A stretch of DNA of 64,000 nt from a virus (lineage: Duplodnaviria > Heunggongvirae > Uroviricota > Caudoviricetes), in the IMG/VR virus record IMGVR_UViG_3300010430_000005, positions 19,467 to 83,466 of that record; one strand, 5' to 3'. Position 1 is the stretch's first letter; the number at the start of each line of letters is the position of its first letter. Of the stretch, positions 1 through 64,000 are shown one piece after another. The notes beneath the pieces are model-generated. The model worked only from the letters and a program-made list of their open reading frames with translations. It was not told the DNA's origin and ran no database searches. A program made the translations under genes and the position numbers.

Positions 1-600
1 GGTTACAACGAGTATCTAGAAACACAAAAGCAAGATTCCAAGGAAAGCGGAATCGAAACTTTCGTTTCTCTTTATAAATTTAACGGTAATGACGTTATTA
101 ACGTTATCGACCGAAAGTCTATTGAAGACGTAGAGTCACTGACGACTTCTCAATACACTCCAAACGGCATGACGAATCTTTATGATGCTGTAGGGTCTGT
201 TATGGCTACGATCAATAAGGATCTATCATCCAAGAAAAAAAAGAATCGCGATTCTATCATTATTACTATCTTGACAGACGGCGGTGAGAATGCGTCGAGG
301 TCATTCAATAACAAAGATGTCAAAATGATGGTCGAGAAAGCAGAGGGTAAGAACTGGGGCTTCATGTTCCTAGGTGCTAACATTAATGCTTTTGACGTAG
401 GCAGTGTTATGGGATTTAAAGCCGAAAACACCATCCAATACGAAACAACTAGCATGGGCGCTACTATGCGTACAGCATCTGCTATGACATCGCGACTAAA
501 ACACTCATACGATACCGGCGTAGCGACAGCGGACGCGTATGTGTCTAATGCGTTTACTCCCGAAGAGAGGATGTCTGTAGTGGGCGATAAAGATGCCTAA
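1..600 (+). CDS. vWA (von Willebrand factor A)-like domain protein, C-terminal part (5' end outside window)
   Basis: Frame is open from nt 1 with no stop. Contains the motif ILTDGGENA and TNLYDAV, typical of vWA/MIDAS-fold proteins. Confidence 0.45.
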   Translation, partial: GYNEYLETQKQDSKESGIETFVSLYKFNGNDVINVIDRKSIEDVESLTTSQYTPNGMTNLYDAVGSVMATINKDLSSKKKKNRDSIIITILTDGGENASRSFNNKDVKMMVEKAEGKNWGFMFLGANINAFDVGSVMGFKAENTIQYETTSMGATMRTASAMTSRLKHSYDTGVATADAYVSNAFTPEERMSVVGDKDA

Positions 601-853
601 AACACCGTATGAAATTAGGCTAGACGTACTTCGTCTAGCCAACGAAATCGCTTCTAAAGATTTTAACTCTAAAATGGAAGTGTTTGCCGAAGAAGTTACT
701 ACTATGAGGCAACAGAGTGATTGGAGCACGGTAAACCACATACGCACCAACACTCCTAAAATGTACAGCGTCGATGACATAAAAAAACAAGCATCTTCGT
801 TGTATGAATTTGTAATTGACAAAAATCCTAAGAAAGGAAAACATAATGAATAA
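593..853 (+). CDS. hypothetical protein
   Basis: 86-aa ORF whose ATG overlaps the upstream stop (ATGCCTAA). Confidence 0.35.
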   Translation: MPKTPYEIRLDVLRLANEIASKDFNSKMEVFAEEVTTMRQQSDWSTVNHIRTNTPKMYSVDDIKKQASSLYEFVIDKNPKKGKHNE

Positions 854-1088
854 ACTAGCAATCGCAACCGTAGCAGTTACAATTTTCGGTGCAACCGCGG
901 CAACAGCAAATGAATTGACTTGGGTAGCAGGTGCCGAATATGCTATAGAAGCAGACACCGCAGAGACAACCGCAGGTCTTGAGTACGCAGTTAACGATTT
1001 TACTTTTGCGCCTTTGCTGACTGTTAATGATGCCTCTGGCAGTTTCGACTATGCAGAAACGACTGTAGGTTTCGCGGTTCGCTTCTAA
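846..1088 (+). CDS. small secreted/exported hypothetical protein
   Basis: RBS aaaggaaaacatAATG. N-terminal hydrophobic signal-like segment NKLAIATVAVTIFGATAATA. Confidence 0.4.
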   Translation: MNKLAIATVAVTIFGATAATANELTWVAGAEYAIEADTAETTAGLEYAVNDFTFAPLLTVNDASGSFDYAETTVGFAVRF

Positions 1089-1171
1089 TAGCGAGATAGG
1101 TTGGACGCTAAAAATAGTCCCGCGCGAGGCCAACGGTAAGCCTCGCAACTTATACACAGAAGGAGAATAAT

Positions 1172-1414
1172 ATGAATAAGCCACAAGTAAAAATTGGCAA
1201 AAACGGATATGAAATTCGCTCGGATATCCTGGAAATAGCTCACCAATATGTCATGGACGAATACAAGTTCAAGATGATGGGATGGGAAATGTCTGCGACT
1301 AAAGGTGACGACGGAAGTGTCACTACAAAGGTAGAGATGCCATCGTTCCCTGGTAAAGAGCAAGTGCTTGAGACGGCAAGAATTTTCTATGGGTTTGTCG
1401 ACGAAAAACGATAA
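1172..1414 (+). CDS. hypothetical protein
   Basis: 80-aa ORF with strong RBS gaaggagaataatATG. Confidence 0.5.
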   Translation: MNKPQVKIGKNGYEIRSDILEIAHQYVMDEYKFKMMGWEMSATKGDDGSVTTKVEMPSFPGKEQVLETARIFYGFVDEKR

Positions 1415-1425
1415 GGATAAAGTTA

Positions 1426-1619
1426 TGCTTGTTTCTACACACTACAAAGAAGGCCATGGTCGGGCAGAAATCAAAAAAGCCGATTCAGGTTATGTCGTGG
1501 AATTCTATAACGAACGAGGCGACATGATAGAAAGTAAAAACTTCTTCGATAAATCGATCTACTTTGTCGAAGATGTTGCCGAAAATTGGACTCTTGGTTA
1601 CAAGGTTATCAACGGATGA
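1426..1619 (+). CDS. hypothetical protein
   Basis: ORF with RBS aaggataaagttATG. The track's alternative start at 1368 overlaps the upstream gene. Confidence 0.4.
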
Positions 1620-1849
1620 TAGTAAGACTGTCTGCTGAAATTATTCACAGAGAGATAAGCCCCATGCTACAAAATGGGGCCTCTTACATCGATGCGTTGA
1701 CTATATACGCACACGATAACAATATGGAAATAGAGGCTCTGGCCAGCATAATTTCAAAGTCTGAAGTTATCGTCGAGAAGATTAGGTCAGAAGCTGTTTC
1801 TATGAGACTAGTTAAAGACGAAAGAATCAATGCAACAATTTGCGACTAG
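1615..1849 (+). CDS. hypothetical protein
   Basis: ORF overlapping the previous stop (ATGATAG). Start is uncertain; the track gives 1586. Confidence 0.3.
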
Positions 1850-2420
1850 AGAAGCATTTGTTACATATGTCGATTACTTAGCGCTCAAACGCCACTTCAC
1901 AACAACAACTTATGATTACCACAAATTCAACGGTAAAATTCGTTGCGGGTTGGATTCTTTCAAGAAAAGACGTGACGTTGAGGTTTTTTACAGACTTTCG
2001 AAAGAAAGCGATAGCCACAATATGTTGCTTTCGAATTTTGTAGAAAAACCTAAGTTTTGGGTCGGAAAAATACTTGACGCCGAATCTAAAGACATATATA
2101 ACGATTGGAAACGACGGACACAGTCGTTTGAGTATTTGTTTAGCTTAGATCTTAATAAGTTAGACGATAATTTCCAAAACAATTTTTATATTCGCCAGGG
2201 TGAGAATCCCCTGCTGCTTGACCTATACATGAGAAAACAAATCATGATAGAGACGGTAGCAGTCTTGCTCAAAACTACGAATACATTAGAGTATTGGAAG
2301 ACAAATATTTCTGATAAGATAATAGCATTAGACAAAATCAATCATATCGGAAATTACATTCCTTTCGTAAAATACAACGAAAAGAATATTGAAAAAAAGT
2401 TACGTGAAATGTTCTTTTAA
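1830..2420 (+). CDS. hypothetical protein
   Basis: 196-aa ORF with no recognisable motifs. Confidence 0.45.
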   Translation: MQQFATREAFVTYVDYLALKRHFTTTTYDYHKFNGKIRCGLDSFKKRRDVEVFYRLSKESDSHNMLLSNFVEKPKFWVGKILDAESKDIYNDWKRRTQSFEYLFSLDLNKLDDNFQNNFYIRQGENPLLLDLYMRKQIMIETVAVLLKTTNTLEYWKTNISDKIIALDKINHIGNYIPFVKYNEKNIEKKLREMFF

Positions 2421-2441
2421 CCATAGTTTCGTTATAAATAA

Positions 2442-2449
2442 ACATGCCC
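2442..2449 (+). promoter_or_regulatory. T4-type late promoter box TATAAATA upstream of gene 32
   Basis: Exact TATAAATA about 60 nt upstream of the SSB gene start. Confidence 0.35.
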
Positions 2450-2508
2450 TAGAGGCGAAACATACTGCGTAATACAACAAAATACATTAAAATACAGGAG
2501 AAATACAA

Positions 2509-3438
2509 ATGGCTTCATCATTTAGTTCACTTAAAAAATCCCGCACCAATGCTTTTGATAAGCTCAACAAACAGCTTTCTAGCATGGCAAACAGCGGTTA
2601 TTCCAACCCAGACGAAGATAAATATTGGCAGCCTAAAGTAGACGCTTCGGGTAACGGTATGGCTATCATCAGATTCCTTCCGGCACCTAACGGTGAAGAT
2701 ATGCCCTTTATTCGTCTTTGGACACACGGTTTTCAGGGCCCTTCGGGCAAATGGTATATTGAAAACTGCCGTTCTACAATTAACGAAGATGACCCGGTCA
2801 ACGATCTCAACAACACTCTTTGGAATAGCGGTGTTGAGGCAGACAAAGAAATCGCACGTAAACAAAAACGTCGTTTGAGCTACATCTCAAATATCTATGT
2901 TGTGCGCGATCCTAGCAACCCAGATAACGAAGGTAAAGTATTCTTGTACAAGTACGGCAAGAAAATCTTCGATAAGCTGAACGATGCTATGAACCCAGAG
3001 TTTGAGGGCGAAGTGGCCGTTAATCCGTTCGATTTCTGGGAAGGCGCAAACTTCCGTCTAAAGATCCGTAAGGTAGAAGGTTATCGCAACTACGATAAAT
3101 CGGAGTTTGATTCTCCAGAGGCATTGCTAGATGACGATGATAAACTAGAGGAAATCTGGAAACAGCAACATTCCTTGCAGGAAATCATCGACCCTAAAAA
3201 CTTCAAGCCATACGATGAGCTAAAGAAAAAGCTGGACATGGTATTGGGTAAAAACACTTCTTCTTCCTCGGCTGCGACAGCAAATGACGAAGATATGGGT
3301 AGCAGCAGCGACTTTGATCTATCTAAACTAGGTTCCTCGGACCCCGAACCAGAAATCAATTCCTCCTCTTCTGAAGATAGTGGTTCTGGCGAAGTTGATG
3401 ACGATATCGCGTTTTTCCAATCTCTAGCAAATAGCTAA
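2509..3438 (+). CDS. 32: single-stranded DNA-binding protein (T4 gp32 family)
   Basis: The blocks WQPKVDASGNGMAIIRFLPAPNGEDMPFIRLWTHGF...GKWYIENCRST, FLYKYGKKIFDKL and WEGANFRLKIRKV are colinear with T4 gp32. Acidic C-terminal tail. Confidence 0.9.
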   Translation: MASSFSSLKKSRTNAFDKLNKQLSSMANSGYSNPDEDKYWQPKVDASGNGMAIIRFLPAPNGEDMPFIRLWTHGFQGPSGKWYIENCRSTINEDDPVNDLNNTLWNSGVEADKEIARKQKRRLSYISNIYVVRDPSNPDNEGKVFLYKYGKKIFDKLNDAMNPEFEGEVAVNPFDFWEGANFRLKIRKVEGYRNYDKSEFDSPEALLDDDDKLEEIWKQQHSLQEIIDPKNFKPYDELKKKLDMVLGKNTSSSSAATANDEDMGSSSDFDLSKLGSSDPEPEINSSSSEDSGSGEVDDDIAFFQSLANS

Positions 3439-3445
3439 AAAGAAA

Positions 3446-3477
3446 AGCGGTAAGGCCCCGAGTCTTACCGCTCTTTT
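3446..3477 (+). terminator. rho-independent terminator
   Basis: AGCGGTAAG-gccccgagt-CTTACCGCT followed by CTTTT. Confidence 0.6.
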
Positions 3478-3482
3478 GCCCA

Positions 3483-3731
3483 ATGGCAATAAATGATTTT
3501 GGCTTCTCTTTTATTGACGATACTAGAGACGAACTTGAAAGAGTCACAAACGAAAAAGAAGTAACTATAGGCGATCTCCAGAATCGGCTTCAGTTAATGT
3601 ATGATGCTATAGATCCGCTACTAAATAATCTTGCATCCAATCCAGAAAAAACAACAATATATTGGCCCAATCGAGAAGAGGTTATTAAACAGTTTCGTTC
3701 TGAACTGGAAGCCTTGCTACGAATAGAATAG
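3483..3731 (+). CDS. hypothetical protein
   Basis: 82-aa ORF between gene 32 and uvsX. Confidence 0.35.
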   Translation: MAINDFGFSFIDDTRDELERVTNEKEVTIGDLQNRLQLMYDAIDPLLNNLASNPEKTTIYWPNREEVIKQFRSELEALLRIE

Positions 3732-3740
3732 GAGAATAAT

Positions 3741-5186
3741 ATGAGCCTTTTAGATAAAATGCTTAAGAGCGGCAGCACTAAGAATACTACACTATTGTCC
3801 AAGTCGGACTTTTTCGGAGGAGACGAGTCCAACATTGTTCCTATTGGCATTCCGATTCTTAACACGGCTTTCAGCGGAGAAATTGACGGCGGTTTGACAC
3901 CAGGACTTATTGTTGTCGCGGGAGCGAGTAAGACGTTCAAAACTATGATTTCTTTGCTATGTATGAAAGCATTCTTAGATAAATACGATGACGGTATCGC
4001 TCTGCTTTATGATTCAGAATTTGGCATTACACCTGAGTATATCGAAAGTTTCGGGATCGACACAGAACGAGTTGTCCATATACCCATCGAGAATATCGAA
4101 ATACTGAAATTTGACCTTGTAGGTAAGCTACAAGAAATCGATAAAAAAGATAATGTCTTTATTATGATAGATTCTGTAGGCAACTTGGCTTCTAAAAAGG
4201 AAGTCGAAGACGCCGAGAATGAAAAGTCTGTAGCAGACATGACTCGTGCTAAATCTCTCAAATCGTTGTTTAGGATCATCACTCCTCACCTAACAATGAA
4301 AAAGATTCCTTGCTTGGCTATCAACCACATATATCTCGAGCAGGGTCTTTATCCGAAAGCTATTGTCTCGGGTGGATGCTTAGATGGTTCTACGGAAATT
4401 ATTATGTCCGACGGTTCAACAAAGAAGATTCAAGACATAGACGCTGGCGAATCCGTACTTACTCTTGAAGGCGGGCGTGAAGTTACGCACACATGGGACC
4501 CCGACACATTAGAAGAAGGAACGCCAGAGTGTTACGAAATAAAGTTCGACGATGGTAGTAGTGTCATTTGCTCGGATTCGCACCGGTTTATGAATATGAA
4601 CGGTGAATGGGAAGAAGTGTCATTACTTAACGTCGGAGACGTTCTGGGGCAAGAAACAAAAAAAATCACTTCTATAAAAAAAATAGGTAAGCGGCCCGTA
4701 TACGATATTACAGTCAGTGACGTGGCCCATTACATCTTAAAAAACGGCTTAGTGTCTCACAACACAGGTGTGATGTATTCTGCAAACCAAGTGTTCATCA
4801 TTACTAAATCGCAAGAAAAAGATGGCACTGATCTAGCAGGTTACAAATTCACCATCAACATTGAAAAATCGAGATATGTACGAGAAAAAGCCAAACTTCC
4901 ATTTACTGTTTTGTACGAAACAGGTATCAGAAAATGGTCAGGAATGTTTGACTTAGCACTCGAATTCGGTTATGTTGTAAAAGCGAATCAAGGCTGGTAC
5001 AACAAGGTAGACTTCGAAACAGGCGAAGTGATTGAACCTAAGTGCCGAGCCAAAGACATAGACAACGATGACGAGTTCTTCGAAGCGCTAGTTAAAGATT
5101 CGGCTTTCAAAAAATTCATAGAGAAAAAATATAAGTTGGGTGCCCCGTTGTTAGATCAAGGGGAGCATCAGGAACCTGAGGAGTAA
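3741..5186 (+). CDS. uvsX: UvsX/RecA-family recombinase interrupted by an in-frame mini-intein
   Basis: RBS ggagaataatATG. RecA-type Walker A in GLIVVAGASKTFKT. Extein similarity to UvsX resumes after the insert (TGVMYSANQVFIITKS). Confidence 0.8.
   Translation: MSLLDKMLKSGSTKNTTLLSKSDFFGGDESNIVPIGIPILNTAFSGEIDGGLTPGLIVVAGASKTFKTMISLLCMKAFLDKYDDGIALLYDSEFGITPEYIESFGIDTERVVHIPIENIEILKFDLVGKLQEIDKKDNVFIMIDSVGNLASKKEVEDAENEKSVADMTRAKSLKSLFRIITPHLTMKKIPCLAINHIYLEQGLYPKAIVSGGCLDGSTEIIMSDGSTKKIQDIDAGESVLTLEGGREVTHTWDPDTLEEGTPECYEIKFDDGSSVICSDSHRFMNMNGEWEEVSLLNVGDVLGQETKKITSIKKIGKRPVYDITVSDVAHYILKNGLVSHNTGVMYSANQVFIITKSQEKDGTDLAGYKFTINIEKSRYVREKAKLPFTVLYETGIRKWSGMFDLALEFGYVVKANQGWYNKVDFETGEVIEPKCRAKDIDNDDEFFEALVKDSAFKKFIEKKYKLGAPLLDQGEHQEPEE
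4377..4763 (+). other. mini-intein (Hint domain) inside uvsX
   Basis: Insert starts at Cys (CLDGSTEIIMSDG, block A-like) and ends in ...LVSHN followed by Thr (+1 nucleophile). About 129 aa with no homing-endonuclease domain. Confidence 0.7.
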
Positions 5187-5191
5187 TTTTT

Positions 5192-6616
5192 GTGATCGAA
5201 AAGACTATTTTATCGAATCTACTATATAATGAGGAGTATGCTCGAAATGTTTTTCCTTACATCAAAGAAGAATATTTCGAGAGTCAATCACAGAAAAAAT
5301 TATTCCAGGCTTATAGCGAATACATGGACAACTTTAAGGAGCCTCCTTCAATGGAGGCTCTTCAAATCACTATCGAAAATTTGAAGGGTGTTAACGAAGA
5401 GACGTTCAAAGAAATAAACAAGCTGTGCGATAGTTTGGAAGTAGACGAAAAGACTAATCAGCAATGGCTAGTCGGAGAAACAGAGAAGTTTTGTCAAGAA
5501 AGAGACCTATACAATTCTATCCATCGAGCTATCCTCATCATCCAAGGCGAGGATAAAGTTAACGATAAAGGCAACATTCCTAAGATGCTGTCTGACTCGC
5601 TAGGAATTAGTTTCGACAGTAACCTAGGACACGACTACGCCGAAGACTTAGACGAGCGATATGAATTTTACCACAGGAGAGAAGAGCGCATAGAGTTTGA
5701 TATTGACCTCCTCAACACCATTACAAAAGGCGGTCTGCCTCGAAAATCCTTGACTGTTTTTATGGCCGAAACAGGCGGCGGTAAGACTATCGTTAAGTGT
5801 CACGCGGCGGCAGCAGCATATGCTCTAGGCAAAAATGTCCTTTACATTACAGCAGAAATGGCAGAAGAACGCATCGCCGAACGTATAGACGCTAATCTAT
5901 TGGGTGTTACTATGGATGAAGTGAAGGAAATTCCGAGAGACGTATTTGCCAAAAAAGTCAATCGCGTTAAGAGCAAAACTCCTGGCAGACTAAAGATTAA
6001 GGAATACCCCACAGGTGCCGCACACGCGGGACACTTTAGGCATTTCATTAATGAACTCCAAATGAAAGAGAACTTTGTCCCCGATATCATTTTTATAGAT
6101 TACTTGAACATATGCGGGTCCTCAAGAATCAAAGGTGCGGCTGCGGCTAATTCTTATACGTTGGTTAAGTCCATCGCAGAAGAACTACGTGGTCTAGCTA
6201 TGGAATTCAACCTACCCATTGTAACCTCGACTCAGCTAAACAGGGGCGGTTATGGTAACAGCGAGGTTGACTTGACTAACATCTCCGAATCCATGGGTCT
6301 TGGACACACTGCAGATGCTATCTTTGCTATTATCAATTCGGAAGACTTGAGTGACAGAGGGCAGATAATGTTCAAGCAATTAAAGAATCGCTGGGGAGAT
6401 CTAAATTATTACAGAAAGTTTGTAGTGGGTATAGACCGTTCTAGAATGAAACTATATAACGTAGATTTATCCGCACAATCGGAAATTGAAGGCAACAACA
6501 GCCAAAAGTCGAACAATTCTAGCGGGCCGTCGAGCAAGTTAGATTTCGACACGCCGACATTCGATAAAACTAGATTTGGTAAAAAGAGAAACTTTTCTAC
6601 AGGAGGAATAAAATGA
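5192..6616 (+). CDS. 41: DnaB-like replicative DNA helicase (T4 gp41 family)
   Basis: GTG start with GGAG RBS. Walker A FMAETGGGKT. DnaB-family motifs (YITAEMAEERIAERI, SESMGLGHTAD). Confidence 0.85.
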   Translation: MIEKTILSNLLYNEEYARNVFPYIKEEYFESQSQKKLFQAYSEYMDNFKEPPSMEALQITIENLKGVNEETFKEINKLCDSLEVDEKTNQQWLVGETEKFCQERDLYNSIHRAILIIQGEDKVNDKGNIPKMLSDSLGISFDSNLGHDYAEDLDERYEFYHRREERIEFDIDLLNTITKGGLPRKSLTVFMAETGGGKTIVKCHAAAAAYALGKNVLYITAEMAEERIAERIDANLLGVTMDEVKEIPRDVFAKKVNRVKSKTPGRLKIKEYPTGAAHAGHFRHFINELQMKENFVPDIIFIDYLNICGSSRIKGAAAANSYTLVKSIAEELRGLAMEFNLPIVTSTQLNRGGYGNSEVDLTNISESMGLGHTADAIFAIINSEDLSDRGQIMFKQLKNRWGDLNYYRKFVVGIDRSRMKLYNVDLSAQSEIEGNNSQKSNNSSGPSSKLDFDTPTFDKTRFGKKRNFSTGGIK

Positions 6617-6777
6617 GCTATGTCGTGAAAGAATCCAAAATCGTCGAAGAAGAAACCGAAACCGTTATTGAATTCAAAAAACCCACAACCCAACTAAACA
6701 CCTTGTGTCGAAAGTTGAATCTAGGATCCGGGTTTGTCGGTTTTACTCCTCTATTTTTTGCGGAGTCGTGGAAATGA
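6613..6777 (+). CDS. small hypothetical protein (54 aa)
   Basis: Strong RBS acaggaggaataaaATGA overlapping the gp41 stop. Not in the ORF track because it is under 60 aa. Confidence 0.3.
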   Translation: MSYVVKESKIVEEETETVIEFKKPTTQLNTLCRKLNLGSGFVGFTPLFFAESWK

Positions 6778-7184
6778 ACATAACTTTTGAAGGGGCGGTT
6801 CCGGATTTCATAACAGAAGAAATGCAAAAATTATCTGACTTTGTTGTTGAGTATTTTGGCCCTGGGTTAGACTGCGAAGTGGTAATGGTTTTTGACGATA
6901 ACATGGCAGAGCACGAGCACGGATTTATTGGGCAGACTAATGATGATAGCTACGAAGCGGAGATAAACTCTAACATGTCGTACGAGGAAACCATTCGAAG
7001 CATATTTCACGAAATGGTACATGCGCACCAGTTGTTCTCTGGTAAATTGGTCGTGGAGAAAAGCAATAAATACTGGGAAGGACAATGTTTTTCGCAATGC
7101 GAATATAGCGATTCTCCTTGGGAAATAGAAGCCCACCAAAAAGAAAATGACATGTATTCATTATGGGAGTTCAAGTATGGATGA
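6774..7184 (+). CDS. hypothetical protein with HExxH (zinc-metallopeptidase-like) motif
   Basis: ATGA overlap start. The motif FHEMVHAHQ contains HEMVH. Confidence 0.4.
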   Translation: MNITFEGAVPDFITEEMQKLSDFVVEYFGPGLDCEVVMVFDDNMAEHEHGFIGQTNDDSYEAEINSNMSYEETIRSIFHEMVHAHQLFSGKLVVEKSNKYWEGQCFSQCEYSDSPWEIEAHQKENDMYSLWEFKYG

Positions 7185-8805
7185 GATAGACACAAAACAG
7201 CTAATAATAGAAGCTTATCTAGATATAGTAGAAACGAATATGGCCGTGCCGGTCCAAAGCGATTTTGTCGAATACGGCATAAAACGAGGCGCCATCCGTT
7301 ACCATTTTGGTAACATGGAAAACCTGCATAGATATATAAGCAATAACCATAAAAATGCTATTAGCGAATATTTCTCTACGGTAGACAATGTCTTCAAAGG
7401 CGGCGAGTACGTCGAGCAAAATATGAACAAGAAAAAATATGTCGTGACAACTGCTGTTGCGGATGCTAAGGCACACAAAGGTTTTCTTGATTCTATAAAA
7501 CATTACTGCAAAACCCACGATGCTAGCATAATAATAATGCCTTGCGAAAGCATCACTAACAGTTTTGAGCGCAGAACTGCGACTTTTGATAAAGAATTCA
7601 ACAACGAAGATTATATATTCGTCACAGACGACACTCAGCTAAACGAAAATATTTCGTTATGTAGCATTCAAGTATCGGCCAAGCAAATAAAGCCCATAAC
7701 GGGCCTTAACCGAATAGGTCACCGTGAGGGTTCTTATGTTTTTGCGAGTCCGAAGCAATTCTTAGAGTACGTACCCACAGGACATTCTAGGGGTAAAAAC
7801 TATGCTGTCATGACTCCGGGCGCATGCACCAAACCAAGTTATTATTCGGATACGTTTGTTTCTAAACGACTTTCCTACATCGCGGACCATGACCACACAT
7901 ACGGTGCACTAATAATCGAGATAGAGGACGACAAGACTTTCCACTTCAGACAAGTGCAGGCAGATGAAGAAGGTAAATTTATTGATTTAGGTGTGATGTA
8001 CTCGCCCGAAGGAACAACTAAAGATGTAGAAACTAATGTTATATTGGGCGATGTGCATGCGGCGCAGGTAGACAAAGATGTAGTAGATTCTTTCATAGGA
8101 GCAATGAAAGACATAAACATAAAAAGGTGCTTCCTACACGACATATTTGACGGACACTCTATAAACCACCACATTACAACAATAGGCGAAAGAGCTATGA
8201 GAGCTCTGTATAAAGAGCAATCACTAGAAGAAGAGCTCAGAGTTACTTGGTCCGTAATCAATCACATAAGAGAAGGTTTGGGTGCTGACCACACATATGT
8301 AGTAAAATCTAACCACGATGAGTTTCTTGATCGTTACTTGAAAGAAGGTAGGTATATAGATGACCCAGAAAACCATTACATTAGCTTAAAGATAGCACCT
8401 TCTCTTTTTGGGGAGCTTTGCGGAGATCCTTTGGTGGCCGGTCTAATTTTATCGAACGGTATAGAAACTTTCGAGAACATAACATTCCTTCGTCGCGATT
8501 CGGACGTTACTGTGGGCGGTTCTCAATGCGCAGCACACGGAGACCTAGGCTTGAACGGTGCCAAATCCTCCCTCAACGGTTTAGAAAAAATATACGGTAA
8601 TTGTGTAGTCGGGCATGTCCACAGCGCTGCTATACAACGAGGTGTTTTTCGAGTAGGCACGTTCACTAAGATGGATATGGGATACAACAGAGGGCCTTCG
8701 TCGTGGACACATACTGCATGTCTCTTGTACGAAAATGGCCAACGACAACTCATCAATTGCGTAAATGGTAAGTTTTACAAAGATCAAGAACAAAATACGC
8801 AATAA
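7177..8805 (+). CDS. calcineurin-like metallophosphoesterase domain protein
   Basis: Ordered motifs LGDVHA (GDxH), FDGHS, KSNHDEF (GNHD/E) and VVGHVHS (GHxH). Has a large N-terminal extension. Confidence 0.55.
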   Translation: MDEIDTKQLIIEAYLDIVETNMAVPVQSDFVEYGIKRGAIRYHFGNMENLHRYISNNHKNAISEYFSTVDNVFKGGEYVEQNMNKKKYVVTTAVADAKAHKGFLDSIKHYCKTHDASIIIMPCESITNSFERRTATFDKEFNNEDYIFVTDDTQLNENISLCSIQVSAKQIKPITGLNRIGHREGSYVFASPKQFLEYVPTGHSRGKNYAVMTPGACTKPSYYSDTFVSKRLSYIADHDHTYGALIIEIEDDKTFHFRQVQADEEGKFIDLGVMYSPEGTTKDVETNVILGDVHAAQVDKDVVDSFIGAMKDINIKRCFLHDIFDGHSINHHITTIGERAMRALYKEQSLEEELRVTWSVINHIREGLGADHTYVVKSNHDEFLDRYLKEGRYIDDPENHYISLKIAPSLFGELCGDPLVAGLILSNGIETFENITFLRRDSDVTVGGSQCAAHGDLGLNGAKSSLNGLEKIYGNCVVGHVHSAAIQRGVFRVGTFTKMDMGYNRGPSSWTHTACLLYENGQRQLINCVNGKFYKDQEQNTQ

Positions 8806-8933
8806 AATTTTATTGCGACTATTGGAAGGATATAGTGGACATATTCGCAAAAATGAGTCTAAATGGAAATCGGTTAGTGACGAAGAAAAAGCTAGCGTAA
8901 CAAACTTAATTAGATATGTGCGTTACCGAATAA

Positions 8934-8960
8934 GAGAGGGCCTTTAGGGCCCTTTCTTTA
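8934..8960 (+). terminator. rho-independent terminator
   Basis: GAGAGGGCC-ttta-GGGCCCTTTC hairpin followed by TTTAT. Confidence 0.5.
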
Positions 8961-8992
8961 TAAATAAAATAAAACCGAAGGAGACTCTTATT

Positions 8993-10720
8993 GTGACTAA
9001 AAAAGAAAAAGACCCGGAGATCAAAGACGTATCTAAGTATGTTGATTTTGATCCAGAGATTACAGAGAACGAACAAGTATCTGAAGCCCTAACACCCGCA
9101 GAAAGAAGGAAACGCGGCCAAGTTATGCGTCGCTATAAGTCCAAAATAGCTGCCGGTAAGCGAAGAGCATCCAAGAAGAGAGCTACGCCGGAGAAACTAA
9201 AGAAAAGAGCTATTAAAAAAGCTAGAGGGTTGATCAAGGACAAGCTGAACAAGTCTAAGTCATATTCCGAAATGTCTGCTGCCGAAAAGGTGGCGCTAGA
9301 TAAGAGAATGGAAAAGATTCCGCAGGCTAGAATAGACAGGTTGGCCAAAAAGCTATTGCCTCAAGTCAAAAAAGACGAGTTAGAACGTATGTCTAAGAAG
9401 AAATCGACGAATGAAGAATTCGAATTATTTCTTGAAAATTGCTGTTTCCCAAAAAGATATCATAAATTACTCACTAAAGACAACTGCGTAAACATAGATC
9501 GTAGATTCAAGATGTACAGGCAGAGGTTTTTAGAAGACGAAAATTTGCACGAAGTTCTAAAGAAAGTAGATGGTAGATGGGCTCTAGTAAGCCGTAAAGA
9601 TCCGTCTAAAGTTCTCCAATATTACGATGGTGAAGGCAAACCTTCAGATGAGTGGGTAAATAAAGTCGAAAAAAGAGTTCAGATGTTTAAACACATGGGT
9701 GAAGAGCATGGCGCTGGCGAATGGGGTACTGACGAGCTAACAGACAAATACAAAAAAGATACTCCAGGTGAAAGCTTGAATGAAAATGCTCTAGGTGCTC
9801 TTAGGTGGGCTACAAAGGCACATTCTGGCCAGAAAAGAAGAAGTGGGGAGCCTTACATTAACCACCCAAAAGAAGTTGCTAGGTTCGTCAAGCAGTTTAA
9901 GAAGTCTCATAACCTGGATGCTCTAATATCGGCAGCTTACTTGCACGACACAATCGAAGACACTGACACGACCCACCAAGACTTAGTTCGTCAATTCGGT
10001 GGCCTTATAGCCGATATGGTTAAAGAACTTACTAGCGACAAAAAAGCTATCGAAGCCATGGGCAAGGGAGAATACATCGCTCAGAAAATGACCAAAATGA
10101 GCAGTTGGGCCCTAGTCGTAAAGCTAGCAGACAGGCTAGCAAATGTCCAAGACATAGATTCGCAATCGCCAGAGTTTCAGAAGAAGTATGCCAACCAAAC
10201 CAAGGTGGCGTTAGACAGGCTGAGAAAAGACCGCGTTTTGACAAAGGCCCACGGTGACCTTATTGATGCTATAGAGAAAAAGATAAAAGAGTATGTCACC
10301 GAGGGTAACCTAATGGGTGTAAACGAGTCTTTCGAGGCTTTGTTAGAGCAAGATTCGTGTGATATAATCACAATGGGGCAAATGAAGGCTTTTGAAAAAT
10401 TTGTGGATAGGATATTCGATAAGTACGATATAGATTTCCAATTCACAAAACACTTCGGAGACCGCATGAGTGACGATAGAAATAAACCATGCATAAAGAT
10501 GAAAGAATTAGCCGACTTTGTTACGAAGATATATAAAAGACAAGGTAAATCCCTAAAAGCAGAAGTAGGCGCCGAAGCAGTAATAAAAGATATGCAATCA
10601 GATTTGAATATTCCTTTGGTTGTGAAATATGACCAAAAGAATGACGAATTCGACATTGTTATGAAGACTATAATGCGCAAAAAGAATTTCAAAACGCCAA
10701 ACAAAGTGATAGAATACTGA
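8993..10720 (+). CDS. RelA/SpoT-type HD-domain protein (candidate (p)ppGpp / alarmone hydrolase) with Lys/Arg-rich N-terminus
   Basis: GTG start with GAAGGAG RBS. HSGQKRRSGEPYINHP...AAYLHDTIEDT matches the RelA/SpoT hydrolase HD motif (R-x-SGEPYI-x-HP ... LHDxxEDT). Preceded by TATAAATA at 8960. Confidence 0.6.
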   Translation: MTKKEKDPEIKDVSKYVDFDPEITENEQVSEALTPAERRKRGQVMRRYKSKIAAGKRRASKKRATPEKLKKRAIKKARGLIKDKLNKSKSYSEMSAAEKVALDKRMEKIPQARIDRLAKKLLPQVKKDELERMSKKKSTNEEFELFLENCCFPKRYHKLLTKDNCVNIDRRFKMYRQRFLEDENLHEVLKKVDGRWALVSRKDPSKVLQYYDGEGKPSDEWVNKVEKRVQMFKHMGEEHGAGEWGTDELTDKYKKDTPGESLNENALGALRWATKAHSGQKRRSGEPYINHPKEVARFVKQFKKSHNLDALISAAYLHDTIEDTDTTHQDLVRQFGGLIADMVKELTSDKKAIEAMGKGEYIAQKMTKMSSWALVVKLADRLANVQDIDSQSPEFQKKYANQTKVALDRLRKDRVLTKAHGDLIDAIEKKIKEYVTEGNLMGVNESFEALLEQDSCDIITMGQMKAFEKFVDRIFDKYDIDFQFTKHFGDRMSDDRNKPCIKMKELADFVTKIYKRQGKSLKAEVGAEAVIKDMQSDLNIPLVVKYDQKNDEFDIVMKTIMRKKNFKTPNKVIEY

Positions 10721-10721
10721 T

Positions 10722-11171
10722 ATGCTAAAATATAAAGATTACGTTTCCGGTTTGGAGGTCTACACGCCAAACCGGAAACAAACATTAGATATGCCTAGAG
10801 GCAGAATGCCCCAAGTTCCTGACGACGCTTTGGGTGAGCTTGCAGATTTCTTTGACGGTAAGGGGATAACTCTGACCTCTAAAAAGGTTAAGGCAGATAC
10901 GCTCCAAGCATCTCAGCGCAATTTCAATAAAGATAAGATACTCAGTGCGGCAGCAAACTATGCTACATCAGACAAAGCCCCACCAATAATAGTATCTAAA
11001 GATAATTATGTTATAGATGGGCACCACAGATGGTTAGGTGCGCTTAATGTTGGGGGCGAAATTCGTGTGTTACAATCTTCAGAAAACGCTAAAGAAACCA
11101 TAGAAGCTATGCTAGACTTTCCTAAGTCATTCAAAAAGAACATAAACGAGAGCTCACAAAGAATGATTTGA
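10722..11171 (+). CDS. ParB/sulfiredoxin-fold nuclease-like protein
   Basis: Contains the DGHHR motif (VIDGHHRWLGA). Confidence 0.5.
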   Translation: MLKYKDYVSGLEVYTPNRKQTLDMPRGRMPQVPDDALGELADFFDGKGITLTSKKVKADTLQASQRNFNKDKILSAAANYATSDKAPPIIVSKDNYVIDGHHRWLGALNVGGEIRVLQSSENAKETIEAMLDFPKSFKKNINESSQRMI

Positions 11172-11797
11172 CTTCCATGAGACATTGCGGCGTTGAAGGG
11201 GTCGATGAGCTTTTATGGGTCAGTAAAGATAAGGGCGCATTTGGTTCTATGACTGACGGGCCTCTTTTCGACTGGATATCCGATAGTGTTAAATTCATGG
11301 AAAACGTCAAAAAATTCGAAACTGTTTTACAGGCTGGCGGTAATTGCGGAATGTATGCTAGATTCTACAGTAATTATTTCGACAGAGTAATAACATTCGA
11401 ACCAGAACCTCTTAACTTCTATTGCTTAGATCGTAATTGCGTAGGTCCTAAATTTGTTAAATACAACGGAGGCTTAGGAAACACCACAACAGAGATGGGC
11501 ATCAAGCAAGGACCGCCGACTAACGTAGGCATGCATAAGATGGTGCCTGGGGAGGGTACTAAAATGTATCGCATAGACGATCTAGATATTAACTCATGCG
11601 ATCTAATCCATCTCGATGTGGAGGGGTACGAAACGGAAGCATTAAAAGGTGCTATAGAGACAATCAAAAAGTTCATGCCAATTATCATAACCGAAAGGTC
11701 AAATGGCGAAAGTATACTAAGAGATTTAGGGTACGTTATGCAAGAGAAATTGAGGATGGATACTGTCTATGTCCCAAAAAATAAAACTGAAGTATAA
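11168..11797 (+). CDS. FkbM-family SAM-dependent methyltransferase
   Basis: Contains GGNCGMYARFYSNYF...VITFEPEP and IHLDVEGYE, typical of FkbM methyltransferases. Start uncertain (TTG at 11168 or ATG at 11177). Confidence 0.55.
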   Translation: MTSMRHCGVEGVDELLWVSKDKGAFGSMTDGPLFDWISDSVKFMENVKKFETVLQAGGNCGMYARFYSNYFDRVITFEPEPLNFYCLDRNCVGPKFVKYNGGLGNTTTEMGIKQGPPTNVGMHKMVPGEGTKMYRIDDLDINSCDLIHLDVEGYETEALKGAIETIKKFMPIIITERSNGESILRDLGYVMQEKLRMDTVYVPKNKTEV

Positions 11798-12350
11798 CAT
11801 ATCATCTTGGGATGCGTCCGGTCTTAATTTCTGGGGAATCACCAAATCAGGCAATACGTCGGTTAAACTAGCATTAATAAGTATACGAGACAGAGAGAGC
11901 AAAAGCCTTGGCGGCACTGAACAGTGGGCCCATAGTGAAAAAATGGCGAACTACATAACACCTGACGAAGCACTAGAAAATGGCAATTACAATTTTTCTG
12001 TTACGCGTCATCCTTTTGATCGTTTCGTTAGCATGTATAAAGATGCTTTAAATAGAAGAAACATATATGGTTTTTCTGGGCATTCGATCGACGATTTTAT
12101 CGAGTATGTTAAAAAGAGACCAGACTCTGAGAACAATATACATGTTAGATCACAGTCATATTTTATAGGCGATAACAATATCGAAACTATCGACTTATAC
12201 GACACCGACAGAATAGAAGAATTATTAGGTGTGCCAATATCGAAAGCAAACCCGTCCGAAGGTTTTGCAGAATTAAATGAAAAACAAAAACAAATCGTAT
12301 ATTCTTTATACGAGAAGGATTTCGAAAGATTAGGCTATGAATACAGATAA
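11769..12350 (+). CDS. sulfotransferase-family protein (PAPS-binding motifs)
   Basis: GITKSGNTS resembles the 5'-PSB loop (PKSGTTW). RHPFDRFVS resembles the 3'-PB motif (RDPxDxxxS). Confidence 0.5.
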   Translation: MSQKIKLKYNISSWDASGLNFWGITKSGNTSVKLALISIRDRESKSLGGTEQWAHSEKMANYITPDEALENGNYNFSVTRHPFDRFVSMYKDALNRRNIYGFSGHSIDDFIEYVKKRPDSENNIHVRSQSYFIGDNNIETIDLYDTDRIEELLGVPISKANPSEGFAELNEKQKQIVYSLYEKDFERLGYEYR

Positions 12351-12933
12351 ATTACTATTAGTGGCTAGCGGATTCAGTGCTAAGCAAATTAATGACTATG
12401 ACTATAAAGGAAATGGATGGAAAATAGTAACCATAAACAACGGCTGGATGGCATGTGAGGATTGGGATTATTGGGTAAGATCAAGAGATTTTACCGGGGA
12501 AAGACCAACATCTATAAAGGACTCTCAATTCGAAGTTAGAAAATACGCAGGCTCTCTAAATAAGTTCGGAGGTCATGCTGCGTGTGGGTACTCGATAACC
12601 TTATGTGCGGGATATTGGTGTTTAGATAATCTAAACCCGAAAGTTATAGGTTACTTGGACGCTGACATGAATTACACACCTGACGGTAAGGGTCACACTC
12701 ATATATACGGTGTGGGTTACGACATAGAGAAAAGAGGTATACCTGACCCAGACAGAATGGCAGAAATGCACGGAAAAGGGAACCCAAACTACCTTACAGA
12801 CATATACAATAGATTCCGAGATATAGCTAAAGATAACGATTGTAGTGTTTATAATTTCTCAAAAGATACGAATACGAGACTACCTTATAGTAAAAACGAT
12901 CCTTCAATTATAGATAAGGAGATAGAGAGTTGA
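12337..12933 (+). CDS. hypothetical protein (overlaps neighbours; same operon as methyltransferase/sulfotransferase)
   Basis: 198-aa ORF overlapping both neighbouring genes by a few codons. Confidence 0.4.
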   Translation: MNTDKLLLVASGFSAKQINDYDYKGNGWKIVTINNGWMACEDWDYWVRSRDFTGERPTSIKDSQFEVRKYAGSLNKFGGHAACGYSITLCAGYWCLDNLNPKVIGYLDADMNYTPDGKGHTHIYGVGYDIEKRGIPDPDRMAEMHGKGNPNYLTDIYNRFRDIAKDNDCSVYNFSKDTNTRLPYSKNDPSIIDKEIES

Positions 12934-13763
12934 TTACGAAAAACGATTTAAGCAAGTTAATCAAAAAAGATGTAGATGAATGGTTTGACATTATATCAGA
13001 ATTGCTGCCCATCTATAAAATAGACACTCCAGAAAGAATTGCCGGATTCCTCTCTCAGTGTTTACATGAAAGTGCTGGGTTTTCTGTGTTAGAGGAAAAC
13101 CTAAATTATAGCGAAGCCGGCCTAAACAGAACATTCGCAAAATACTTCAAAAAAGCGGGGAGAGACGCTAAACCTTATGCGAGACGACCCGAAAAGATAG
13201 CAAATCTAGTTTATGCTAATAGGATAGGTAATGGGAGTGTTTCTTCAGGAGACGGTTGGCGTTATAGAGGACGCGGAGTGATACAACTCACAGGGAAAAG
13301 CAATTACAGAGATTTTGCTAAATTCCTAAACATTAGTGTAGAAAGAGCGATTGGGTACCTAGGGACGAAGAAGGGCGCCATGGAGTCTGCGTGTTGGTTC
13401 TGGTATAAGAACAACATTAACGATTTAGCGGATAAAAGGGATGTTACCAAAATGACGAGAAAAGTCAACGGTGGCAGGCACGGTTTAGCCGAAAGAAAGC
13501 GTTGGTATAATATCATTATTGGCTTGTTTGAAGGTGATTCTTCAGAAAAAGAGGCAGTCAATTCTATAAACTTGCCTACGTTAGGTGTAGGCGATCGTGG
13601 AGATAGTGTCGCTAAGATGCAAAAAGCACTAGGTTTAAGAGCAGACGGCATATTCGGACCAAACACTAAAAGAGCAGTTAAGAAATATCAAAGAAGTAAT
13701 GGCCTAATTGCTGACGGTGTTGCGGGCCCTAAAACATTGTCAAAATTATATGGTGCACAATGA
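12930..13763 (+). CDS. endolysin: GH19 chitinase-like lysozyme with C-terminal peptidoglycan-binding domain
   Basis: The N-terminal GFLSQCLHESAGF...NYSEAGLNRTF is GH19-like. The C-terminal GDRGDSVAKMQKALGLRADGIFGPNTKRAVKKYQRSNGLIADGVAGPKT is a PG_binding_1 repeat. Confidence 0.7.
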   Translation: MITKNDLSKLIKKDVDEWFDIISELLPIYKIDTPERIAGFLSQCLHESAGFSVLEENLNYSEAGLNRTFAKYFKKAGRDAKPYARRPEKIANLVYANRIGNGSVSSGDGWRYRGRGVIQLTGKSNYRDFAKFLNISVERAIGYLGTKKGAMESACWFWYKNNINDLADKRDVTKMTRKVNGGRHGLAERKRWYNIIIGLFEGDSSEKEAVNSINLPTLGVGDRGDSVAKMQKALGLRADGIFGPNTKRAVKKYQRSNGLIADGVAGPKTLSKLYGAQ

Positions 13764-13927
13764 TAAATTTTAAACAGCATACCATCGTCGAATCTTTTCA
13801 GAAAGGCGATAAGATAGTCATAGACGGAGAATCCGTGACTATTACCAAAGTAGACAAAGAGTTTGAGATTGTATATTTTGAAGACAGTGAAGGAAAAAAA
13901 GATTCTAGAGGATTTGAAGAATTATGA
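13760..13927 (+). CDS. small hypothetical protein (55 aa)
   Basis: ATGA overlap with the endolysin stop and with the next start. Confidence 0.25.
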   Translation: MINFKQHTIVESFQKGDKIVIDGESVTITKVDKEFEIVYFEDSEGKKDSRGFEEL

Positions 13928-14478
13928 AGAATTTTTTCGAACACAATATACAAATGGCTATCGAATACCATATAGAAAAAGGCATACCTTTTAGCGAAAA
14001 TGTCTTCAGGCCCCACTCAAAAACAAACTACGCTTTATTCAGAGAAGCATCTACCATGCTAAAAGAGGGCAACTATACTCCTAACGATGAGCTAGAAGAA
14101 GAATTGTTGATGACAGATATAGGAAATTTTGGCATATACGAAGGTAAGGAAGTGCCACTAGATTTTCCTCTAAGCGAAGCAGAATACAAAGGCAGAGATG
14201 TAGATTTAGATACGCCCAAAAGAGGCGGGTCTAGAAAGTTCTATGTGTACACCAAAAACCCCGATACGGGTAAAGTCATTAAAGTAGAGTTCGGTGCTAA
14301 AGATGGCGGGCAAGATCTAGCAATTAAAATAGACGACCCCAAGGCTCGGAAAAACTTTGCCGCGAGGCATAATTGCAAAGACAAAAAAGACAAAACCAAA
14401 GCAGGCTATTGGAGTTGTAGATTGCCGTATTACGCGAAATCTTTGGGTCTATCGACCGGAGGAAACTTTTTTTGGTGA
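13924..14478 (+). CDS. hypothetical protein
   Basis: 184-aa ORF. Confidence 0.45.
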   Translation: MKNFFEHNIQMAIEYHIEKGIPFSENVFRPHSKTNYALFREASTMLKEGNYTPNDELEEELLMTDIGNFGIYEGKEVPLDFPLSEAEYKGRDVDLDTPKRGGSRKFYVYTKNPDTGKVIKVEFGAKDGGQDLAIKIDDPKARKNFAARHNCKDKKDKTKAGYWSCRLPYYAKSLGLSTGGNFFW

Positions 14479-14744
14479 AGCCTTATACAGACGTTGCGCT
14501 ATGCGAAAATTCATGGATTAGGATATTCGACATAAACAATGCAAAAGAACAAGATTTTGTTTGGCACAGAGATAGTCGAGATAGAAAGATTAAAGTCATA
14601 TATGGCGCCAATTGGTATTTCCAATACGATGATTCTATGCCTATCAACATTACAGAAGGCGATGTTTTATATGTAGAGGCAATGGAGTATCACAGACTTA
14701 TTATGGGCGATACTACTTTGGCGTTATACATACAAGAACTATGA
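14472..14744 (+). CDS. hypothetical protein
   Basis: 90-aa ORF with a non-ATG start in the track. Confidence 0.3.
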   Translation: MVKPYTDVALCENSWIRIFDINNAKEQDFVWHRDSRDRKIKVIYGANWYFQYDDSMPINITEGDVLYVEAMEYHRLIMGDTTLALYIQEL

Positions 14745-14748
14745 TATT

Positions 14749-14756
14749 ATAAATAA
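14749..14756 (+). promoter_or_regulatory. T4-type late promoter TATAAATA
   Basis: Exact TATAAATA 35 nt upstream of the 14792 gene, which has a structural-like composition. Confidence 0.4.
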
Positions 14757-14791
14757 AAAAGAACTCATAACAATAACAAAAGGAGAAGTTC

Positions 14792-15349
14792 ATGTCACTT
14801 TGGGGCAATACAGATAACCTTGCGGGTGCGCCTAAATGGCTAGCGCCAACATTAACTATAGACGCAACATCAAATACGGTTGTTATTGCGGCGTCGGATT
14901 CTATAGTTTATGCTGACCATGGCCTAGTTACTGGAGACCCAGTAACTTATTCTAGCGACGATGCAAATAACGTAATAGTCGGCCTTACCGACTCTACTCT
15001 ATACTACGCTATCAGAGTAGACGAAGACACTATCAAATTAGCTAGCAACACATCAAACGCAATTGCGGGTACTGCTGTTGATATTACAGATGTTGGTCTT
15101 AACGATGCTGACACTCTACAGAAAACACCAGATAACCTTTATTTTGTAGACACGACTGAAGTAGGTGTTGCTGCAAACAAAGCAAAGGGCTTCACTGCTC
15201 CTGGCTGGTGGGTATACGAAACATATACAGATAGCGGCTCAAATACTCGCCATAAAGCTGTTTGTGTTGCGGAACTATCTGTTGCGGTCGGTACATCTGG
15301 CGATGCTGGCGTCGACGGTAGCGATGACGCGGTTGTTGCTGATTCCTAA
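14792..15349 (+). CDS. Ser/Thr/Asp/Ala-rich hypothetical protein, possibly virion-associated
   Basis: RBS aaaggagaagttcATG. Composition resembles capsid-decoration or fibre proteins. Has a late promoter. Confidence 0.45.
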   Translation: MSLWGNTDNLAGAPKWLAPTLTIDATSNTVVIAASDSIVYADHGLVTGDPVTYSSDDANNVIVGLTDSTLYYAIRVDEDTIKLASNTSNAIAGTAVDITDVGLNDADTLQKTPDNLYFVDTTEVGVAANKAKGFTAPGWWVYETYTDSGSNTRHKAVCVAELSVAVGTSGDAGVDGSDDAVVADS

Positions 15350-15366
15350 TAGGGTCACATAAATAA

Positions 15367-15750
15367 ATGGAACTAAGAGAATCAACCTTCATTAGATATG
15401 CAATGAACCATTACGACAACCCTCATTGCACAAGTGTAGATGAATTTGAAGAAGACATAAAAAGATTTATGTATGTTCGAAAACTGTTCAACAAATACGA
15501 ATCTTTAGGCGATCTTAATGAGAGGTTGATTCTCAACCATTTAATAATTTTATTTAACTGTTTTGGTCAAGCAGCGACTAATATGCTATTCTTTCAAATG
15601 CAGGAATACCACAGCTACTTGAAACCATTTATAGTGTTGCTTAATTACATGCCAGATGCAATACATTATGAAAACAAAACAATAATATCAAAAAACGTCG
15701 AATCAGATATTAGGATATCTGTTAGATTAGAAAAAATCGCAAAGGCATAA
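15367..15750 (+). CDS. hypothetical protein
   Basis: 127-aa ORF. Confidence 0.4.
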   Translation: MELRESTFIRYAMNHYDNPHCTSVDEFEEDIKRFMYVRKLFNKYESLGDLNERLILNHLIILFNCFGQAATNMLFFQMQEYHSYLKPFIVLLNYMPDAIHYENKTIISKNVESDIRISVRLEKIAKA

Positions 15751-15751
15751 C

Positions 15752-16312
15752 ATGTTAGACTTATTTCTATTATATCAATTTATTAGGCGCTTGGCCACAC
15801 CTTTTAATAAGTGGAAGGCGTATGACTTAGGCATAATAGATGAAAGAGGAGAGATACTCAAGCCAAGAAAATCACTCAAAACAGTCAAAGAAAGAGACGC
15901 ATTTGGCTTATTCGACGTCCTTATTTTGAATATCAAAAAATTAATCGAAAAGGCACCCGGCGGTAAATCAAGACTAGCTTCATACGCTGCCGCATTATAT
16001 TTGATAAAAGAACACAATATGTTTAACAAAAACAAAACATTGTTAAACGAACAAATAATAAACATAAATTATCATTTATTACAACAATATGTTGAGTATA
16101 CAGTCAACGAGAAGTTTGTCAACACAAAAATAGAGGAATCTTTAGAAATGTTGAAGGAAGAGATAACCATGTCTGCAGGTTCAGGACAAGTAGCAGGCAT
16201 AGGTATCGGCCCTGATGGCGAGCCGGGTGTTACTCCCGAAAAACAAAAAGAATACAAAAAGAAAAACCGTAAATCTTACAAAAAATTCGTAAAGGAATTA
16301 GAGGTAGATTGA
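15752..16312 (+). CDS. hypothetical protein with basic C-terminus
   Basis: 186-aa ORF ending KKNRKSYKKFVKELEVD. Confidence 0.4.
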   Translation: MLDLFLLYQFIRRLATPFNKWKAYDLGIIDERGEILKPRKSLKTVKERDAFGLFDVLILNIKKLIEKAPGGKSRLASYAAALYLIKEHNMFNKNKTLLNEQIININYHLLQQYVEYTVNEKFVNTKIEESLEMLKEEITMSAGSGQVAGIGIGPDGEPGVTPEKQKEYKKKNRKSYKKFVKELEVD

Positions 16313-16313
16313 T

Positions 16314-16784
16314 TTGAGACAGTGGGTAATTATAGGAATTCTTGTTTCGGTCATGTGCGCGGCTGCGTATGTGTACTTTACCTATACCCAAAACACCATA
16401 AATGATCTGGTCGAAGAAAAGTCTACCCTTGAAGAAAATTTATCTTCGCTCGAAATCGCCAATAACGAAAACTTAAATACCATCGAAAGTATGAACGAGT
16501 CTTATGCCGAAATACGTAGAAATTTCGATTCTCTGGAAAGAGATTTCAAAGATATAAGCTCTAAGAACAATGAGTTGCTAGAAAGATTGTCGAAGCACGA
16601 CATAGGTGCTTTAGCATATTCGAAACCTAACTTAGTCGAGAATATAGTGAACAATGCCAGCAGTAAGGCTCTTAGGTGTTTTGAGATAATGTCAGGTGCA
16701 CCCTTAACAAACAAAGAAAGGAACGCTAGTAATGCTAAAGAGTTTAACTCTGAGTGTCCTTGGCTTTTCGGTACTGTTGACTAG
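16314..16784 (+). CDS. i-spanin-like protein (N-terminal TM + periplasmic coiled coil)
   Basis: TM segment WVIIGILVSVMCAAAYVYF followed by heptad-rich, charged coiled-coil sequence. Confidence 0.45.
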   Translation: MRQWVIIGILVSVMCAAAYVYFTYTQNTINDLVEEKSTLEENLSSLEIANNENLNTIESMNESYAEIRRNFDSLERDFKDISSKNNELLERLSKHDIGALAYSKPNLVENIVNNASSKALRCFEIMSGAPLTNKERNASNAKEFNSECPWLFGTVD

Positions 16785-17082
16785 CGCGTGTTCGACACAA
16801 CCTATCGAAAAAATAGTAGTAAGAAAAGAATTAATAGAGAAACCCGCACCTATAATTCCTTCTATAGAGCCTGTAAATCTCAAGCCAGTACAGTGGAAAG
16901 TGATAACAGATAAAAACAGCGATACGGTCTTTGCAGAGATTCGTAACACAGGTAAAGACCCTGTTGTGTTCGCTTTAACTAAAGATCAATATGAGAATAT
17001 TTCATATAATTTGAATGACCTTAGGTCGTACATAGCCAAACAACAAGAAGTTATAAATACGTATAGACGTTCATACAAATAA
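16732..17082 (+). CDS. o-spanin-like outer-membrane lipoprotein
   Basis: Lipobox LLTSAC after a hydrophobic signal. Pro-rich mature region. 5' end overlaps the i-spanin-like gene in another frame (Rz/Rz1-like architecture). Confidence 0.45.
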   Translation: MLKSLTLSVLGFSVLLTSACSTQPIEKIVVRKELIEKPAPIIPSIEPVNLKPVQWKVITDKNSDTVFAEIRNTGKDPVVFALTKDQYENISYNLNDLRSYIAKQQEVINTYRRSYK

Positions 17083-17093
17083 GGAGAATTAAC

Positions 17094-17573
17094 ATGTCTG
17101 TGGATAAAATCCTAACAGAAGCAGTAAGCGAAAACCCTATCGCATTTAAAAAACTCGTAGAAGAGGAAATCCGTTCTAGGGTTGTTTTAGCTTTAGAAGC
17201 AAAAAGAGAAGAAATGGAAGCTGACGAAGAAGAAATGGAAGCTGACCAGCTTGATGAAATGCGTAATGGTAAGATTGTAAAGGATCTCGGTAGAGGTATA
17301 AAGGTAACTATTGAGGACGGCGGTGCTGTTATTTCCGATAGAACAGCACCTGGTGGGCGCCAGATGGTAGTTTTGGAACCAGAGCAGGTTGAAAAAATGT
17401 CTTCGATGGTGAAGTCAAAAAAATCTGTAAAGGGTGAAAATCTTGGCAGCGGAATAAAAATGAGCATAGATGGTGACGGTGCTGTGGTTTTGACTGATAG
17501 GACATCACCCGGTGGCCAGGAAATGGTGGTTCTAGAACCAGAGCAGGTCGATAAAATTATGAGTATGGTCTAA
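17094..17573 (+). CDS. acidic protein with internal tandem repeats
   Basis: RBS aaggagaattaacATG. Contains a duplicated EEEMEAD and two ~42-aa repeats of GxGIKxxIxDGGAVxxDRTxPGGxxMVVLEPEQVxKxxSMV. Confidence 0.5.
   Translation: MSVDKILTEAVSENPIAFKKLVEEEIRSRVVLALEAKREEMEADEEEMEADQLDEMRNGKIVKDLGRGIKVTIEDGGAVISDRTAPGGRQMVVLEPEQVEKMSSMVKSKKSVKGENLGSGIKMSIDGDGAVVLTDRTSPGGQEMVVLEPEQVDKIMSMV
17283..17570 (+). repeat. two tandem ~125-nt coding repeats inside the 17094 ORF
   Basis: Repeat 1 (~17283-17414) and repeat 2 (~17445-17570) encode near-identical peptide units. Confidence 0.5.
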
Positions 17574-17625
17574 TATTTCTAGAACAACACGGAATAACAC
17601 TCCGTTAATTTCGCAGAAGCAGTTA

Positions 17626-17667
17626 GAAGAAGTGGCGGTTTTTTATGGACCGCCACTTCTTCTTTTA
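17626..17667 (+). terminator. rho-independent terminator
   Basis: AGAAGAAGTGGCGG-loop-CCGCCACTTCTTCT (14-bp perfect stem) followed by TTTT. Confidence 0.65.
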
Positions 17668-17678
17668 TAAATACGTAT

Positions 17679-17975
17679 ATGAGACGAGATAAAGAAAGTT
17701 GGATACAGTCCCATTGGAGACCAATGGTCGCTGTTGTTTACGTTATGATAATCATATTCGATTTTATGGTAGCGCCGATAATGTGGAGTATCCTTCAATG
17801 GATAGCTTCTGGTGATGTTGTTTCACAATGGGTGCCCCTCACAGCCACATCCGGTGGCTTGTTTCATGCTGCGATGGGCGGCATAATAGGTGCAAGTGCT
17901 TTTACACGCGGCCAAGAAAAAGTAGAACGTATAAAAGCAGAGGGAAAATTCGATGACATCGAACGAGGAATTTAA
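17679..17975 (+). CDS. small membrane protein
   Basis: Two predicted TM helices. TATAAATA at 17666 immediately upstream. Confidence 0.45.
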   Translation: MRRDKESWIQSHWRPMVAVVYVMIIIFDFMVAPIMWSILQWIASGDVVSQWVPLTATSGGLFHAAMGGIIGASAFTRGQEKVERIKAEGKFDDIERGI

Positions 17976-18372
17976 CGAGATAAAAACAGACGTAGCTTTA
18001 ATAAAAAATGATCTCAAGAACCTAAGCGAAAATCTTAAGATCATAACAAACATAAGCAAAACATTGGCGGTTCAGGAGAATATGTTGTCTACGGACAATG
18101 TACGAATGAACAAGTTAGAGACAGAAGTATTGGCACTTGAAGAAACAAATGCACGCCTCCAGAAGGAATTTATTCAGTATATAGACAAAAGAAACGACGA
18201 GTTGTTAGATAATATACGCGAAATGAATAAGTCCTTTAGCGATAAGCAGGAAATTCTAGAAAAGAAAATAAACCGTCACGACAATCTTTTCAACTATCTG
18301 TTTGGTGCTGCTTTTGTGGTTGGTTTTATTATAGGAAAAACTCCCATACTGACTATGCTTTTCGGAGGGTAA
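17953..18372 (+). CDS. coiled-coil protein with C-terminal membrane anchor
   Basis: Heptad-rich sequence ending in hydrophobic LFGAAFVVGFIIGKTPILTMLFGG. Confidence 0.45.
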   Translation: MTSNEEFNEIKTDVALIKNDLKNLSENLKIITNISKTLAVQENMLSTDNVRMNKLETEVLALEETNARLQKEFIQYIDKRNDELLDNIREMNKSFSDKQEILEKKINRHDNLFNYLFGAAFVVGFIIGKTPILTMLFGG

Positions 18373-18375
18373 GGT

Positions 18376-18404
18376 GTTGACACACTAGCAGAAAACGTTT
18401 AGTG
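18376..18404 (+). promoter_or_regulatory. sigma70-like promoter (TTGACA-17-TAGTGT) within a GTGTTGACAC palindromic element
   Basis: -35 TTGACA at 18376-18381 and -10 TAGTGT at 18399-18404. Flanked by the inverted repeat CACACTAG/TAGTGTG and a second TTGACA at 18409. Confidence 0.4.
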
Positions 18405-18438
18405 TGTTTGACATCGAATTTAACCACTAAGGATTATT

Positions 18439-19455
18439 ATGAGCTACCTTGATGTGAAATATGCATCTTTTCTATCTACTAGGCTCGATAGATACAAAGT
18501 TGTACAGACGTCACCATACAGGGCCAATTTTAGGTGCCCTGTATGTGGTGACTCCAGTAAAAACAAAACTAAAGCTAGAGGATGGTTGCTCGAATCGACC
18601 AGAGACCAAGGGATGGTCTTCTATTGCCATAACTGTGGTGCGTCTATGGGGTTTCGCAACTTCTTGAAACAACAAGACCCTTCTCTCTTTGACGAATATG
18701 TGTCGGAATCTTTCTTCAAAAATAAGAGAGAAACACTAACTAAACCCGTAAAAGAAAAACCTAAATATGAAGCGCCCGTCTTCGATAAGTCTCCCTTGTC
18801 TAAGATTAAGAAGATTAGCCAGCTGAAGCACGATCATCCTGTTAAGAAGTATATCTTAGAAAGACAAATCCCTGCAAACCAGCACTATAGGTTATACTAT
18901 GCGCCCAAGTTTAGGAATTGGGTCAATACTATGATACCAAACAAGTTTCCAAAAATCGTTAAAGATGAGCCTCGACTCATTATGCCTTTCCTAGACAAAA
19001 ACAAAAAATTCTTCGGTATGGCTGCGAGGGGGTTTGATCCCAAAGGTCTGAGATATATGAGCATTATGATGAGTGACTCTCATCCGAAGGTTTTTGGTTT
19101 GGACGTCGTCGACTTTAATAAGCCATATATGGTCGTAGAAGGTGCAATAGATAGCCTATTCTTGAGTAATGCCATTGCTATGGCGGGCGCTGACGGTAGT
19201 GCTCTGGATTCTATCAATAAAGACAATGCCATATTAGTTTACGATAATGAGCCCAGAAACAAGGAAATTTGCTCTCGAATGTTGAAGAATATCCGTGCCG
19301 GCTATGCTGTTTGTATCTGGCCAAAACACATAGAACAAAAAGATATTAACGATATGTGGTTGAATGGGTATCGTAACGTCGAAGACATAATTAAAGAGAA
19401 TACTCATTCTGGCCTCAATGCAGAATTACGTCTTGCGGCTTGGAAAAGGTGTTGA
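18439..19455 (+). CDS. 61: DNA primase (T4 gp61 family)
   Basis: N-terminal zinc ribbon CPVCGDSSKN...YCHNCG. Toprim-like VVEGAIDSLFL ... VYDNEPRN. Confidence 0.8.
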   Translation: MSYLDVKYASFLSTRLDRYKVVQTSPYRANFRCPVCGDSSKNKTKARGWLLESTRDQGMVFYCHNCGASMGFRNFLKQQDPSLFDEYVSESFFKNKRETLTKPVKEKPKYEAPVFDKSPLSKIKKISQLKHDHPVKKYILERQIPANQHYRLYYAPKFRNWVNTMIPNKFPKIVKDEPRLIMPFLDKNKKFFGMAARGFDPKGLRYMSIMMSDSHPKVFGLDVVDFNKPYMVVEGAIDSLFLSNAIAMAGADGSALDSINKDNAILVYDNEPRNKEICSRMLKNIRAGYAVCIWPKHIEQKDINDMWLNGYRNVEDIIKENTHSGLNAELRLAAWKRC

Positions 19456-19503
19456 CGCCGTAGTGTGTCAATGTTAAAACCGTGTTACAAAAGGAGACGT
19501 AAC

Positions 19504-20640
19504 ATGTTTTACACTATCCCAGCAGCGCGTAAAAAGGCAGTCGAGTTTCGTATTTTTAAACTCGCCAAGAAAGCGAAAAAATACGGTAACGAAGATATCA
19601 ATATTACGTTCTCGGACCCTTACTTTTCAGAAATGAAAGACGTTCACGGGATAGAGAGAACGGTAGAGCTAGTAGACGTGGAAGTAACCGGAGAGGCGCC
19701 TGTTTATCAGGAAGGCTGGTCACTTATTGCTCGTGTAGAGCTGCTGGGTGACGAAAATCTTGTACATGAGGTACCCACCAAGTCGGTAGAAATTGACGGT
19801 CGGTTTCGTACACATAATGGTAACTGCGAACACTGTAAGAAATTGCGTAAGCGTAACGATGTTTATGTTTTCGATAATGGCGAAGAACAGATCGCAGTAG
19901 GTCGGCAGTGTCTCAGAGATTTTATTGGTGCCGATGACCCAAAAGCTATTGTGTCTCGAGCCCAGTTTTTTGAGAGTGTTAAGCGAGATATCGACGAAGA
20001 ATGCGAAGGCTTCGCCAAATCAGCCATTTATGTTGAGGACGCACTAGCATTGACCTCGGCGTTTATTCGCAAAGACGGCTGGGTTTCGAAAGCCAAGATG
20101 CGCGACACTGGCACTATTTCGACCGCGGATTGTGTACTTAATAGCATGAACCATGTTAAGGGTTATGATATGAAAGTCGACGACGAGGACATGGACTTGG
20201 CAGAAGAAGTCGTTGCTCGTTTCCGTAACTCCAAAGGAGAAGAAAACAATTATATGGAGAACCTCCGTGTTCTTATCAAACAAGACATGGTGCAGGAAAA
20301 GAATCTGGGTCTTCTGTGTAGTGCGGTGTCGGTTCTCATTGAAGAGAAAACTGTTAAGGCAGAATCGGAAAGTTCGCGGTCCGAATACGTAGGAGAAATT
20401 AAGCAGCGCATCCGTGGGTTGGGAGTTACTGTAAGTAAAGAGATTTATTTGGGTACTTCGGAATTTGGCGAACGGTATGTGTACAACTTCGTTACCCGTG
20501 AGGACGATGTGTTGGTTTGGTTTACTGGCAAGAAAGATGTTAGTGTCGGCGATGAAGTTAACCTCGATTTTACTGTTAAAGACCATAACGAATATAGAGG
20601 AATCAAGCAGACCGTAGTAACAAGAGCAAAAATCAAATGA
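19504..20640 (+). CDS. hypothetical protein
   Basis: RBS aaaaggagacgtaacATG. The track's alternative start is 19465. Confidence 0.45.
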   Translation: MFYTIPAARKKAVEFRIFKLAKKAKKYGNEDINITFSDPYFSEMKDVHGIERTVELVDVEVTGEAPVYQEGWSLIARVELLGDENLVHEVPTKSVEIDGRFRTHNGNCEHCKKLRKRNDVYVFDNGEEQIAVGRQCLRDFIGADDPKAIVSRAQFFESVKRDIDEECEGFAKSAIYVEDALALTSAFIRKDGWVSKAKMRDTGTISTADCVLNSMNHVKGYDMKVDDEDMDLAEEVVARFRNSKGEENNYMENLRVLIKQDMVQEKNLGLLCSAVSVLIEEKTVKAESESSRSEYVGEIKQRIRGLGVTVSKEIYLGTSEFGERYVYNFVTREDDVLVWFTGKKDVSVGDEVNLDFTVKDHNEYRGIKQTVVTRAKIK

Positions 20641-20646
20641 GGTATT

Positions 20647-21459
20647 ATGGAAGTCAAATGGGCAGTAAGCACTGGAGTTTTTGATAGACCAGGCTTTCTT
20701 AAAATAACAGACGCTCTTGATAGAGCAGGCATAGAGTATTTTCAGAGTGAATATGATACAGTATCTCGAAAATACAAAGACATACCATATGGCGTAGATG
20801 AATGTGTCGTCATGTATGGTCCTATCCAATTCGTTAAAAATAATGACAAAGGATTTTTGCCTGGTCCTTTTGGGTACGAAAACCCAAACACAACTCAATA
20901 TATGTCCAAATTGCCTATAGAATGGTTCTTTAATAGTGAATCTATCTATCTTCCGTTTGGGCAAATAATGTCTAAGATCGACTTTATAAATAAGGTGTAC
21001 GGTGACAGACTATTCATAAGACCAGATTCGGGGTTCAAAAGTTTCACCGGATTTAACGTCAACATCGAAGATTTAGAATTTGAATTATCCTCTAGGGCAC
21101 AGACAGAACCTGTTTTTTATGACGAATTGTGTCTTGTAGCTAAAGAAAAACAAATACTTGGAGAATATAGATTTGTCATTTGCGACAAAAAAGTCGTAAC
21201 TGGCTCCCAATATAGATATGACGGAGTGTTGGATATTCGTATTGACGTAAACAGCGATGCTCTGAAAATGGCAGAGAAAGTCGCTCAACACCCTTGGCAG
21301 ATGGATACATGTTACGTTGTAGATATATTTCTGGACGCTCTAGGTGCGCCTAGCATTGGAGAATTCAATAGTTTTTCGAGTAGTGGGCTTTATAGTTGCG
21401 ACGTGGATAAGATAGTAAAAGAAGTAAGTGCTTGTGCACTAAAAGAATGGGAATTTTGA
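20647..21459 (+). CDS. hypothetical protein, possibly ATP-grasp fold
   Basis: The C-terminal SIGEFNSFSSSG resembles the ATP-grasp E-x-N motif. Weak evidence. Confidence 0.35.
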   Translation: MEVKWAVSTGVFDRPGFLKITDALDRAGIEYFQSEYDTVSRKYKDIPYGVDECVVMYGPIQFVKNNDKGFLPGPFGYENPNTTQYMSKLPIEWFFNSESIYLPFGQIMSKIDFINKVYGDRLFIRPDSGFKSFTGFNVNIEDLEFELSSRAQTEPVFYDELCLVAKEKQILGEYRFVICDKKVVTGSQYRYDGVLDIRIDVNSDALKMAEKVAQHPWQMDTCYVVDIFLDALGAPSIGEFNSFSSSGLYSCDVDKIVKEVSACALKEWEF

Positions 21460-21939
21460 ATGATAAGAGCGATTTTAGCTTGCGACGACGGTTGGGGTAT
21501 AGGTAAAGATAATAAACTCCCTTGGCCTCATAACAGTGCGGATCTTAAATGGTTTAAAGAATGCACATATAATGGCATCGTTGTTATGGGAAGAAACACA
21601 TGGGATAGCTTGCCATCAAAACCTCTTAAAGGTAGGACGAACATGGTCGTTTCTGATACCATGAGCCCAAGAAATGATTGCGAGGTTGTCAAGTCTGACA
21701 TATTCAAGTCTCGCATGTCTGTAGTGAAAGGTCACGAAACAAGGGACTTGTGGGTCATAGGTGGCGCTAAACTTTTCTCTACTGCATTAGACATAATTGA
21801 TGAGATTTGGTTAAGTCGTATAGAATACGAGTATGGTTGCGATGTGTTTCTGCCATCTTCAGATATAAAGTCACAGTTTGTATTATCTGAGAACATGTTT
21901 GGAGAAGGGTTACATATTGAGAAGTGGACACGTAAATGA
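21460..21939 (+). CDS. frd: dihydrofolate reductase
   Basis: ILACDDGWGIGKDNKLPW ... VMGRNTWDSLP ... LWVIGGAKLF match DHFR motifs. Confidence 0.85.
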   Translation: MIRAILACDDGWGIGKDNKLPWPHNSADLKWFKECTYNGIVVMGRNTWDSLPSKPLKGRTNMVVSDTMSPRNDCEVVKSDIFKSRMSVVKGHETRDLWVIGGAKLFSTALDIIDEIWLSRIEYEYGCDVFLPSSDIKSQFVLSENMFGEGLHIEKWTRK

Positions 21940-22808
21940 AACAGTATTTAGATGCTTTGAGATTCGTTAAAGAAAATGGGGAGTTTGTAGATGACCGGAC
22001 CGGTGTGGGAACTAAATCAGTCTTTGGATACCAAATGCGATTTAACTTGCAAGATGGCTTTCCTGCAGTCACAACAAAAAGACTTGCATGGAAATCAGTC
22101 GTCGGAGAACTTATCTGGTTTATTGAAGGAAGCACAGATGAACGAAGATTGGCTGAAATTACATATGGAAAGCCTAGAGAAGCCCTTGTGGGAAAGAATA
22201 CTATTTGGACAGCAAATGCTGATAAGCAAGGCAAAGAACTCGGATACGAAAACCACGATATGTATAAAGGACTCGGCCCAGTCTACGGCGCGCAGTGGCG
22301 CAACTTCGACGGCTTCGGATCATACAGCGGAACAGACCAGCTCGAATGGCTTGCCAATGAAATACGAACCAATCCAGATTCGAGACGACTTATCTTATCA
22401 GCATGGAACCCTAACCAGCTGGACGAAATGGCATTGCCGCCCTGTCATACTCTCGCCCAATTCCGTGTATATAACGGCAAGTTGAGTTGTCAGTTATACC
22501 AAAGATCGGCGGATTTGCCTTTGGGAATTCCGTTCAATATTGCATCATATTCGCTGTTAACGCACATATTTGCGCAACTATGTGGGCTTGAAGTAGGCGA
22601 CTTTGTCCATACCATAGGGGATGCGCACATATACCAGAATCAAATTCCGTTCGTTGAAAAGCAACTTGAAAGAAAACCGAAGTCGCTGCCTACTCTTCAA
22701 ATGCCAACATTCACGACATTAGAAGAAGTTTTTGATACGACTCCTAGCGACTATAAACTAATCGGATACGACCCTTATCCTACTATAAAAATCCCCTTCG
22801 CAGTATAG
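21936..22808 (+). CDS. td: thymidylate synthase (no intron)
   Basis: PPCHTLAQF active-site motif, DLPLGIPFNIASYSLL and GDAHIY. Continuous 290-aa ORF. Confidence 0.9.
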   Translation: MKQYLDALRFVKENGEFVDDRTGVGTKSVFGYQMRFNLQDGFPAVTTKRLAWKSVVGELIWFIEGSTDERRLAEITYGKPREALVGKNTIWTANADKQGKELGYENHDMYKGLGPVYGAQWRNFDGFGSYSGTDQLEWLANEIRTNPDSRRLILSAWNPNQLDEMALPPCHTLAQFRVYNGKLSCQLYQRSADLPLGIPFNIASYSLLTHIFAQLCGLEVGDFVHTIGDAHIYQNQIPFVEKQLERKPKSLPTLQMPTFTTLEEVFDTTPSDYKLIGYDPYPTIKIPFAV

Positions 22809-22998
22809 TTTCTAGGTCCTCCTTTTTTAAATAAAATTAAAAAGAAAACCAAAGGCACTGCCTAAATTGGTAATGCCTAAAATAAATTCGATAAATAAAC
22901 AAGCGGTGAGTAACTTGTCCGTAGGCGATTTCATCCTAGAAAGTTACGACCCGATAGATTCAATTAAAGCACCGATGGCGGTCTAAAAAAACAAAAAA

Positions 22999-23029
22999 AG
23001 AACAGAGCTTCTGTGCCTGTTCTTTTCTT
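22999..23029 (+). terminator. rho-independent terminator
   Basis: AGAACAG-agcttctgtgc-CTGTTCT followed by TTTCTT. An A-run upstream could extend the stem. Confidence 0.5.
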
Positions 23030-23046
23030 ATTCTAAAGAGGTATTG

Positions 23047-25332
23047 ATGATAAACGTAATAAAAAGAGATGGTAGTAAAGAACCACTGGATCTAAACAAA
23101 ATACACAAGGTTGTTGGGTGGTCATGCGAAGGCATAACGGGAGTATCTGTTTCTCAGGTGGAATTAAAATCTCATATCCAATTCTATGACGGCATAACAA
23201 CAGAAGACATCCACGAAACACTTATTAGTTCGGCGTCGGAACTAATATCTGAAGACACACCTAATTACCAATACGTTGCGGCCAAATTGATAAATTTTGA
23301 TCTCAGGAAAAGAGCCTACGGAAAATATGAGCCAGATACGTTGAAAGAGATAGTTGAGCGGGGCGTGAAAGACGGTTTTTACAATCCGGATCTTTTAACC
23401 GAATATAACGATTCTGATTGGTCTTTTATGGAAGGTGTTATAAATCATGATCGTGACAATTACATCTCTTATGCTGGCATGGTGCAGTTCAAAACCAAAT
23501 ACCTAGTAAAGAATAAGATAAGTAACCATTATTACGAAACACCTCAAGTCGCTTATATGCTGATCGCGGCAAGCGGGTGTCTAGTAGAAGAAAAAGAAAG
23601 TCGTCTCAAAACAATAAAACAAGTGTATAACCATTTGTCTAAGTTTGACTTTACTCTACCTACACCGATCATGGCCGGTTTGCGTACTAAAGTAAAGCAG
23701 TTCTCTTCCTGCACTCTTATTGACTCGGGCGACTCTTTGGATTCTATCAATGCTGCCGCATCTGCCATAGTTAAATATGCTGCGAACCGCGCCGGTATAG
23801 GTTTGAATATTGGACGCATTCGTGCTGTTGGTTCCCCCATAAGAAACGGAGAAGCAACTCATACGGGTATTGTGCCTTTCATCAAATATTTCAATTCTGC
23901 ATTGAAAAGCTGTAACCAAGGCGGTTTGAGAAATTCCAGCGGAACATTCTATTACCCTATGTGGCATTATGAATACGAAGATCTCATCGTCCTGAAAAAT
24001 AACAAAGGTACCGAAGATTCGAGAGTCCGTTCTGTAGACTATGGCGTGCAGCTAAATAGATTTTTGATACAGCGTCTCATTAACGGTGAGGACATAACTT
24101 TATTCTCACCTAGCGATGTGCCTGGACTATATGACGCTTTCTTCGCAGACCAAAAGAAGTTTGCTGAGCTTTATGTGAAATACGAAAAAGATAAATCCAT
24201 TAGGAAAAAGACAATCAGCGCGATGGATGCTTTTGGTCACTTGGCTCAAGAGCGAGTCGAAACGGGCAGAATTTATATACAGTTCGTAGACAATACTAAC
24301 GAGCAAGGCATGTTAGGTGAAGACAACCTTGTTGTCATGTCGAACTTGTGTGCGGAAGTTGTACAAACAACAAAACCCATGGAGTCTGTGTTTGATTCTG
24401 ACGGTATGGTATCTCTATGTACATTAGCCGCATTCAATATGGGCAATATTAAACAGCCTTCCGACTTTGAGAAGCTTTCTAGAGTTATGGTGCGGTTCAT
24501 TGATAACGTGTTAACTTATCAGACGTACCTTTTACCTGCTTCGGAGAACTCGACTCGTATGTTCCGGAATATAGGTATAGGCATGTCTAACTTGGCTTAT
24601 TTCTTGGCTAAAAACGGATACAAATATACCGACTCTGAAGCACCGGCGTTTATGCACCCTTATATGGAAGCTATGGGATACTACTCTATAAAAGCATCTG
24701 CAGAGTTAGCAAAAGAGCGAGGTTCCTTTGAAGCTTTCGATACGACAAAGTGGGCTAAAGGTATTCTTCCGATAGATACTTACCGTGATGCTGTCGACGA
24801 AATCGCGGCGGCGGAATATGAACTGGACTGGGAAGAATTGAGGCTTTTGACTAAAGAAGGTATGAGAAACGCTACAGTTCTTAGCTTCATGCCCGTGGAA
24901 ACCTCGAGTCAGTTGGTTAATGCCACGAATGGTGTAGAACCACCGCGTGGGTTGATCTCTGTTAAAGGATCAAAAGACGGTGTTATGAAGCAAGTAGTTC
25001 CCGAAATACACAGACTGAAGAACAAGTATGATCTGCTTTGGGATCAGGAAAGCCCAAGAGGATATTTGAATATTATGGCTGTAATGCAAAAATTTGTAGA
25101 CCAGTCCATATCGGTAAATACTTCTTATAATCCAGAGTTTTATGAAGACGGTAATATACCACTAACAGACATATTGGGAGACATAATTTATGCTTGTAAG
25201 ATGGGCCTAAAGACACTATATTACAACAACACATTTGATATGAGTGGCGAAGTCGAATTTAAAGACGAAGAACAAGCGCCACTAACCGAAGAAGAAGAAT
25301 CTGAAGAATATTGCGATTCTTGTGTACTTTAA
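23047..25332 (+). CDS. nrdA: ribonucleotide reductase class Ia large subunit
   Basis: ATP-cone at the N-terminus. Contains NLCAEV, PMESVFDSDG and MPVETSSQ. Acidic C-terminus with CDSC. Confidence 0.9.
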   Translation: MINVIKRDGSKEPLDLNKIHKVVGWSCEGITGVSVSQVELKSHIQFYDGITTEDIHETLISSASELISEDTPNYQYVAAKLINFDLRKRAYGKYEPDTLKEIVERGVKDGFYNPDLLTEYNDSDWSFMEGVINHDRDNYISYAGMVQFKTKYLVKNKISNHYYETPQVAYMLIAASGCLVEEKESRLKTIKQVYNHLSKFDFTLPTPIMAGLRTKVKQFSSCTLIDSGDSLDSINAAASAIVKYAANRAGIGLNIGRIRAVGSPIRNGEATHTGIVPFIKYFNSALKSCNQGGLRNSSGTFYYPMWHYEYEDLIVLKNNKGTEDSRVRSVDYGVQLNRFLIQRLINGEDITLFSPSDVPGLYDAFFADQKKFAELYVKYEKDKSIRKKTISAMDAFGHLAQERVETGRIYIQFVDNTNEQGMLGEDNLVVMSNLCAEVVQTTKPMESVFDSDGMVSLCTLAAFNMGNIKQPSDFEKLSRVMVRFIDNVLTYQTYLLPASENSTRMFRNIGIGMSNLAYFLAKNGYKYTDSEAPAFMHPYMEAMGYYSIKASAELAKERGSFEAFDTTKWAKGILPIDTYRDAVDEIAAAEYELDWEELRLLTKEGMRNATVLSFMPVETSSQLVNATNGVEPPRGLISVKGSKDGVMKQVVPEIHRLKNKYDLLWDQESPRGYLNIMAVMQKFVDQSISVNTSYNPEFYEDGNIPLTDILGDIIYACKMGLKTLYYNNTFDMSGEVEFKDEEQAPLTEEEESEEYCDSCVL

Positions 25333-25347
25333 CGTGAAAGGATTATT

Positions 25348-26433
25348 ATGGCTTTAAATGTAGATTATAAAGGACGGAAGATGTTCCTCGATGGTTCTGT
25401 GGATATTGCACGGTACGATCAGATACAATACCCGACCTTGGATAGGATTGTTAAACAACAGCGAGGATTCTTTTGGGTCCCCGAAGAAATCAACGATATT
25501 AACAAAGATAAGGTTGATTTCAGGAAACTAAACGAGCACGAACAGCACATATTCATTTCGAACCTACTAAGGCAGACCCTACTAGATAGTATTCAGGGTA
25601 GAGCCCCTTCCGAAGTCTTTAGTCCGATTACTTCTGTACCCGAAGCGGAGATTTGGACTCAGACATGGGCATTTAGCGAAACAATTCATTCTTATTCGTA
25701 TACGTATATCATACGGAATGTGTTTTCGAATCCCGACGAAGTGTTTGGCCGTATGCCCGAAATTCAAGAGATTGTCGATTGTTCTGTAGACGTTTCTAAG
25801 TATTACAACGAACTGGACGATTTTAATAAGCTAGTTTCTTTGTACGGTTACGAAGACGGTCGGACATTGCGAAAACATAAAGAACTTCTATGGAAATGTC
25901 TCATGTCTGTTAACATCTTAGAAGGCGTGCGCTTTTATGTTTCGTTTGCGTGTTCTTGGAATTTTGCCGAACGTAAATTGATGGAAGGCAATGCGAAAAT
26001 CATCAAGTTGATCGCAAGGGATGAGAATTTGCACCTAGCGTCTACGCAATATATGCTAAGAGAACTTGTCCGTACAGATCCCGAATTTGCAGAGATCGCC
26101 AAAGAAACTGAACAAGAGTGCATAGAGTTGTTTAACGCTGCTATAGATCAAGAAAAAGATTGGGCTAAGTACCTATTCAAAGATGGCTCTATGGTTGGTC
26201 TAAATGAAAACATACTGTGCGAATATGTTGATTATATAGCAAAACAGCGTATGAAAGTTGTGGGTCTACCTTCAGACATAGAGATAACACAGAACCCGCT
26301 ACCTTGGACCTTGAAATGGATCGGCGGCAAGGAAATGCAACCGGCAGCACAAGAAACCAACATCACATCTTATCGAATAGGCGGGCTGAAAAGCGATGTT
26401 AGTAAAAACTCGTTCAAAGGTTTTGAACTTTGA
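25348..26433 (+). CDS. nrdB: ribonucleotide reductase small subunit
   Basis: Di-iron ligand helices: ETIHSYSYTYI, ILEGVRFYVSFA and ARDENLHLA. Confidence 0.9.
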   Translation: MALNVDYKGRKMFLDGSVDIARYDQIQYPTLDRIVKQQRGFFWVPEEINDINKDKVDFRKLNEHEQHIFISNLLRQTLLDSIQGRAPSEVFSPITSVPEAEIWTQTWAFSETIHSYSYTYIIRNVFSNPDEVFGRMPEIQEIVDCSVDVSKYYNELDDFNKLVSLYGYEDGRTLRKHKELLWKCLMSVNILEGVRFYVSFACSWNFAERKLMEGNAKIIKLIARDENLHLASTQYMLRELVRTDPEFAEIAKETEQECIELFNAAIDQEKDWAKYLFKDGSMVGLNENILCEYVDYIAKQRMKVVGLPSDIEITQNPLPWTLKWIGGKEMQPAAQETNITSYRIGGLKSDVSKNSFKGFEL

Positions 26434-26831
26434 ATAAGTGGGATGAAGCATACATGAAAACGGCAGAGACTTTTGGGTCTCTGTCTTCGGCTAAAAAGCT
26501 CAAGGTGGGTGCGATAGTAGTCAAAGAAGACAGAATCATATCTATAGGATATAACGGAACACCTAACGGGTGGGGTAACGAATGCGAAGATGATGACCAC
26601 AAAACTAAGCCGGAAGTCGTACATGCCGAGGCTAATTGTATTACTAAGTTGGCTAGATCTGTAGAATCTGCCTATGGTTCTACCATGTATGTCACCCATG
26701 CGCCTTGTATTGAATGTGCTAAATTAATTGACGGAGCGGGAATAACTAAGGTTTTTTACCGAGAAGATTTTAAGAACACTAAAGGTCTGAATTTTCTTAT
26801 ATTGAGGGGCATCGCTGTAGAAAAATTATAA
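26430..26831 (+). CDS. cd: dCMP deaminase
   Basis: Zinc-binding HAEANCI ... PCIECAKLI (CDA fold). Confidence 0.8.
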   Translation: MNKWDEAYMKTAETFGSLSSAKKLKVGAIVVKEDRIISIGYNGTPNGWGNECEDDDHKTKPEVVHAEANCITKLARSVESAYGSTMYVTHAPCIECAKLIDGAGITKVFYREDFKNTKGLNFLILRGIAVEKL

Positions 26832-26836
26832 ATAAA
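26829..26836 (+). promoter_or_regulatory. T4-type late promoter TATAAATA
   Basis: Exact TATAAATA 19 nt upstream of the 26855 start. Confidence 0.4.
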
Positions 26837-26854
26837 AAAAAAACAGGAGACACC

Positions 26855-29095
26855 ATGAAACACTTAGATGAATCTTTGGATGAAATATATCCAATACAAC
26901 GACAAGAATCCAAAATATCTCATATATTTGACCATTGGTCTTTTGATGTTGAGAATGGGCAAGAACACGCCGTTAGATTCGTTAAGGGCCAAAATGGACC
27001 AAAAACTTCTAGAATTGTCTTTGGGGTTAAAAGAGGCAAAAAGATTGTTTCGAAAATCGAAAGTGTGCCAAACATTAGGAAGTATTTAGCTACTGTTATG
27101 CGTGCGGTAGAGACAGCTTTAGAAAATCCGACAAAAAAGGTTAAGGGCAGGATAGATGGTTTTGAGGTCAACGTGCCGCAAAAAGCATTTGATATTCTTG
27201 GTGATAGGATGATACGCATCTTGAGTAAGAGGCTCAGGGCAAGATTTAATGTGGCGGATAAATACACCGAGATGAAAGAGGATGGTTTTTCTTGCATTTT
27301 TGTTTGGAAAAAATCCAAACAATTTTCGGCAGTATTTCAAGAGTTAGATAAATCGGACATTGATGTTATGACCGAATTAGGTGACGTTGCGGGCATCGCG
27401 TCTAAAAAACACACGGAACATATGACCGATACATCTTCGGATAGGAGTCCTCAAGATGCTATCTCTTCAGTATCTTCGACTGCTTCAGCAGATTCGGAAA
27501 TCGATTTCGAAACAAACACTAAACAAAAAAGCGAAACAGATGTTGTTATAGATAAGAAGTCTGTAGTTTATAGTATGGGCGGGAAAGATATACGTAAAAA
27601 ACTATCTCAACAGGAAATAGAAAACAAAGTCAAGCGTCTGGCGATTTTGTCTGGCATTACCTCTTTCTATCATAGCAAAGAAATTTTTACGGATGTGCCG
27701 GTGTACGGGCCCGACGACATATCGTCTCTTATAGCCTCGGGTGGCGAAATATATATGGATTTCCCTAAACTTATATATTCTTTGATGTATAAAATAAAAG
27801 GTGTCTACACTGATGATATAATGTGGGGAAGCGACTATGCGTATTTAAGTGATGCTATAAAAAAAGCTACAGGTAATTATATAGATGTTAAGAAAGATGT
27901 GCAAGACATAATCGAAAAGAAGTTGCCTTCAGATTATGTTGTGGAAATGGCTTTGAATGTAGACAATATAAACAAAACGTTTATTGACAGGTATGGTGTA
28001 TCTGCTACAGATATAGTTAATGCTATGAAAGAAATGGATCCTAAGGGGTATAAGCATAAAAATCTAGAATTGAATAGTTCATCTTTTGTTAGTGGCATAG
28101 AAGACACGAAACAGGCTATTTTAGACGCCCTAGCTTCATCTGATACGCTGGAGACATCTGAGATGTACAAATTTGAAGAATCGATTGACGGTAAGCGAAT
28201 GATTAGAGGCAAGAATTATACCTTCGAAGACGTTCCTGCTAATCATTATTTGCAATCTTTAATACGACAAGCAAAAGAATTACCGCCTGAAGAATACCTA
28301 GAGATACAAAAGGTATTGCCCGAACATCTAAAAGATTATGTTATTTCTGATGATCTCGAATATTTTGAGACAATGATGGTTTCCGGCTGGACTATTTCTG
28401 GCGGTAATGTTGTGCAGACATTGGCGCATAGATATGCTAGTGAGGTAGGAGTTAATGCAGAATTGGGCGAATTTTGGAACTCGTCGAGTGAGGATTTTTC
28501 AAAAGAAAACGTAAGCAAAGCATATGATATTATGGCCGATAAGATCGCTGGCAATTTCGAAAGTATCTACGGAAAAACACAATCTTTCTATAAGAATAAA
28601 ATGAATAAAAAGTACGAGACTGCCAAAATCAAGTTATATAGAGGAATCGGCCAGAAAGACGTAGGTACTTATACTCCTGGTTCTTTAGAGTCTTGGACAT
28701 CTGTAGTATCTACGGCTAAAAAATTCGCTAAAATGATGTCCGATGCTGATAATGAAGGTACAATACTTTATGCTGAAGTGCCTATACAGCACATATTTGG
28801 CTCTTACGAATCGTTTTATGAAACTTGGCCCAACGAACAAGATCTGAAAGGCAAAAAAGAGTTTATAGTTATGGGCGGCACTTTTGCTACGACTCCTTTA
28901 TACTTATATGATCCTAGCACAAAAGAGAAGGTGTCTACATTGAACTTTAAAGAATGGATTGAATTGAAAGAGTCTAAGGAAACAAAATCAATTAAAGTGG
29001 TAACACCTTCCGATGATGGTTTTGATCCTAATGATCCTAAAGCTGCTTTTGGTAACGATCCGAAAGAAGAAAAAATCGACAAGAGAGAAGAATAG
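26855..29095 (+). CDS. large (746 aa) protein with possible C-terminal ADP-ribosyltransferase (R-S-E, Alt-like) domain
   Basis: RBS acaggagacaccATG. The C-terminal region has LYRG (R), about 20 aa later ESWTSVVST (S-T-S), and about 45 aa later YETWPNEQDLKGKKEF (candidate Q/ExE ARTT loop). Late promoter upstream, as for T4 alt. Confidence 0.35.
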   Translation: MKHLDESLDEIYPIQRQESKISHIFDHWSFDVENGQEHAVRFVKGQNGPKTSRIVFGVKRGKKIVSKIESVPNIRKYLATVMRAVETALENPTKKVKGRIDGFEVNVPQKAFDILGDRMIRILSKRLRARFNVADKYTEMKEDGFSCIFVWKKSKQFSAVFQELDKSDIDVMTELGDVAGIASKKHTEHMTDTSSDRSPQDAISSVSSTASADSEIDFETNTKQKSETDVVIDKKSVVYSMGGKDIRKKLSQQEIENKVKRLAILSGITSFYHSKEIFTDVPVYGPDDISSLIASGGEIYMDFPKLIYSLMYKIKGVYTDDIMWGSDYAYLSDAIKKATGNYIDVKKDVQDIIEKKLPSDYVVEMALNVDNINKTFIDRYGVSATDIVNAMKEMDPKGYKHKNLELNSSSFVSGIEDTKQAILDALASSDTLETSEMYKFEESIDGKRMIRGKNYTFEDVPANHYLQSLIRQAKELPPEEYLEIQKVLPEHLKDYVISDDLEYFETMMVSGWTISGGNVVQTLAHRYASEVGVNAELGEFWNSSSEDFSKENVSKAYDIMADKIAGNFESIYGKTQSFYKNKMNKKYETAKIKLYRGIGQKDVGTYTPGSLESWTSVVSTAKKFAKMMSDADNEGTILYAEVPIQHIFGSYESFYETWPNEQDLKGKKEFIVMGGTFATTPLYLYDPSTKEKVSTLNFKEWIELKESKETKSIKVVTPSDDGFDPNDPKAAFGNDPKEEKIDKREE

Positions 29096-29103
29096 GTTGA
29101 CTT

Positions 29104-29150
29104 AGCCTCTTATTTGTGTTAGATACATACAACATGAATAAGAGGCTTTT
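29104..29150 (+). terminator. long hairpin followed by TTTTAT (terminator-like) with embedded promoter-like boxes
   Basis: AGCCTCTTATT ... AATAAGAGGCT (11-bp stem, with inner TGTT/AACA pairing) then TTTTAT. TTGACT (29097) -17- TAGATA overlaps the 5' arm. Confidence 0.35.
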
Positions 29151-29152
29151 AT

Positions 29153-29776
29153 ATGATTGTCATGCAGGGTAAATTGCCGCGTAAAGTTAGTGTAGCATGT
29201 AGCGGGGGTGTCGATAGTATGGCCGTCGTCGACTTCCTAAAACGAAATCATAATGTGACTTTGTTGTTTTTTCATCACGGCACAGAAACCAGCGAAAAAG
29301 CATACCAATTCCTTAAATCGTATTCTTCAGCTAACGGCGTAGAATTAATATCAGAACGCATTAAAGATACTTCTGTTCCTAAAGATCAGAGTCAAGAGGA
29401 ATATTGGCGTAATTGTCGATATAAGTTTTTCCTTAACCGCGACGAGCCCGTTGTAACATGCCACCACCTTGACGATTGTGTCGAGACTTGGGTTTGGAGC
29501 TCTTTGAATGGAAACGGCAAGATCATTCCTTACAATAACCGTAACGTTATTAGGCCCTTTAGGGTCAATAAAAAGTCTGAATTTGTTTCTTGGGCCAAAC
29601 GAAATGATGTGCCGTGGGTAGAGGACGAGAGCAACAAAGATACAAAATATACTCGAAATTTTATTAGACACGAAATGATGCCAAAAGTTTTGACTGTTAA
29701 TCCCGGCATCCACAAAACTATTGCTAGAAAGGTGAGAAAAGATTATGGGAAATTATGTAGTAAAACCTCCTGTTGA
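29153..29776 (+). CDS. PP-loop (SGGxDS) ATP-pyrophosphatase family protein (TilS/QueC-like N-type ATPase)
   Basis: VACSGGVDSMAVVDFL PP-loop motif near the N-terminus. About 207 aa. Confidence 0.55.
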   Translation: MIVMQGKLPRKVSVACSGGVDSMAVVDFLKRNHNVTLLFFHHGTETSEKAYQFLKSYSSANGVELISERIKDTSVPKDQSQEEYWRNCRYKFFLNRDEPVVTCHHLDDCVETWVWSSLNGNGKIIPYNNRNVIRPFRVNKKSEFVSWAKRNDVPWVEDESNKDTKYTRNFIRHEMMPKVLTVNPGIHKTIARKVRKDYGKLCSKTSC

Positions 29777-30233
29777 GATTAAACAAGACGATAGGCTATC
29801 TATATTTTTGGGTGGCAGTATTGAGATGGGCAAAGCCGAAGACTGGCAGTCTCGTCTAGCTAATGACCTGTCAGAATACTCGGATAAAATCATGCTCATC
29901 AATCCACGCAGAGATGACTGGGATTCCTCGTGGGTGCAAGATCCCACCAAAGGCACTAAATTCCACGAGCAAGTAGATTGGGAATTGAAAGGTCAGTTGC
30001 GCCATTCTGATATATGTGTATATTACTTCTCTCCAGAGACGAAATCGCCTATCACTCTAATGGAATTGGGTATGATGGGCACAATCGACCCATATAACGT
30101 CATTGTTTGTTGCCCTAAAGAATTTTATCGTTATGGTAATGTTGTTATGTTCTGTAAAGAAATTGGTGTAGAATATTGCGAATCTTACGAAGATTTTCTT
30201 GAAGCAATAAAGACTATGATAATTACTCCTTGA
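29745..30233 (+). CDS. nucleoside 2-deoxyribosyltransferase-like protein
   Basis: Composition and size resemble the NDT/Rcl fold: LINPRRDDWDSSW ... SDICVYYFSPETKSPITLMELGMM. Weak evidence. Confidence 0.35.
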   Translation: MGNYVVKPPVEIKQDDRLSIFLGGSIEMGKAEDWQSRLANDLSEYSDKIMLINPRRDDWDSSWVQDPTKGTKFHEQVDWELKGQLRHSDICVYYFSPETKSPITLMELGMMGTIDPYNVIVCCPKEFYRYGNVVMFCKEIGVEYCESYEDFLEAIKTMIITP

Positions 30234-30249
30234 TTTGCGAGATATTAAA

Positions 30250-30414
30250 ATGACAGAAATGCCTAGTGACGAAGATATAGAAAAGTTTGTTAAGCAATAC
30301 GAAGGTAAAGGTGTTCCAAACCCGACGAACTACCCAAAATCATTCATGTTTTATTGGAAATTGTTCGAAAGATCAAATAAAGGCGTTGATGTTGTCGTCA
30401 GAGACAACCCATGA
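30250..30414 (+). CDS. small hypothetical protein (54 aa)
   Basis: ATG ORF with a weak RBS. The alternative overlapping track ORF is 30287..30505. Confidence 0.2.
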   Translation: MTEMPSDEDIEKFVKQYEGKGVPNPTNYPKSFMFYWKLFERSNKGVDVVVRDNP

Positions 30415-30429
30415 TGAAAGGTACATATT

Positions 30430-30657
30430 ATGTCTAAAAATAGGTTTTACGTCTGTGTGGGTGATGTTATCGAGGATTTTGACGGTAATGTCTATGATAT
30501 TCTAGATGAGCGCAAAAGCATCAATCAAAACAGCCACACTGTCGCGACTAATATGGACTATTTGTGTCGAGATAAAGGCCGCGGCAAAGAACGTTGGGTT
30601 CGCGATTCGACTATGATTATCATGCACAATGAAGGCAAACTTGAGAAATTGTGTTGA
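30430..30657 (+). CDS. hypothetical protein
   Basis: 75-aa ORF with RBS gaaaggtacatattATG. Confidence 0.35.
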   Translation: MSKNRFYVCVGDVIEDFDGNVYDILDERKSINQNSHTVATNMDYLCRDKGRGKERWVRDSTMIIMHNEGKLEKLC

Positions 30658-30682
30658 CACGGGTCATGTGATGTGTTAGCTA
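30654..30682 (+). promoter_or_regulatory. possible sigma70-like promoter (TTGACA-17-TAGCTA) in GTGTTGACAC element
   Basis: -35 is perfect but -10 is weak. Located upstream of the 30704 gene. Confidence 0.3.
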
Positions 30683-30703
30683 TAAGTTAACAAGGAGAGT
30701 AAC

Positions 30704-30958
30704 ATGACACACACAAAGATCACTGCAGATAACATTTTTAATTTTTCTCTCGGTACAAAAGTTGTGATGAATTGGGGAGCATATCACCCCATCGAAGAAG
30801 GTATGGTTGTGGATTATAAAGTAACCCCAGCCTCGAAGCATTTTCCGGCCATGTATGAATTGGTTATTGAAGACAGCGAAGGCGAAGAACATACTACTTC
30901 GATGCTAGTTACAAAAGGTATCGGTGTGTATCTCGAAGAAGAGTATTACAAGGTCTGA
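30704..30958 (+). CDS. hypothetical protein
   Basis: RBS caaggagagtaacATG. Confidence 0.45.
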   Translation: MTHTKITADNIFNFSLGTKVVMNWGAYHPIEEGMVVDYKVTPASKHFPAMYELVIEDSEGEEHTTSMLVTKGIGVYLEEEYYKV

Positions 30959-30994
30959 GGTAGATCTATTGGTGCGCAAATAAAGGAGTTTAGA

Positions 30995-31507
30995 ATGAAG
31001 ATGATTACACTATCAGAAGCCATGGAGGCTGCAAATTATCATGTTTGTGGTGGAGAAACTTACGGTTGGTCGTGTTTCGGACCGAACGCCAGGTATCTGG
31101 ATTTTTACTCTGAGCCTGATAGGTATATGAGTGTAGTTTACGATACGGAGACGCAAGAAGTTTATTGTGCCCAAGTATCAGATGACACCAACAACTATAT
31201 GTTAATCAACGAAGACTACAGGAAAGAATATGAGAAAGAGGCATCGTCGAAAGCACTGCGACCTTATATCGCATATGATGATGTAGAATATACTATTCTG
31301 TCTTGTGGCGAAGATTACCTAGAAAAAGCATCTGCTATTTCGAATGGTGAACCTTACGATACGCGAGTGGCGATTCCGATGTCGTTGAATAAACAAGAAG
31401 CTCTAAATGCGATGACTATCGCTCATCGAATGGATATTACTTTTAATGAGTATGTCGCCATTGCTATCGAAAATGCGATCGAGCAGGACTGGTCCGATCA
31501 AGAATAA
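30995..31507 (+). CDS. hypothetical protein
   Basis: RBS aaaggagtttagaATG. 170 aa. Confidence 0.45.
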   Translation: MKMITLSEAMEAANYHVCGGETYGWSCFGPNARYLDFYSEPDRYMSVVYDTETQEVYCAQVSDDTNNYMLINEDYRKEYEKEASSKALRPYIAYDDVEYTILSCGEDYLEKASAISNGEPYDTRVAIPMSLNKQEALNAMTIAHRMDITFNEYVAIAIENAIEQDWSDQE

Positions 31508-31552
31508 TGGTTGCTACCGCAACCGTGTAATGAATTATGAAAGGATAAAAAT

Positions 31553-32464
31553 ATGAAAAGTGTGGCTAAAATCTTTGGTGGACTACTGCTCGCTTCGACT
31601 CTATCGGGTTGTATTGGTGAGAAAGTAGAAATTCCGCCTGCAAGTGTTGGCATGGTACTGGGAGCAAATGGTTATCAGGGCGATATCATTCCTCCGAGCC
31701 GATTCCGTCTCCCAGCATGTTTTACTCAGTGTGATAAACTAGTTGTGATTGAAGCTGGCGATATTGGCATGAAAGAGGACATGAAAGTGTTGATGCCAAA
31801 AGATAACCTTGACCTCGGTGTAGATGTGCGATTCACTCTGGCGATGTCTCAAGATAAAGCCCAAATTCTATCAGTTTTTGATCGGGTAGTGCCTGTTCGT
31901 CTGGAAAGCGGGAACTATGGCGCAACCCTACAAATGATCTATACCACATATGGTCAAGCTGTTGTTCGTAATGTTGTTCGCTCAACATTGTCAGAATACT
32001 CCATTGCAGAAATTGCCAATAACCAGAATGCCGTTTCGGAGCGACTTCGCCAGGAAGTGTCGAAGGCACTTGAAAAGACCCCGCTTGAAATCAAACAGTT
32101 TGGCCTTGCCAATATCGTTTACCCCAGCGTAGTGACAGAAGCTCGCGAAGCCACTATGTCGAAGAAAATTGAGGTCGAACGTGCAGAAGCCGAAGCTCAG
32201 GTCGATATTCGTAAAGCACAGGCTCGCCTAGAAGTGACCCGCGCAGAACGTGAGGCTGACCTGCTAGCGGCACAAACTATTGCAGAACAGAATCGTATCT
32301 TGGCTGATGGCGTAACCCCCGAAGTACTTCGTTACATGGAACTGGAAGTGCTGAAGAAAATGGCAGAGAACCAAAACACCATTTTCTTCCCTGTAGATAT
32401 GATGGGGAGCGAAGCCGGACGAACTGCTCTTACTAACCGTGTTCTTAAAGAAGGTGCTAAATAA
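31553..32464 (+). CDS. SPFH/band-7 (stomatin/prohibitin-like) lipoprotein
   Basis: Lipobox LSGC in LLLASTLSGCIG. SPFH-like core with an Ala/Glu/Arg-rich coiled coil (ERAEAEAQVDIRKAQARLEVTRAEREADLLAAQ). Confidence 0.6.
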   Translation: MKSVAKIFGGLLLASTLSGCIGEKVEIPPASVGMVLGANGYQGDIIPPSRFRLPACFTQCDKLVVIEAGDIGMKEDMKVLMPKDNLDLGVDVRFTLAMSQDKAQILSVFDRVVPVRLESGNYGATLQMIYTTYGQAVVRNVVRSTLSEYSIAEIANNQNAVSERLRQEVSKALEKTPLEIKQFGLANIVYPSVVTEAREATMSKKIEVERAEAEAQVDIRKAQARLEVTRAEREADLLAAQTIAEQNRILADGVTPEVLRYMELEVLKKMAENQNTIFFPVDMMGSEAGRTALTNRVLKEGAK

Positions 32465-32805
32465 TGGGCGTTGATTTTATGACGGGGGCGACTTTGTTCG
32501 CCCTGGTTAACCTAGTCGGAATTGCTTTTGTGGTTTTGGTTGGTTATCGAATTTGGACTAAAGTTTCGGCTTTCGTTAAAAGTGGTGAAGACAAAACACT
32601 CAATATCAAATGGGAACTGATTGTTTTTGCTTTGATTATATTCTTCGGTATTTTTGCCGGATCTGTTATGCGGCCAAAAGTAACTATTGATGTTCCTATT
32701 AATCGAGAACTAAAACAATACCAAAACAACAACCAGGAGATTGTTATTGAAACGCCTGCTCCTCGGACAGAAAAGTTAGATGGTTTCAAACCTCTAGGTG
32801 AATAA
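32464..32805 (+). CDS. small membrane protein downstream of SPFH gene
   Basis: Two TM helices. ATGA overlap with the SPFH stop. Confidence 0.45.
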   Translation: MGVDFMTGATLFALVNLVGIAFVVLVGYRIWTKVSAFVKSGEDKTLNIKWELIVFALIIFFGIFAGSVMRPKVTIDVPINRELKQYQNNNQEIVIETPAPRTEKLDGFKPLGE

Positions 32806-32854
32806 CGTTTAATGTCGCTAAATACAAGAGGAGGCAAAGCAGTCTCCTCTTTAT

Positions 32855-33484
32855 TTGGGAGCTACTATGGATGATTCTGATGCGTGGGCTTTGTATCCTC
32901 ATCATAGGTTATGGTTCGATAAATTATGGTTATCTGAAAAATTAGGGCACTTATGTGGCCCTTGTGGGGTGGCTCCTAAGGTATCTCAGAAATATATTGT
33001 TCGGCCGATATACAACCTTTCCGGAATGGGTGTCGGGTCTAGATATAGATATATTCGAGCAAACGATTGTACTCAAGTACCTCCCGGATATTTTTGGCAG
33101 GAGTTCTTTAGTGGTGATCACTACAGCATAACGTATCGTCAAGAAAAAGGTCGGTGGGAACAAGAATCGTGTTTTCGAGGGTTCAATAGCTCTACAGACT
33201 TAACGAAGTTTAGTCGATGGCGACGAAGTAACCTAACCATCAAATTACCGCCTATTATGGATGCTTTGTTAGATGTTGATATAATCAACGTTGAGTTCAA
33301 AGGAGATAAAATTATCGAGGTCCATCTAAGGGGCACTCCCGACCCAGATTACGACGAGATTATTCCGGTTTGGGGAGACACCGATGTCGACCATTATACC
33401 CAAGAAGGATATCAGTATATCGACTCATACGATGACGCAGACGGGTTTCTACTAAAGCCTCGAATGGGTTTCATGGTAAAGTAA
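32855..33484 (+). CDS. hypothetical protein, possibly ATP-grasp-like
   Basis: IINVEFKGDKIIEVHLRGTPD resembles the ATP-grasp C-terminal signature. Weak evidence. Confidence 0.35.
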   Translation: MGATMDDSDAWALYPHHRLWFDKLWLSEKLGHLCGPCGVAPKVSQKYIVRPIYNLSGMGVGSRYRYIRANDCTQVPPGYFWQEFFSGDHYSITYRQEKGRWEQESCFRGFNSSTDLTKFSRWRRSNLTIKLPPIMDALLDVDIINVEFKGDKIIEVHLRGTPDPDYDEIIPVWGDTDVDHYTQEGYQYIDSYDDADGFLLKPRMGFMVK

Positions 33485-33488
33485 TACG

Positions 33489-33517
33489 TTGACATCACCG
33501 ACGTGATATACTATATT
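33489..33517 (+). promoter_or_regulatory. sigma70-like early promoter TTGACA-17-TATATT
   Basis: Perfect -35 at 33489-33494 and -10 TATATT at 33512-33517. Confidence 0.5.
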
Positions 33518-33545
33518 GTGTTTAGAATAACTAAGATATCATGGG

Positions 33546-33749
33546 ATGTTTACAATGATGAAAATTGAGGTTAAAGAGATTGATGGAGTTTGGTATGCTA
33601 TGACCATTTATTGGAAGATTGCATGTGCTAATCGGGAAAATGCCAATCGCTGTGCGGATATTATTGAGCATTTCTACAATATGGGTCGAAAAGACCTACA
33701 AAAAGAATTGCGAGATCTAATCATACCAACAGAAGGGCATGGGCTTTGA
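33546..33749 (+). CDS. hypothetical protein
   Basis: 67-aa ORF downstream of the promoter. Confidence 0.35.
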   Translation: MFTMMKIEVKEIDGVWYAMTIYWKIACANRENANRCADIIEHFYNMGRKDLQKELRDLIIPTEGHGL

Positions 33750-34072
33750 TTAATAAAGATAATATGCGTCAAGCCGTTAAGGACTACAAAAACGATTTTC
33801 GGTCTGCATTGTGGGATTATGGAGGCATGATCGAAGATGCGCTGGAACACATCGAGCAGCTAGAGAGGGCTCTTGATATCTATAAACGAGAGCGGGATCG
33901 TTACGCTCACGCTACTCCCGAAATGACCGGCCAATATTTTCTGGCAGGTGGGTTAGGCGAAGAGGATAAAAACCTATTGCCGGAGTATGTTGAGATTTGT
34001 CCGGCGTACGGCTGTGCTTGGACGCAACTTTATAAAAGAACCGAAAAAACAATCAATATGGAAGGATCGTGA
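33746..34072 (+). CDS. hypothetical protein
   Basis: 108-aa ORF with ATGA overlap. Confidence 0.4.
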   Translation: MINKDNMRQAVKDYKNDFRSALWDYGGMIEDALEHIEQLERALDIYKRERDRYAHATPEMTGQYFLAGGLGEEDKNLLPEYVEICPAYGCAWTQLYKRTEKTINMEGS

Positions 34073-34332
34073 TGCACACTCTAATTGAAAATAATACACT
34101 GTATATCTTCTCTAGCGAAGAATTGATGGTAAAAGCCGCTTCGATGTCTGGCCAAATGAGAAAAATGTATGCTGCGACATTCGTAATGAATTTAAAATAT
34201 TACAATGATAGACGTTGGTGCAATTTTATTAAAGATAGGTCGGGCTTTTTTAATAAAAATGTGTCGATGGACTTGGAGTTGGTATTGTCTTTAATCAAAA
34301 CATACGAAAATTACCATAATAATAAAGGATAA
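34069..34332 (+). CDS. hypothetical protein
   Basis: 87-aa ORF with ATGA overlap. Confidence 0.4.
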   Translation: MMHTLIENNTLYIFSSEELMVKAASMSGQMRKMYAATFVMNLKYYNDRRWCNFIKDRSGFFNKNVSMDLELVLSLIKTYENYHNNKG

Positions 34333-34336
34333 CATT

Positions 34337-34810
34337 ATGACTAAACTTTTCAATGACTGCGAATTCAACGAGTTTGGTGGCGATCTTATTTCGATGGCTC
34401 TTGTTGCAGAAAATGGGCAAGAGTTTTATGAGGTGCTGAATCTAGAGAATAATTACAATTATGGCCCTTGGGTGTCGAAAAACGTCGTCCCGATTTTGAA
34501 CAAAGACCCCATCATTAAAGATTTGTTCACTAATAGACTTTGGCACTTCCTGAATCAATGGAAAGAAGTCCATATTATCGCCGATTGGCCTGACGACATT
34601 AAATATTTCTGCATGTCTCTTGTTACAGGCCCAGGAAGAGCAATCAACACACCTCCGAAAATGACTATGCAAATAGATAGGGAGTTATCGGCAGAAACAA
34701 GTGCTATTCCGCATAACGCTCTTGAGGATGCTAGGGCAATTAAACGAAGCTGGGAGCGCCGTGAGAAAGAGATGATCGGTTACGGGATAAAAGGTGTTGA
34801 CTTTGTGTAG
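34337..34810 (+). CDS. DEDD-family (DnaQ-like) 3'-5' exonuclease
   Basis: The N-terminal acidic motif region (DCEFNEFGGDLISMA) and C-terminal PHNALEDARA (Exo III H-x4-D) fit the DEDDh fold. Confidence 0.5.
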   Translation: MTKLFNDCEFNEFGGDLISMALVAENGQEFYEVLNLENNYNYGPWVSKNVVPILNKDPIIKDLFTNRLWHFLNQWKEVHIIADWPDDIKYFCMSLVTGPGRAINTPPKMTMQIDRELSAETSAIPHNALEDARAIKRSWERREKEMIGYGIKGVDFV

Positions 34811-34914
34811 GTTGCATTTATAATAAAGACTATACAAAGGATAGGAAACATGGTAAAACATTGGATGAATTACGACGACTTCTAAGGCAACAACAACCTT
34901 AGAAGGAGAAGAAA

Positions 34915-35415
34915 ATGGCGAGAACTTATCGCAAATCAAAAATTAAAGAAACCAAAGAAGAATACATCAACCGTCGTATCGCACGTCTTAAAAATCACTA
35001 TACTGTCGAATATTATATGACAGAACACGACAGACTGAACTATGAGCGCGCAATGGAAGAATATAAAATTGCGTATAAGGTTTGGTTGAATTCTGAGCGT
35101 TGTTTTGATCCATGCTTTTGGAAGCGCCCAAAAGAACCAACAATGTGGGAATTTAAACGCCGCCGTTACACAAAAGTGGAATACGACTATGATTATGAAG
35201 TCGAAAGGCTCGGCAAAGAATATGATGATTTTAAACGTGACGGGAGACTTTGCGAAACCGGAAGAAACATGTCTTTCAAAAAGCATTGTGCTAAAGACCT
35301 AAGACACAAAAACAAAGAAGTCATCAACAAAATCCTAAAAGATGACGAAAGTTGGGAAGACAAACCATTTCCCGATACTTACCTTGGTAAACAATATGTC
35401 TGGGATTATTGGTGA
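34915..35415 (+). CDS. basic hypothetical protein
   Basis: RBS aaggagaagaaaATG. Lys/Arg/Tyr-rich. Confidence 0.4.
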   Translation: MARTYRKSKIKETKEEYINRRIARLKNHYTVEYYMTEHDRLNYERAMEEYKIAYKVWLNSERCFDPCFWKRPKEPTMWEFKRRRYTKVEYDYDYEVERLGKEYDDFKRDGRLCETGRNMSFKKHCAKDLRHKNKEVINKILKDDESWEDKPFPDTYLGKQYVWDYW

Positions 35416-35506
35416 TTATTATGAAAGGCGTCCTAAATGGTTACTACCTATAGTTCCAGAAATCGCGGTCAAAGTATTCATTTTTGTATGAAATGCGCGA
35501 AACAAA

Positions 35507-35959
35507 TTGGCGAATTGGCAAAGGATGGAAATGATGAAGTTTGAGAAACAAGAAATTGTAGAATATGATGTTGATAAAATTCATTGCATGATGGGTGTCC
35601 GGTATTGGGAAGATGCTCGTGTGAACGGCGAAGAAGATACTGATGGCGACAAAATCCCACTTCGTAAAGGAGATACTTGGGATATCACTATTGATCTTGA
35701 AAGCGGAACAATTGAAAATTGGACAAAAGGTGTTGTCGCGTCTGTTCACTACAAAGTTTGTGATGCTGGTGTATATCGACTCATTTCAACTGATGGTAAT
35801 GTTGTGGTAGAGCGAGATGGTTATGTACCAAGTTTTCTTTGCCCTAATAAAAACGGGTATGGCGATTACGTAATCATGGACATTGACGAAAATGGAAATA
35901 TTGGTGAGTGGTATATTTCATCTGGTGATTTGGATGATTATTTTCAAAATGAGTATTGA
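35507..35959 (+). CDS. hypothetical protein
   Basis: 150-aa ORF. Confidence 0.4.
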   Translation: MANWQRMEMMKFEKQEIVEYDVDKIHCMMGVRYWEDARVNGEEDTDGDKIPLRKGDTWDITIDLESGTIENWTKGVVASVHYKVCDAGVYRLISTDGNVVVERDGYVPSFLCPNKNGYGDYVIMDIDENGNIGEWYISSGDLDDYFQNEY

Positions 35960-36429
35960 AGGATTCGTTTGGATATGTTATAAAGAGCACATTAAAAGGA
36001 GATTTAGACATGACTCGTGACGAATTCCAAAAAATAGTAGATGAAATAACTGGTGGGAAATATTACTCGCCAGAACGTAAGCGAAAAAACACAGGTATAC
36101 AAGGTCGTAAAGGTTATTACGGACCTACTATTGAACTAAAAGTAGAATGGATGACTGGTGGTGCTTGGGGTGGAAACTGTTGGGATGATTCGGACCCAAG
36201 TAGTTATTGCCCAGAACCTGACAAAGAACCAGAGTTAGAACACATAGATCAAATTTTGGAAAAGGTTGCCCCTACGATTGGGTTTATTCAATACAAGACT
36301 TTGATGCAAAAAGTTGAGTATGATACCAGAACTGAACTTGAATACTATGGAAACCATACCAGTTACGGTATCAAGAAAATTCTAATAGAAGATATTTGGG
36401 AATTTTTGCAGGAAAAGGGTTATGTATAG
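35956..36429 (+). CDS. hypothetical protein
   Basis: 157-aa ORF with ATGA overlap. Confidence 0.4.
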   Translation: MKDSFGYVIKSTLKGDLDMTRDEFQKIVDEITGGKYYSPERKRKNTGIQGRKGYYGPTIELKVEWMTGGAWGGNCWDDSDPSSYCPEPDKEPELEHIDQILEKVAPTIGFIQYKTLMQKVEYDTRTELEYYGNHTSYGIKKILIEDIWEFLQEKGYV

Positions 36430-36799
36430 TGACATAATATTGTGGGTTGGCCTACCTGGTTCGGGCAAAACCTACAATGCCCAAAAATACTGTGATATTG
36501 TCATTGATGATATCACTGACCTTTCGCAGTTACCATCCTCAGAAGAAATTAAAGGAAAGCGATTGGGTATCGCAGATGTAAACTTCTGCGACAAGAAAAT
36601 TCTTCACAAAGCAATATCAAAAATCTTGGAAATTTATCCAAGCGCAATGATTGACATATATTATTTTGAAAATGACGTCGACAAATGTCGTGCTAATGTG
36701 TTATATCGTAATGATGGTAGAAATGTAGAAGGAACCATTCTAAGATTTGAAAAAATATACGAACCGCCTAAGTGGGCGGCTAAAATATGGAGTGAATAA
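36422..36799 (+). CDS. P-loop kinase (polynucleotide 5'-kinase-like, stand-alone)
   Basis: Walker A VGLPGSGKTY at the N-terminus. 125 aa. Sits directly upstream of an RNA ligase. Confidence 0.45.
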   Translation: MYSDIILWVGLPGSGKTYNAQKYCDIVIDDITDLSQLPSSEEIKGKRLGIADVNFCDKKILHKAISKILEIYPSAMIDIYYFENDVDKCRANVLYRNDGRNVEGTILRFEKIYEPPKWAAKIWSE

Positions 36800-36800
36800 A

Positions 36801-37853
36801 ATGCTACTAACACGCGACGAATTCAGAAATAAAGTTTTTGAACGAGATAACCATCGTTGCGTGATATGTGGCGCAACTGAAAGTGATACTGTCAAACTTG
36901 ATGCACATCACATCATTGAACGCCGTTTGTGGTTGGATGGTGGCTATTATGTTGATAATGGGGCAACTCTTTGCGATAAAGGCGAAGATGGTTGTCACAT
37001 GAAAACAGAAATCACAACATTGTCAGTTGACGATATTCGCATTGCTGCCAACATTCAAAAACCTATCATACCAGAAGATATGTATGCAGACCACGTTTAT
37101 GACAAATGGGGTAATATCATATTGGGCAATGGAACCAGAACTAAGGGTCCGTTGTTTGGAGACGAATCTGTTCAAAAGGTTTTGTCGAAACATCCAAACT
37201 TTGAAAGTTTGTTTGTTGACTATGTGAAATATCCGAGAACTTATCACCTTCCATGGTCATTGGGTATTACGGATGATGATCGTATTATGCGTGATTTGTC
37301 TAATTTCGAAGGTAAGCGTGTTATTGTTACACGTAAAATGGATGGCGAAAATTTCACAGGATATAATGACTATAGTCATGCACGTTCTGTGGATGGACGC
37401 CACCATTATACCAGAGATTGGGCAAAGAATTTTTGGATGCAGCGTTCTTATGAATTGCCAAAAGGATGGCGTGTATGCGCTGAAAATCTCTATGCAGTCC
37501 ATTCAATTCGGTATGATGATCTTGACAGTTATCTTATGGGGTTTTCGATTTGGAATGATAAAAACGAATGCCTGTCTTGGGATGAAACAGTAGAATGGTT
37601 TCAACTTCTAGACATTCCTAGCGTTCCAGTCTTGTATGACGGTATCTTTGATGAAGAAAAGATCAAATCTCTTTATGATGTAAAGGAAGATTATGATAAT
37701 CATGAAGGGTATGTTATGCGAACTGCGGATGGGTTCAACTATGGAAATTTTAAAAATTGTGTTGCTAAATTCGTAAGACCAAATCACGTGCAATCGCAAA
37801 AGCACTGGTTTTATGGGAGAAGCGACCATGATGTAAATGGGATGAAAGAATGA
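36801..37853 (+). CDS. HNH-motif domain fused to Rnl2-like ATP-dependent RNA ligase
   Basis: RBS ggagtgaataaaATG. N-terminal HNH motif CVICG...LDAHHIIERRLW...NGATLC...CH. Nucleotidyltransferase motif I VTRKMDGENFTGY (compare Rnl2 KIHGTNF). Confidence 0.5.
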   Translation: MLLTRDEFRNKVFERDNHRCVICGATESDTVKLDAHHIIERRLWLDGGYYVDNGATLCDKGEDGCHMKTEITTLSVDDIRIAANIQKPIIPEDMYADHVYDKWGNIILGNGTRTKGPLFGDESVQKVLSKHPNFESLFVDYVKYPRTYHLPWSLGITDDDRIMRDLSNFEGKRVIVTRKMDGENFTGYNDYSHARSVDGRHHYTRDWAKNFWMQRSYELPKGWRVCAENLYAVHSIRYDDLDSYLMGFSIWNDKNECLSWDETVEWFQLLDIPSVPVLYDGIFDEEKIKSLYDVKEDYDNHEGYVMRTADGFNYGNFKNCVAKFVRPNHVQSQKHWFYGRSDHDVNGMKE

Positions 37854-38122
37854 GTATACATTTCAATTTCGACATAACAAATCCGTTTGTAAAAAAACAC
37901 TGCGGCAAAACCATTTTTTTCTTTGAACCAAAAGTATCTAAAAACAAGGCAATCTGCTTCCAGTTCGATGGATTTGATTGGAAGCAGATATTTGAAATTG
38001 GTTTTTGGTGGAGAGATAAAACTATGGGTCATTGGGGTATGAGTATAGAATTCGGACTTTTAGGGTTTTGGTTCAACTTAGACTTTTATGATATCAGACA
38101 TGTAGAGGAAGATGATGAATAG
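37850..38122 (+). CDS. hypothetical protein
   Basis: 90-aa ORF with ATGA overlap. Confidence 0.35.
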   Translation: MSIHFNFDITNPFVKKHCGKTIFFFEPKVSKNKAICFQFDGFDWKQIFEIGFWWRDKTMGHWGMSIEFGLLGFWFNLDFYDIRHVEEDDE

Positions 38123-38627
38123 AAAATATCTTGTATTTTTGGACATTGACGGTGTTTTTACATCGTCAAGAGTCCATTATGCACATAATGCAGAATATGG
38201 TATGTGGCATAGGTTTGATCCTGTTGCGGTCGATTTTTTGAATCGTATCCATGACACTTATCCTGTTGAATTTGTTCTAATGTCAACATGGAAAAATAAT
38301 ATAAAATATGATCATAAAATGATCGAACATTGGGTTCGTTCTGCATTTGCTAATAGTGGGTTTCGTGGAATGATTGCCAAACCATGGAAGGCTGATCCGG
38401 ACGATTTTGCGGTAATGAAGCGTTGGGATAGGGCACATGAAGTCAAAGATTATCTAGAAAACTTCGGAGAAGATGTAAAAGACTTCATCTTGTTTGATGA
38501 TAACGCATATCGTTTCAAGGAAATTCTTGGTAAAGGTAGACTTGTTAGAACCGATCCAGACAATGGATTGCTACATAAACATATGCTAAATGCTATGTCT
38601 ATCATGGGAACTTGGGTGGAGAAATGA
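38112..38627 (+). CDS. HAD-superfamily phosphatase (DxDG motif; Pnk-phosphatase-like)
   Basis: N-terminal LVFLDIDGVFTS matches HAD motif I DxDx(T/V). Motif IV-like FDDNAYR. Confidence 0.5.
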   Translation: MMNRKYLVFLDIDGVFTSSRVHYAHNAEYGMWHRFDPVAVDFLNRIHDTYPVEFVLMSTWKNNIKYDHKMIEHWVRSAFANSGFRGMIAKPWKADPDDFAVMKRWDRAHEVKDYLENFGEDVKDFILFDDNAYRFKEILGKGRLVRTDPDNGLLHKHMLNAMSIMGTWVEK

Positions 38628-38718
38628 AATAGACTGTCGGATTTTGAACATATTCGCAGTATGGCCCATTGCGGGAACAAACTTTTACTTTCTGTCTACG
38701 CAAAAAAGGAGAAAAATA

Positions 38719-39018
38719 ATGAAAAAGTTCTTGACAGCAGTTGCTATTTGTGTTACTCTGCCAACAATCGCACTAACAGAAACAGTTTATTACCCACAAG
38801 AATCTTGTGCAGAAATTGTTTCTCAAGAATATTCTACTGGTGGCGGTAATACGTCTTGGCAATATCTGGAAATCCTGTGTAAAGACAAAGATGGTAAATA
38901 TACTGGTTTTGTCGCTAGTTGGGGTTCTGTTGCAGGGTTTCTTGGCGCTGGTCGTTGGGATATGGTCGATCGTTTCGATTATGTTCCGTACAAAGGAAAA
39001 ACTCTGAAAGTAGAGTAA
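38719..39018 (+). CDS. small secreted protein
   Basis: RBS aaaaggagaaaaataATG. N-terminal signal peptide KKFLTAVAICVTLPTIALT. Confidence 0.45.
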   Translation: MKKFLTAVAICVTLPTIALTETVYYPQESCAEIVSQEYSTGGGNTSWQYLEILCKDKDGKYTGFVASWGSVAGFLGAGRWDMVDRFDYVPYKGKTLKVE

Positions 39019-39025
39019 AAAGTTC

Positions 39026-39054
39026 TTGACAAGCACATATACATGTAGTATAGT
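39026..39054 (+). promoter_or_regulatory. sigma70 consensus promoter TTGACA-17-TATAGT driving the tRNA-like RNA
   Basis: -35 at 39026-39031 and -10 at 39049-39054. Predicted TSS around 39061, 7 nt before the acceptor-like stem. Confidence 0.6.
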
Positions 39055-39067
39055 GCTTAAATAGTTT

Positions 39068-39187
39068 CCCGCTGTGGTGTAACGGTTAGCACACGTGCAC
39101 AAAGTCAATCCTGCAAAGGATTGTTACAGCAACAAAATTGCATATCATTGGAAGATCGTGGTCTAGGTTCGATTCCTAGCGGCGGGA
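39068..39187 (+). ncRNA. tRNA-like non-coding RNA, ~120 nt, non-canonical (candidate Y RNA, or intron/insert-containing tRNA)
   Basis: Acceptor-like stem CCCGCTG/CGGCGGG (one G-U pair). D-arm GTGT-AACGGTTAGC-ACAC. Canonical T-arm CTAGG-TTCGATT-CCTAG. Discriminator A with no encoded CCA. About 67 nt lie between the D- and T-arms instead of about 22-40, containing the hairpin CAATCC-TGCAAA-GGATTG, so no standard anticodon arm could be drawn by hand. Confidence 0.5.
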
Positions 39188-39261
39188 CTGTTAATTGAAT
39201 ACCTAGGTTAGATTCGGCAGAGTCTAATTAAAACAAAACTAACCTGAAAGGAGAATATAAG

Positions 39262-40686
39262 ATGAACACTTTTTCTAACGCAGTTGCTAATATCAAATCA
39301 AAAGAAATCTCACGCACCGAAAACGGTATGAAAGCTTTTGCTACTTCCGATTCTAAAGTTCTTGACCTATTTGGTAAGATCGGTTCTGGTCGCGGTCGTG
39401 ATATGTCTCGCGAATTTATGGCAGCACTTGGTGAAGATCAAGAACTTGCGATTCGTGTTCTCCTATGGGCACGTGATGTTCGTGGTGGTGCGGGTGAACG
39501 CGAAACTTTCCGTTCGCTACTAAAGGCGCTAGAAAACGGCAATCCGACACTTGCTGGTAAAATCATGCACCTAATCCCGGTTCTGGGTCGTTGGGATGAT
39601 CTGTTCGTGTATGAGGATGCTATCAACCGTAAAGCAGCACTTCGCATGTATGCAGATGCTCTTACGGACGGAAATGGTCTAGCCGCAAAATGGGCACCGC
39701 GTGAAAAGTCAACCAAGAAAGAACGTGCAGCAATGCTACGCAAATTCATGGGTCTTTCACCTAAGGAATATCGTAAACTCCTAGTCTCGAATACGAATGT
39801 TGTGGAGACTCAAATGTGCGCGAAGGACTGGGGAGGTATCGACTTTTCGAAAGTTCCTTCTCTAGCGTCTGCACGTTATCAAAAGGCATTTGGTCGTAAT
39901 GCGAGCGAGCAATATGCAGCATACATTCGTGAACTCCAAAAGCCTCAGGCAGAGCGCAATCCGAAAGTTAAAATTAATGCTGGTGCAGTATACCCATATG
40001 ATATTGTGAAGTCTCTATCAAAAGGTAATGCTGCTGTTGCGGATGCACAATTCGAAGCACTCCCAAACTATGTAGGTGATTCTAAAATCCTACCAATGGT
40101 TGATGTTTCGGGTTCTATGTATACTCCACTTGCTGGAAATACCAATGCACTTGAAGTTGCTATCTCACTAGGTCTGTATCTTTCTGACCGCACCAGTTCT
40201 GATTTTAAGGACATGTTCCTTACTTTCTCTGGTGAGTCAAAGATCGAAACCCTAAAAGGTAGTCTGTCACAGAAGTATAACCAACTTCGTCGTGCGGAAT
40301 GGGGAATGAACACTAACCTACACTCTGCGTTTGAGGAAATTCTTCGAGTTGCAAAGGACGGCAATGTCTCGCAAGAGAACATGCCAGACACTGTTCTTAT
40401 CCTTAGTGATATGCAGTTTGATCGTTGCGTTCGTCACGATGACAATGCTCTTGGCATGATTAAACGCAAATATGCAGAAGCGGGATACACTATGCCTTCT
40501 GTTGTATTCTGGAACCTAACTGCACGTGCTGATAACACACCAGTTAAAACTAACGACAAAGGCGTTGCCCTTGTTTCGGGTTTTAGTCCAGCGATCATGG
40601 CAACGGTTCTTGGTGCGGATCCTACGGAATTTACACCATATGCAATGATGCTAAACACTATCATGAGCGACCGTTACAATTTTTAA
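39262..40686 (+). CDS. rsr: Ro60-like protein (TROVE domain + C-terminal vWA/MIDAS domain)
   Basis: RBS aaaggagaatataagATG. N-terminal TROVE-like region (LFGKIGSGRGRD...IRVLLWARDVRGGAGER...LIPVLGRWDDL). vWA MIDAS motif MVDVSGSM with a downstream Ser/Thr/Asp series. Same architecture as bacterial Rsr. Confidence 0.65.
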   Translation: MNTFSNAVANIKSKEISRTENGMKAFATSDSKVLDLFGKIGSGRGRDMSREFMAALGEDQELAIRVLLWARDVRGGAGERETFRSLLKALENGNPTLAGKIMHLIPVLGRWDDLFVYEDAINRKAALRMYADALTDGNGLAAKWAPREKSTKKERAAMLRKFMGLSPKEYRKLLVSNTNVVETQMCAKDWGGIDFSKVPSLASARYQKAFGRNASEQYAAYIRELQKPQAERNPKVKINAGAVYPYDIVKSLSKGNAAVADAQFEALPNYVGDSKILPMVDVSGSMYTPLAGNTNALEVAISLGLYLSDRTSSDFKDMFLTFSGESKIETLKGSLSQKYNQLRRAEWGMNTNLHSAFEEILRVAKDGNVSQENMPDTVLILSDMQFDRCVRHDDNALGMIKRKYAEAGYTMPSVVFWNLTARADNTPVKTNDKGVALVSGFSPAIMATVLGADPTEFTPYAMMLNTIMSDRYNF

Positions 40687-40688
40687 TA

Positions 40689-40712
40689 AAAGGGGCTCTA
40701 CGGCGCCCTTTT
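40689..40712 (+). terminator. probable rho-independent terminator
   Basis: AAAGGGGC-tctacg-GCGCCCTTTT directly after the rsr stop. Confidence 0.45.
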
Positions 40713-40753
40713 ACAATAAGGACTGATTCGTGAGAATTGAAAGGTAAAATGAT

Positions 40754-40957
40754 ATGAGCGAAAAATATGAAGTATGTACCATTGAAAGTGAACGTGGTTG
40801 GGGTCAGAAAAGAGAATATGACCTTTTTGATACTTATGAAGAAGCAAAAAAATATCGCGATCATATAAACAGTTTCAACAAACCTCTAGAAAAAGGCGAA
40901 ATTGCCCCTGATTGGTATATGATTGCAGAACAAGAAATACGAATAGTTGAAAATTGA
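40754..40957 (+). CDS. hypothetical protein
   Basis: 67-aa ORF with RBS gaaaggtaaaatgatATG. Confidence 0.4.
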   Translation: MSEKYEVCTIESERGWGQKREYDLFDTYEEAKKYRDHINSFNKPLEKGEIAPDWYMIAEQEIRIVEN

Positions 40958-40968
40958 TTAAAGAGGGG

Positions 40969-40997
40969 TTGACAATGCCTCTCTTTCGCTTTATGTT
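40969..40997 (+). promoter_or_regulatory. sigma70-like promoter TTGACA-17-TATGTT
   Basis: -35 at 40969-40974 and -10 at 40992-40997. Confidence 0.45.
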
Positions 40998-41025
40998 AAT
41001 ACTGTAGATGTAGATAGGTTATAGC

Positions 41026-41274
41026 ATGTATAATAGCGAAGCAGAAAAGAAAGAGCGTCGGAAACAAATGGTAGAATCCGCTCTTTCGGATTACCGAAAC
41101 AAAACCAATACAACAAACGCTGGAGTTAATATTTTGCGTTATTCGAATCAGGGTCTGATTAGAGTAAAAGAATTTGTTAGTCCAAACGAGTTTATGGATT
41201 GGTATCCCCGCCATCAAGGTTATGTAATTCTTCGTCTGGCAAAACTTGGTCTTTTAGTATATAACGACAACTGA
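41026..41274 (+). CDS. hypothetical protein
   Basis: 82-aa ORF. Confidence 0.4.
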   Translation: MYNSEAEKKERRKQMVESALSDYRNKTNTTNAGVNILRYSNQGLIRVKEFVSPNEFMDWYPRHQGYVILRLAKLGLLVYNDN

Positions 41275-41303
41275 CGATATGTGCTTGTATATTATGGACG
41301 CAA

Positions 41304-42428
41304 ATGAAAGGACATGTAATGTTCGTTGAAGCTTTAATGTTTATTGTTCCGGTTCTTGTGTGGCTATGCGTAGTAGTGCTGTATTTCCATTTCACCGTAA
41401 CATGGAAAGAGGCTCTGCTACAGGGCGGAATAACGGTATTAGTCATTACTTTGGTTTTTGGTGCTGGTAGCTATAGTGCAACACACGACGTTAAGTACGT
41501 CAATGGCGCCGTAACTTCTAAAAAGATTAAGCAACAGAGTTGTCCTTGGGGTTGGAACGACTACACTGACGGTTTCTGTACAGAGTATAGAACTCGTTCT
41601 GTTCCTGATGGCAAAACGTGCACGACAGATTCAAAGGGTCGCCGCTCGTGCCGTACCAAGTATAAGACGCAATATAACTACATCTATCCGTGGGAGCGAA
41701 AATATTATGTCTTTAGCGACATAGACAGGACTTTCACTATCAGTAGGGTAGACCCGCAAGGCGCTAACACACCGAGTCGTTACGATGAAGCTCAAAAAGG
41801 CGATCCGGTCGCGGCTACTGTTAATTACACCAATTACATCAAAGGAGCATCTGACAGTCTTTTTAACGAAAGCTTGGATGATCTCCCTCCTATTGCATAT
41901 CCTAGGGTAAAGGATTATTACAAAGCAAATAGATTTATTGTTTTTGGGTACAAATACTCTAACGATAGCTTTAAACTATGGAATAGTCGCCTAGCCGAAG
42001 TGAATCGAAATATTTCAAAAACAGGCGCGAACGCTATTATTGTGGTCACAGAGCAACCTAAACAGTTTGCAGATAAATTAGCAAAGGCCTGGGACGCACA
42101 TAATATCAATGATGTGGTTACTGTGATAGGCATGCAGGGAGACAAAGTATCTTGGGTAGATGTACGAAGCTGGAGCGACAATAGCATTACGAATTTGAAC
42201 ATTCGAGATGGTATTACCGAAGTAGGAGAGCTTGACGTCGACAAGATTATGTTTATAGTAGAAAATGCGATACGTGAAGGATACAAACTAAAGCCGATGG
42301 AAGACTTCGAATACCTCGCAGACGACATTAAACCTCCTATGTGGGTATATGTTTTTGGCATGATTGTACTGTTAATATGCACACCGTTGGCAACTTTGGC
42401 CCTACACAAATATGATATCTTTAAATGA
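41304..42428 (+). CDS. membrane protein (N- and C-terminal TM segments, large extracytoplasmic domain)
   Basis: N-terminal TM segments FVEALMFIVPVLVWLCVVVLYF. C-terminal TM segment WVYVFGMIVLLICTPLATLAL. Confidence 0.45.
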   Translation: MKGHVMFVEALMFIVPVLVWLCVVVLYFHFTVTWKEALLQGGITVLVITLVFGAGSYSATHDVKYVNGAVTSKKIKQQSCPWGWNDYTDGFCTEYRTRSVPDGKTCTTDSKGRRSCRTKYKTQYNYIYPWERKYYVFSDIDRTFTISRVDPQGANTPSRYDEAQKGDPVAATVNYTNYIKGASDSLFNESLDDLPPIAYPRVKDYYKANRFIVFGYKYSNDSFKLWNSRLAEVNRNISKTGANAIIVVTEQPKQFADKLAKAWDAHNINDVVTVIGMQGDKVSWVDVRSWSDNSITNLNIRDGITEVGELDVDKIMFIVENAIREGYKLKPMEDFEYLADDIKPPMWVYVFGMIVLLICTPLATLALHKYDIFK

Positions 42429-42438
42429 AGGAAAGAAA

Positions 42439-42990
42439 ATGAAAACACTAATCGCAGTTATTGCAGTTATCGTCGGAATCGTAGTTATCGGGTTCGCTAG
42501 TTATGTTAGTGCACACAACAGCGGCAATAGGCTCGAACAAACAATCAAAGCTACCTACGAAGATAACCAAAACGTTCTGGCGCAATATAGCAACAAGATT
42601 GCCGAAGCTGCCCAAATCCCAGCGATGCAACGAGACGACCTGAAAGAAGTTGTTACCGCTGCCCTTGGGTCTCGATATGGCGAAGAAGGTTCTAAGGCAA
42701 TGTTCCAATTCATCCAAGAACAAAACCCACAGATCGATAGTTCTGTTTACACTCAACTCCAGCGTATGGTTGAAGCTGGGCGCGATGACTTTAAGAACTC
42801 CCAGACTCGACTAATTGACCAAAAGCGAGTTTACGAAACAAAACTGGGTACTTTCTGGGGTGGTATGTGGATGCGAATTGCCGGTTATCCGAAGATCGAT
42901 CTGGACGACTACAAAATCGTGATCAATGACCGCACCGAGAAAGCATTCGAAACTGGCAAAGAAGAAGCCATTCAGATTAGGAAGCAGTGA
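42439..42990 (+). CDS. LemA-like signal-anchored protein
   Basis: RBS gaaggaaagaaaATG. N-terminal TM MKTLIAVIAVIVGIVVIGF followed by soluble LemA-like sequence (tentative). Confidence 0.4.
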   Translation: MKTLIAVIAVIVGIVVIGFASYVSAHNSGNRLEQTIKATYEDNQNVLAQYSNKIAEAAQIPAMQRDDLKEVVTAALGSRYGEEGSKAMFQFIQEQNPQIDSSVYTQLQRMVEAGRDDFKNSQTRLIDQKRVYETKLGTFWGGMWMRIAGYPKIDLDDYKIVINDRTEKAFETGKEEAIQIRKQ

Positions 42991-43331
42991 TGGAAGCTCA
43001 AGAACCAGCAACAGGTATTCTCAAACATGGCGACTTCGGTGATGTTAAGTTCTACTATATTCAATGTACTTGTGGGAGCGAAGATTGTTCCCACGACATT
43101 GAAGTAGAAGCTGGCGAGGTTGGTGTTAGTGTTTATATATATGTTACGCAACACACTAAATGGTGGGAAGCTAATCGTTGGAAGCAAATCTGGCAGATTC
43201 TCACAAAGGGATACGCAGAAATTAAGTCTACAATTGTAATGGACCAACAAACAGCATTTAACTACGCCAACGCGTTGACTTCTGCTGTAGAAGATGTTAA
43301 ACAGTTTCGTAACGATTCTAAGAGGAGGTGA
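42990..43331 (+). CDS. hypothetical protein
   Basis: 113-aa ORF. Confidence 0.4.
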   Translation: MEAQEPATGILKHGDFGDVKFYYIQCTCGSEDCSHDIEVEAGEVGVSVYIYVTQHTKWWEANRWKQIWQILTKGYAEIKSTIVMDQQTAFNYANALTSAVEDVKQFRNDSKRR

Positions 43332-43333
43332 AT

Positions 43334-43666
43334 ATGTTATATCCAGATAATTGGGTTGTTATTAAGATAAAAACTGAAGAAAATGGAATAATCTATAAAG
43401 TTTTAGCAGGCTGGTCCGGCGGATACACGCAGGGGTCGTCTTGGAAGTTGAATAGCGGCATTACTGGAGTATCACTCGAAGATGATCGGTATATCTTTAA
43501 AGGACATTCAGGTTCAATTTATAGCTGCCATAAAAATTCTTACGGTTTGCGTGTGAATAATGCTTATATTTGGAATCGGTTACAAGAACTTTGCAAAGAC
43601 AAAGTAGAAATGATGCCTGAAGATACAGACTGGTTGAATGTAGATTGGCTAGCGAATAAAGTATGA
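43334..43666 (+). CDS. hypothetical protein
   Basis: RBS agaggaggtgaatATG. Confidence 0.45.
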   Translation: MLYPDNWVVIKIKTEENGIIYKVLAGWSGGYTQGSSWKLNSGITGVSLEDDRYIFKGHSGSIYSCHKNSYGLRVNNAYIWNRLQELCKDKVEMMPEDTDWLNVDWLANKV

Positions 43667-43824
43667 AAGTAGAAATAGATAAAGCCGGTTTCATTCGAAT
43701 AACCGCCGAAACTATCGAAGAAGCATTTGCATTGAAATATGTAATGAAAGACCATAGAGGCGAATCTAAAGTTATTGTGGATTGCAGTATTTTAACAGAT
43801 AAAGATAATGACAAAATATATTAA
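43663..43824 (+). CDS. small hypothetical protein (53 aa)
   Basis: ATGA overlap with the upstream stop. Confidence 0.25.
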   Translation: MKVEIDKAGFIRITAETIEEAFALKYVMKDHRGESKVIVDCSILTDKDNDKIY

Positions 43825-43851
43825 TTGATGATGTAGAAAGGCACGGATAAA

Positions 43852-44109
43852 ATGAAAGTAAAAGAACTAATTGAAGTATTGAAAGAACTTGATCCAGAAA
43901 TGGAATGCATTATGCAAAAAGATAGTGAAGGTAATGGATATAGCCCGCTTTCTGGTGCTGATCCAGATGGGATTTATATTGCAGATTCAACTTGGAGTGG
44001 TGATGTATATGATTCCAATTGGAGTGCAAAAGATGCTGCTATGGATGAGGAAGAATGGAATGAAATTCTTGAAATGCCACGTGCATTGATTCTTTTTCCT
44101 AATAATTGA
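43852..44109 (+). CDS. acidic hypothetical protein
   Basis: 85-aa ORF. Confidence 0.4.
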   Translation: MKVKELIEVLKELDPEMECIMQKDSEGNGYSPLSGADPDGIYIADSTWSGDVYDSNWSAKDAAMDEEEWNEILEMPRALILFPNN

Positions 44110-44173
44110 ATCATAATATAGTTACTATTTCTCCGATAATATATGTCGACCCCTAAAATGAAGGAAACTAAAA

Positions 44174-44359
44174 ATGTTTGTATATAGTGGATTTGAAGCT
44201 GTTTTGATTTTTGTGATTGTTCTGTGCTTTGCGATTTTTGCGGGTGGTTCTTATTATGGAAAAATGGAACTCAAAAACGAAGCAGCTGAACGTGGGTATG
44301 CCACATATTGTTCGCACGATGGTTCGTGGGCATGGGAAGGTGAATGCCAAAATGAGTGA
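44174..44359 (+). CDS. small membrane protein
   Basis: RBS aaggaaactaaaaATG. One TM segment, AVLIFVIVLCFAIFAGG. Confidence 0.4.
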   Translation: MFVYSGFEAVLIFVIVLCFAIFAGGSYYGKMELKNEAAERGYATYCSHDGSWAWEGECQNE

Positions 44360-44669
44360 TATGGTTGAAATGTTAAACCGTGTTCTTTGGGAATACGAAG
44401 AAAACAGAAGACAGACTGGAAGAACAACCAGACTAGTAGAGCAAGCAAAGAAAACAAATTCTATAATTGTTTGCCATAATTGTAGTTGGGCATCTTATCT
44501 ACAAAAAGATTTTGGCGTAAAGGCGATTTCTCTTGACGCTTATCTTGATCCGTATTATCATCTCGGAAAGATGAAAAAAGAAAAGCATATATTTGATAGT
44601 CCAGCAGAAGTTGAACTTATCATGAGAAAATTGAAAGAAGCGAAAAGGATAATAGAAAATGGGCCGTAA
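44352..44669 (+). CDS. hypothetical protein
   Basis: ATGA overlap with the upstream stop. The track's longer start at 44217 overlaps the previous gene. Confidence 0.4.
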   Translation: MSDMVEMLNRVLWEYEENRRQTGRTTRLVEQAKKTNSIIVCHNCSWASYLQKDFGVKAISLDAYLDPYYHLGKMKKEKHIFDSPAEVELIMRKLKEAKRIIENGP

Positions 44670-44910
44670 ATACGAAGTAGAGTGGTTGACAGAACAACCA
44701 CATCTAACAGAAGATGAATATGTTACACTCGAAAAAGAGATTGATTATATTTCTGAGAGCATCGAAAAAGCAAGTGATCTTATTTTTCATACTGTCAATC
44801 TGACGGATGATCCTGATGTTCGTGTTATTATTATTGATAGCAAAGATGGGGTCGACAACACACTTTACTTAACGTATTATGACAAAATTGAACATGTGTG
44901 GGTGGCATAG
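44659..44910 (+). CDS. hypothetical protein
   Basis: 83-aa ORF. Confidence 0.4.
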   Translation: MGRKYEVEWLTEQPHLTEDEYVTLEKEIDYISESIEKASDLIFHTVNLTDDPDVRVIIIDSKDGVDNTLYLTYYDKIEHVWVA

Positions 44911-44956
44911 ATAGCAACACCCAAATTGAAAAGCAATATTGAAGGAGATTTATATT

Positions 44957-45409
44957 ATGGGAACACGTTCAATTACTCGAATTCAAGTTGATGGCGAAAC
45001 TCTAGTCGCAGTATATCGTCAATACGATGGATATATTGATGGTCAAGGACAAGATTTGGCGAATATCTTGAAAGATAGAAAAATCGTCAATGGTATTACG
45101 TTTGGTAGCGAAAACAAAGTGTTCAACGGACCAGGTTGCCTTGCTGCAAACATTATCTGCGAAATGAAGCGCAAAGATAATGGAGATGCAGGTGGGGTTT
45201 ATATTAATAGTGTTGAATGTGATGACGAAGAATTCACTTATAACGTGAATGTGATTACAGATGAAAACGAAGGTGGTTGGCCACTGTCTTATCAAGATTA
45301 TCCAATCGTTACCGTAATCTGTTGGGGCGAAAAAATCTTTGAAGGAAATTCTATCGAATTTTATGAATTCACCCAAAAAGGTGATGTTTACGATGATGTA
45401 GACGAATAA
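44957..45409 (+). CDS. hypothetical protein
   Basis: RBS gaaggagatttatattATG. Confidence 0.45.
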   Translation: MGTRSITRIQVDGETLVAVYRQYDGYIDGQGQDLANILKDRKIVNGITFGSENKVFNGPGCLAANIICEMKRKDNGDAGGVYINSVECDDEEFTYNVNVITDENEGGWPLSYQDYPIVTVICWGEKIFEGNSIEFYEFTQKGDVYDDVDE

Positions 45410-45422
45410 CGGTTGACATAAA

Positions 45423-45451
45423 CAGAACAATAACATATATTGCTTAGGTAA
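45423..45451 (+). promoter_or_regulatory. sigma70-like early promoter TTGACA-17-TATATT
   Basis: -35 at 45423-45428 and -10 at 45446-45451. Confidence 0.5.
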
Positions 45452-45469
45452 GTAGAAAGGGACATAGAC

Positions 45470-45889
45470 ATGGAAACATTTTTTGTGACATATAACACTG
45501 GCGAATATGACTCATATTATGAGCATGTCTATGCCATTGATGCAGAATCCAAAGAAGCATTGTATGTAGAGATTCATGATGCTTTTGATGCATACGTTGA
45601 ATATCAAACAAAATACCGTGAAGGCCAAAAACAAGTTAACGAAAAATATCGCCCAAAATCTTCAAGCGCGGGCGAAAAACAATACAAATTGTATCATGAA
45701 AAACTGCTGGAATTTTATGAGAAATATCCATATGTGAGCGATTTTGTTGTCTTTGGATATAAAATTCCTTCATTCGATGAAGCGATGACCTCTGAAAAAG
45801 ACGATGTTTTTTCAAACGCAGGTCTTGAAATCCATTCTGTTTCCGAGTATATTGAGTTTGTTCGCCCACAGAAGAAAGAAAACAAATGA
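45470..45889 (+). CDS. hypothetical protein
   Basis: 139-aa ORF. Confidence 0.4.
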   Translation: METFFVTYNTGEYDSYYEHVYAIDAESKEALYVEIHDAFDAYVEYQTKYREGQKQVNEKYRPKSSSAGEKQYKLYHEKLLEFYEKYPYVSDFVVFGYKIPSFDEAMTSEKDDVFSNAGLEIHSVSEYIEFVRPQKKENK

Positions 45890-46125
45890 CAAAAGTTACA
45901 ATCGAATATGACGATAGCGAACTGCTTGGTTGTATGTTTCGGGATGCCATCATACATTGTCATACGATGAAGATGGAATTGTTAGTCAAAATGGGCAAGG
46001 AAAAAGATACTGCAACCGAAGAACAAAAACTGCTTGACAATCATATGCTAGAGTTTTATGATGACAAAATTGAAGCATATGAAAAGATGCGCGACAGTAT
46101 GTCTTGGGAGAACAAAAATGTTTGA
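45886..46125 (+). CDS. hypothetical protein
   Basis: 79-aa ORF with ATGA overlap. Confidence 0.4.
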   Translation: MTKVTIEYDDSELLGCMFRDAIIHCHTMKMELLVKMGKEKDTATEEQKLLDNHMLEFYDDKIEAYEKMRDSMSWENKNV

Positions 46126-46378
46126 CGAATTTTCACTTCCTGAATTGGTTAATCTTGCAAAATGGATTCTTGATAAAAAAGGCGAAGCAGGTCTAATCAA
46201 CTATCAAGTTTTCTATGGCATGTGTGGTTGCATGGGTCCAGCGAAGGGTGAACGTCTTTGTTCCTGTAAAAAAGCAGTCACGTTAAAAACCAATATGGTT
46301 GAAGTTGTTGCGCAGTTTGATGAAGAACTCGCGAAAAGAATTTGGTTGGCACATTTTGTAAAAGGATTGCCAGGATGA
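46118..46378 (+). CDS. hypothetical protein (Cys-rich)
   Basis: Start overlaps the upstream stop. Contains CGCMGPAKGERLCSC. Confidence 0.4.
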   Translation: MFDEFSLPELVNLAKWILDKKGEAGLINYQVFYGMCGCMGPAKGERLCSCKKAVTLKTNMVEVVAQFDEELAKRIWLAHFVKGLPG

Positions 46379-46761
46379 TGGAAAAGATTGGATATACTGT
46401 TGGTATTTGTATTGCTTGCGTGACAGTTTCTTTTGCGAGCTATAGCGGCATGTTATATGAACGGCATACTGCACCAGAACCTTGCATCACAAACTTGTCA
46501 ATCCATAGTTATCCCACCTTTGAATCGGAACAGATTATGCTTGACAATATTGTTGATTACAACGAAGATAGCGATTTCTATCGGAATGGCATCCAAACGA
46601 GCGAAGAACTTGCAGAAATGCTAGTTGAAATGAGTCAAGATAGCAAATGGCCAAGTTCAATTTATACCAATCCACAAGACGGGCGCAGATATTATGTTCC
46701 GGGTTTGTGTTATGTGGGTGAAGTGAATGTCTTTGGAGAACCAGTTCTATATAGGAGATAA
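46375..46761 (+). CDS. hypothetical protein with N-terminal TM segment
   Basis: ATGA overlap with the upstream stop. Confidence 0.4.
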   Translation: MMEKIGYTVGICIACVTVSFASYSGMLYERHTAPEPCITNLSIHSYPTFESEQIMLDNIVDYNEDSDFYRNGIQTSEELAEMLVEMSQDSKWPSSIYTNPQDGRRYYVPGLCYVGEVNVFGEPVLYRR

Positions 46762-46762
46762 A

Positions 46763-46933
46763 ATGGATATATATATAGAATTCTTACTGTTTTTTTCTAT
46801 CTTGACTGTAATAATCTTGTCTTATGTAGTCTTAACTCGAGAACCGAATCAGGGTTATTCACACCTTGCCTCAGTAGATTGCGAATCTATTCCTACAAAA
46901 TTGCTTCATGTGACGGGGATTACAAATGATTAG
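46763..46933 (+). CDS. small membrane protein (56 aa)
   Basis: RBS ataggagataaaATG. One TM segment. Confidence 0.35.
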   Translation: MDIYIEFLLFFSILTVIILSYVVLTREPNQGYSHLASVDCESIPTKLLHVTGITND

Positions 46934-47321
46934 AGACTTTATTGTTTGGGTAAGTGAAGGTCTATTCTGGTTGCAGGGTGGAGTTATGCTTGTTAACACA
47001 CCTTGGATTATCGCGTGGGTTTTATTTTGGAGTCTATTGATTGCGTCTCCGGTGGTCTATCACACACATATAAATCCAAACCCAATTGCTCTTCCAGTAT
47101 TTTTAATCATATTCTTTCCGGGATTGTTTATGGCAATATCGCCAAGAATTATCCAACAGCAAATGATAGGCGAATGTCGTGATACTGTTTCGGAATTGAA
47201 CATTATTGTTGATGGTGAAGTGACCGAACAATCTGAAATCAATATCAGACAGTGCCGGTACAAGGAAAACTATTACGACGAAGAATATGGAGAATGGCAG
47301 ATCGTGGGGCAGAGACAATAA
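46926..47321 (+). CDS. membrane protein (3 TM)
   Basis: 131-aa ORF, hydrophobic. Confidence 0.4.
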   Translation: MIRDFIVWVSEGLFWLQGGVMLVNTPWIIAWVLFWSLLIASPVVYHTHINPNPIALPVFLIIFFPGLFMAISPRIIQQQMIGECRDTVSELNIIVDGEVTEQSEINIRQCRYKENYYDEEYGEWQIVGQRQ

Positions 47322-47357
47322 TTGTGTTTACAATATATGTAAATTAGTATATACTGG

Positions 47358-47365
47358 TATTATTC
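47358..47365 (+). promoter_or_regulatory. T4-type late promoter TATAAATA
   Basis: Exact TATAAATA followed by the RBS aggagttaacattATG of the next gene. Confidence 0.35.
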
Positions 47366-47386
47366 TTATAAATAGGAGTTAACATT

Positions 47387-48553
47387 ATGGGAAGTGAAAT
47401 TCATCGCAAATTGGCATCTATTCAGCGAATTGAAGAAGTTCGGGACATTGAAGGCGCAGATCTAATCCAAGCATACCGCGTTCTAGGTTGGTGGGTAGTT
47501 GATAAACGTGCTGCACATAAAGTAGGCGATCTCGTAGTATACATTTCTATTGATTCATGGGTGCCACATGAACTTGCACCTTTCTTGTCCAGTGGAAAAG
47601 AACCCCGCGAATACAACGGTGTGAAAGGTGAACGTCTTCGCACAATCAAACTTCGTGGACAGGTTTCGCAAGGATTGCTCATCAAAATTTCAGATATTCC
47701 TATTCACGTATTTGCCACTGAGAATGTAGATACTGGTGAAGTATATGCAATGGATGAAATCGTTTGGAATGAAGGAGACGATCTTACTCTTGATCTAAAC
47801 ATCCAAAAGTGGGAAGCACCAATTCCTGCACAACTTCAAGGACAAGCAAAAGGCACATTCCCTACCAGTCTTATTCCTAAGACTGACCAGGAACGCATTC
47901 AAAACTGCTTTGGTGCTATCCAAAAGCGTGATGGTCTTTTCTTGACTGAAAAGTTTTGGAATGAGGAATTGCAAGAAGTCCAAGAGCGTGATGTTGTTCT
48001 TCCAGAAGATTTCAAGAAGCCTACTTATGAGGTTACCATGAAACTTGATGGTAGCAGTATGACCATTTTCCGTTGGGAAGATGAACTTCGTGTTTGTAGT
48101 CGCAACATGGAACTGAAAATTAACGAAGAAAATGCCGATAACACTTTTGTTAAAATGGCATTGAAACTTGATGATTGCATCCCAGAAGGACTTGCTTTCC
48201 AAGGCGAACTTTGCGGCGAAGGAATCCAAGGCAACCGTGAAGGGTTTAAGGGGCATCACTTCTTTGTGTTTGATGTTTTCGACATAAAAGAACACAAATA
48301 CCTTTCGCCTTCCGAACGGCATGATATCATAAAAGACATGAATTCCATCATGGGATTGCCGTTCATCGACCATGTTCCTGTTCTTGGAACAGACTGGAAT
48401 GCACCTGAGAGTGTTGCAAAGGGTCTTGAACTGGCAGAAGGCCCAAGCATTAATCACAAGGTTCGCGAAGGTCTTGTGTGGAAATGCAATGAAGACCCGA
48501 GTTTCAGTTTCAAAACGATCAGCAACAAATTCTTGCTCAAAGGTGGGAATTGA
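47387..48553 (+). CDS. ATP-dependent RNA ligase-like nucleotidyltransferase (KxDG family)
   Basis: Motif I EVTMKLDGSSMTIFRW (compare Rnl1 KEDGS). N-terminal extension precedes the NTase domain. 388 aa. Confidence 0.45.
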   Translation: MGSEIHRKLASIQRIEEVRDIEGADLIQAYRVLGWWVVDKRAAHKVGDLVVYISIDSWVPHELAPFLSSGKEPREYNGVKGERLRTIKLRGQVSQGLLIKISDIPIHVFATENVDTGEVYAMDEIVWNEGDDLTLDLNIQKWEAPIPAQLQGQAKGTFPTSLIPKTDQERIQNCFGAIQKRDGLFLTEKFWNEELQEVQERDVVLPEDFKKPTYEVTMKLDGSSMTIFRWEDELRVCSRNMELKINEENADNTFVKMALKLDDCIPEGLAFQGELCGEGIQGNREGFKGHHFFVFDVFDIKEHKYLSPSERHDIIKDMNSIMGLPFIDHVPVLGTDWNAPESVAKGLELAEGPSINHKVREGLVWKCNEDPSFSFKTISNKFLLKGGN

Positions 48554-48554
48554 C

Positions 48555-48893
48555 ATGAAGCGTGTTATATCGCTTATTCTTCTGGTAGGCACTCTTTCGG
48601 GGTGCCTACCAGAAAATCCTATTCCAACACACTGGAATGCGGATTATGCACAATATATGCAGGAATTTGGATATACATACAACGAAAACGATGGGGTCAT
48701 TTTAAAGAATGGTGTTACAATATGGGCACTTCCCATACATTGTATTCGTTACTGTGTCTCTTCTTATGTAGGCCCACATGGTTTACAAGGCGATTTAGCT
48801 GAAGATTACAACCGAGCAATTGAGCAATCTATTAAGGCGTATAAGCAAGAAAATTTGCAAATTTTAGGATTGGACGAAGAATATGAAAATTAA
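48555..48893 (+). CDS. lipoprotein
   Basis: Lipobox LSGC in LLVGTLSGC. Confidence 0.45.
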   Translation: MKRVISLILLVGTLSGCLPENPIPTHWNADYAQYMQEFGYTYNENDGVILKNGVTIWALPIHCIRYCVSSYVGPHGLQGDLAEDYNRAIEQSIKAYKQENLQILGLDEEYEN

Positions 48894-49605
48894 TATCGGT
48901 CCCTACAAAAATTGGTTCGGCCCTTACCAGCTGGCCGAATTTATATTTTTTTGGGCTAAGACAAAACCAGACGAATATGGTATAATCGACAAGCCAGATT
49001 GGGTGCATAGTTTTGGAGAATGGTTAGCGTACGGAAGTGTACAGCCAAAACCCAAAGTAGGCGACATTACTAGTTTAGAAGACCCGCGTAAGCCCACATT
49101 GCTCTATTCTTTTTTGACTTGGGTATACTCGCTACGCAACCGAAAAATATCTGTTCGTATCGACGAGTATGATACTTGGAGCATGGATAGCACCCTAGGT
49201 TATGTTATCTTGCCGATGCTCAAGCAAATCAAAGAACAGAAGAACGGCTCGCCTTGGGTAGAATATGACGATGTGCCCGAAAATCTTTGGCCGCCTGAAG
49301 GGCAAGAAAATCTGCACGAAGAAGGCGAAATAGACGATAATCACCACAATAGGTGGGATTGGGTACTTGATGAGATGATTTTTGCCTTTGAGACGAAAGT
49401 CGGGTCTTTGCAGGATTGGGAAGACCAGTTCAGAAAAGGTACAGTCGACATCAAATTTAAAGAACTCGAAAACGGCCTTAGCCAGACCGCGTATGGACCA
49501 AACCACACCTACGAAACTGATCTTGAAGGTTTGAGAGAGTATCAGAAACGAATCAGTAACGGGTTTCGTCTGTTTGGAAAGTATTACGAATCGTTGTGGT
49601 CATGA
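48883..49605 (+). CDS. hypothetical protein
   Basis: 240-aa ORF. Confidence 0.45.
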   Translation: MKINIGPYKNWFGPYQLAEFIFFWAKTKPDEYGIIDKPDWVHSFGEWLAYGSVQPKPKVGDITSLEDPRKPTLLYSFLTWVYSLRNRKISVRIDEYDTWSMDSTLGYVILPMLKQIKEQKNGSPWVEYDDVPENLWPPEGQENLHEEGEIDDNHHNRWDWVLDEMIFAFETKVGSLQDWEDQFRKGTVDIKFKELENGLSQTAYGPNHTYETDLEGLREYQKRISNGFRLFGKYYESLWS

Positions 49606-49826
49606 TTTTAATCAAAAAGAAAACGCTGTTCATAAAAAGAAACGGCAAATGGATAAATGTGAGACTAGAAACCATCGGCAACGGCGGGGGCCTAAAAGGA
49701 TTCTTACATTTTTTGAAGGAATTGGTTGCTTGCCTAGCAGGTAAACATACGTATATCCATACATTCAACACTCCTAACATGACTACTCGTGTAGAATGTA
49801 AATATTGCAGAAAGGAAAGTTTATGA
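49596..49826 (+). CDS. hypothetical protein
   Basis: 76-aa ORF with ATGA overlap. Confidence 0.3.
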   Translation: MVMILIKKKTLFIKRNGKWINVRLETIGNGGGLKGFLHFLKELVACLAGKHTYIHTFNTPNMTTRVECKYCRKESL

Positions 49827-49872
49827 ATTTTAAAAATTGTTGCGATTTTCTTTGGAATACTAAGGAGGTGTC

Positions 49873-50334
49873 ATGGAAATAGAGTACAGAAAAGGCGACC
49901 TGATGGATACAGATGCGCACGCTATCTTGCATGGTTGCAATGCTCAGGGTGTAATGGGGTCGGGAGTGGCTGCTTTGGTTCGAAAGAAATACCCCGAGGC
50001 ATATGAGGTATACCGAAAAACATATGAGATGACCGACCACTTCGTACCGGGCTTAATTATCCCTGCGGTGTGTGATTACGGCATTAACGTAAAAATTATC
50101 ATTAACGCGATAACCCAAGAATACTACGGTCGAGACGGAAAACGATATGTTAGTTATGACGGGGTGGCTGAATGCCTAAAAAAAGCAAATTCTTGGTTAT
50201 ATTCGCATAACGTGAATCGACTAGCAATGCCTCAGATAGGGGCTGGTTTAGGTGGCGGCGACTGGCGCGTGATTGAGGCCATTATTGAGAGCGAAATGAC
50301 CAACGTCAAACCAATTGTTTATGTGTATAGGTAA
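49873..50334 (+). CDS. macro-domain protein (ADP-ribose binding / de-ADP-ribosylating hydrolase fold)
   Basis: RBS taaggaggtgtcATG. Macro signatures GDLMDTDAHAILHGCNAQGVMGSGVAALV... and PQIGAGLGGGDW. Confidence 0.6.
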   Translation: MEIEYRKGDLMDTDAHAILHGCNAQGVMGSGVAALVRKKYPEAYEVYRKTYEMTDHFVPGLIIPAVCDYGINVKIIINAITQEYYGRDGKRYVSYDGVAECLKKANSWLYSHNVNRLAMPQIGAGLGGGDWRVIEAIIESEMTNVKPIVYVYR

Positions 50335-50337
50335 ATT

Positions 50338-50577
50338 ATGTTTACAGTAGAAATGGACTTTGACGAGACGGCTGTTCGTATTCTAGACGATTCGGGTAGC
50401 TATGAAGATTTAGAGTTGTTTCTTTATGATGATATTGTTATTATTAGGCAATGGGACGAAGAAGAGCAGAATTTTTGCACTTTATATATGTCTCCTGATA
50501 TGTTAAATGAGATGCGAGAGTCGTTCAATCAGAGCGAAGGTGTATACCATATGCGCAAAGTTAAGGAAAATAAATGA
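50338..50577 (+). CDS. hypothetical protein
   Basis: 79-aa ORF. Confidence 0.4.
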   Translation: MFTVEMDFDETAVRILDDSGSYEDLELFLYDDIVIIRQWDEEEQNFCTLYMSPDMLNEMRESFNQSEGVYHMRKVKENK

Positions 50578-50990
50578 ATATCAAACATAGACCGCACTTC
50601 GACACAGATAAGGCAGCCAGACTTTATTCTGAGAAAGACGGGGCCCCTGTCAAATATGTGTGTACGTCTTCGGCTACAGGACAAGGTGCCGAATCTGGAG
50701 ATATATTCTACAGAGAAACGCCCCATCCAGAATTCGGAAACCGGTACTTTATCTTGTTTCGTAAGGCCGGCGGTATCTACATCGGAAATGCTGATTCTAT
50801 AGAAAAATTGGATTTCTACATGGTCGATGTAGATGGCGAACTGCATTACAGCCAACATAGACACGATTATAATGTTGTTAACGATACTGCTATTGATGGC
50901 GGAAGGGCGTACTTGCGTCGATCAGGCAATCTAACATACCCAGTAAAGCGTCTGAACATTGTTGACGGTAACTTTGTGGATAACGAATGA
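50574..50990 (+). CDS. hypothetical protein
   Basis: 138-aa ORF with ATGA overlap. Confidence 0.4.
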   Translation: MNIKHRPHFDTDKAARLYSEKDGAPVKYVCTSSATGQGAESGDIFYRETPHPEFGNRYFILFRKAGGIYIGNADSIEKLDFYMVDVDGELHYSQHRHDYNVVNDTAIDGGRAYLRRSGNLTYPVKRLNIVDGNFVDNE

Positions 50991-51241
50991 CTAAGTACAA
51001 ACAATATCCATGGAAATTCGAGCTAAAATGGAACGGCATCGAGTGGGGCCAGTCTGAAGTAACATTAGATTCGGGCACTTATTTTTATTACTTCTATTGG
51101 TTCGATTGGATTTCAAAACCTGAGAACCGTTTTATTGGGTACGAATATATGTATTATGACGGGCCCCATCGAATGTTGTGTTTCTGGTGGTTTTGCATGT
51201 GTTGGTCGACTCCCTGGAGTAAAGTCAAAAAAAGTAGTTGA
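50987..51241 (+). CDS. hypothetical protein (Trp/Cys-rich)
   Basis: 84-aa ORF with ATGA overlap. Confidence 0.4.
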   Translation: MTKYKQYPWKFELKWNGIEWGQSEVTLDSGTYFYYFYWFDWISKPENRFIGYEYMYYDGPHRMLCFWWFCMCWSTPWSKVKKSS

Positions 51242-51266
51242 CTGTGTCTATCGTGCCCTATACATT
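51238..51266 (+). promoter_or_regulatory. sigma70-like promoter TTGACT-17-TACATT
   Basis: -35 at 51238-51243 and -10 at 51261-51266. Confidence 0.4.
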
Positions 51267-51291
51267 ATTAGTATAAACAAGGAGATACACG

Positions 51292-51513
51292 ATGTTGACT
51301 CAAGAAACTAAAAAACTGTTTGTTTCTTTCGCAAAAGATGCGCCGAACTGGAGCGGAACTCCTCTACTTGACATCACATCGGCCCAACGAGGCAATTTGT
51401 CCGACCTCAAGAAAAAGGGGCTGGTCGAAACATTTCGCGATGAAGGTTGCGATTGGGTTATCTTTACAAAGGCCGGTGAAGAGTTGGCGGCAGAATATGG
51501 TTATGAGGTGTGA
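51292..51513 (+). CDS. hypothetical protein
   Basis: RBS caaggagatacacgATG. Confidence 0.45.
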   Translation: MLTQETKKLFVSFAKDAPNWSGTPLLDITSAQRGNLSDLKKKGLVETFRDEGCDWVIFTKAGEELAAEYGYEV

Positions 51514-51514
51514 A

Positions 51515-51874
51515 ATGAATTATTTCTTGTTTATCGACGATGAACGAAACCCGGAAGATGTTACTTGGGCTCCACAGCGAGTCAAAGACCTATATAACAA
51601 TCGCAGTTGGGTTGTGTGTCGTAATCATTGCGATGTGATGAAAACAGTATCTAGCTTAGGTATGCCGACATTCGTTTCTTTCGATCACGACTTGGGCGAG
51701 GTCTCGAAAGACGGGTATTGGATTGCTAAAAAGTTAGTCGATACCGAGCTAAGTGGTCTGTTCAGTTTTCCTGGCGAGTTTGATTATTATGTCCACAGCA
51801 AGAACCCCATCGGCAAAGCAAATATCGAAATGTACCTTAATGGGTATATGACAACAAAATTAACAGTGACGTGA
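51515..51874 (+). CDS. hypothetical protein
   Basis: RBS gaggtgtgaaATG overlapping the previous stop. Confidence 0.4.
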   Translation: MNYFLFIDDERNPEDVTWAPQRVKDLYNNRSWVVCRNHCDVMKTVSSLGMPTFVSFDHDLGEVSKDGYWIAKKLVDTELSGLFSFPGEFDYYVHSKNPIGKANIEMYLNGYMTTKLTVT

Positions 51875-51886
51875 AGAAACACATAG

Positions 51887-52225
51887 ATGAAATTTACACA
51901 CACAGATAACGCAAAATATAGAGTTGGCATTGGGTATGTCCCCAAACCATGGGTTGACTATGGGAAAAGTCACAAAGACAGCATCATGGGATACTTTGAA
52001 GATAAAGTAAGGGTTTGGGATGCCGACATTTGTGGCGATGTTAAAATCGACTTCGTTTTCGAAGACGGCAAAGCATATAGGTTGGACTATTCATGGTGGT
52101 GTAATGAATTTGGCGAAGAAGACGAATATGGAGAAAAACCATGGATCATGGATGAATATTTTATCGAAGAAATTTCAATTGATGATGCAGACGTGAAAGA
52201 AAAAAGAGAGCGGGATTGGCTATGA
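51887..52225 (+). CDS. hypothetical protein
   Basis: 112-aa ORF. Confidence 0.4.
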   Translation: MKFTHTDNAKYRVGIGYVPKPWVDYGKSHKDSIMGYFEDKVRVWDADICGDVKIDFVFEDGKAYRLDYSWWCNEFGEEDEYGEKPWIMDEYFIEEISIDDADVKEKRERDWL

Positions 52226-52389
52226 AAAGACAAGATGTAGCAGATATGGTATACGCAATCATACAAGAGGCAGACTACGACTTGGCAAAACAGTTAAATG
52301 AAGAAACCGCAGAAGAACCGGAATTTGCAGAAGAGTTTATGGGTTCTTTGATCTATGTCGCAGGACAGTGGGTCGAAATAGAAGAATAA
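52222..52389 (+). CDS. small acidic hypothetical protein (55 aa)
   Basis: ATGA overlap with the upstream stop. Coordinates may be off by 1 nt. Confidence 0.25.
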   Translation: MKRQDVADMVYAIIQEADYDLAKQLNEETAEEPEFAEEFMGSLIYVAGQWVEIEE

Positions 52390-52395
52390 TTTCTG

Positions 52396-52424
52396 TTGAC
52401 AAGCCCAAAATGTTTCTGTATTTT
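52396..52424 (+). promoter_or_regulatory. sigma70-like promoter TTGACA-17-TATTTT
   Basis: -35 at 52396-52401 and -10 at 52419-52424. Confidence 0.45.
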
Positions 52425-52451
52425 GTAATAGAAACAAAAGAGAGATATGAA

Positions 52452-52679
52452 ATGTTCAACGAATTTATGAATAAAATCTACAATGCAATCGGCAGCGAAG
52501 TTTCGGGTTTCCGCAACGGAAAACCATTTCTCGGAACCATCACTGCGACTCGGGTCGCATATGGAAATGATATTCGTGTTACTGTTGAAGAAAACGACAA
52601 TATTTTCTTGATCGACGGTTCGACTTTGTATAAAGGTGAAGATGGGGTATACACTAATCTTCACGTATACTTCCAATAA
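52452..52679 (+). CDS. hypothetical protein
   Basis: 75-aa ORF downstream of the promoter. Confidence 0.4.
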   Translation: MFNEFMNKIYNAIGSEVSGFRNGKPFLGTITATRVAYGNDIRVTVEENDNIFLIDGSTLYKGEDGVYTNLHVYFQ

Positions 52680-52694
52680 GCGAAAGGCGATAAA

Positions 52695-53324
52695 ATGAAC
52701 ATCAACGAAAATCTCAATAAAATATCCCAAAACGAAACTCTTGATGGTCGGACTGTTGCTGCCCTAAAGCGTAAAGGTTACGTGCAAAGCGACGGATCTC
52801 TTACTATGCATGGGTTGCACCAAATTGGTGAATATAAGCATGTCCCGCAAGTTCCATATGCAGATATTGAAAAATGTGTTGGTAAAATCATTCAAATTAA
52901 CGAAGTAATCATAGTTGGTTGCGAGTGTTGTGGAAGTCAATACACCGAAACTTATCTTGTTTCTGCGGAAAAACTAGCCAAAGAATATAACCAATATGTG
53001 GATTGGATGAACAAAAAACTTCACGATATGTGGGGCGAAACTTTCGACTATGACGTCGAATCTGGGTTTTCGACTAAAAACATTGGTCGAGTCTTCATCA
53101 GTTCTTTGAAGCGTGAACACTACAGTGACAAACCTGATTTTGATCGTCGCTACATCCAAGATATTCTTAATGGTGCGATGGAACAAATGGTAAATGGCAA
53201 AACACAAGGCTATAAAAGTTCCAGTTACAAATATTCGATCACCGACACTATTGGAGAAATCGAAGATTTGCTGATGGATGAAGGCGAAAAAATCTTTACT
53301 CTTGAAGTTGAAATTTATCGGTAG
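52695..53324 (+). CDS. hypothetical protein
   Basis: 209-aa ORF. Confidence 0.45.
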   Translation: MNINENLNKISQNETLDGRTVAALKRKGYVQSDGSLTMHGLHQIGEYKHVPQVPYADIEKCVGKIIQINEVIIVGCECCGSQYTETYLVSAEKLAKEYNQYVDWMNKKLHDMWGETFDYDVESGFSTKNIGRVFISSLKREHYSDKPDFDRRYIQDILNGAMEQMVNGKTQGYKSSSYKYSITDTIGEIEDLLMDEGEKIFTLEVEIYR

Positions 53325-53328
53325 GGTG

Positions 53329-53357
53329 TTTACATTCGGGTAAAACTCGGTTATTTT
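53329..53357 (+). promoter_or_regulatory. sigma70-like promoter TTTACA-17-TATTTT
   Basis: -35 at 53329-53334 and -10 at 53352-53357. A second TTGACA lies at 53371. Confidence 0.4.
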
Positions 53358-53407
53358 GACGATTACTGGTTTGACAATCAAATTATGCAAATGAAGGAGA
53401 ATGTATA

Positions 53408-53863
53408 ATGGGTCTTGATATGTATATTACCGCACGGCGTTATCTCTGGGATTTTGGGGATCATGATGACGTTAAAATTGCACAAGCAATTGGTGACTTG
53501 TTTCCAGAACTAAAAGGGCAGAAAGCAAAAACTGTTTCTGTCGAAGCAATGTATTGGCGCAAAGCAAATGCAATTCACAAGTGGTTTGTTGATAATGTCC
53601 AAGATGGGGTGGATGAATGTCAAGAGACTTATTTGAATCGTGAAGATATGCAAAATCTTCTAGATGTTTGTCGGGCAGTTATTGCAAGTCCAGATCAAGC
53701 AAATGTGCTTTTACCTGCACAAAGTGGTTTCTTTTTCGGTTCGACTGATTATGATGAGTGGTATTTTGACGATGTGAAAAAGACCATCGAATTCCTTGAA
53801 AATCTATTTTCGAATGAAAAAATGATGAAACATTGGGATTTTTACTACCAGTCAAGTTGGTGA
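53408..53863 (+). CDS. hypothetical protein
   Basis: RBS aaggagaatgtataATG. Confidence 0.45.
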   Translation: MGLDMYITARRYLWDFGDHDDVKIAQAIGDLFPELKGQKAKTVSVEAMYWRKANAIHKWFVDNVQDGVDECQETYLNREDMQNLLDVCRAVIASPDQANVLLPAQSGFFFGSTDYDEWYFDDVKKTIEFLENLFSNEKMMKHWDFYYQSSW

Positions 53864-53868
53864 TTGAT

Positions 53869-54510
53869 ATGAAATGGTCTAAAGTATATGAAACTGATTT
53901 GGGCATTTATGCCCAAAATCTTATTTCAGAAAACACAAAAAAATATGGTTTAGAATATCATAACATGGATCATATTGTTTCTATGTATGATTATCTGGAT
54001 AAAACAAATGAACCTTATGATGAAGCATTAGATTGGGCGGTTCTTTTTCATGACATTGTATATGATGATCAACCGAAAAAAGAATGGCGTTCTTCTCTCG
54101 AATTTTCCAAATCGTCAAAAGAATATTGTGGGTGTAGTTTAAGTCTTTATGATATTTCAAAAGTGTCTGGTCTTATCATGATGACAGAAAAACATTGTCT
54201 AGAAAGTAAAAATCTTGACAGGACATATTCAGCGATCATTCGTGCAGATTTGCATCAATTGGGTGATCGAGTGAAGGCATTCACCAATTATTATAAAATC
54301 ATGCAAGAAAGTATGAATTTGTATAATGTTGATGAAGTCGCTTTTGCACAAGCAAATCTTGACTTCATGAATGGTCTGTATCAAAGGGTTGGTGAAAACT
54401 ATTACAAATATGATAGGGACTATCAAGAATTTCACAAATCGGTTGGTGATGGTGTTTTGATGACAATTAATCTTTCTGAAACTCTTTTGGGGTTGACAAC
54501 TCACATGTGA
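53869..54510 (+). CDS. HD-domain phosphohydrolase-like protein
   Basis: H...HD pattern: EYHNMDHIVSMYDYL ... AVLFHDIVYD. Confidence 0.45.
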   Translation: MKWSKVYETDLGIYAQNLISENTKKYGLEYHNMDHIVSMYDYLDKTNEPYDEALDWAVLFHDIVYDDQPKKEWRSSLEFSKSSKEYCGCSLSLYDISKVSGLIMMTEKHCLESKNLDRTYSAIIRADLHQLGDRVKAFTNYYKIMQESMNLYNVDEVAFAQANLDFMNGLYQRVGENYYKYDRDYQEFHKSVGDGVLMTINLSETLLGLTTHM

Positions 54511-54550
54511 TTCTTTATAACTATAAGGACTAAACAGAAAAGGTTAAAAC

Positions 54551-55057
54551 ATGAAAACTTGTTATGTTATGGTCGGGTTGCCTGCTTCCGGCAAATCTAC
54601 CTTTATCGAAGAGATGTGCAAAATGGATCCTAATGCTTATGTCTATAGCACAGACAACATCATCGAAGACGCAGCAAAACGGCTTGGGAAAACTTACGAT
54701 CAAGTATGGAAAAAACATATCAAAGGCGCGCAAGCCGAAGCAGATATTTGGTTGGATGAAGCAACCAAAAACGATTTGAATATCATTTGGGACCAAACCA
54801 ATCTTTCTGTTAAAAAACGGCGCGGTATTATTGATAAAATGGTTCGTAAGAACTATCAGATTGAATGCATCGCTTTTCGTATGCCAGAAAGTGTTGATGA
54901 TATTACGGAATGGAATCGTCGTCTGCATAGTCGCAAAGGTAAATCCATTCCAGATTTCGTCATCCAAAATATGGTCAAGACATATGTCGAACCTACTCTT
55001 GATGAAGGTTTTGATCGTGTGACGATTATGGATATTTATGGTAAGGTTGTCCAATGA
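54551..55057 (+). CDS. P-loop NTPase / nucleotide or polynucleotide kinase-like protein
   Basis: Walker A MVGLPASGKST. Size is typical of zeta-toxin/AAA_33-type kinases. Confidence 0.5.
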   Translation: MKTCYVMVGLPASGKSTFIEEMCKMDPNAYVYSTDNIIEDAAKRLGKTYDQVWKKHIKGAQAEADIWLDEATKNDLNIIWDQTNLSVKKRRGIIDKMVRKNYQIECIAFRMPESVDDITEWNRRLHSRKGKSIPDFVIQNMVKTYVEPTLDEGFDRVTIMDIYGKVVQ

Positions 55058-55308
55058 GAAAAATCACTTTGTATCAATATTGTGAATGGGATGGTGGCGA
55101 CCGTCATTTTCCTAAAGATATTTGTTTTGAAAGTAGAGAAGAAGCAAATTTGTTTCTTGGATCAAACAAATATGATCGTGTCGAAAAAAAGGTATTCACG
55201 GTTTTTGAAACTGCTGATGAATATGAGCAAAGCAAATCAGAAGAACTAAAAAAATCTGCATTGGCAAAATTGACCGATCTTGAAAAGAAAGCATTGGGTT
55301 TGATCTAA
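55054..55308 (+). CDS. hypothetical protein
   Basis: 84-aa ORF with ATGA overlap. Confidence 0.4.
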   Translation: MRKITLYQYCEWDGGDRHFPKDICFESREEANLFLGSNKYDRVEKKVFTVFETADEYEQSKSEELKKSALAKLTDLEKKALGLI

Positions 55309-55469
55309 TGAACCTAATAGAAAAGGGGCGCGAACTTGGATATACACCTGCCCAAGTTCGCGCCATGATAAATGAACAAAGACTTTATAACGAAGTCTTG
55401 GAATGCGAAACCGTAGAAGATATAAAAATATTGCTACTACATTGGATAGAAAAAGGAAAGATACGATGA
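55308..55469 (+). CDS. small hypothetical protein (53 aa)
   Basis: TAATG overlap start. Confidence 0.25.
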   Translation: MNLIEKGRELGYTPAQVRAMINEQRLYNEVLECETVEDIKILLLHWIEKGKIR

Positions 55470-55936
55470 AAGAGATTATGGATAAAATTGCAGTAACCAC
55501 TAAGGCAATTCAGGATGCAAAAGAGGCATATAGTGTTGCTTTGAAAGAAGCAGTAGATCCAACACTAGACCATATCGCAAAAAATTGTGGTGAACTTGAC
55601 GTTATTACAATCATTGGTTACACCCCAGGGTTTAATGACGGTGAACCTTGCACACATGGTTCTTATTGGGGTTTTGGGTGGGGTTTCCTTGCAGGTTATG
55701 GAATCGAAGATTACGTAGAAGATTATATCGAAGTCGATGACGAAGATTTGCTAGAAGAAAAAATGGATGAACTTCTCAACAAAAAAGTAACAGTTTCACA
55801 AGAAGTGGAAGATTTTGTCCGCGAAGTTCTTGATCCATACTTTGAAGAAAAGTTGGAAACCGACTATCGTGTTCATATTCTCTTTGAAAATGGAACTTAC
55901 AAAATCGAAGAACATGAATATGACTGCGGTTACTAA
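55466..55936 (+). CDS. acidic hypothetical protein
   Basis: ATGA overlap start. Glu/Asp-rich. Confidence 0.4.
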   Translation: MKEIMDKIAVTTKAIQDAKEAYSVALKEAVDPTLDHIAKNCGELDVITIIGYTPGFNDGEPCTHGSYWGFGWGFLAGYGIEDYVEDYIEVDDEDLLEEKMDELLNKKVTVSQEVEDFVREVLDPYFEEKLETDYRVHILFENGTYKIEEHEYDCGY

Positions 55937-56510
55937 AAAAGTGAAGTTCAATAGGGGGTTGAAATATACCCCCGTCGAACTCAATAAATTTGAATATCCA
56001 AAAGTGAATTGGAAGTATGCTTCTGCTAAGTGGGTTTTAGCACATGCAGAATCTACAAACGATACGCTTAGGGATATTATCCTTCAATGTCCTATCGAAG
56101 GAAATCACAAAAGAATTTTGCTTGATGTGAAGGTCCAGGATCTGGTTCCTTCAAAGACTTCATGTATTCCTGGTTGGCATCTTGACGGGCCCGAAAATCC
56201 TCTACATGATTCAAAACCAGAAATCCATCATTTGTATATTCACGAAGAAGGTGGAGAAACCGAATTTATTAAGGATGAATTTGACCTTAAAGTTAATGAT
56301 AAAATGACGCAAAAGCAAATCGTGGGTATGATTCCGGATGATGTTAATGTCACAAAATGCTCTGCTGGATATTTCACAACTTTCACTCGTTTTGACTTCC
56401 ATAGGGGAATTAATGTAAAGAAGCCAATGCGCAGATTGCTGGTTAGACTTACTGAAACTGATGTGATTTTGCCTCGCAATAAACCTTATCTCCATGCGGT
56501 TGGGACTTGA
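55914..56510 (+). CDS. hypothetical protein
   Basis: Start overlaps the upstream gene's end. Confidence 0.4.
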   Translation: MNMTAVTKKVKFNRGLKYTPVELNKFEYPKVNWKYASAKWVLAHAESTNDTLRDIILQCPIEGNHKRILLDVKVQDLVPSKTSCIPGWHLDGPENPLHDSKPEIHHLYIHEEGGETEFIKDEFDLKVNDKMTQKQIVGMIPDDVNVTKCSAGYFTTFTRFDFHRGINVKKPMRRLLVRLTETDVILPRNKPYLHAVGT

Positions 56511-56534
56511 CAATTAATATTTTTCGTGTAGTAT
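56507..56534 (+). promoter_or_regulatory. sigma70-like promoter TTGACA-16-TAGTAT
   Basis: -35 at 56507-56512 and -10 at 56529-56534. Confidence 0.45.
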
Positions 56535-56567
56535 ATGAATTACACGAATCGAAAAGGAAACTTTGTT

Positions 56568-57365
56568 ATGAAAAAAGACGAATTCGGCGATCGTATGAAG
56601 CACTATGAACGAGCATACACAGATGTTCGTATCCCAATTGATGTGCCTCTTTGTGTTCGTATCGACGGCAAAGGATTCAGTAAATTCACCAAAGGATTTG
56701 CGAAACCGTTTGATAAAGATTTGACCCAAGCAATGATCGATACCACAAAGCATTTGGTTAAAGAGACCAATGCAAGTGTCGGTCATACACAATCAGATGA
56801 AATTACACTAATCTGGTTCCGACGTAGCGAAAAGCAAAGCGAACACATCTTTGGCGGCAAAGTATCCAAAATCAATAGTATTCTTGCTAGTATGGCGTCA
56901 GCAGCGTTCAATCACTATATTGCTAAGTATTCCCCCGACGCTTATGCGGGCAAGGGATTGGCTTATTTTGATTGTCGCGCATGGTCTGTTCCGAGCGATA
57001 TTGAAGCAAGTAATGTTCTGCTTTGGCGCATTCAGGATGCTAAAAAGAATAGTATCTCCTGTCACTATCGTTGGACACTTGGACATAGCAGTATGCACGG
57101 ACTCAACGGTAAGCAGATGATGGATAAGCTGAAATCAAGTGGTAATGACTGGGAACAGTTGCCAGCAAAATATCGATATGGCGTTTGTGTTCGTCGCAAG
57201 AACCGTATGGTTGAACTAGATGGCGAAACTCTTGCAAAGATTCCAGTTGACAAGCAACCAGAAAATGCTATAGTAACGAGAAGTGAATATGTTGAAGAAC
57301 GAGCAGATGAGTTTGTTAAGCGCAATCTCAAAACTCGGGTAAAATATGTCAAAGGAGAAAAATAA
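56568..57365 (+). CDS. Thg1-like protein (tRNA-His guanylyltransferase family; 3'-5' nucleotide addition)
   Basis: RBS aaaggaaactttgttATG. VRIDGKGFSKFTKGF matches the Thg1 core (VRxDGRxFxxF). Size fits (about 265 aa). Confidence 0.55.
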   Translation: MKKDEFGDRMKHYERAYTDVRIPIDVPLCVRIDGKGFSKFTKGFAKPFDKDLTQAMIDTTKHLVKETNASVGHTQSDEITLIWFRRSEKQSEHIFGGKVSKINSILASMASAAFNHYIAKYSPDAYAGKGLAYFDCRAWSVPSDIEASNVLLWRIQDAKKNSISCHYRWTLGHSSMHGLNGKQMMDKLKSSGNDWEQLPAKYRYGVCVRRKNRMVELDGETLAKIPVDKQPENAIVTRSEYVEERADEFVKRNLKTRVKYVKGEK

Positions 57366-57757
57366 TGTCAGTAAAAGACAAACTTGATAGCATTCGTTGT
57401 CGTGTTCTTAATGGTGCTGCAATGGTAAACGAATACCGTGAACATTGGGGTGATGATTATTGCTTCAAAGAACTTGGTAACGCACTTTCAACTAAAGAAG
57501 GTTTTGGTTGGAGCAAAATTGATATTATTTCACAATCTGATCTGAAAACTATTGATAGACAAACTCTTTATACGTATGGGTTTGGTAATTGGGATGGCAA
57601 GTTGATCCTTATTCCGCTTTGGTTGGCGAATTTCATGGACCAAACCGAAAAAGTCATTTCCATTCTGGGCGATGTATCTACACTTGCAGATTGCGATAAA
57701 GATGTTCGCGGTGGTTGCCTTGCATTTGGGTTTCATTTGGGGGATGACAATGGTTGA
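57365..57757 (+). CDS. hypothetical protein
   Basis: 130-aa ORF with ATGA overlap. Confidence 0.4.
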   Translation: MSVKDKLDSIRCRVLNGAAMVNEYREHWGDDYCFKELGNALSTKEGFGWSKIDIISQSDLKTIDRQTLYTYGFGNWDGKLILIPLWLANFMDQTEKVISILGDVSTLADCDKDVRGGCLAFGFHLGDDNG

Positions 57758-58229
57758 AACCATTACGACTGTAAAATTCAAATCCAAAGATGGTAATGTT
57801 TACGACACTTTGGAAAAAGCAGAACTTGCGGATAAAGAATTTGATCGTAAGAACTCTTTTGATCCTGCTAAAGAAGTTGCAACATTTCAAAAGATGTGCG
57901 AAAACAACTTTTCCCGCATTCGAAAACGCATTGATGCCGGGAAAAAACAATTTCCGTCTTTCTGGATGACAGAGCAAAAATACGGTCAAGATTACTATAT
58001 GTGTAATAGTTTTGATGATATGGAAGAGATGGGTTGGTCTGCATTTATCATGTGGTATGACTACTATATGTGTGAAACTGATGAAACCGTCGCGGTCGCA
58101 AAATTGATCAAAGAAACCGAAAACAAAAAAGCAGCACTTGCATTCGTTCTTGATCGTTGCTCAGAAGGCTACGAATATGAGCGCATGGAACAAATTTACG
58201 TGAAAACATTTGGAGATAAAAATGTCTAA
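57746..58229 (+). CDS. hypothetical protein
   Basis: About 160-aa ORF. The track's alternative start is 57672. Confidence 0.4.
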
Positions 58230-58584
58230 TTATAAAATTGGTGATACGTTTACTATCACTATAAATCACCTTATGTTGCTAATGAATATGCACGTATACT
58301 TCGATGATTATGACTATGATGGTGCTCCAGCGGTAGACGGCAAGCGCCCGTATGGTAATTCTGGTGATGTCGCTTATGAAGTCTATCGTGTTCTAAACGA
58401 CGAAGATTGGGATTGGGGCGAATACGATGACAATGAAATGCCCGAAGAACTACACGAACAGCTTTACAAAATTCACAAAGAAACTGCAACCGCACTTCAG
58501 ATTTGTCTTGTAATGCAGGAATTTAAGACTGGCACATTCAAAAAAACTTTCTATGGAAACACTTCATGGGAAAGAATCTCTTGA
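58222..58584 (+). CDS. acidic hypothetical protein
   Basis: RBS tttggagataaaaATG. Confidence 0.4.
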   Translation: MSNYKIGDTFTITINHLMLLMNMHVYFDDYDYDGAPAVDGKRPYGNSGDVAYEVYRVLNDEDWDWGEYDDNEMPEELHEQLYKIHKETATALQICLVMQEFKTGTFKKTFYGNTSWERIS

Positions 58585-58609
58585 CATATAAGCGTGAATA
58601 GTCTATATT
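58581..58609 (+). promoter_or_regulatory. sigma70-like early promoter TTGACA-17-TATATT
   Basis: -35 at 58581-58586 and -10 at 58604-58609. Confidence 0.5.
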
Positions 58610-58639
58610 GATCTTGTAGACAGAAAAAGGTTAACTCAG

Positions 58640-58813
58640 ATGACAAAACAAGATGCAATCAAAATGTTCCTTGAAATGTGGCGTGAACAAACGGTATATT
58701 CGAAAAACGATACTGTTGCGAAAATCACAGAATGGAATGATTTTACTGACATGCTGAATCGCAATGGCGATATTACAGATAAACAATATGCAAATTGGAG
58801 CAATCCTTTCTAA
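58640..58813 (+). CDS. small hypothetical protein (57 aa)
   Basis: RBS aaaaagg then ATG. Lies downstream of the promoter. Confidence 0.3.
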   Translation: MTKQDAIKMFLEMWREQTVYSKNDTVAKITEWNDFTDMLNRNGDITDKQYANWSNPF

Positions 58814-58834
58814 AAAGCAAAAGGAGTTTTTGCA

Positions 58835-59470
58835 ATGGAAATTATTATGGCAATCGTAAATTATTTCTCAGGAACATGGGGAATGGTCGAACTAGCAGGG
58901 ACTATCTTTAGTCTTATCTGCGTATATCTCGCAACAAAACACAATCAATGGACTTGGTTCTTTGGAGCATTGGGGGTCATTCTCTTTGGCGCTCTGTTTT
59001 ATCAGTTTAAGCTATATTCTGATGCTGGCCTACAAATTCTTTTCTTCTTGCCCATGCAAATTTGGGGATTTTATGTCTGGCGAAATATGTCAAAACAGGA
59101 GCACAACTCCTCAGTAACAAAGTCGTTTGTCTCGGACGGCATCAGTAAAGTTTTTTCGTGGGATATCGTTATTGTTGCTATTGCAGGACTAACCGCGATC
59201 AACGGGGCACTGATGATGAAATATACCGATGCGAGTTTTCCCTTTGCTGACGCTTTCACAACTTGGATGAGCGTGTTTGCACAAGTCCTCATGGTTAAAA
59301 AATATTGGGAGTCATGGGTATTGTGGGTCACTATGGATATTGTTGCAATTGGTATCTATTTTGCAAAAGGACTTTATGTAGTGTCATTTTTGTACGTTAT
59401 ATTCCTTATCCTTGCTACTATCGGCCTAATCAAATGGTATCGTGATTGGAAGAGTCAGCAAATTGTATAA
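58835..59470 (+). CDS. pnuC: PnuC-family nicotinamide riboside/NMN transporter
   Basis: RBS aaaggagtttttgcaATG. Multi-TM protein carrying the PnuC signature region QWTWFFGALGVILFGALFYQFKLYSDAGLQILFFLPMQIWGFYVWR. Confidence 0.65.
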   Translation: MEIIMAIVNYFSGTWGMVELAGTIFSLICVYLATKHNQWTWFFGALGVILFGALFYQFKLYSDAGLQILFFLPMQIWGFYVWRNMSKQEHNSSVTKSFVSDGISKVFSWDIVIVAIAGLTAINGALMMKYTDASFPFADAFTTWMSVFAQVLMVKKYWESWVLWVTMDIVAIGIYFAKGLYVVSFLYVIFLILATIGLIKWYRDWKSQQIV

Positions 59471-59477
59471 GAAACAG

Positions 59478-59509
59478 GTCTCCATCGAATCTTTCGATGG
59501 AGACTTTTA
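59478..59509 (+). terminator. rho-independent terminator
   Basis: GTCTCCATCGA-atctt-TCGATGGAGAC (11-bp perfect stem) followed by TTTTAT. Confidence 0.65.
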
Positions 59510-59518
59510 TGTTAAATA

Positions 59519-59561
59519 TTGACATAGTGCTTGACGAGTCTTTAGTGCCGTGTTATACAAT
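59519..59561 (+). promoter_or_regulatory. promoter-like region with tandem TTGACA/TTGACG -35 boxes
   Basis: TTGACA at 59519 and TTGACG at 59531, with TATACA / TACAAT candidates downstream. Exact -10 is unclear. Confidence 0.3.
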
Positions 59562-59586
59562 ATATAGCAACAAGAAAGAGCCTGGT

Positions 59587-59853
59587 ATGAAAATTAACAT
59601 CGTAAACACTCCCGCAATTGAAATTGTAGCAGACGAAAACTTGCGTGTTTTCTTCGTAAACAAAAATGTTGTGGAAGTTGATAAAATGTCGATGACACTT
59701 GCCGATCTTGTGCAACACCGAGGTCTTTCGGAAAAAATCATTTACGATTTCAACGACGGTATGGTTAACAACGGCCAAGGCATCGGCTCTCTTGTATGTA
59801 ATGAAAATGCCGACAGAATTACAGCCGGCGCATTTAAAATTATAGACGGCTAA
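59587..59853 (+). CDS. hypothetical protein
   Basis: About 88-aa ORF after RBS aagagcctggtATG. Confidence 0.4.
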   Translation: MKINIVNTPAIEIVADENLRVFFVNKNVVEVDKMSMTLADLVQHRGLSEKIIYDFNDGMVNNGQGIGSLVCNENADRITAGAFKIIDG

Positions 59854-59924
59854 GGAGGAGACTACCAATCAATGGTAGGCTTTATTATACAAACATCGAA
59901 CAACCTTAATATGGAGTTTATACT

Positions 59925-61592
59925 ATGACAAGCAATGCAGCATCACTAAAGCGCAAAGAACAACTGGATGAAATCCTTAATGTTCGTGGTCGTGCGGCAC
60001 CAACCAAACAGCAAAAAGAAGAAGTCGAAGCAAAGGATTCTCGGTTTGCAAATATCGAATCAAACCCATTCTTTCAGGCGGTTTTTGATGAAGCAGCTTC
60101 GCCAGAAGAAAAACAAGCCGCAGTCACTAAACTGCTAACTTTTGTGGGCACCCGCGAAGAAAATCGTGAACGTGTCAAAGCATTTGACACATTTAAAGAA
60201 TACCTACAAGCAGAGCGCGAAGTTATGGCAACGCAGATTATTAAAATGTCTGACACCAAAAACTTCGCAACACTGAAACAGGTCTTTGAAGAAATCAACA
60301 CTGCACTTCTTGATTTTGAAAAAGATATGGAACCTCTTACTGATATCATTGATGCACTTCATGAACTTCGTGCCGAAAACCAAACTCTAGATGCTTTCCG
60401 CGAAATCAAAGATGATGAGGCGCGTCAAGAAAAAATTCAAAAGCGTGAAAAGGAACTGAATGAGCAAATCTCTATGGTTCAGAACACTATCAATGAACTA
60501 AAAGCGCAAAACAAAATCAAACAAGAAGAGAAATCATTCTTCGGCCTTGGTTCTACAAAGCAATCTGCCTTGGAAGATATTGCACGCAACAACGTGACAA
60601 TTGAAAATAACCTTGATCAGATTCGTTCTCTTCAACAACAAATTGAAGAAACAAACAAATCAGATGCGCCAGAATCCAAAATCAAGAATGTAGAGGCAAA
60701 GCAAAAACTGAAAGAAATGCTTGATCTTGCAAGTGATGAGCACCAACAGCGTTCGCAAAATCTTGTCAACTCTGCGGTAAATTTCGTCGAGACTTCGAAA
60801 AACAAGATTCAAGACATTCGCGGCCATCTCGGTAATATGGCGGACCAAACCAAAAATCTTGAAGACGCAAATGGTCAGATGAGTTTTATCTATGCCATTC
60901 TAGGCGAAGGTGTGAAGGGCGCAGAAGAAGAAAACAAGAAAATTCGCGAAGAAATTCTGAAAACCCCGGCCACCGAAAATATGGTCGAAAAATTGACTCG
61001 CGAAGGCAAGCAACGTGATCTAGATGAACACATTCAAATGTTGGAGGTATCCTCTGTTGATACGCAAGCAACTGTTGCGGACTTGACAAGCGCATCTATT
61101 CGTATTAAGAATATGATTGATGCTAACCAACAACAGTCGCAAATGGCACGTGATATGCATTCGCGAGGTGTTGCTGGTGTCGCAGATCGTTTGTCAACAG
61201 TCATCCAAGCAGTGGGAGCAGCAGCAATCGCAGAATCTAACGCAATGACTGCGGAAACTTTGAATGCGATGTCAGATAACACTGATATGATTGCGCAAAA
61301 AGAATCTATGCGTCTGGCATTGGGTCTTGATGAACGTAATAGTGAACTAAACCGCGCAATCGAAAGTCTCGCACAATACGGCGAAGTGAACAAAGTTGCA
61401 ACAGATTTTACTCGTCGAGGCATCTCAGAAATGAAAGAAAACCTTGCGGTGCTTGAAAACACTGCCATGGAAGTTGCCGAAACTGTTCGCGAAAGCAAAT
61501 CCGCATATGCAGATATTGTTATGGGCAAAGACGGTTCTTCTGACAAGCAACAAACCAAAAAAGCAACAACCAAAAGCCCCTTTAAACTGTAA
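59925..61592 (+). CDS. large coiled-coil protein
   Basis: 555 aa, rich in Glu/Lys/Gln/Ala heptads. No enzymatic motifs. Confidence 0.5.
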   Translation: MTSNAASLKRKEQLDEILNVRGRAAPTKQQKEEVEAKDSRFANIESNPFFQAVFDEAASPEEKQAAVTKLLTFVGTREENRERVKAFDTFKEYLQAEREVMATQIIKMSDTKNFATLKQVFEEINTALLDFEKDMEPLTDIIDALHELRAENQTLDAFREIKDDEARQEKIQKREKELNEQISMVQNTINELKAQNKIKQEEKSFFGLGSTKQSALEDIARNNVTIENNLDQIRSLQQQIEETNKSDAPESKIKNVEAKQKLKEMLDLASDEHQQRSQNLVNSAVNFVETSKNKIQDIRGHLGNMADQTKNLEDANGQMSFIYAILGEGVKGAEEENKKIREEILKTPATENMVEKLTREGKQRDLDEHIQMLEVSSVDTQATVADLTSASIRIKNMIDANQQQSQMARDMHSRGVAGVADRLSTVIQAVGAAAIAESNAMTAETLNAMSDNTDMIAQKESMRLALGLDERNSELNRAIESLAQYGEVNKVATDFTRRGISEMKENLAVLENTAMEVAETVRESKSAYADIVMGKDGSSDKQQTKKATTKSPFKL

Positions 61593-61604
61593 GGAAACTA
61601 TAAT

Positions 61605-63731
61605 ATGAAATACCTTATTACAGGTCACGAAATGCTAGAAACTGCGCCCGACTTTAAACTGGTCGGGCGCAACAAGGACATGACACGACTAACGTCTGTG
61701 CTACTTCGCAACAAAGCGGCATCTGTTATCCTTGTCGGCCCTGGTGGTGTTGGTGTAACATCACTGATTATGGGTCTACAGTCCCTTAAAAACCAATCTG
61801 ATGTCCCCTTTGATATTGTCTCGAAGCGCATCTTTTGGTTGAAAACAGATGAACTCTTTTCGTCTGGTGATAATGAGCAGATTAATAAAGGGTTTGGGAA
61901 TGTGTCAAACATCCTGAAACGAACGCCTGATTCAATTCTCGTTATCGAAGATACTCGCGACTTCATTGAAGCATGTCGTAATCATGGTTCAATGCATTTT
62001 ATCAATTCTATCAATTCTATGGTAAAATCTGGTCATACACAAGTCATTCTTGAAACTCGTGACCCTGATATCGAAATGGTTTTGAATGCACACTCTGATA
62101 TGCGTCAATGCTACACTATTGTGGATATCAATGAACCGATTGGAGATGATCTTAAACTGATTGTCAACGAAACAACATCTTCGCTTTCGAAACACCATGA
62201 TATCATGGTGTCGGAGGGTGTGATTGAGACTGCCATTGAATTGACCAATAAGTATCGCACTCGTGATTCGAGTCTTAGTCGTGCCCAGCCAGAACGTAGC
62301 ACAAACTTGATTGACCGCGCTTTGTCTTCATATCGTCTAGAAGCACATAAACGCCACCCAGACGCTATCATGTTGCTTTCCGAAGGTGTTGACGAAAATG
62401 ATCCTCGCATTCGAGAACTCGACGCCGAATTCGAAAAGATGCAAGAGCGTATCAAATATCTGTTTAACATGCAACGCGAAGGCGAAACCGCCATCATCGA
62501 ACTTGAAGAACAAATCACTACAATCAAAGAACAAGAAAAAGAAAGCCCGAAAGAGGTCGTTGAAGAAAACATGAACAATCGCCGTATTCAAATGTTTTCT
62601 AATGTTGCGAGTGTTGGTGGGATCGAAAGCGCAGAAATTCGTGCTTTGCGTGATAAAATTCGTCAATTCGAAGAAGTTATCAAAACAAACAAAGCAGAAT
62701 TTGACACACTGACTTCTAGTATCAATGAAAAACTTTTGTTGACAAAGGACCATGTTCTTGCTGAATTTAGTCGCCTTTCTGGTATCCCGGCAAGTAAACT
62801 AAATGAGAACGAAAAAGAGAAACTTCGTAATCTTGAAGCAGTTTTGAATTCTCGCGTATTTGGTCAAGAAAATGTCATTAAAAAGATTTCAGATGCTATT
62901 AAAGTATCTCGGATTGGTCAACGTAATGGTGGGAAACCACAAGCATCTTTCCTTATCATGGGTCCGAGTGGCACGGGTAAGACAGAAGTTTGTAAAGCAC
63001 TGGCACATGCATTGAAAGATGATGAAGCGGCACTAACACGTTTTGATATGTCAGAATACATGGAAAAGCATAGTGTTGCAAAACTCATTGGTGCCCCTGC
63101 TGGTTATGAGGGTAGTGAACGTGGTGGTATTCTAACCAATGCTATGCGTCAAAATCCGCACCGCATCATTCTTTTTGATGAAATTGAAAAAGCAGACCCT
63201 GCTGTGTTTGACTTGTTCTTGCAAATTCTTTCAGATGGTCGCCTTACAGACAACCATGGTCGGACTGTTAATTTTTCGGAATCAATGGTCATCATGACTA
63301 CCAATATTGGGCAATCGTTTTTCCTTGACGAAACCCTATCGGACGAAGAATCCGAACGCCTTGCAAACATTGAATTGGACGAAATTTACCGACCAGAATT
63401 TTTGAACCGTTTTGCTGGTCGTCAAAATATTGTGTGTTTTAATCGTTTGGGTATTGACTCTATCGTCAAAATCGTTAAAAGAGAACTATCTGCATTGAAA
63501 AGTGCATATGCCAATAATGGAGTTGATATTCGTATCAGCGAACAAGACATTGTTAGTTTCTGCGAAGATCACTATGAAGCAAAGCATGGTGCCCGTGGTC
63601 TACAAGGTTATATTGTTGCCAATGTCGAACCATTGATCGTTAACATGATTCTTTCGTCTGACGTTGATGGTAAAGTTCTTGATCTTGAATACAACAAAGA
63701 AACCAAGAGTTTTGATACTGTAGTCACATAA
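61605..63731 (+). CDS. ClpB/ClpA-like AAA+ ATPase (intact second NBD, degenerate first)
   Basis: RBS taaggaaactataatATG. The second NBD has FLIMGPSGTGKTE (Walker A), ILFDEIEKA (Walker B), a sensor region and the ClpB-type KLIGAPAGYEGSE. The N-terminal module VILVGPGGVGVTSL lacks the Walker A lysine. Confidence 0.6.
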   Translation: MKYLITGHEMLETAPDFKLVGRNKDMTRLTSVLLRNKAASVILVGPGGVGVTSLIMGLQSLKNQSDVPFDIVSKRIFWLKTDELFSSGDNEQINKGFGNVSNILKRTPDSILVIEDTRDFIEACRNHGSMHFINSINSMVKSGHTQVILETRDPDIEMVLNAHSDMRQCYTIVDINEPIGDDLKLIVNETTSSLSKHHDIMVSEGVIETAIELTNKYRTRDSSLSRAQPERSTNLIDRALSSYRLEAHKRHPDAIMLLSEGVDENDPRIRELDAEFEKMQERIKYLFNMQREGETAIIELEEQITTIKEQEKESPKEVVEENMNNRRIQMFSNVASVGGIESAEIRALRDKIRQFEEVIKTNKAEFDTLTSSINEKLLLTKDHVLAEFSRLSGIPASKLNENEKEKLRNLEAVLNSRVFGQENVIKKISDAIKVSRIGQRNGGKPQASFLIMGPSGTGKTEVCKALAHALKDDEAALTRFDMSEYMEKHSVAKLIGAPAGYEGSERGGILTNAMRQNPHRIILFDEIEKADPAVFDLFLQILSDGRLTDNHGRTVNFSESMVIMTTNIGQSFFLDETLSDEESERLANIELDEIYRPEFLNRFAGRQNIVCFNRLGIDSIVKIVKRELSALKSAYANNGVDIRISEQDIVSFCEDHYEAKHGARGLQGYIVANVEPLIVNMILSSDVDGKVLDLEYNKETKSFDTVVT

Positions 63732-63741
63732 GGAAATCCAA

Positions 63742-64000
63742 ATGGATGATGATATCGACAAATTCATTCGCGAAACAAATAAAAACATTGATCGCGATAA
63801 CGAAACAATCGAAAACCACTGGTTCACTCGCTTGAAAAAGCGGGTGATCGGTCTTGAAGCGATTGCAACTTTCCTATACACTGTGTTTTCTTTTGTTAGA
63901 AAATACATTGCCAAACCTTTTTGGAGTGTCGTAAGTTTCTTTTGGGGACATTACCAAAAAATCTGGAAACGTTTTGCGTATGTTAAAAACGAAAAAGGCA
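63742..64000 (+). CDS. hypothetical protein (3' end outside window)
   Basis: RBS aaggaaatccaaATG. Open to the window end. Confidence 0.4.
   Translation, partial: MDDDIDKFIRETNKNIDRDNETIENHWFTRLKKRVIGLEAIATFLYTVFSFVRKYIAKPFWSVVSFFWGHYQKIWKRFAYVKNEKG

Follow-up and report, generated by a model that had tools for sequence, protein, structure and literature searches.

What is a tRNA-like gene that is too long to be a canonical tRNA, and why should a phage carry one? The gene lies on the + strand at 39068-39187 of a 64,000-nt stretch of phage DNA (hereafter the window). The original prediction, which was made from the sequence alone, offered three explanations: a tRNA with an unusual small intron or insert, a degenerate tRNA, or a tRNA mimic. 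It had also located a canonical 7-bp acceptor stem with one G-U pair, a D arm and a T arm, all of which we found in place, and an oversized interval between the D and T stems, given as 67 nt, which measured about 70 nt versus about 21 nt expected.

Anatomy of the oversized tRNA-like gene

Standard tools do not see this gene. Default ARAGORN reported no tRNA across the entire 64 kb, and a whole-window Rfam scan at the gathering threshold with default filters found nothing and missed the element. When 351 nt (38950-39300) were searched with laxer filters, the Rfam tRNA model RF00005 matched the element over model positions 1-71 with 39.6 bits (gathering 29; E 3.9e-7), and its alignment placed 61 nt as an insertion that replaces the anticodon arm. 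A good-scoring standard tRNA model over the whole element had been named beforehand as evidence against an anomaly, and such a model does span the full length, but it skips 61 nt to do so. The sole other weak Rfam match in these 351 nt, RAGATH-17, scored 21 bits versus a gathering threshold of 102 and is noise. The element is thus genuine and no product of chance, and it departs from the standard tRNA form. Its parts are as follows.

39068-39187 (+): armed tRNA-like RNA gene, 120 nt; Rfam tRNA match, R1 (family model, see below) 125.3 bits, covariation
39068-39074 / 39180-39186 (+): acceptor stem, CCCGCUG / CGGCGGG, 7 bp, one U-G pair
39075-39076 (+): U8 and G9, positions 8-9 of the tRNA body
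39077-39092 (+): D arm, GUGU-AACGGUUA-GCAC (DNA GTGT-AACGGTTA-GCAC); helix 2, 98.7% paired
39094-39095 / 39157-39158 (+): outer anticodon-stem pairs, C27 and G28 with C42 and G43; helix 3, compensatory changes at 2/2 pairs
39096-39143 (+): extra arm, 48 nt; R2 (module model, see below) match and stem covariation
39096-39099 / 39139-39142 (+): arm base helix, UGCA / UGCA, 4 bp
39100-39105 / 39124-39138 (+): arm internal loop, CAAAGU opposite UUACAGCAACAAAAU
39106-39112 / 39117-39123 (+): arm stem, CAAUCCU / AGGAUUG, 7 bp; helix 5, 96% paired, covaries
39113-39116 (+): arm cap, GCAA tetraloop
39144-39156 (+): inner anticodon stem-loop, AUC / AUUGGAA / GAU; 7-nt loop with U33 and A37
39149-39151 (+): 'anticodon' UGG; deletion of the arm gives tRNA-Pro(tgg) in ARAGORN
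39163-39179 (+): T arm, CUAGG / UUCGAUU / CCUAG; helix 7, 100% paired
39187 (+): discriminator A; no CCA encoded

The element is a complete tRNA-Pro(UGG)-like cloverleaf plus an extra arm. The arm separates positions 28 and 29 on the 5' side of the anticodon stem and splits this stem into 2 and 3 bp; the five pairs are formed by C27-G28 and A-U-C with GAUCG, and one spare U separates the arm from the inner anticodon stem-loop. The region had been described as a long stretch in place of an anticodon arm. It is indeed too long, but it retains the split 5-bp anticodon stem and the loop AUUGGAA. Similarly, the hairpin read as CAATCC-TGCAAA-GGATTG is present at 39106-39123, but an additional U-A pair makes its stem 7 bp and leaves a GCAA tetraloop rather than a 6-nt loop. 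The internal loop of the arm is conserved as CAAAGU // UUACAGCAA. In-silico removal of 39096-39143 yielded a textbook 72-nt tRNA-Pro(UGG) with a 5-bp anticodon stem in ARAGORN, and the intron mode of the same program called the full element a tRNA with a 50-nt 'intron', so that the word insert holds literally.

The proposed fold uses standard pairs throughout and has a free energy of -23.8 kcal/mol; the minimum free energy (MFE) structure is another fold, at -36.3 kcal/mol. Because thermodynamic folding alone does not recover the cloverleaf, the structure proposed here rests on covariation and comparison, not on energy.

Homologues, covariation and the 'anticodon'

The element belongs to a family of 'armed tRNAs', of which we identified about 45 homologues; covariation among them is strong. 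A blastn match led to Vibrio phage CZ01, and CZ01, KVP40 and about 50 related Vibrio phages carry two to five armed copies each in their tRNA clusters, which are unannotated in the records or labeled 'hypothetical protein' or 'tRNA-OTHER'. KVP40 has five, copies A and B being at about 181,300-181,880, in a cluster about 12 kb from its gene for the DUF2828 protein KVP40.0300; to this family the product of the gene downstream of the window element also belongs. Through near-identical copies of that protein we identified six loci (L212, L213, L216, L218, L219 and L226) with an orthologous element directly upstream of the gene, and another locus, L013, has two tandem copies, each with a terminal ACCA. 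Most orthologues encode CCA. In six further close relatives (L012, L220, L221, L222, L224 and L225) no element was present within 2.5 kb. Since several relatives keep the gene and the module in its leader with no armed tRNA within 2.5 kb, the armed tRNA is dispensable for the protein.

A family covariance model, R1, was built from 11 copies. It retrieved 21 full-length members at 53-126 bits, the window element scoring 125.3 bits, and in a control of 818 kb of unrelated viral contigs it matched ordinary tRNAs only (63-151 nt, at most 37.8 bits). A DNA pattern for the closed arm gave 74 loci in IMG/VR, about the chance level by estimate, of which 26 had R1 matches of 47-91 bits. A looser pattern, GCATATCA N3-9 AGATCG, gave essentially chance matches and was rejected; its loci were reused as negative controls. 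Two stable RNAs of unexplained function from the tRNA cluster of T4, rnaC and rnaD, were considered as relatives and also rejected: R1 reached only 17.8 bits, on the T arm of rnaC, and the module described below is in neither.

Covariation was measured in two sets. In the first, 19 distinct sequences had 93% of cells paired and compensatory changes in 24/31 pairs; none of 500 shuffles reached this result, and slid partners were 32-40% paired. The independent set, outside model building, contained 25 distinct sequences with 92% pairing and compensatory changes in 23/31 pairs (0/500 shuffles; slid partners 32-51% paired). Fitting both alignments to the model favors the structure, a bias that the slid partners and the second set limit. 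In the first set, pairing reached 96-100% in each of the acceptor, D, T and module stems, the acceptor stem showing compensatory changes at 7/7 pairs with 99% of cells paired. The split anticodon stem was 83-90% paired, and the arm base helix was the weakest at 65-70%.

These results bear directly on the suggestion of a degenerate tRNA, that is, a decaying pseudogene disrupted by an insertion. Rejection by default tRNA finders and the label 'tRNA-OTHER' of some homologues are what a pseudogene would give. However, compensatory changes occur in every helix, the insert included, in sets of 19 and 25 distinct homologues; the element is conserved across phages whose DUF2828 proteins are about 45-89% identical to that of the window, and it has a strong promoter of its own. 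We regard this explanation as extremely improbable, and covariation effectively refutes it.

A second explanation is that the element is a working tRNA-Pro that retains its arm, is aminoacylated and is used in translation, with the arm as a regulatory or stabilizing handle only. It has C1-G72, A73 and G35-G36, its 7-nt loop includes U33 and A37, and these are the identity elements of E. coli ProRS; besides the encoded CCA of most orthologues, UGG is kept in 6 of the 8 distinct orthologues of the window clade. On the other hand, the remaining two have UGA and an 8-nt loop, and these variants already appear in orthologues at 81-89% protein identity; in KVP40 the armed copies are accompanied by two plain tRNA-Pro(UGG) genes, and the 48-nt helix, which would stick out from the anticodon stem, should, as we infer, clash with the 30S subunit. 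We consider this explanation improbable. Across the family, many members have 8-nt 'anticodon' loops, and the same arm is found in Asn-like and Tyr-like bodies, in phages that have plain tRNAs as well.

The arm and the module of DUF2828 loci

The neighbors of the element on the same strand are listed here.

36747-37853 (+): HNH plus RNA ligase gene; Pfam RNA_ligase 2.4e-26, PHROG 24030 RNA ligase
38112-38627 (+): HAD phosphatase gene, 'Swiss Army Knife RNA repair' type; Pfam HAD_SAK_2 2.8e-19
39026-39054 (+): predicted sigma-70-type promoter, TTGACA-17 nt-TATAGT; 11/12 matches, best in the 2.4 kb scanned
39205-39246 (+): second, open module, AGGUUAG-AUUCGGCA...CUAACCU-G, in the leader of the DUF2828 mRNA
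39262-40686 (+): Ro60-like protein gene, 474 aa; predicted HEAT-repeat ring plus vWA domain

The Ro60-like gene starts 75 nt downstream of the element. Its product matches DUF2828 (2e-20) and DUF7788 (1.2e-48) in Pfam and PHROG 850, 'RNA-binding protein'; it is of DUF2828 type and not a canonical TROVE orthologue. PDB sequence and profile searches with the window protein returned nothing. An AlphaFold model built with 32 homologues (pLDDT 75.6) had as its best full-length match the Ro60 of Thermus phage phiLo (9KOP, E 2.5e-8), followed by Xenopus and human Ro60 and then by isolated vWA domains at E about 1e-2. The neighboring DUF2828 protein is thus predicted to have a Ro60 fold, and because the PDB sequence searches were empty, its link to Ro60 runs only through this predicted fold. 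The phage itself has no close relative among isolates; metagenomes contain many relatives of the window protein at 64-100% identity, and at least 711 sequenced phage genomes encode a Ro60-like DUF2828 protein, with the Felix O1, KVP40, Listeria, Staphylococcus and mycobacteriophage groups among them. Judged from their sequences, the ligase and phosphatase genes upstream provide an RNA-repair context.

Transcription is predicted to start at about 39061, 6-7 nt ahead of the acceptor stem, and orthologous loci have the same AAAAAGTTnTTGACA...TATAnT signal ahead of their elements.

In a set of 80 IMG/VR loci, a bipartite module recurs upstream of DUF2828 genes, with the consensus 5'-UUUAGGNNNN(G)UUCAGCAA ... 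(G)CAAAAAGU-NNNNCCU-GUU-3'. Hits of its core motif were strongly biased to the gene strand (125 vs 20), and 59/88 lay within 500 nt upstream of the start codon; the opposite strand of 700-nt upstream windows had no motif hits. The complementary 3' strand followed by NG was found for 71/88 distinct hits versus 22.9 expected. The stems of the module covary freely, as in GGAUCG/CGAUCC, GGUUAA/UUAACC and GGAUGC/GCAUCC. Two other procedures were discarded: a 6-bp partner test that allowed G-U pairs was too permissive (63/65 vs 46 expected) and was replaced by the stricter one, and a relaxed motif regex raised the background sharply.

The arm of the window element is the closed hairpin form of this module, 5'-AGGNNNN-(G)UUCAGCAA ... 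CAAAAAGU-NNNNCCU-G-3'. We built a covariance model, R2, from 42 open modules whose strands were joined in silico, with armed-tRNA sequences excluded. With filters off, R2 had one significant match in the 64-kb window, at 39092-39136 (34.4 bits; E 2.6e-8, E-values from the R1 and R2 models being rough), and the next match scored 15.7 bits. The arms of most other armed tRNAs searched were matched at 19-50 bits, versus at most 15.7 bits in control loci; the type C arms of KVP40 reached only 15.6-17 bits, and type E gave no R2 match. Furthermore, armed tRNAs found by the DNA pattern, that is, without use of the protein, had a DUF2828 gene in the fetched flank in 8/26 cases versus 1/48 for the other pattern hits (Fisher p = 0.0007). 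The element had been treated separately from a Ro60 hypothesis; the two turn out to belong together.

In other phages the module forms a terminal stem around tRNA-like bodies beside DUF2828 genes, and we distinguish three architectures. In the first, a D arm, an anticodon-like hairpin and a T arm are present and the module replaces the acceptor stem; the three examples (L049, L053 and L066) give partial Rfam tRNA matches. In the second (L010, L072 and L068), the module encloses a T arm, a loop-closed acceptor hairpin and a D arm. The third, in which a full tRNA contains the module in the form of an internal hairpin, is that of the window element, and we found no known parallel for it. The second and third are related by order: the L010 element, directly after the stop codon of its DUF2828 gene, is the window RNA circularly permuted, the two segments being swapped in order and identical at 58/70 and 34/46 bases. 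Its acceptor and module stems covary, and the acceptor is closed by a 12-nt loop that starts with CCA.

The recurrence of the module in such settings weighs against the possibility that the element is an intron-containing tRNA-Pro(UGG), from which a protein endonuclease and the phage RNA ligase would remove the 48-nt arm to give an ordinary decoding tRNA; the Ro60-like protein would possibly hold the arm during excision. The flawless 72-nt tRNA-Pro left after arm removal, the intron-bearing call of ARAGORN -i, the covarying halves of the split anticodon stem (helices 3 and 6) and the RNA ligase and phosphatase genes 1-2 kb upstream all agree with this idea, as does the position of the element as the sole tRNA-like gene within the 64-kb window (ARAGORN, R1). 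However, the same module occurs in non-intron settings, where it forms the terminal stem in open RNAs or part of an mRNA leader, and the 8-nt 'anticodon' loops of many family members also count against an intron. The arm junctions are a plain 4-bp helix in which no bulge-helix-bulge was seen by eye. A group I intron core takes about 200 nt or more, far above 48 nt, and no intron or ribozyme family matched 38950-39300 in Rfam at E<=10. Position 28/29 is not known as an intron site in bacteria or phages, and no splicing endonuclease is known in either. We consider an intron unlikely.

A broader version of this idea is that the arm is a protein-recognized handle for splicing and permutation: armed pre-tRNAs would have it excised, and in permuted relatives such as L010 the module would be the site of cutting and re-joining; phage end-healing enzymes and RNA ligase would carry out these steps, while the Ro60-like ring holds the module. 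If this speculative reading, to which we assign a low probability, were true, bacterial viruses would have a protein-dependent pathway for splicing and un-permuting tRNAs, and their tRNA genes would be invisible to sequence-specific host defenses until maturation. Permuted and intron-bearing pre-tRNAs of algae and archaea offer a likeness, in that the window element and L010 represent the same RNA in normal and permuted order and the insert sits in the anticodon stem; they differ in that the window element has no visible bulge-helix-bulge motif, and processing here is putative.

The leader module must be considered separately. It ends 3 nt before the Shine-Dalgarno sequence GGAG (39250-39253), has a competing local hairpin (39208-39227), and precedes the gene in 14/14 close relatives, with or without the tRNA-like gene. 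Its place beside the Shine-Dalgarno sequence, and that of the element between the promoter and the DUF2828 gene with no terminator-like site between element and gene, would be expected if the tRNA-like fold acted only in cis, as an RNase P processing or stability signal of the DUF2828 mRNA with no function in trans. A purely cis-acting leader seems doubtful, however, in view of the armed tRNAs of KVP40 type, which lie in a tRNA cluster far from the DUF2828 gene, and of the L013 tandem pair, in which both copies end in ACCA.

A putative partner RNA and its relation to known families

With moderate confidence, we favor the explanation that the element is a non-decoding RNA of tRNA topology that partners the phage Ro60-like protein in the manner of a Y RNA; the gene thus probably encodes a companion RNA in the shape of a tRNA and not a tRNA of the ordinary kind. 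This reading is drawn because the same arm sequence occurs in RNAs beside phage Ro60-like genes, and among the original options it makes the tRNA mimic the best supported. The 'anticodon' of close orthologues (UGG, UGA and 8-nt loops) may also count for a non-decoding partner. Several observations count against it: the module is unlike the Ro60-binding GNCGAA motif of YrlA; the perfect tRNA restored by arm removal, UGG in 6/8 orthologues, C1-G72 and A73 are equally expected of an intron-bearing or a working tRNA-Pro; the proposed fold is less stable than the MFE structure by calculation; and several close relatives do without an armed tRNA within 2.5 kb of the protein gene.

In the mechanism that we envisage, the RNA would be made from its own early promoter as one transcript with the protein mRNA and would be excised by RNase P and 3' processing. 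The arm would be to the Ro60-like ring what the conserved stem of a Y RNA is to Ro60, its binding site, and the tRNA body would be left exposed as a mimic of tRNA. The exposed body could either recruit tRNA-handling enzymes to the ring or be a decoy or sensor for tRNA-targeting host nucleases, and its role may serve the neighboring RNA ligase and phosphatase repair set or counter-defense. The leader module might let the protein repress its own translation (autoregulation). We infer every functional step here, and the binding of the arm by the protein from analogy and linkage.

This scheme follows the design of known Y RNAs. In all those characterized, the protein binds a conserved stem and the remainder recruits or blocks partners (10.1101/312249; PMC4201824). 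In Salmonella, rsr and yrlA lie in one operon with rtcBA (PMC4201824); the parallel to this rsr-yrlBA-rtcBA operon in the window is the RNA ligase and the HAD_SAK_2 phosphatase upstream. The nearest family is YrlA (RF02553). Like YrlA, the window element is encoded beside a gene for a (predicted) Ro60-fold protein on the same strand, and it combines a tRNA-like D arm, T arm and acceptor stem with a separate conserved stem module; YrlA is often near RNA ligase genes (PMC4201824; 10.1101/312249), and the permuted homologue at L010 has the exact YrlA arrangement. The Ro60-binding stem of every characterized Y RNA is made by its two termini, and in YrlA a loop caps the acceptor stem, with no CCA end left free (10.1101/312249), whereas in the window element the termini lie in the acceptor stem and the module is an internal GCAA-capped hairpin. 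It also keeps an anticodon stem-loop, which YrlA does not have, and its presumed partner is a DUF2828/DUF7788 protein, not a canonical Ro60 orthologue. By inspection, the motif GNCGAA(N0-1)G is absent from 39068-39187, where the conserved strand is AGGNNNN(G)UUCAGCAA. RF02553 gave no match to 38950-39300 at E<=10, a weak 23.4 bits (gathering 69) on a second element in L010, and no gathering-level match in 12 related loci. Overall, the design is alike, a tRNA mimic plus a docking stem, and the element differs from YrlA in three defining features.

Yrn1 of Deinococcus radiodurans, in the orientation described by Chen et al. (PMC4201824), resembles the open RNAs of the first architecture, in which D, anticodon-like and T arms are present and the binding stem replaces the acceptor. 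The window element differs from Yrn1 in keeping its acceptor stem, with the module elsewhere, and shares no sequence similarity with it. With tRNA-Pro(UGG) (RF00005) the element shares four arms, U8, G18-G19, the T-loop nucleotides, C1-G72, A73 and the 7-nt UGG loop; it differs in its length of 120 nt, versus about 70-95 nt for a tRNA, and in the conserved 48-nt arm that interrupts the anticodon stem, which is contiguous in a tRNA, and possibly in an anticodon that varies among orthologues.

Rfam 15 contains no family for the module or for armed tRNAs, and the full texts searched yielded no description of DUF2828- or DUF7788-associated RNAs. In the sole paper found that touches on this type of protein, its RNA partners are only guessed at (PMC11482910). 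By analogy, the locus would extend the Ro60/Y-RNA principle to a topology, a docking motif and a protein partner that are all new. The comparison defines a likely RNA partner of a common phage protein family and a sequence and structure signature for a putative docking module, which is joined to tRNA bodies in three arrangements; the one in which a tRNA of true topology bears a docking arm is undescribed for any Y RNA. Dozens of genes in phage tRNA clusters that are unannotated or labeled 'tRNA-OTHER', including the five in KVP40, fit the armed-tRNA family. Candidate purposes of tRNA mimicry by Ro60 partner RNAs would then be tRNA repair, decoys for anticodon nucleases, and counter-defense.

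An experimental hint comes from Bas63 gp130, a protein with a Ro60-like structure encoded directly upstream of the phage's tRNA genes, which counters the Ppl defense (PMC11482910). The authors of that study speculate that some Bas63 'tRNA genes' are Y RNAs (PMC11482910). Felixounaviruses encode a protein about 42% identical to its homologue in the window, and gp130 may be this protein.

In phage Alf5, we observed two open variants of the module among the tRNA genes downstream of its DUF2828 homologue.

Promoter and leader of the armed tRNA and DUF2828 gene

Two short elements flank the armed tRNA of the window, a Pro(UGG)-like RNA with an extra 48-nt arm. The first is the motif AAAAAGTTCTTGACA, present in two copies less than 300 nt apart, and the second is an open form of the bipartite stem module.

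38722-38735, first copy of AAAAAGTTCTTGACA, inside the start of a 99-aa ORF
39018-39031, second copy of AAAAAGTTCTTGACA, forming the -35 region of the armed-tRNA promoter
39205-39246, leader module, preceding the start codon of the DUF2828 gene

The same A-rich-TTGACA signal is found upstream of the orthologous armed tRNAs, and it resembles T4-type early promoters. The leader module, which occupies the equivalent site in L012, L013 and L212-L226, can form two mutually exclusive helices. The first is a long-range pairing, AGGUUAG/CUAACCU, lying directly against the Shine-Dalgarno sequence, and the second is a local hairpin, UUAGAUUC-GGCA-GAGUCUAA. Both helices show compensatory changes in L012 and L225 (AGGUUGA/UCAACCU and UUGAAC/GUUCAA). 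The arrangement suggests an operator or a switch that controls translation.

Bodies and anticodon loops of the RNAs

Phage KVP40 (L004) has five armed tRNA-like genes, all on the minus strand and built on differing tRNA bodies.

L004 2905-3017, minus strand, armed tRNA-like gene
L004 4571-4691, minus strand, armed tRNA-like gene
L004 4702-4814, minus strand, armed tRNA-like gene
L004 4933-5055, minus strand, armed tRNA-like gene
L004 5323-5442, minus strand, armed tRNA-like gene

One copy has an Asn-like body with the loop CUGUUAA, and in another the anticodon loop is replaced by the arm. None of the five carries an RNA annotation in the RefSeq record; armed tRNA-like genes in records related to KVP40 are labelled 'tRNA-OTHER'.

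Look-alikes of the anticodon stem-loop are also present in open DUF2828-linked RNAs, including those of L015, L017 and L018.

L049 1011-1105, look-alike RNA
L053 764-859, look-alike RNA
L066 1849-1943 and 2916-2980, look-alike RNAs
L059 2811-2870, look-alike RNA

Their loops are 7 nt long and of the form CUNNNAA, with 'anticodons' that vary (UGU, UAU, UUU, GCA, CGA, GAA and UGA), a pattern that would fit decoys or sensors of different anticodon nucleases.

Neighbouring genes of tRNA-related families

In nearly all close relatives, a PP-loop ATPase of about 210 aa (Pfam ATP_bind_3, TilS family) is encoded directly upstream of the locus (L212, L213 and L216-L226); the window homologue is 56% identical and lies 10 kb upstream. 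Two relatives encode, downstream of the DUF2828 gene, a protein of about 235 aa whose core is that of a class II aminoacyl-tRNA synthetase (Pfam tRNA-synt_2b); the window contains no homologue of this protein.

L213 2064-2699, PP-loop ATPase
Window 29153-29743, PP-loop ATPase homologue
L212 5150-5851, tRNA-synt_2b protein
L213 5085-5801, tRNA-synt_2b protein

In several armed tRNAs of other loci the loop contains CAU, for example AUUCAUAA and ACUCAUAA; these resemble tRNA-Ile2, the substrate of TilS. At both loci with the tRNA-synt_2b protein the armed tRNA is Pro-like; the family includes ProRS.

Other tRNA-like and tmRNA elements

Further elements lie on L010, L059 and L229.

L010 10000-10077, minus strand, second tRNA-like element, immediately after the circularly permuted armed-tRNA homologue
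L059 801-1015, permuted tmRNA (Rfam tmRNA_permuted, 79.3 bits), on the same phage contig as a DUF2828 gene
L229 4200-4600, two open module variants between annotated tRNA-Glu and tRNA-Tyr genes

The L229 variants, from Escherichia phage Alf5, read AGACCAA-UUACAGCAA...UUGGUCU-GG, and the same interval includes two tRNA-like sequences that lack annotation and whose D arms are unusual. Alf5 belongs to the phage group in which a Ro60-like protein reportedly counters the Ppl defence. The second L010 element gave the sole match of the whole analysis to the Rfam model of YrlA, the tRNA-like Y RNA of Ro60, and this match was weak (23.4 bits against a gathering threshold of 69).

Follow-up and report, generated by a model that had tools for sequence, protein, structure and literature searches.

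In phage T4, Pnkp and Rnl1 form a tRNA heal-and-seal pathway that counters the anticodon nuclease PrrC. The Thg1-like protein (TLP) of Bacillus thuringiensis (BtTLP) was described to repair various 5'-truncated tRNA species by templated addition. It prefers this reaction over G-1 addition, uses 5'-monophosphate ends and ATP, and its activity on truncated tRNAs exceeds that at position -1 by 5-160-fold (PMC3061083). The natural substrates of bacterial-type TLPs were called 'an important future goal' (PMC3061083). A gene neighbourhood in which Thg1 occurs alongside PNK, Macro and RNA ligase genes was proposed in 2010 to act in RNA repair (PMC2904730). The Thg1 proteins of phage 201phi2-1 and, in 2021, of jumbo phages were predicted to take part in RNA repair, and phage Thg1 has already been proposed to act in anti-defence RNA repair or in the restoration of tRNA 5' ends (PMC2904730, PMC7824862). 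Defence systems that cleave tRNA are numerous (preprint 10.64898/2026.07.10.737580).

The window analysed here, a 64,000-nucleotide stretch of DNA, comes from an uncultured marine T4-like myovirus whose gp41-like helicase is 53% identical to that of cyanophage S-SM2. A megablast search of positions 56000-58000 against phage genomes gave no match, and the phage therefore has no close cultured relative. Its TLP adds an example to a phage function that had been annotated and predicted before. What we add is the homology of a neighbouring kinase to bacterial kinases whose genes abut TLP genes, a lineage-wide linkage of HD and kinase genes to TLP, and a promoter spacing that recurs in the window.

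Identity of the TLP and its catalytic residues

The Thg1-like ORF has 265 codons, from the ATG at 56568 to the TAA at 57363-57365. Its product matched Pfam PF04446 (Thg1) with 106.9 bits (E=9.6e-31; curated cutoff 29.2 bits) over profile positions 2-130 of 130, and PHROG 4717 'tRNA-His guanylyltransferase' with E=3.5e-75. BtTLP (PDB 4kgk) aligned to residues 4-244 with 153 bits (E=6.4e-44), whereas eukaryotic Thg1 chains reached only 30-37 bits (E about 1e-8, 20-25% identity). The AF2 model (pLDDT 89.3, pTM 0.88) contains the palm-domain fold and the Thg1-specific C-terminal part. Its best 32 Foldseek matches in the PDB are all Thg1 or TLP chains (E 3e-18 to 5e-11), and GGDEF proteins and cyclases follow as weak matches from rank 33 onward. 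The sequence-only reading, which had recognized a Thg1-like protein by a VRIDGKGFSKF core, is borne out by these profile, PDB and model searches, and the core itself occupies residues 30-40 (56655-56687). Judged by its sequence matches, the ORF encodes a bacterial-type TLP, with a Thg1 assignment far beyond chance.

In an alignment of the window TLP with 22 homologues (23 sequences), the catalytic set E14, R31, D33, K46, S76, D77, E78, K101, R137, R154 and N161 is invariant. About 60 positions, all catalytic residues among them, do not change in homologues down to 51% identity. The carboxylate triad of this family is D29/D76/E77 in hTHG1 and D30/D75/E76 in BtTLP (PMC3701042). Mapping onto BtTLP E12, R28, D30, D75, E76 and R131, by means of the 4kgk alignment and PMC3701042, places D33, D77 and E78 on the BtTLP triad. 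The earlier reading had looked to two catalytic carboxylates for confirmation, and these, the metal-binding D33 and D77, are present in 23/23 sequences, as is E78. Equally invariant are K46, S76 and N161 for the activation step (K44, S75 and N161 in ScThg1) and R31, K101 and R137 for nucleotidyl transfer (R27, K96 and R133 in ScThg1). By sequence and predicted fold, the TLP is catalytically intact, with a complete two-metal site and complete residue sets for activation and nucleotidyl transfer.

BtTLP (PDB 4KGK/4KGM), the nearest relative of known structure, aligns with the window TLP over the full length at about 40% identity, has the same fold and shares the carboxylates and the residues for both reaction steps. 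The window TLP differs in being phage-encoded, in a C-terminus that is ~20 residues longer and in having C165 in place of the purine-stacking M158. Eukaryotic Thg1 (human 3OTB, yeast 5XOX, Candida 3WBZ) has the superfamily, fold and two-metal chemistry in common with the window TLP, but sequence similarity is weak and the HINNLYN motif for anticodon recognition, absent from BtTLP as well, is missing from the window TLP. In the 4kgk and Thg1 alignments, the window TLP has QDAKKNSIS where the yeast and Candida chains carry D(T/C)HINNLYN. Unlike eukaryotic Thg1, the window TLP is expected to be template-dependent and not to add G-1 without a template.

The start codon at 56568 is backed by the N-termini of the 22 homologues, and independent gene calls on four metagenome contigs with an identical protein also give 265 aa. 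An in-frame ATG at 56535 was rejected as start: it stands directly after a -10 hexamer, and homologues begin at the MKK position. That hexamer belongs to the sigma70-type site which the sequence-only reading had described as the gene's own promoter. The site lies exactly where it was placed, overlaps the stop codon of the ORF upstream and ends 34 nt before the TLP ATG; its 16-nt spacer is within the 16-18 nt of sigma70-type promoters. As a class, promoter-like matches are not above chance between 53 and 60 kb (25 found, 21.9 expected). Over the whole window, sites matching at least 10/12 positions number 23 on the + strand and 16 on the - strand, compared with 14.8 +/- 3.8 in shuffles. A start codon follows 29-34 nt after the end of six + strand sites, among them the one before TLP (P about 1e-4 by a rough binomial estimate). 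The site is plausible because it fits this recurrent promoter-to-start-codon spacing, but it seems to be lineage-specific: the closest relative, L002 (92% identical), does not share it, and its TLP start codon overlaps the end of the ORF before it.

The kinase and other genes around TLP

Table 1. Genes and sites of the window.
Feature	Coordinates	Strand	Description
HNH domain fused to RNA ligase	36747..37853	+	PF09414 E=2.4e-26; PHROG 24030 'RNA ligase' E=1.5e-136
HAD_SAK_2 phosphatase-like protein	38112..38627	+	PF18143 E=2.8e-19
ATP-dependent RNA ligase, N-terminal OB domain (DRB0094-like)	47387..48553	+	PF09414, PF21189, PHROG 968
Macro domain protein, most like DarG	49873..50334	+	PF01661; NF048014 DarG E=5.7e-21, below cutoff
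cRec (cyclic-phosphate processing receiver) domain protein	51320..51874	+	PF20274 E=1.8e-17
HD-superfamily phosphohydrolase-like protein	53872..54510	+	212 aa; candidate 3'-end healing enzyme
PNK-family P-loop kinase	54551..55057	+	168 aa; predicted TLP partner making 5'-phosphate end
Small conserved ORF	55308..55469	+	53 aa
Sigma70-type promoter-like site	56507..56534	+	TTGACA 56507-56512, 16-nt spacer, TAGTAT 56529-56534; 10/12 match
Shine-Dalgarno-like AAGGA	56554..56558	+	9 nt before ATG 56568
TLP	56568..57365	+	265 aa; predicted template-dependent 3'-5' RNA nucleotidyltransferase
130-aa ORF	57365..57757	+	PHROG 6726; ATG overlaps TLP stop (TAATG)
PnuC-like NMN/nicotinamide riboside transporter	58835..59470	+	PF04973 E=2e-48

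The kinase (Table 1) matched Pfam AAA_33 (E=7.7e-16) and PHROG 505 'polynucleotide kinase'. PNK-family profile matches were weak, as were those to PNK-3'Pase, PSTK and T4 Pnk. With phmmer, it directly matched bacterial kinases whose genes abut TLP genes (1e-9 to 1e-6). In 56/80 bacterial loci, such a small kinase gene adjoins TLP in the same orientation; the loci are dominated by Paenibacillaceae, so that the figure overstates the number of independent associations. The gap is 0-10 nt in most of these loci, which come from Paenibacillaceae, Planctomycetota, Lentisphaerota, Myxococcota and Verrucomicrobiota and include both gene orders. This adjacency reproduces the published Thg1-PNK neighbourhood (PMC2904730). 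PNK motifs were taken to be a Walker A GxxxxGK(S/T), DxTN, an RxxxR lid and a catalytic Asp after the P-loop helix. Walker A G9..G14-K15-S16, D81-x-T83-N84 and R124..R128 of the window kinase are conserved in comparison with the TLP-adjacent bacterial kinases. The phage kinases carry an insert of ~26 residues with an STD motif, of which STD33 is presumably the counterpart of the SSD motif in Clostridium thermocellum Pnk, as read by eye. BtTLP also has a small PNK-family kinase partner encoded nearby; in the window the kinase gene does not abut TLP but lies 1.5 kb away on the same strand, with four ORFs between, and the insert is a further difference.

The HD protein matched PHROG 19425 'phosphohydrolase' (E=1e-6); no Pfam, NCBIfam or PDB match was found by sequence and none in the PDB by profile. 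JGI labels its homologues 'predicted metal-dependent HD superfamily phosphohydrolase', and H30, H60-D61, H108, D126 and H128 are invariant. The AF2 model is all-alpha (pLDDT 95.9), with weak Foldseek matches (E 0.1-1) that are mostly of HD fold (cyclic-nucleotide PDEs, YpgQ, alarmone hydrolase). An HD gene occurs near TLP in nine related loci. A homologue of the 53-aa ORF is found directly upstream of TLP in relatives L001, L002-L004, L008, L011 and L012, and the 130-aa ORF stays beside TLP in L001 and the identical contigs L179-L181.

Further RNA-repair-type genes share a one-strand gene block with TLP. The OB-domain ligase also matched TIGR02306 (E=1.5e-37, below the TIGR02306 cutoff), and residues 20-90 of the other ligase matched HNH PHROGs. 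HAD_SAK_2 is the HAD phosphatase type of 'Swiss Army Knife' RNA repair proteins; neither this protein nor a small P-loop ORF at 36422-36799 had a PDB match by sequence. The sequence-only reading had set TLP among a kinase, a phosphatase and a ligase, and this context is found with the PNK-family kinase, HAD_SAK_2 and two RNA ligases, in addition to the HD, Macro and cRec proteins. Its wider claim of a comprehensive tRNA repair toolkit is a prediction from genes that are spread over about 20 kb and include a Macro protein most like DarG, which may serve in DNA de-ADP-ribosylation instead of RNA repair. A PnuC-like gene also lies near TLP in L001, L002, L008 and L013, NMNAT-Nudix and NAMPT genes lie near TLP in L087, L088, L178 and phage FADO, and NAD-salvage genes thus recur next to TLP loci.

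The window, from a T4-like lineage, follows the logic of T4 Pnkp and Rnl1, in which phage enzymes heal both ends (a kinase at 5', a phosphoesterase at 3') and a phage RNA ligase joins them, so that tRNA cleavage by the host is undone. A bifunctional kinase-DxDxT phosphatase and an Rnl1-type ligase were not found in the window. The functions reside on separate genes with a stand-alone kinase, the phosphoesterases are of HD, HAD_SAK_2 and cRec types instead of the Pnkp DxDxT domain, and both ligases belong to PF09414 and carry an extra OB or HNH domain. The window also adds a 3'-5' polymerase that could replace lost nucleotides and not only rejoin ends.

Distribution of TLP, its neighbours and tRNA genes

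TLP homologues occur sporadically in phages (164/50,697 records) and are mostly annotated as tRNA-His guanylyltransferase. The annotated proteins of PHROG 4717, for example those of Pseudomonas 201phi2-1, Cronobacter GAP32, Pectobacterium CBB, Bacillus Bc431v3/Goe8/FADO and Brevundimonas jumbo phages, belong to the same family as the window TLP but are only 35-45% identical to it. They also differ in context, as the window phage has a TLP-linked HD-kinase pair, which was not seen within 6 kb of TLP in DSS3_MAL1, FADO and GAP32; the surroundings there are annotated mostly as 'hypothetical protein'. In relatives with TLPs 52-92% identical to that of the window, the kinase and/or HD gene lies 0.3-3.6 kb upstream and the intervening genes differ. 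In most of the distant phages, homologues of the kinase, ligase and HD genes were not found within 10 kb of TLP, and the kinase family is present in 12/86 viral TLP loci. A universal phage 'TLP operon' was rejected: iterative searches with HD, ligases, Macro, HAD and DUF2828 place partners near TLP in the close lineage only. A DUF2828 gene lies 5-7 kb from TLP in L001 and L002, and L002 is the only relative in which a T4-type Rnl1 (PF09511) was seen.

ARAGORN found no tRNA gene in the 64-kb window, and none was found in L178 or near TLP in relatives L001-L015. Among distant viral contigs, tRNA genes lie within 10 kb of TLP in 13/78 loci, and TLP is located inside a tRNA array in 4-5 of them. 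A tRNA-His gene is 312 nt from TLP in L028/L033, and one with A73 is 4 kb away in L037. Two phage tRNA-His genes were inspected, and in both the G at -1 is already part of the gene.

A conserved, covarying tRNA-like RNA was observed at 39068-39187, upstream of the DUF2828 gene. It keeps the acceptor stem and elbow parts. An Rfam scan of the whole window at gathering level returned nothing, and in L182-L186 the element is shown by alignment although the Rfam E-value scan missed it. In L001 and L002 the region before DUF2828 showed no such element, and the L013 contig has TLP and lacks the element. Matches of a D-arm-to-T-arm pattern scan were pairs of neighbouring ordinary tRNA genes and were discarded as false positives.

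Proposed role and alternatives

We consider it fairly probable that an intact bacterial-type TLP with a kinase partner serves in templated rebuilding of 5'-damaged tRNA. Under this proposal, damage would remove nucleotides from the acceptor stem of an RNA, most likely tRNA, on the 5' side and leave a 5'-OH, which the PNK-family kinase would phosphorylate. The TLP would then activate the 5'-phosphate using ATP or GTP and add the missing nucleotides in 3'-to-5' direction, templated by the opposite (3') strand of that stem. The two nearby RNA ligases, with the HD, HAD and cRec proteins, may deal with RNA breaks of other kinds by healing and sealing them, and the whole set would protect translation during infection from host tRNA-targeting nucleases. 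The TLP gene is probably transcribed early from the sigma70-type promoter just upstream. Several points count against repair: a host nuclease that shortens tRNAs from the 5' end is not known and our literature search turned up none, tRNA genes are missing near TLP in the window and L001-L015, the kinase is not adjacent to TLP and its family is found in a minority of viral TLP loci, and the HD protein lacks a closely related characterised enzyme. The literature search yielded no experimental paper on a phage TLP. That the linked HD, PNK-kinase and TLP genes form a dedicated pathway for rebuilding acceptor-stem 5' ends, countering a host defence nuclease, yet to be discovered, that would trim or clip tRNAs at the 5' end, is a more tentative proposal, which we regard as possible but rather doubtful.

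The classical Thg1 function, in which TLP would mature phage or host tRNA-His by G-1 addition instead of repairing damage, seems unlikely. G-1 addition gave the family its original definition, the customary phage annotation follows it, BtTLP adds a templated G-1 opposite C73 (PMC3061083), and tRNA-His genes lie near TLP in the distant loci L028/L033 and L037. Both inspected phage tRNA-His genes, however, need no such addition to carry G at -1, HINNLYN is replaced by QDAKKNSIS, and tRNA genes are absent from the window, L178 and the L001-L015 flanks. BtTLP moreover favours truncated tRNAs 5-160-fold over position -1 (PMC3061083). The conserved kinase would have no role in G-1 addition, because the RNase P product already carries a 5'-phosphate.

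Still less likely is an action on non-tRNA or tRNA-like RNA, for which the element at 39068-39187 is a candidate, or a main role in making 5'-adenylylated or cap-like ends for RNA ligases. Archaeal TLP is reported to recognize acceptor stem and elbow and not the anticodon (PMC4820378); stem and elbow are exactly the parts that the tRNA-like RNA keeps, and a DUF2828 gene accompanies TLP in L001 and L002. Ligation via a 5'-App intermediate was raised as an option in 2010 (PMC2904730), and activated App- and Gpp-tRNA intermediates accumulate with BtTLP (PMC3061083). TLP and the tRNA-like RNA are nevertheless 17 kb apart in the window with no direct link, and L013 has only the former on its contig. 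The invariance of R31, K101 and R137 indicates that TLP is not merely an adenylyltransferase. We give very little weight to TLP as a horizontally acquired passenger without a role in infection, or as an enzyme that, in the manner of the related palm domains of GGDEF and Cas10, makes signalling nucleotides. Its sporadic occurrence (164/50,697 records) and the weak Foldseek matches to GGDEF and cyclases at rank 33 or lower would fit, but the strong structural matches are exclusively Thg1/TLP, homologues down to 51% identity share some 60 invariant positions with all catalytic residues among them, and TLP keeps the same partners beside it across diverged relatives. Templated rebuilding of 5'-damaged tRNA is what we infer for its substrate and biological role.

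Only a handful of enzymes polymerise nucleic acids in 3'-to-5' direction, and bacterial-type TLPs belong to them. That lytic phages retain an intact TLP with its kinase partner and with RNA ligases and phosphoesterases strengthens the idea that the natural role of the family is to repair RNA damaged in phage-host conflict. Cultured phages with TLP exist, for example Bacillus phages FADO (B. subtilis BEST7003), BSP38 and Goe8, GAP32 and CBB. The dedicated pathway against a host nuclease, if true, would give bacterial-type TLPs, whose physiological substrates have been a puzzle since 2010, a first role in vivo.

The Thg1-like protein and its active site

The gene that the sequence-only reading had assigned to the Thg1-like proteins (TLPs) almost certainly encodes an enzyme of this class. 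Its product matched the Pfam family Thg1 (PF04446) over the entire profile (106.9 bits, cutoff 29.2, E=9.6e-31) and PHROG 4717 'tRNA-His guanylyltransferase' (E=3.5e-75), and residues 4-244 aligned to the structure of the Bacillus thuringiensis TLP (BtTLP; 4KGK/4KGM) with E=6.4e-44. Eukaryotic Thg1 and archaeal TLP chains gave weaker matches (E=1e-8 to 1e-6). The 32 significant Foldseek matches of an AlphaFold2 model built from 23 homologues (pLDDT 89.3) were exclusively Thg1/TLP chains, with BtTLP as the best. AAGGA is located 9 nt 5' of the ATG at 56568, and four independent metagenome contigs carry the identical protein as a 265-aa gene call. An in-frame ATG at 56535 was rejected as start, as the homologues all start at the MKK position.

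Residue roles were taken from a residue-by-residue alignment to 4KGK and the roles published for BtTLP and for the Thg1 enzymes of human and yeast (PMC3701042). The VRIDGKGFSKF motif forms residues 30-40. The metal-binding carboxylates are D33 and D77 (BtTLP D30 and D75) and the third carboxylate is E78 (BtTLP E76). Furthermore, the protein has the residues of the activation step (K46, S76, N161) and of nucleotidyl transfer (R31, K101, R137), and E14 and R154 are the counterparts of BtTLP E12 and R147. All are invariant among 23 sequences with identity down to 51%, including the two carboxylates whose conservation was proposed as a check. Absence of a Thg1-family match and loss of the catalytic Asp/Glu are thus both excluded, by the strong PF04446 match and the invariant carboxylates, and the family, fold and intact active site are established.

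Kinase partner and gene neighbourhood

The most informative new result is the homology of the window kinase to kinases that adjoin TLP genes in bacteria. As sole query in a single-pass phmmer search, the window kinase matched these proteins of ~145-170 aa with E=1e-9 to 1e-6, and both carry Walker A, DxTN and RxxxR motifs, in keeping with the PNK family. After iteration, 56 of the 80 bacterial TLP loci had a kinase of this family, invariably encoded on the TLP strand, but the independent associations are far fewer than 56 because the sample is dominated by Paenibacillaceae. In most of the 56 loci the two genes are 0-10 nt apart or overlap slightly. Paenibacillaceae have the kinase downstream of TLP, and Planctomycetota, Lentisphaerota, Myxococcota and Verrucomicrobiota have it upstream. 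Together, homology and common motifs place the window kinase in the TLP-associated kinase family described in 2010 (PMC2904730).

In viral loci with TLPs 52-92% identical to that of the window (L001-L015, L087, L088), a kinase and/or HD gene is located 0.3-3.6 kb upstream of TLP, and the genes in between vary by locus. The order in L087 and L088 is AAA_33 kinase, R2K ATP-grasp, Metallophos, HD homologue, one or two small ORFs and TLP, with NMNAT-Nudix and NAMPT farther downstream; the window has its R2K-clade ATP-grasp gene at 20647-21459 (+). In L002, the locus with the 92% identical TLP, T4-type Rnl1, DUF2828 and a weak Acb1-family (PF23474) match are found upstream. In the window lineage, genes for NAD salvage or transport (PnuC, NMNAT-Nudix, NAMPT) are repeatedly found a few kb or less from TLP, and NAD-related genes also occur beside TLP in the unrelated Bacillus phage FADO. 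Such loci are the window at 58835-59470, L178 at 14052-15110, L087, L088 and L006.

In more distant viral contigs the window partner genes are not regularly within 10 kb of TLP, and the kinase is present in 12 of 86 viral TLP loci. tRNA genes occur in the flanks of 13 of the 78 more distant loci, with TLP inside a tRNA array in L022, L028/L033, L037 and L057; none was found near TLP in the window or the flanks of its relatives. Among the distant contigs, L037 has a tRNA-His gene (14548-14618) in which G-1 is encoded and the discriminator is A73, and L028 a tRNA-His with G-1:C73 (9617-9689), 312 nt upstream of TLP. L070 encodes a tmRNA (8163-8529) 1.5 kb upstream of TLP.

RNA-repair-type genes, promoter-like sites and a tRNA-like RNA

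Positions of the TLP gene, the RNA-repair-type genes and associated elements in the window
Feature	Position	Strand	Remark
HNH-RNA ligase fusion	36747-37853	+	
HAD_SAK_2 protein	38112-38627	+	
Promoter-like site TTGACA-17-TATAGT	39026-39054	+	
tRNA-like element	39068-39187	+	between promoter-like site and DUF2828/DUF7788 gene
Hairpin	39206-39228	+	downstream of tRNA-like element
DUF2828/DUF7788 protein	39262-40686	+	PHROGs label: RNA-binding
DRB0094-like RNA ligase	47387-48553	+	N-terminal OB domain
Macro domain protein	49873-50334	+	most DarG-like; NF048014 DarG match E=5.7e-21, under cutoff
cRec 'cyclic-phosphate processing receiver' domain protein	51320-51874	+	PF20274
HD-superfamily-like protein	53872-54510	+	
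AAA_33 / PNK-like kinase	54551-55057	+	
TLP ORF	56568-57365	+	265 codons, TAA stop
PnuC transporter	58835-59470	+	3' of TLP

The comprehensive tRNA repair toolkit proposed earlier stands as gene content (ligases, kinase and phosphatase-like genes), but not as an operon, since the genes are scattered among many small ORFs without assigned function. The Macro domain protein, which most resembles the antitoxin DarG, a DNA ADP-ribosyl glycohydrolase, may serve some other purpose. The HD protein is a candidate for the 'phosphatase' of the set, and its assignment to the HD superfamily is of moderate confidence: it has a weak PHROG match to 'phosphohydrolase', homologues labelled by JGI as 'predicted metal-dependent HD superfamily phosphohydrolase', and invariant H30, H60-D61, H108, D126 and H128. 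Its confident, all-alpha model gave weak Foldseek matches (E 0.1-1), mostly to HD-fold enzymes and including cyclic-nucleotide phosphodiesterases, YpgQ and a small alarmone hydrolase. The HNH-RNA ligase, HAD_SAK_2 and a small ORF (36422-36799) with a Walker-A-like motif and no family match may form a second heal-and-seal cassette (36422-38627, +).

The TLP gene was also thought to have its own sigma70-type promoter. The hexamers are present (TTGACA-16 nt-TAGTAT, 56507-56534) and their distance to the start codon recurs at other sites, but the site is not retained in L002, and the number of consensus matches in 53-60 kb equals chance expectation (25 vs 21.9). The TLP start of L002 and the stop of a conserved 53-aa ORF overlap; the window has two extra ORFs (55403-56510) between this ORF and TLP. 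Over the whole window, six + strand sites with a score of 10/12 or more have their end 29-34 nt upstream of a start codon (first hexamers at 33489, 40969, 45413, 47327, 56507 and 58581), concentrated in a 33-59 kb block of small genes. Five have a perfect TTGACA and that at 47327 has TTTACA; recurrent sites have spacers of 16-17 nt and TAnnnT-type -10 hexamers. This regular architecture suggests that the recurrent sites are real early promoters.

A further promoter-like site precedes the tRNA-like RNA. In a local scan with Rfam tRNA (gathering score 29) this RNA reached 39.6 bits; neither ARAGORN nor the Rfam scan of the whole window detected it. It keeps intact acceptor, D and T arms, with a 61-nt insert that contains a hairpin in place of the anticodon arm. 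The element is conserved upstream of DUF2828 homologues (78-89% identity) on four other contigs; from the five sequences, RNAalifold recovered the three arms and the inner and downstream hairpins, with compensatory double changes in 13 of 37 predicted pairs. Other relatives keep the promoter and downstream hairpin and lack the tRNA-like module. The repair systems listed for jumbo phages include ROT/TROVE RNA-binding proteins that have tRNA-like RNA partners (PMC7824862). DUF2828 may belong to this group, with the RNA as a possible Y-RNA-like partner to a Ro/TROVE-like protein. A 207-aa protein (29153-29776, +) consists of the TilS N-terminal PP-loop domain alone (TIGR02432, 113 bits, cutoff 93.6); on the contigs L182-L186 a TilS-domain gene is immediately upstream of the tRNA-like RNA and DUF2828, and L182 and L183 have a 233-238-aa class-II aaRS-core-like ORF (tRNA-synt_2b) downstream.

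The window has 40% G+C, is ~95% coding and has every plausible gene on the + strand. Other genes encode a RecA/UvsX-like recombinase (3741-5186, +) with an apparent intein-like insert (CLDGSTEII...VSHN, translation read by eye), a 575-aa protein (8993-10720, +) with a RelA/SpoT-type HD_4 domain mid-protein (PF13328, E=7.7e-17), possibly a (p)ppGpp hydrolase, and a ClpB-like AAA+ protein (61605-63731, +; AAA_2 E=6e-54, ClpB_D2-small). No close match to the window was found among sequenced phages. The gp41-type helicases of T4-like cyanophages and Methylophilales phage Melnitz share 49-53% identity with that of the window, a 150,280-bp JGI contig encodes proteins 100% identical to window proteins, and contigs of 79-318 kb carry TLPs 84-92% identical to that of the window. 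The phage is an uncultured aquatic T4-like myovirus.

Proposed role of the phage TLP

We favour, with somewhat more confidence than doubt, tRNA 5'-end repair as the biological role. BtTLP activates the 5'-monophosphate with ATP, and its Watson-Crick-templated addition to tRNA-His and tRNA-Phe with truncated 5' ends is 5-160-fold better than N-1 addition (PMC3061083). A nuclease would leave a 5'-OH end, the kinase would supply the 5'-phosphate, TLP would rebuild the 5' strand of the acceptor stem, and phosphoesterases and ligases would handle 3' ends and loop breaks. This role is weakened most by the fact that, in the literature searched, no known defence nuclease acts on tRNA 5' ends; systems in recent papers act by anticodon- or T-loop cleavage, or by 3'-end modification.

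The gene is annotated as tRNA-His guanylyltransferase in most listed phage records, which would fit maturation of tRNA-His by addition of the extra 5' G (G-1). At the place of HINNLYN in eukaryotic Thg1, however, the window TLP has QDAKKNSIS, resembling DASKNSIS of BtTLP, which makes it a TLP of bacterial type and not a G-1-adding Thg1, and we consider tRNA-His maturation by G-1 addition unlikely. The tRNA-like RNA and the activation step of BtTLP bring to mind action on tRNA-like or other RNA, or mainly 5'-adenylylation, which seems still less likely. That an enzyme with an invariant active site is a passenger or performs unrelated chemistry is hardly to be expected.

tRNA 5'-end repair by phage TLPs has been predicted before. 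Bacterial Thg1 neighbourhoods with polynucleotide kinase, Macro domain and RNA ligase were described by Anantharaman, Iyer and Aravind (2010; PMC2904730), and Thg1 was listed among jumbo-phage RNA-repair enzymes as restoring 5' nucleotides and 'only sporadically present' (Iyer et al., 2021; PMC7824862). No experimental work on any phage TLP was found in the literature. With tblastn, homologues, each under 60% identical, turned up in 164 of the 50,697 phage records, many of them jumbo phages and with hosts that include Bacillus, Prevotella, Caulobacter, Mycobacterium and Brevundimonas. The phage TLP is therefore not new, being an ordinary, previously annotated and predicted kind of phage gene; the modest added value lies in the homology of its kinase partner and the lineage-specific HD-kinase-TLP linkage.
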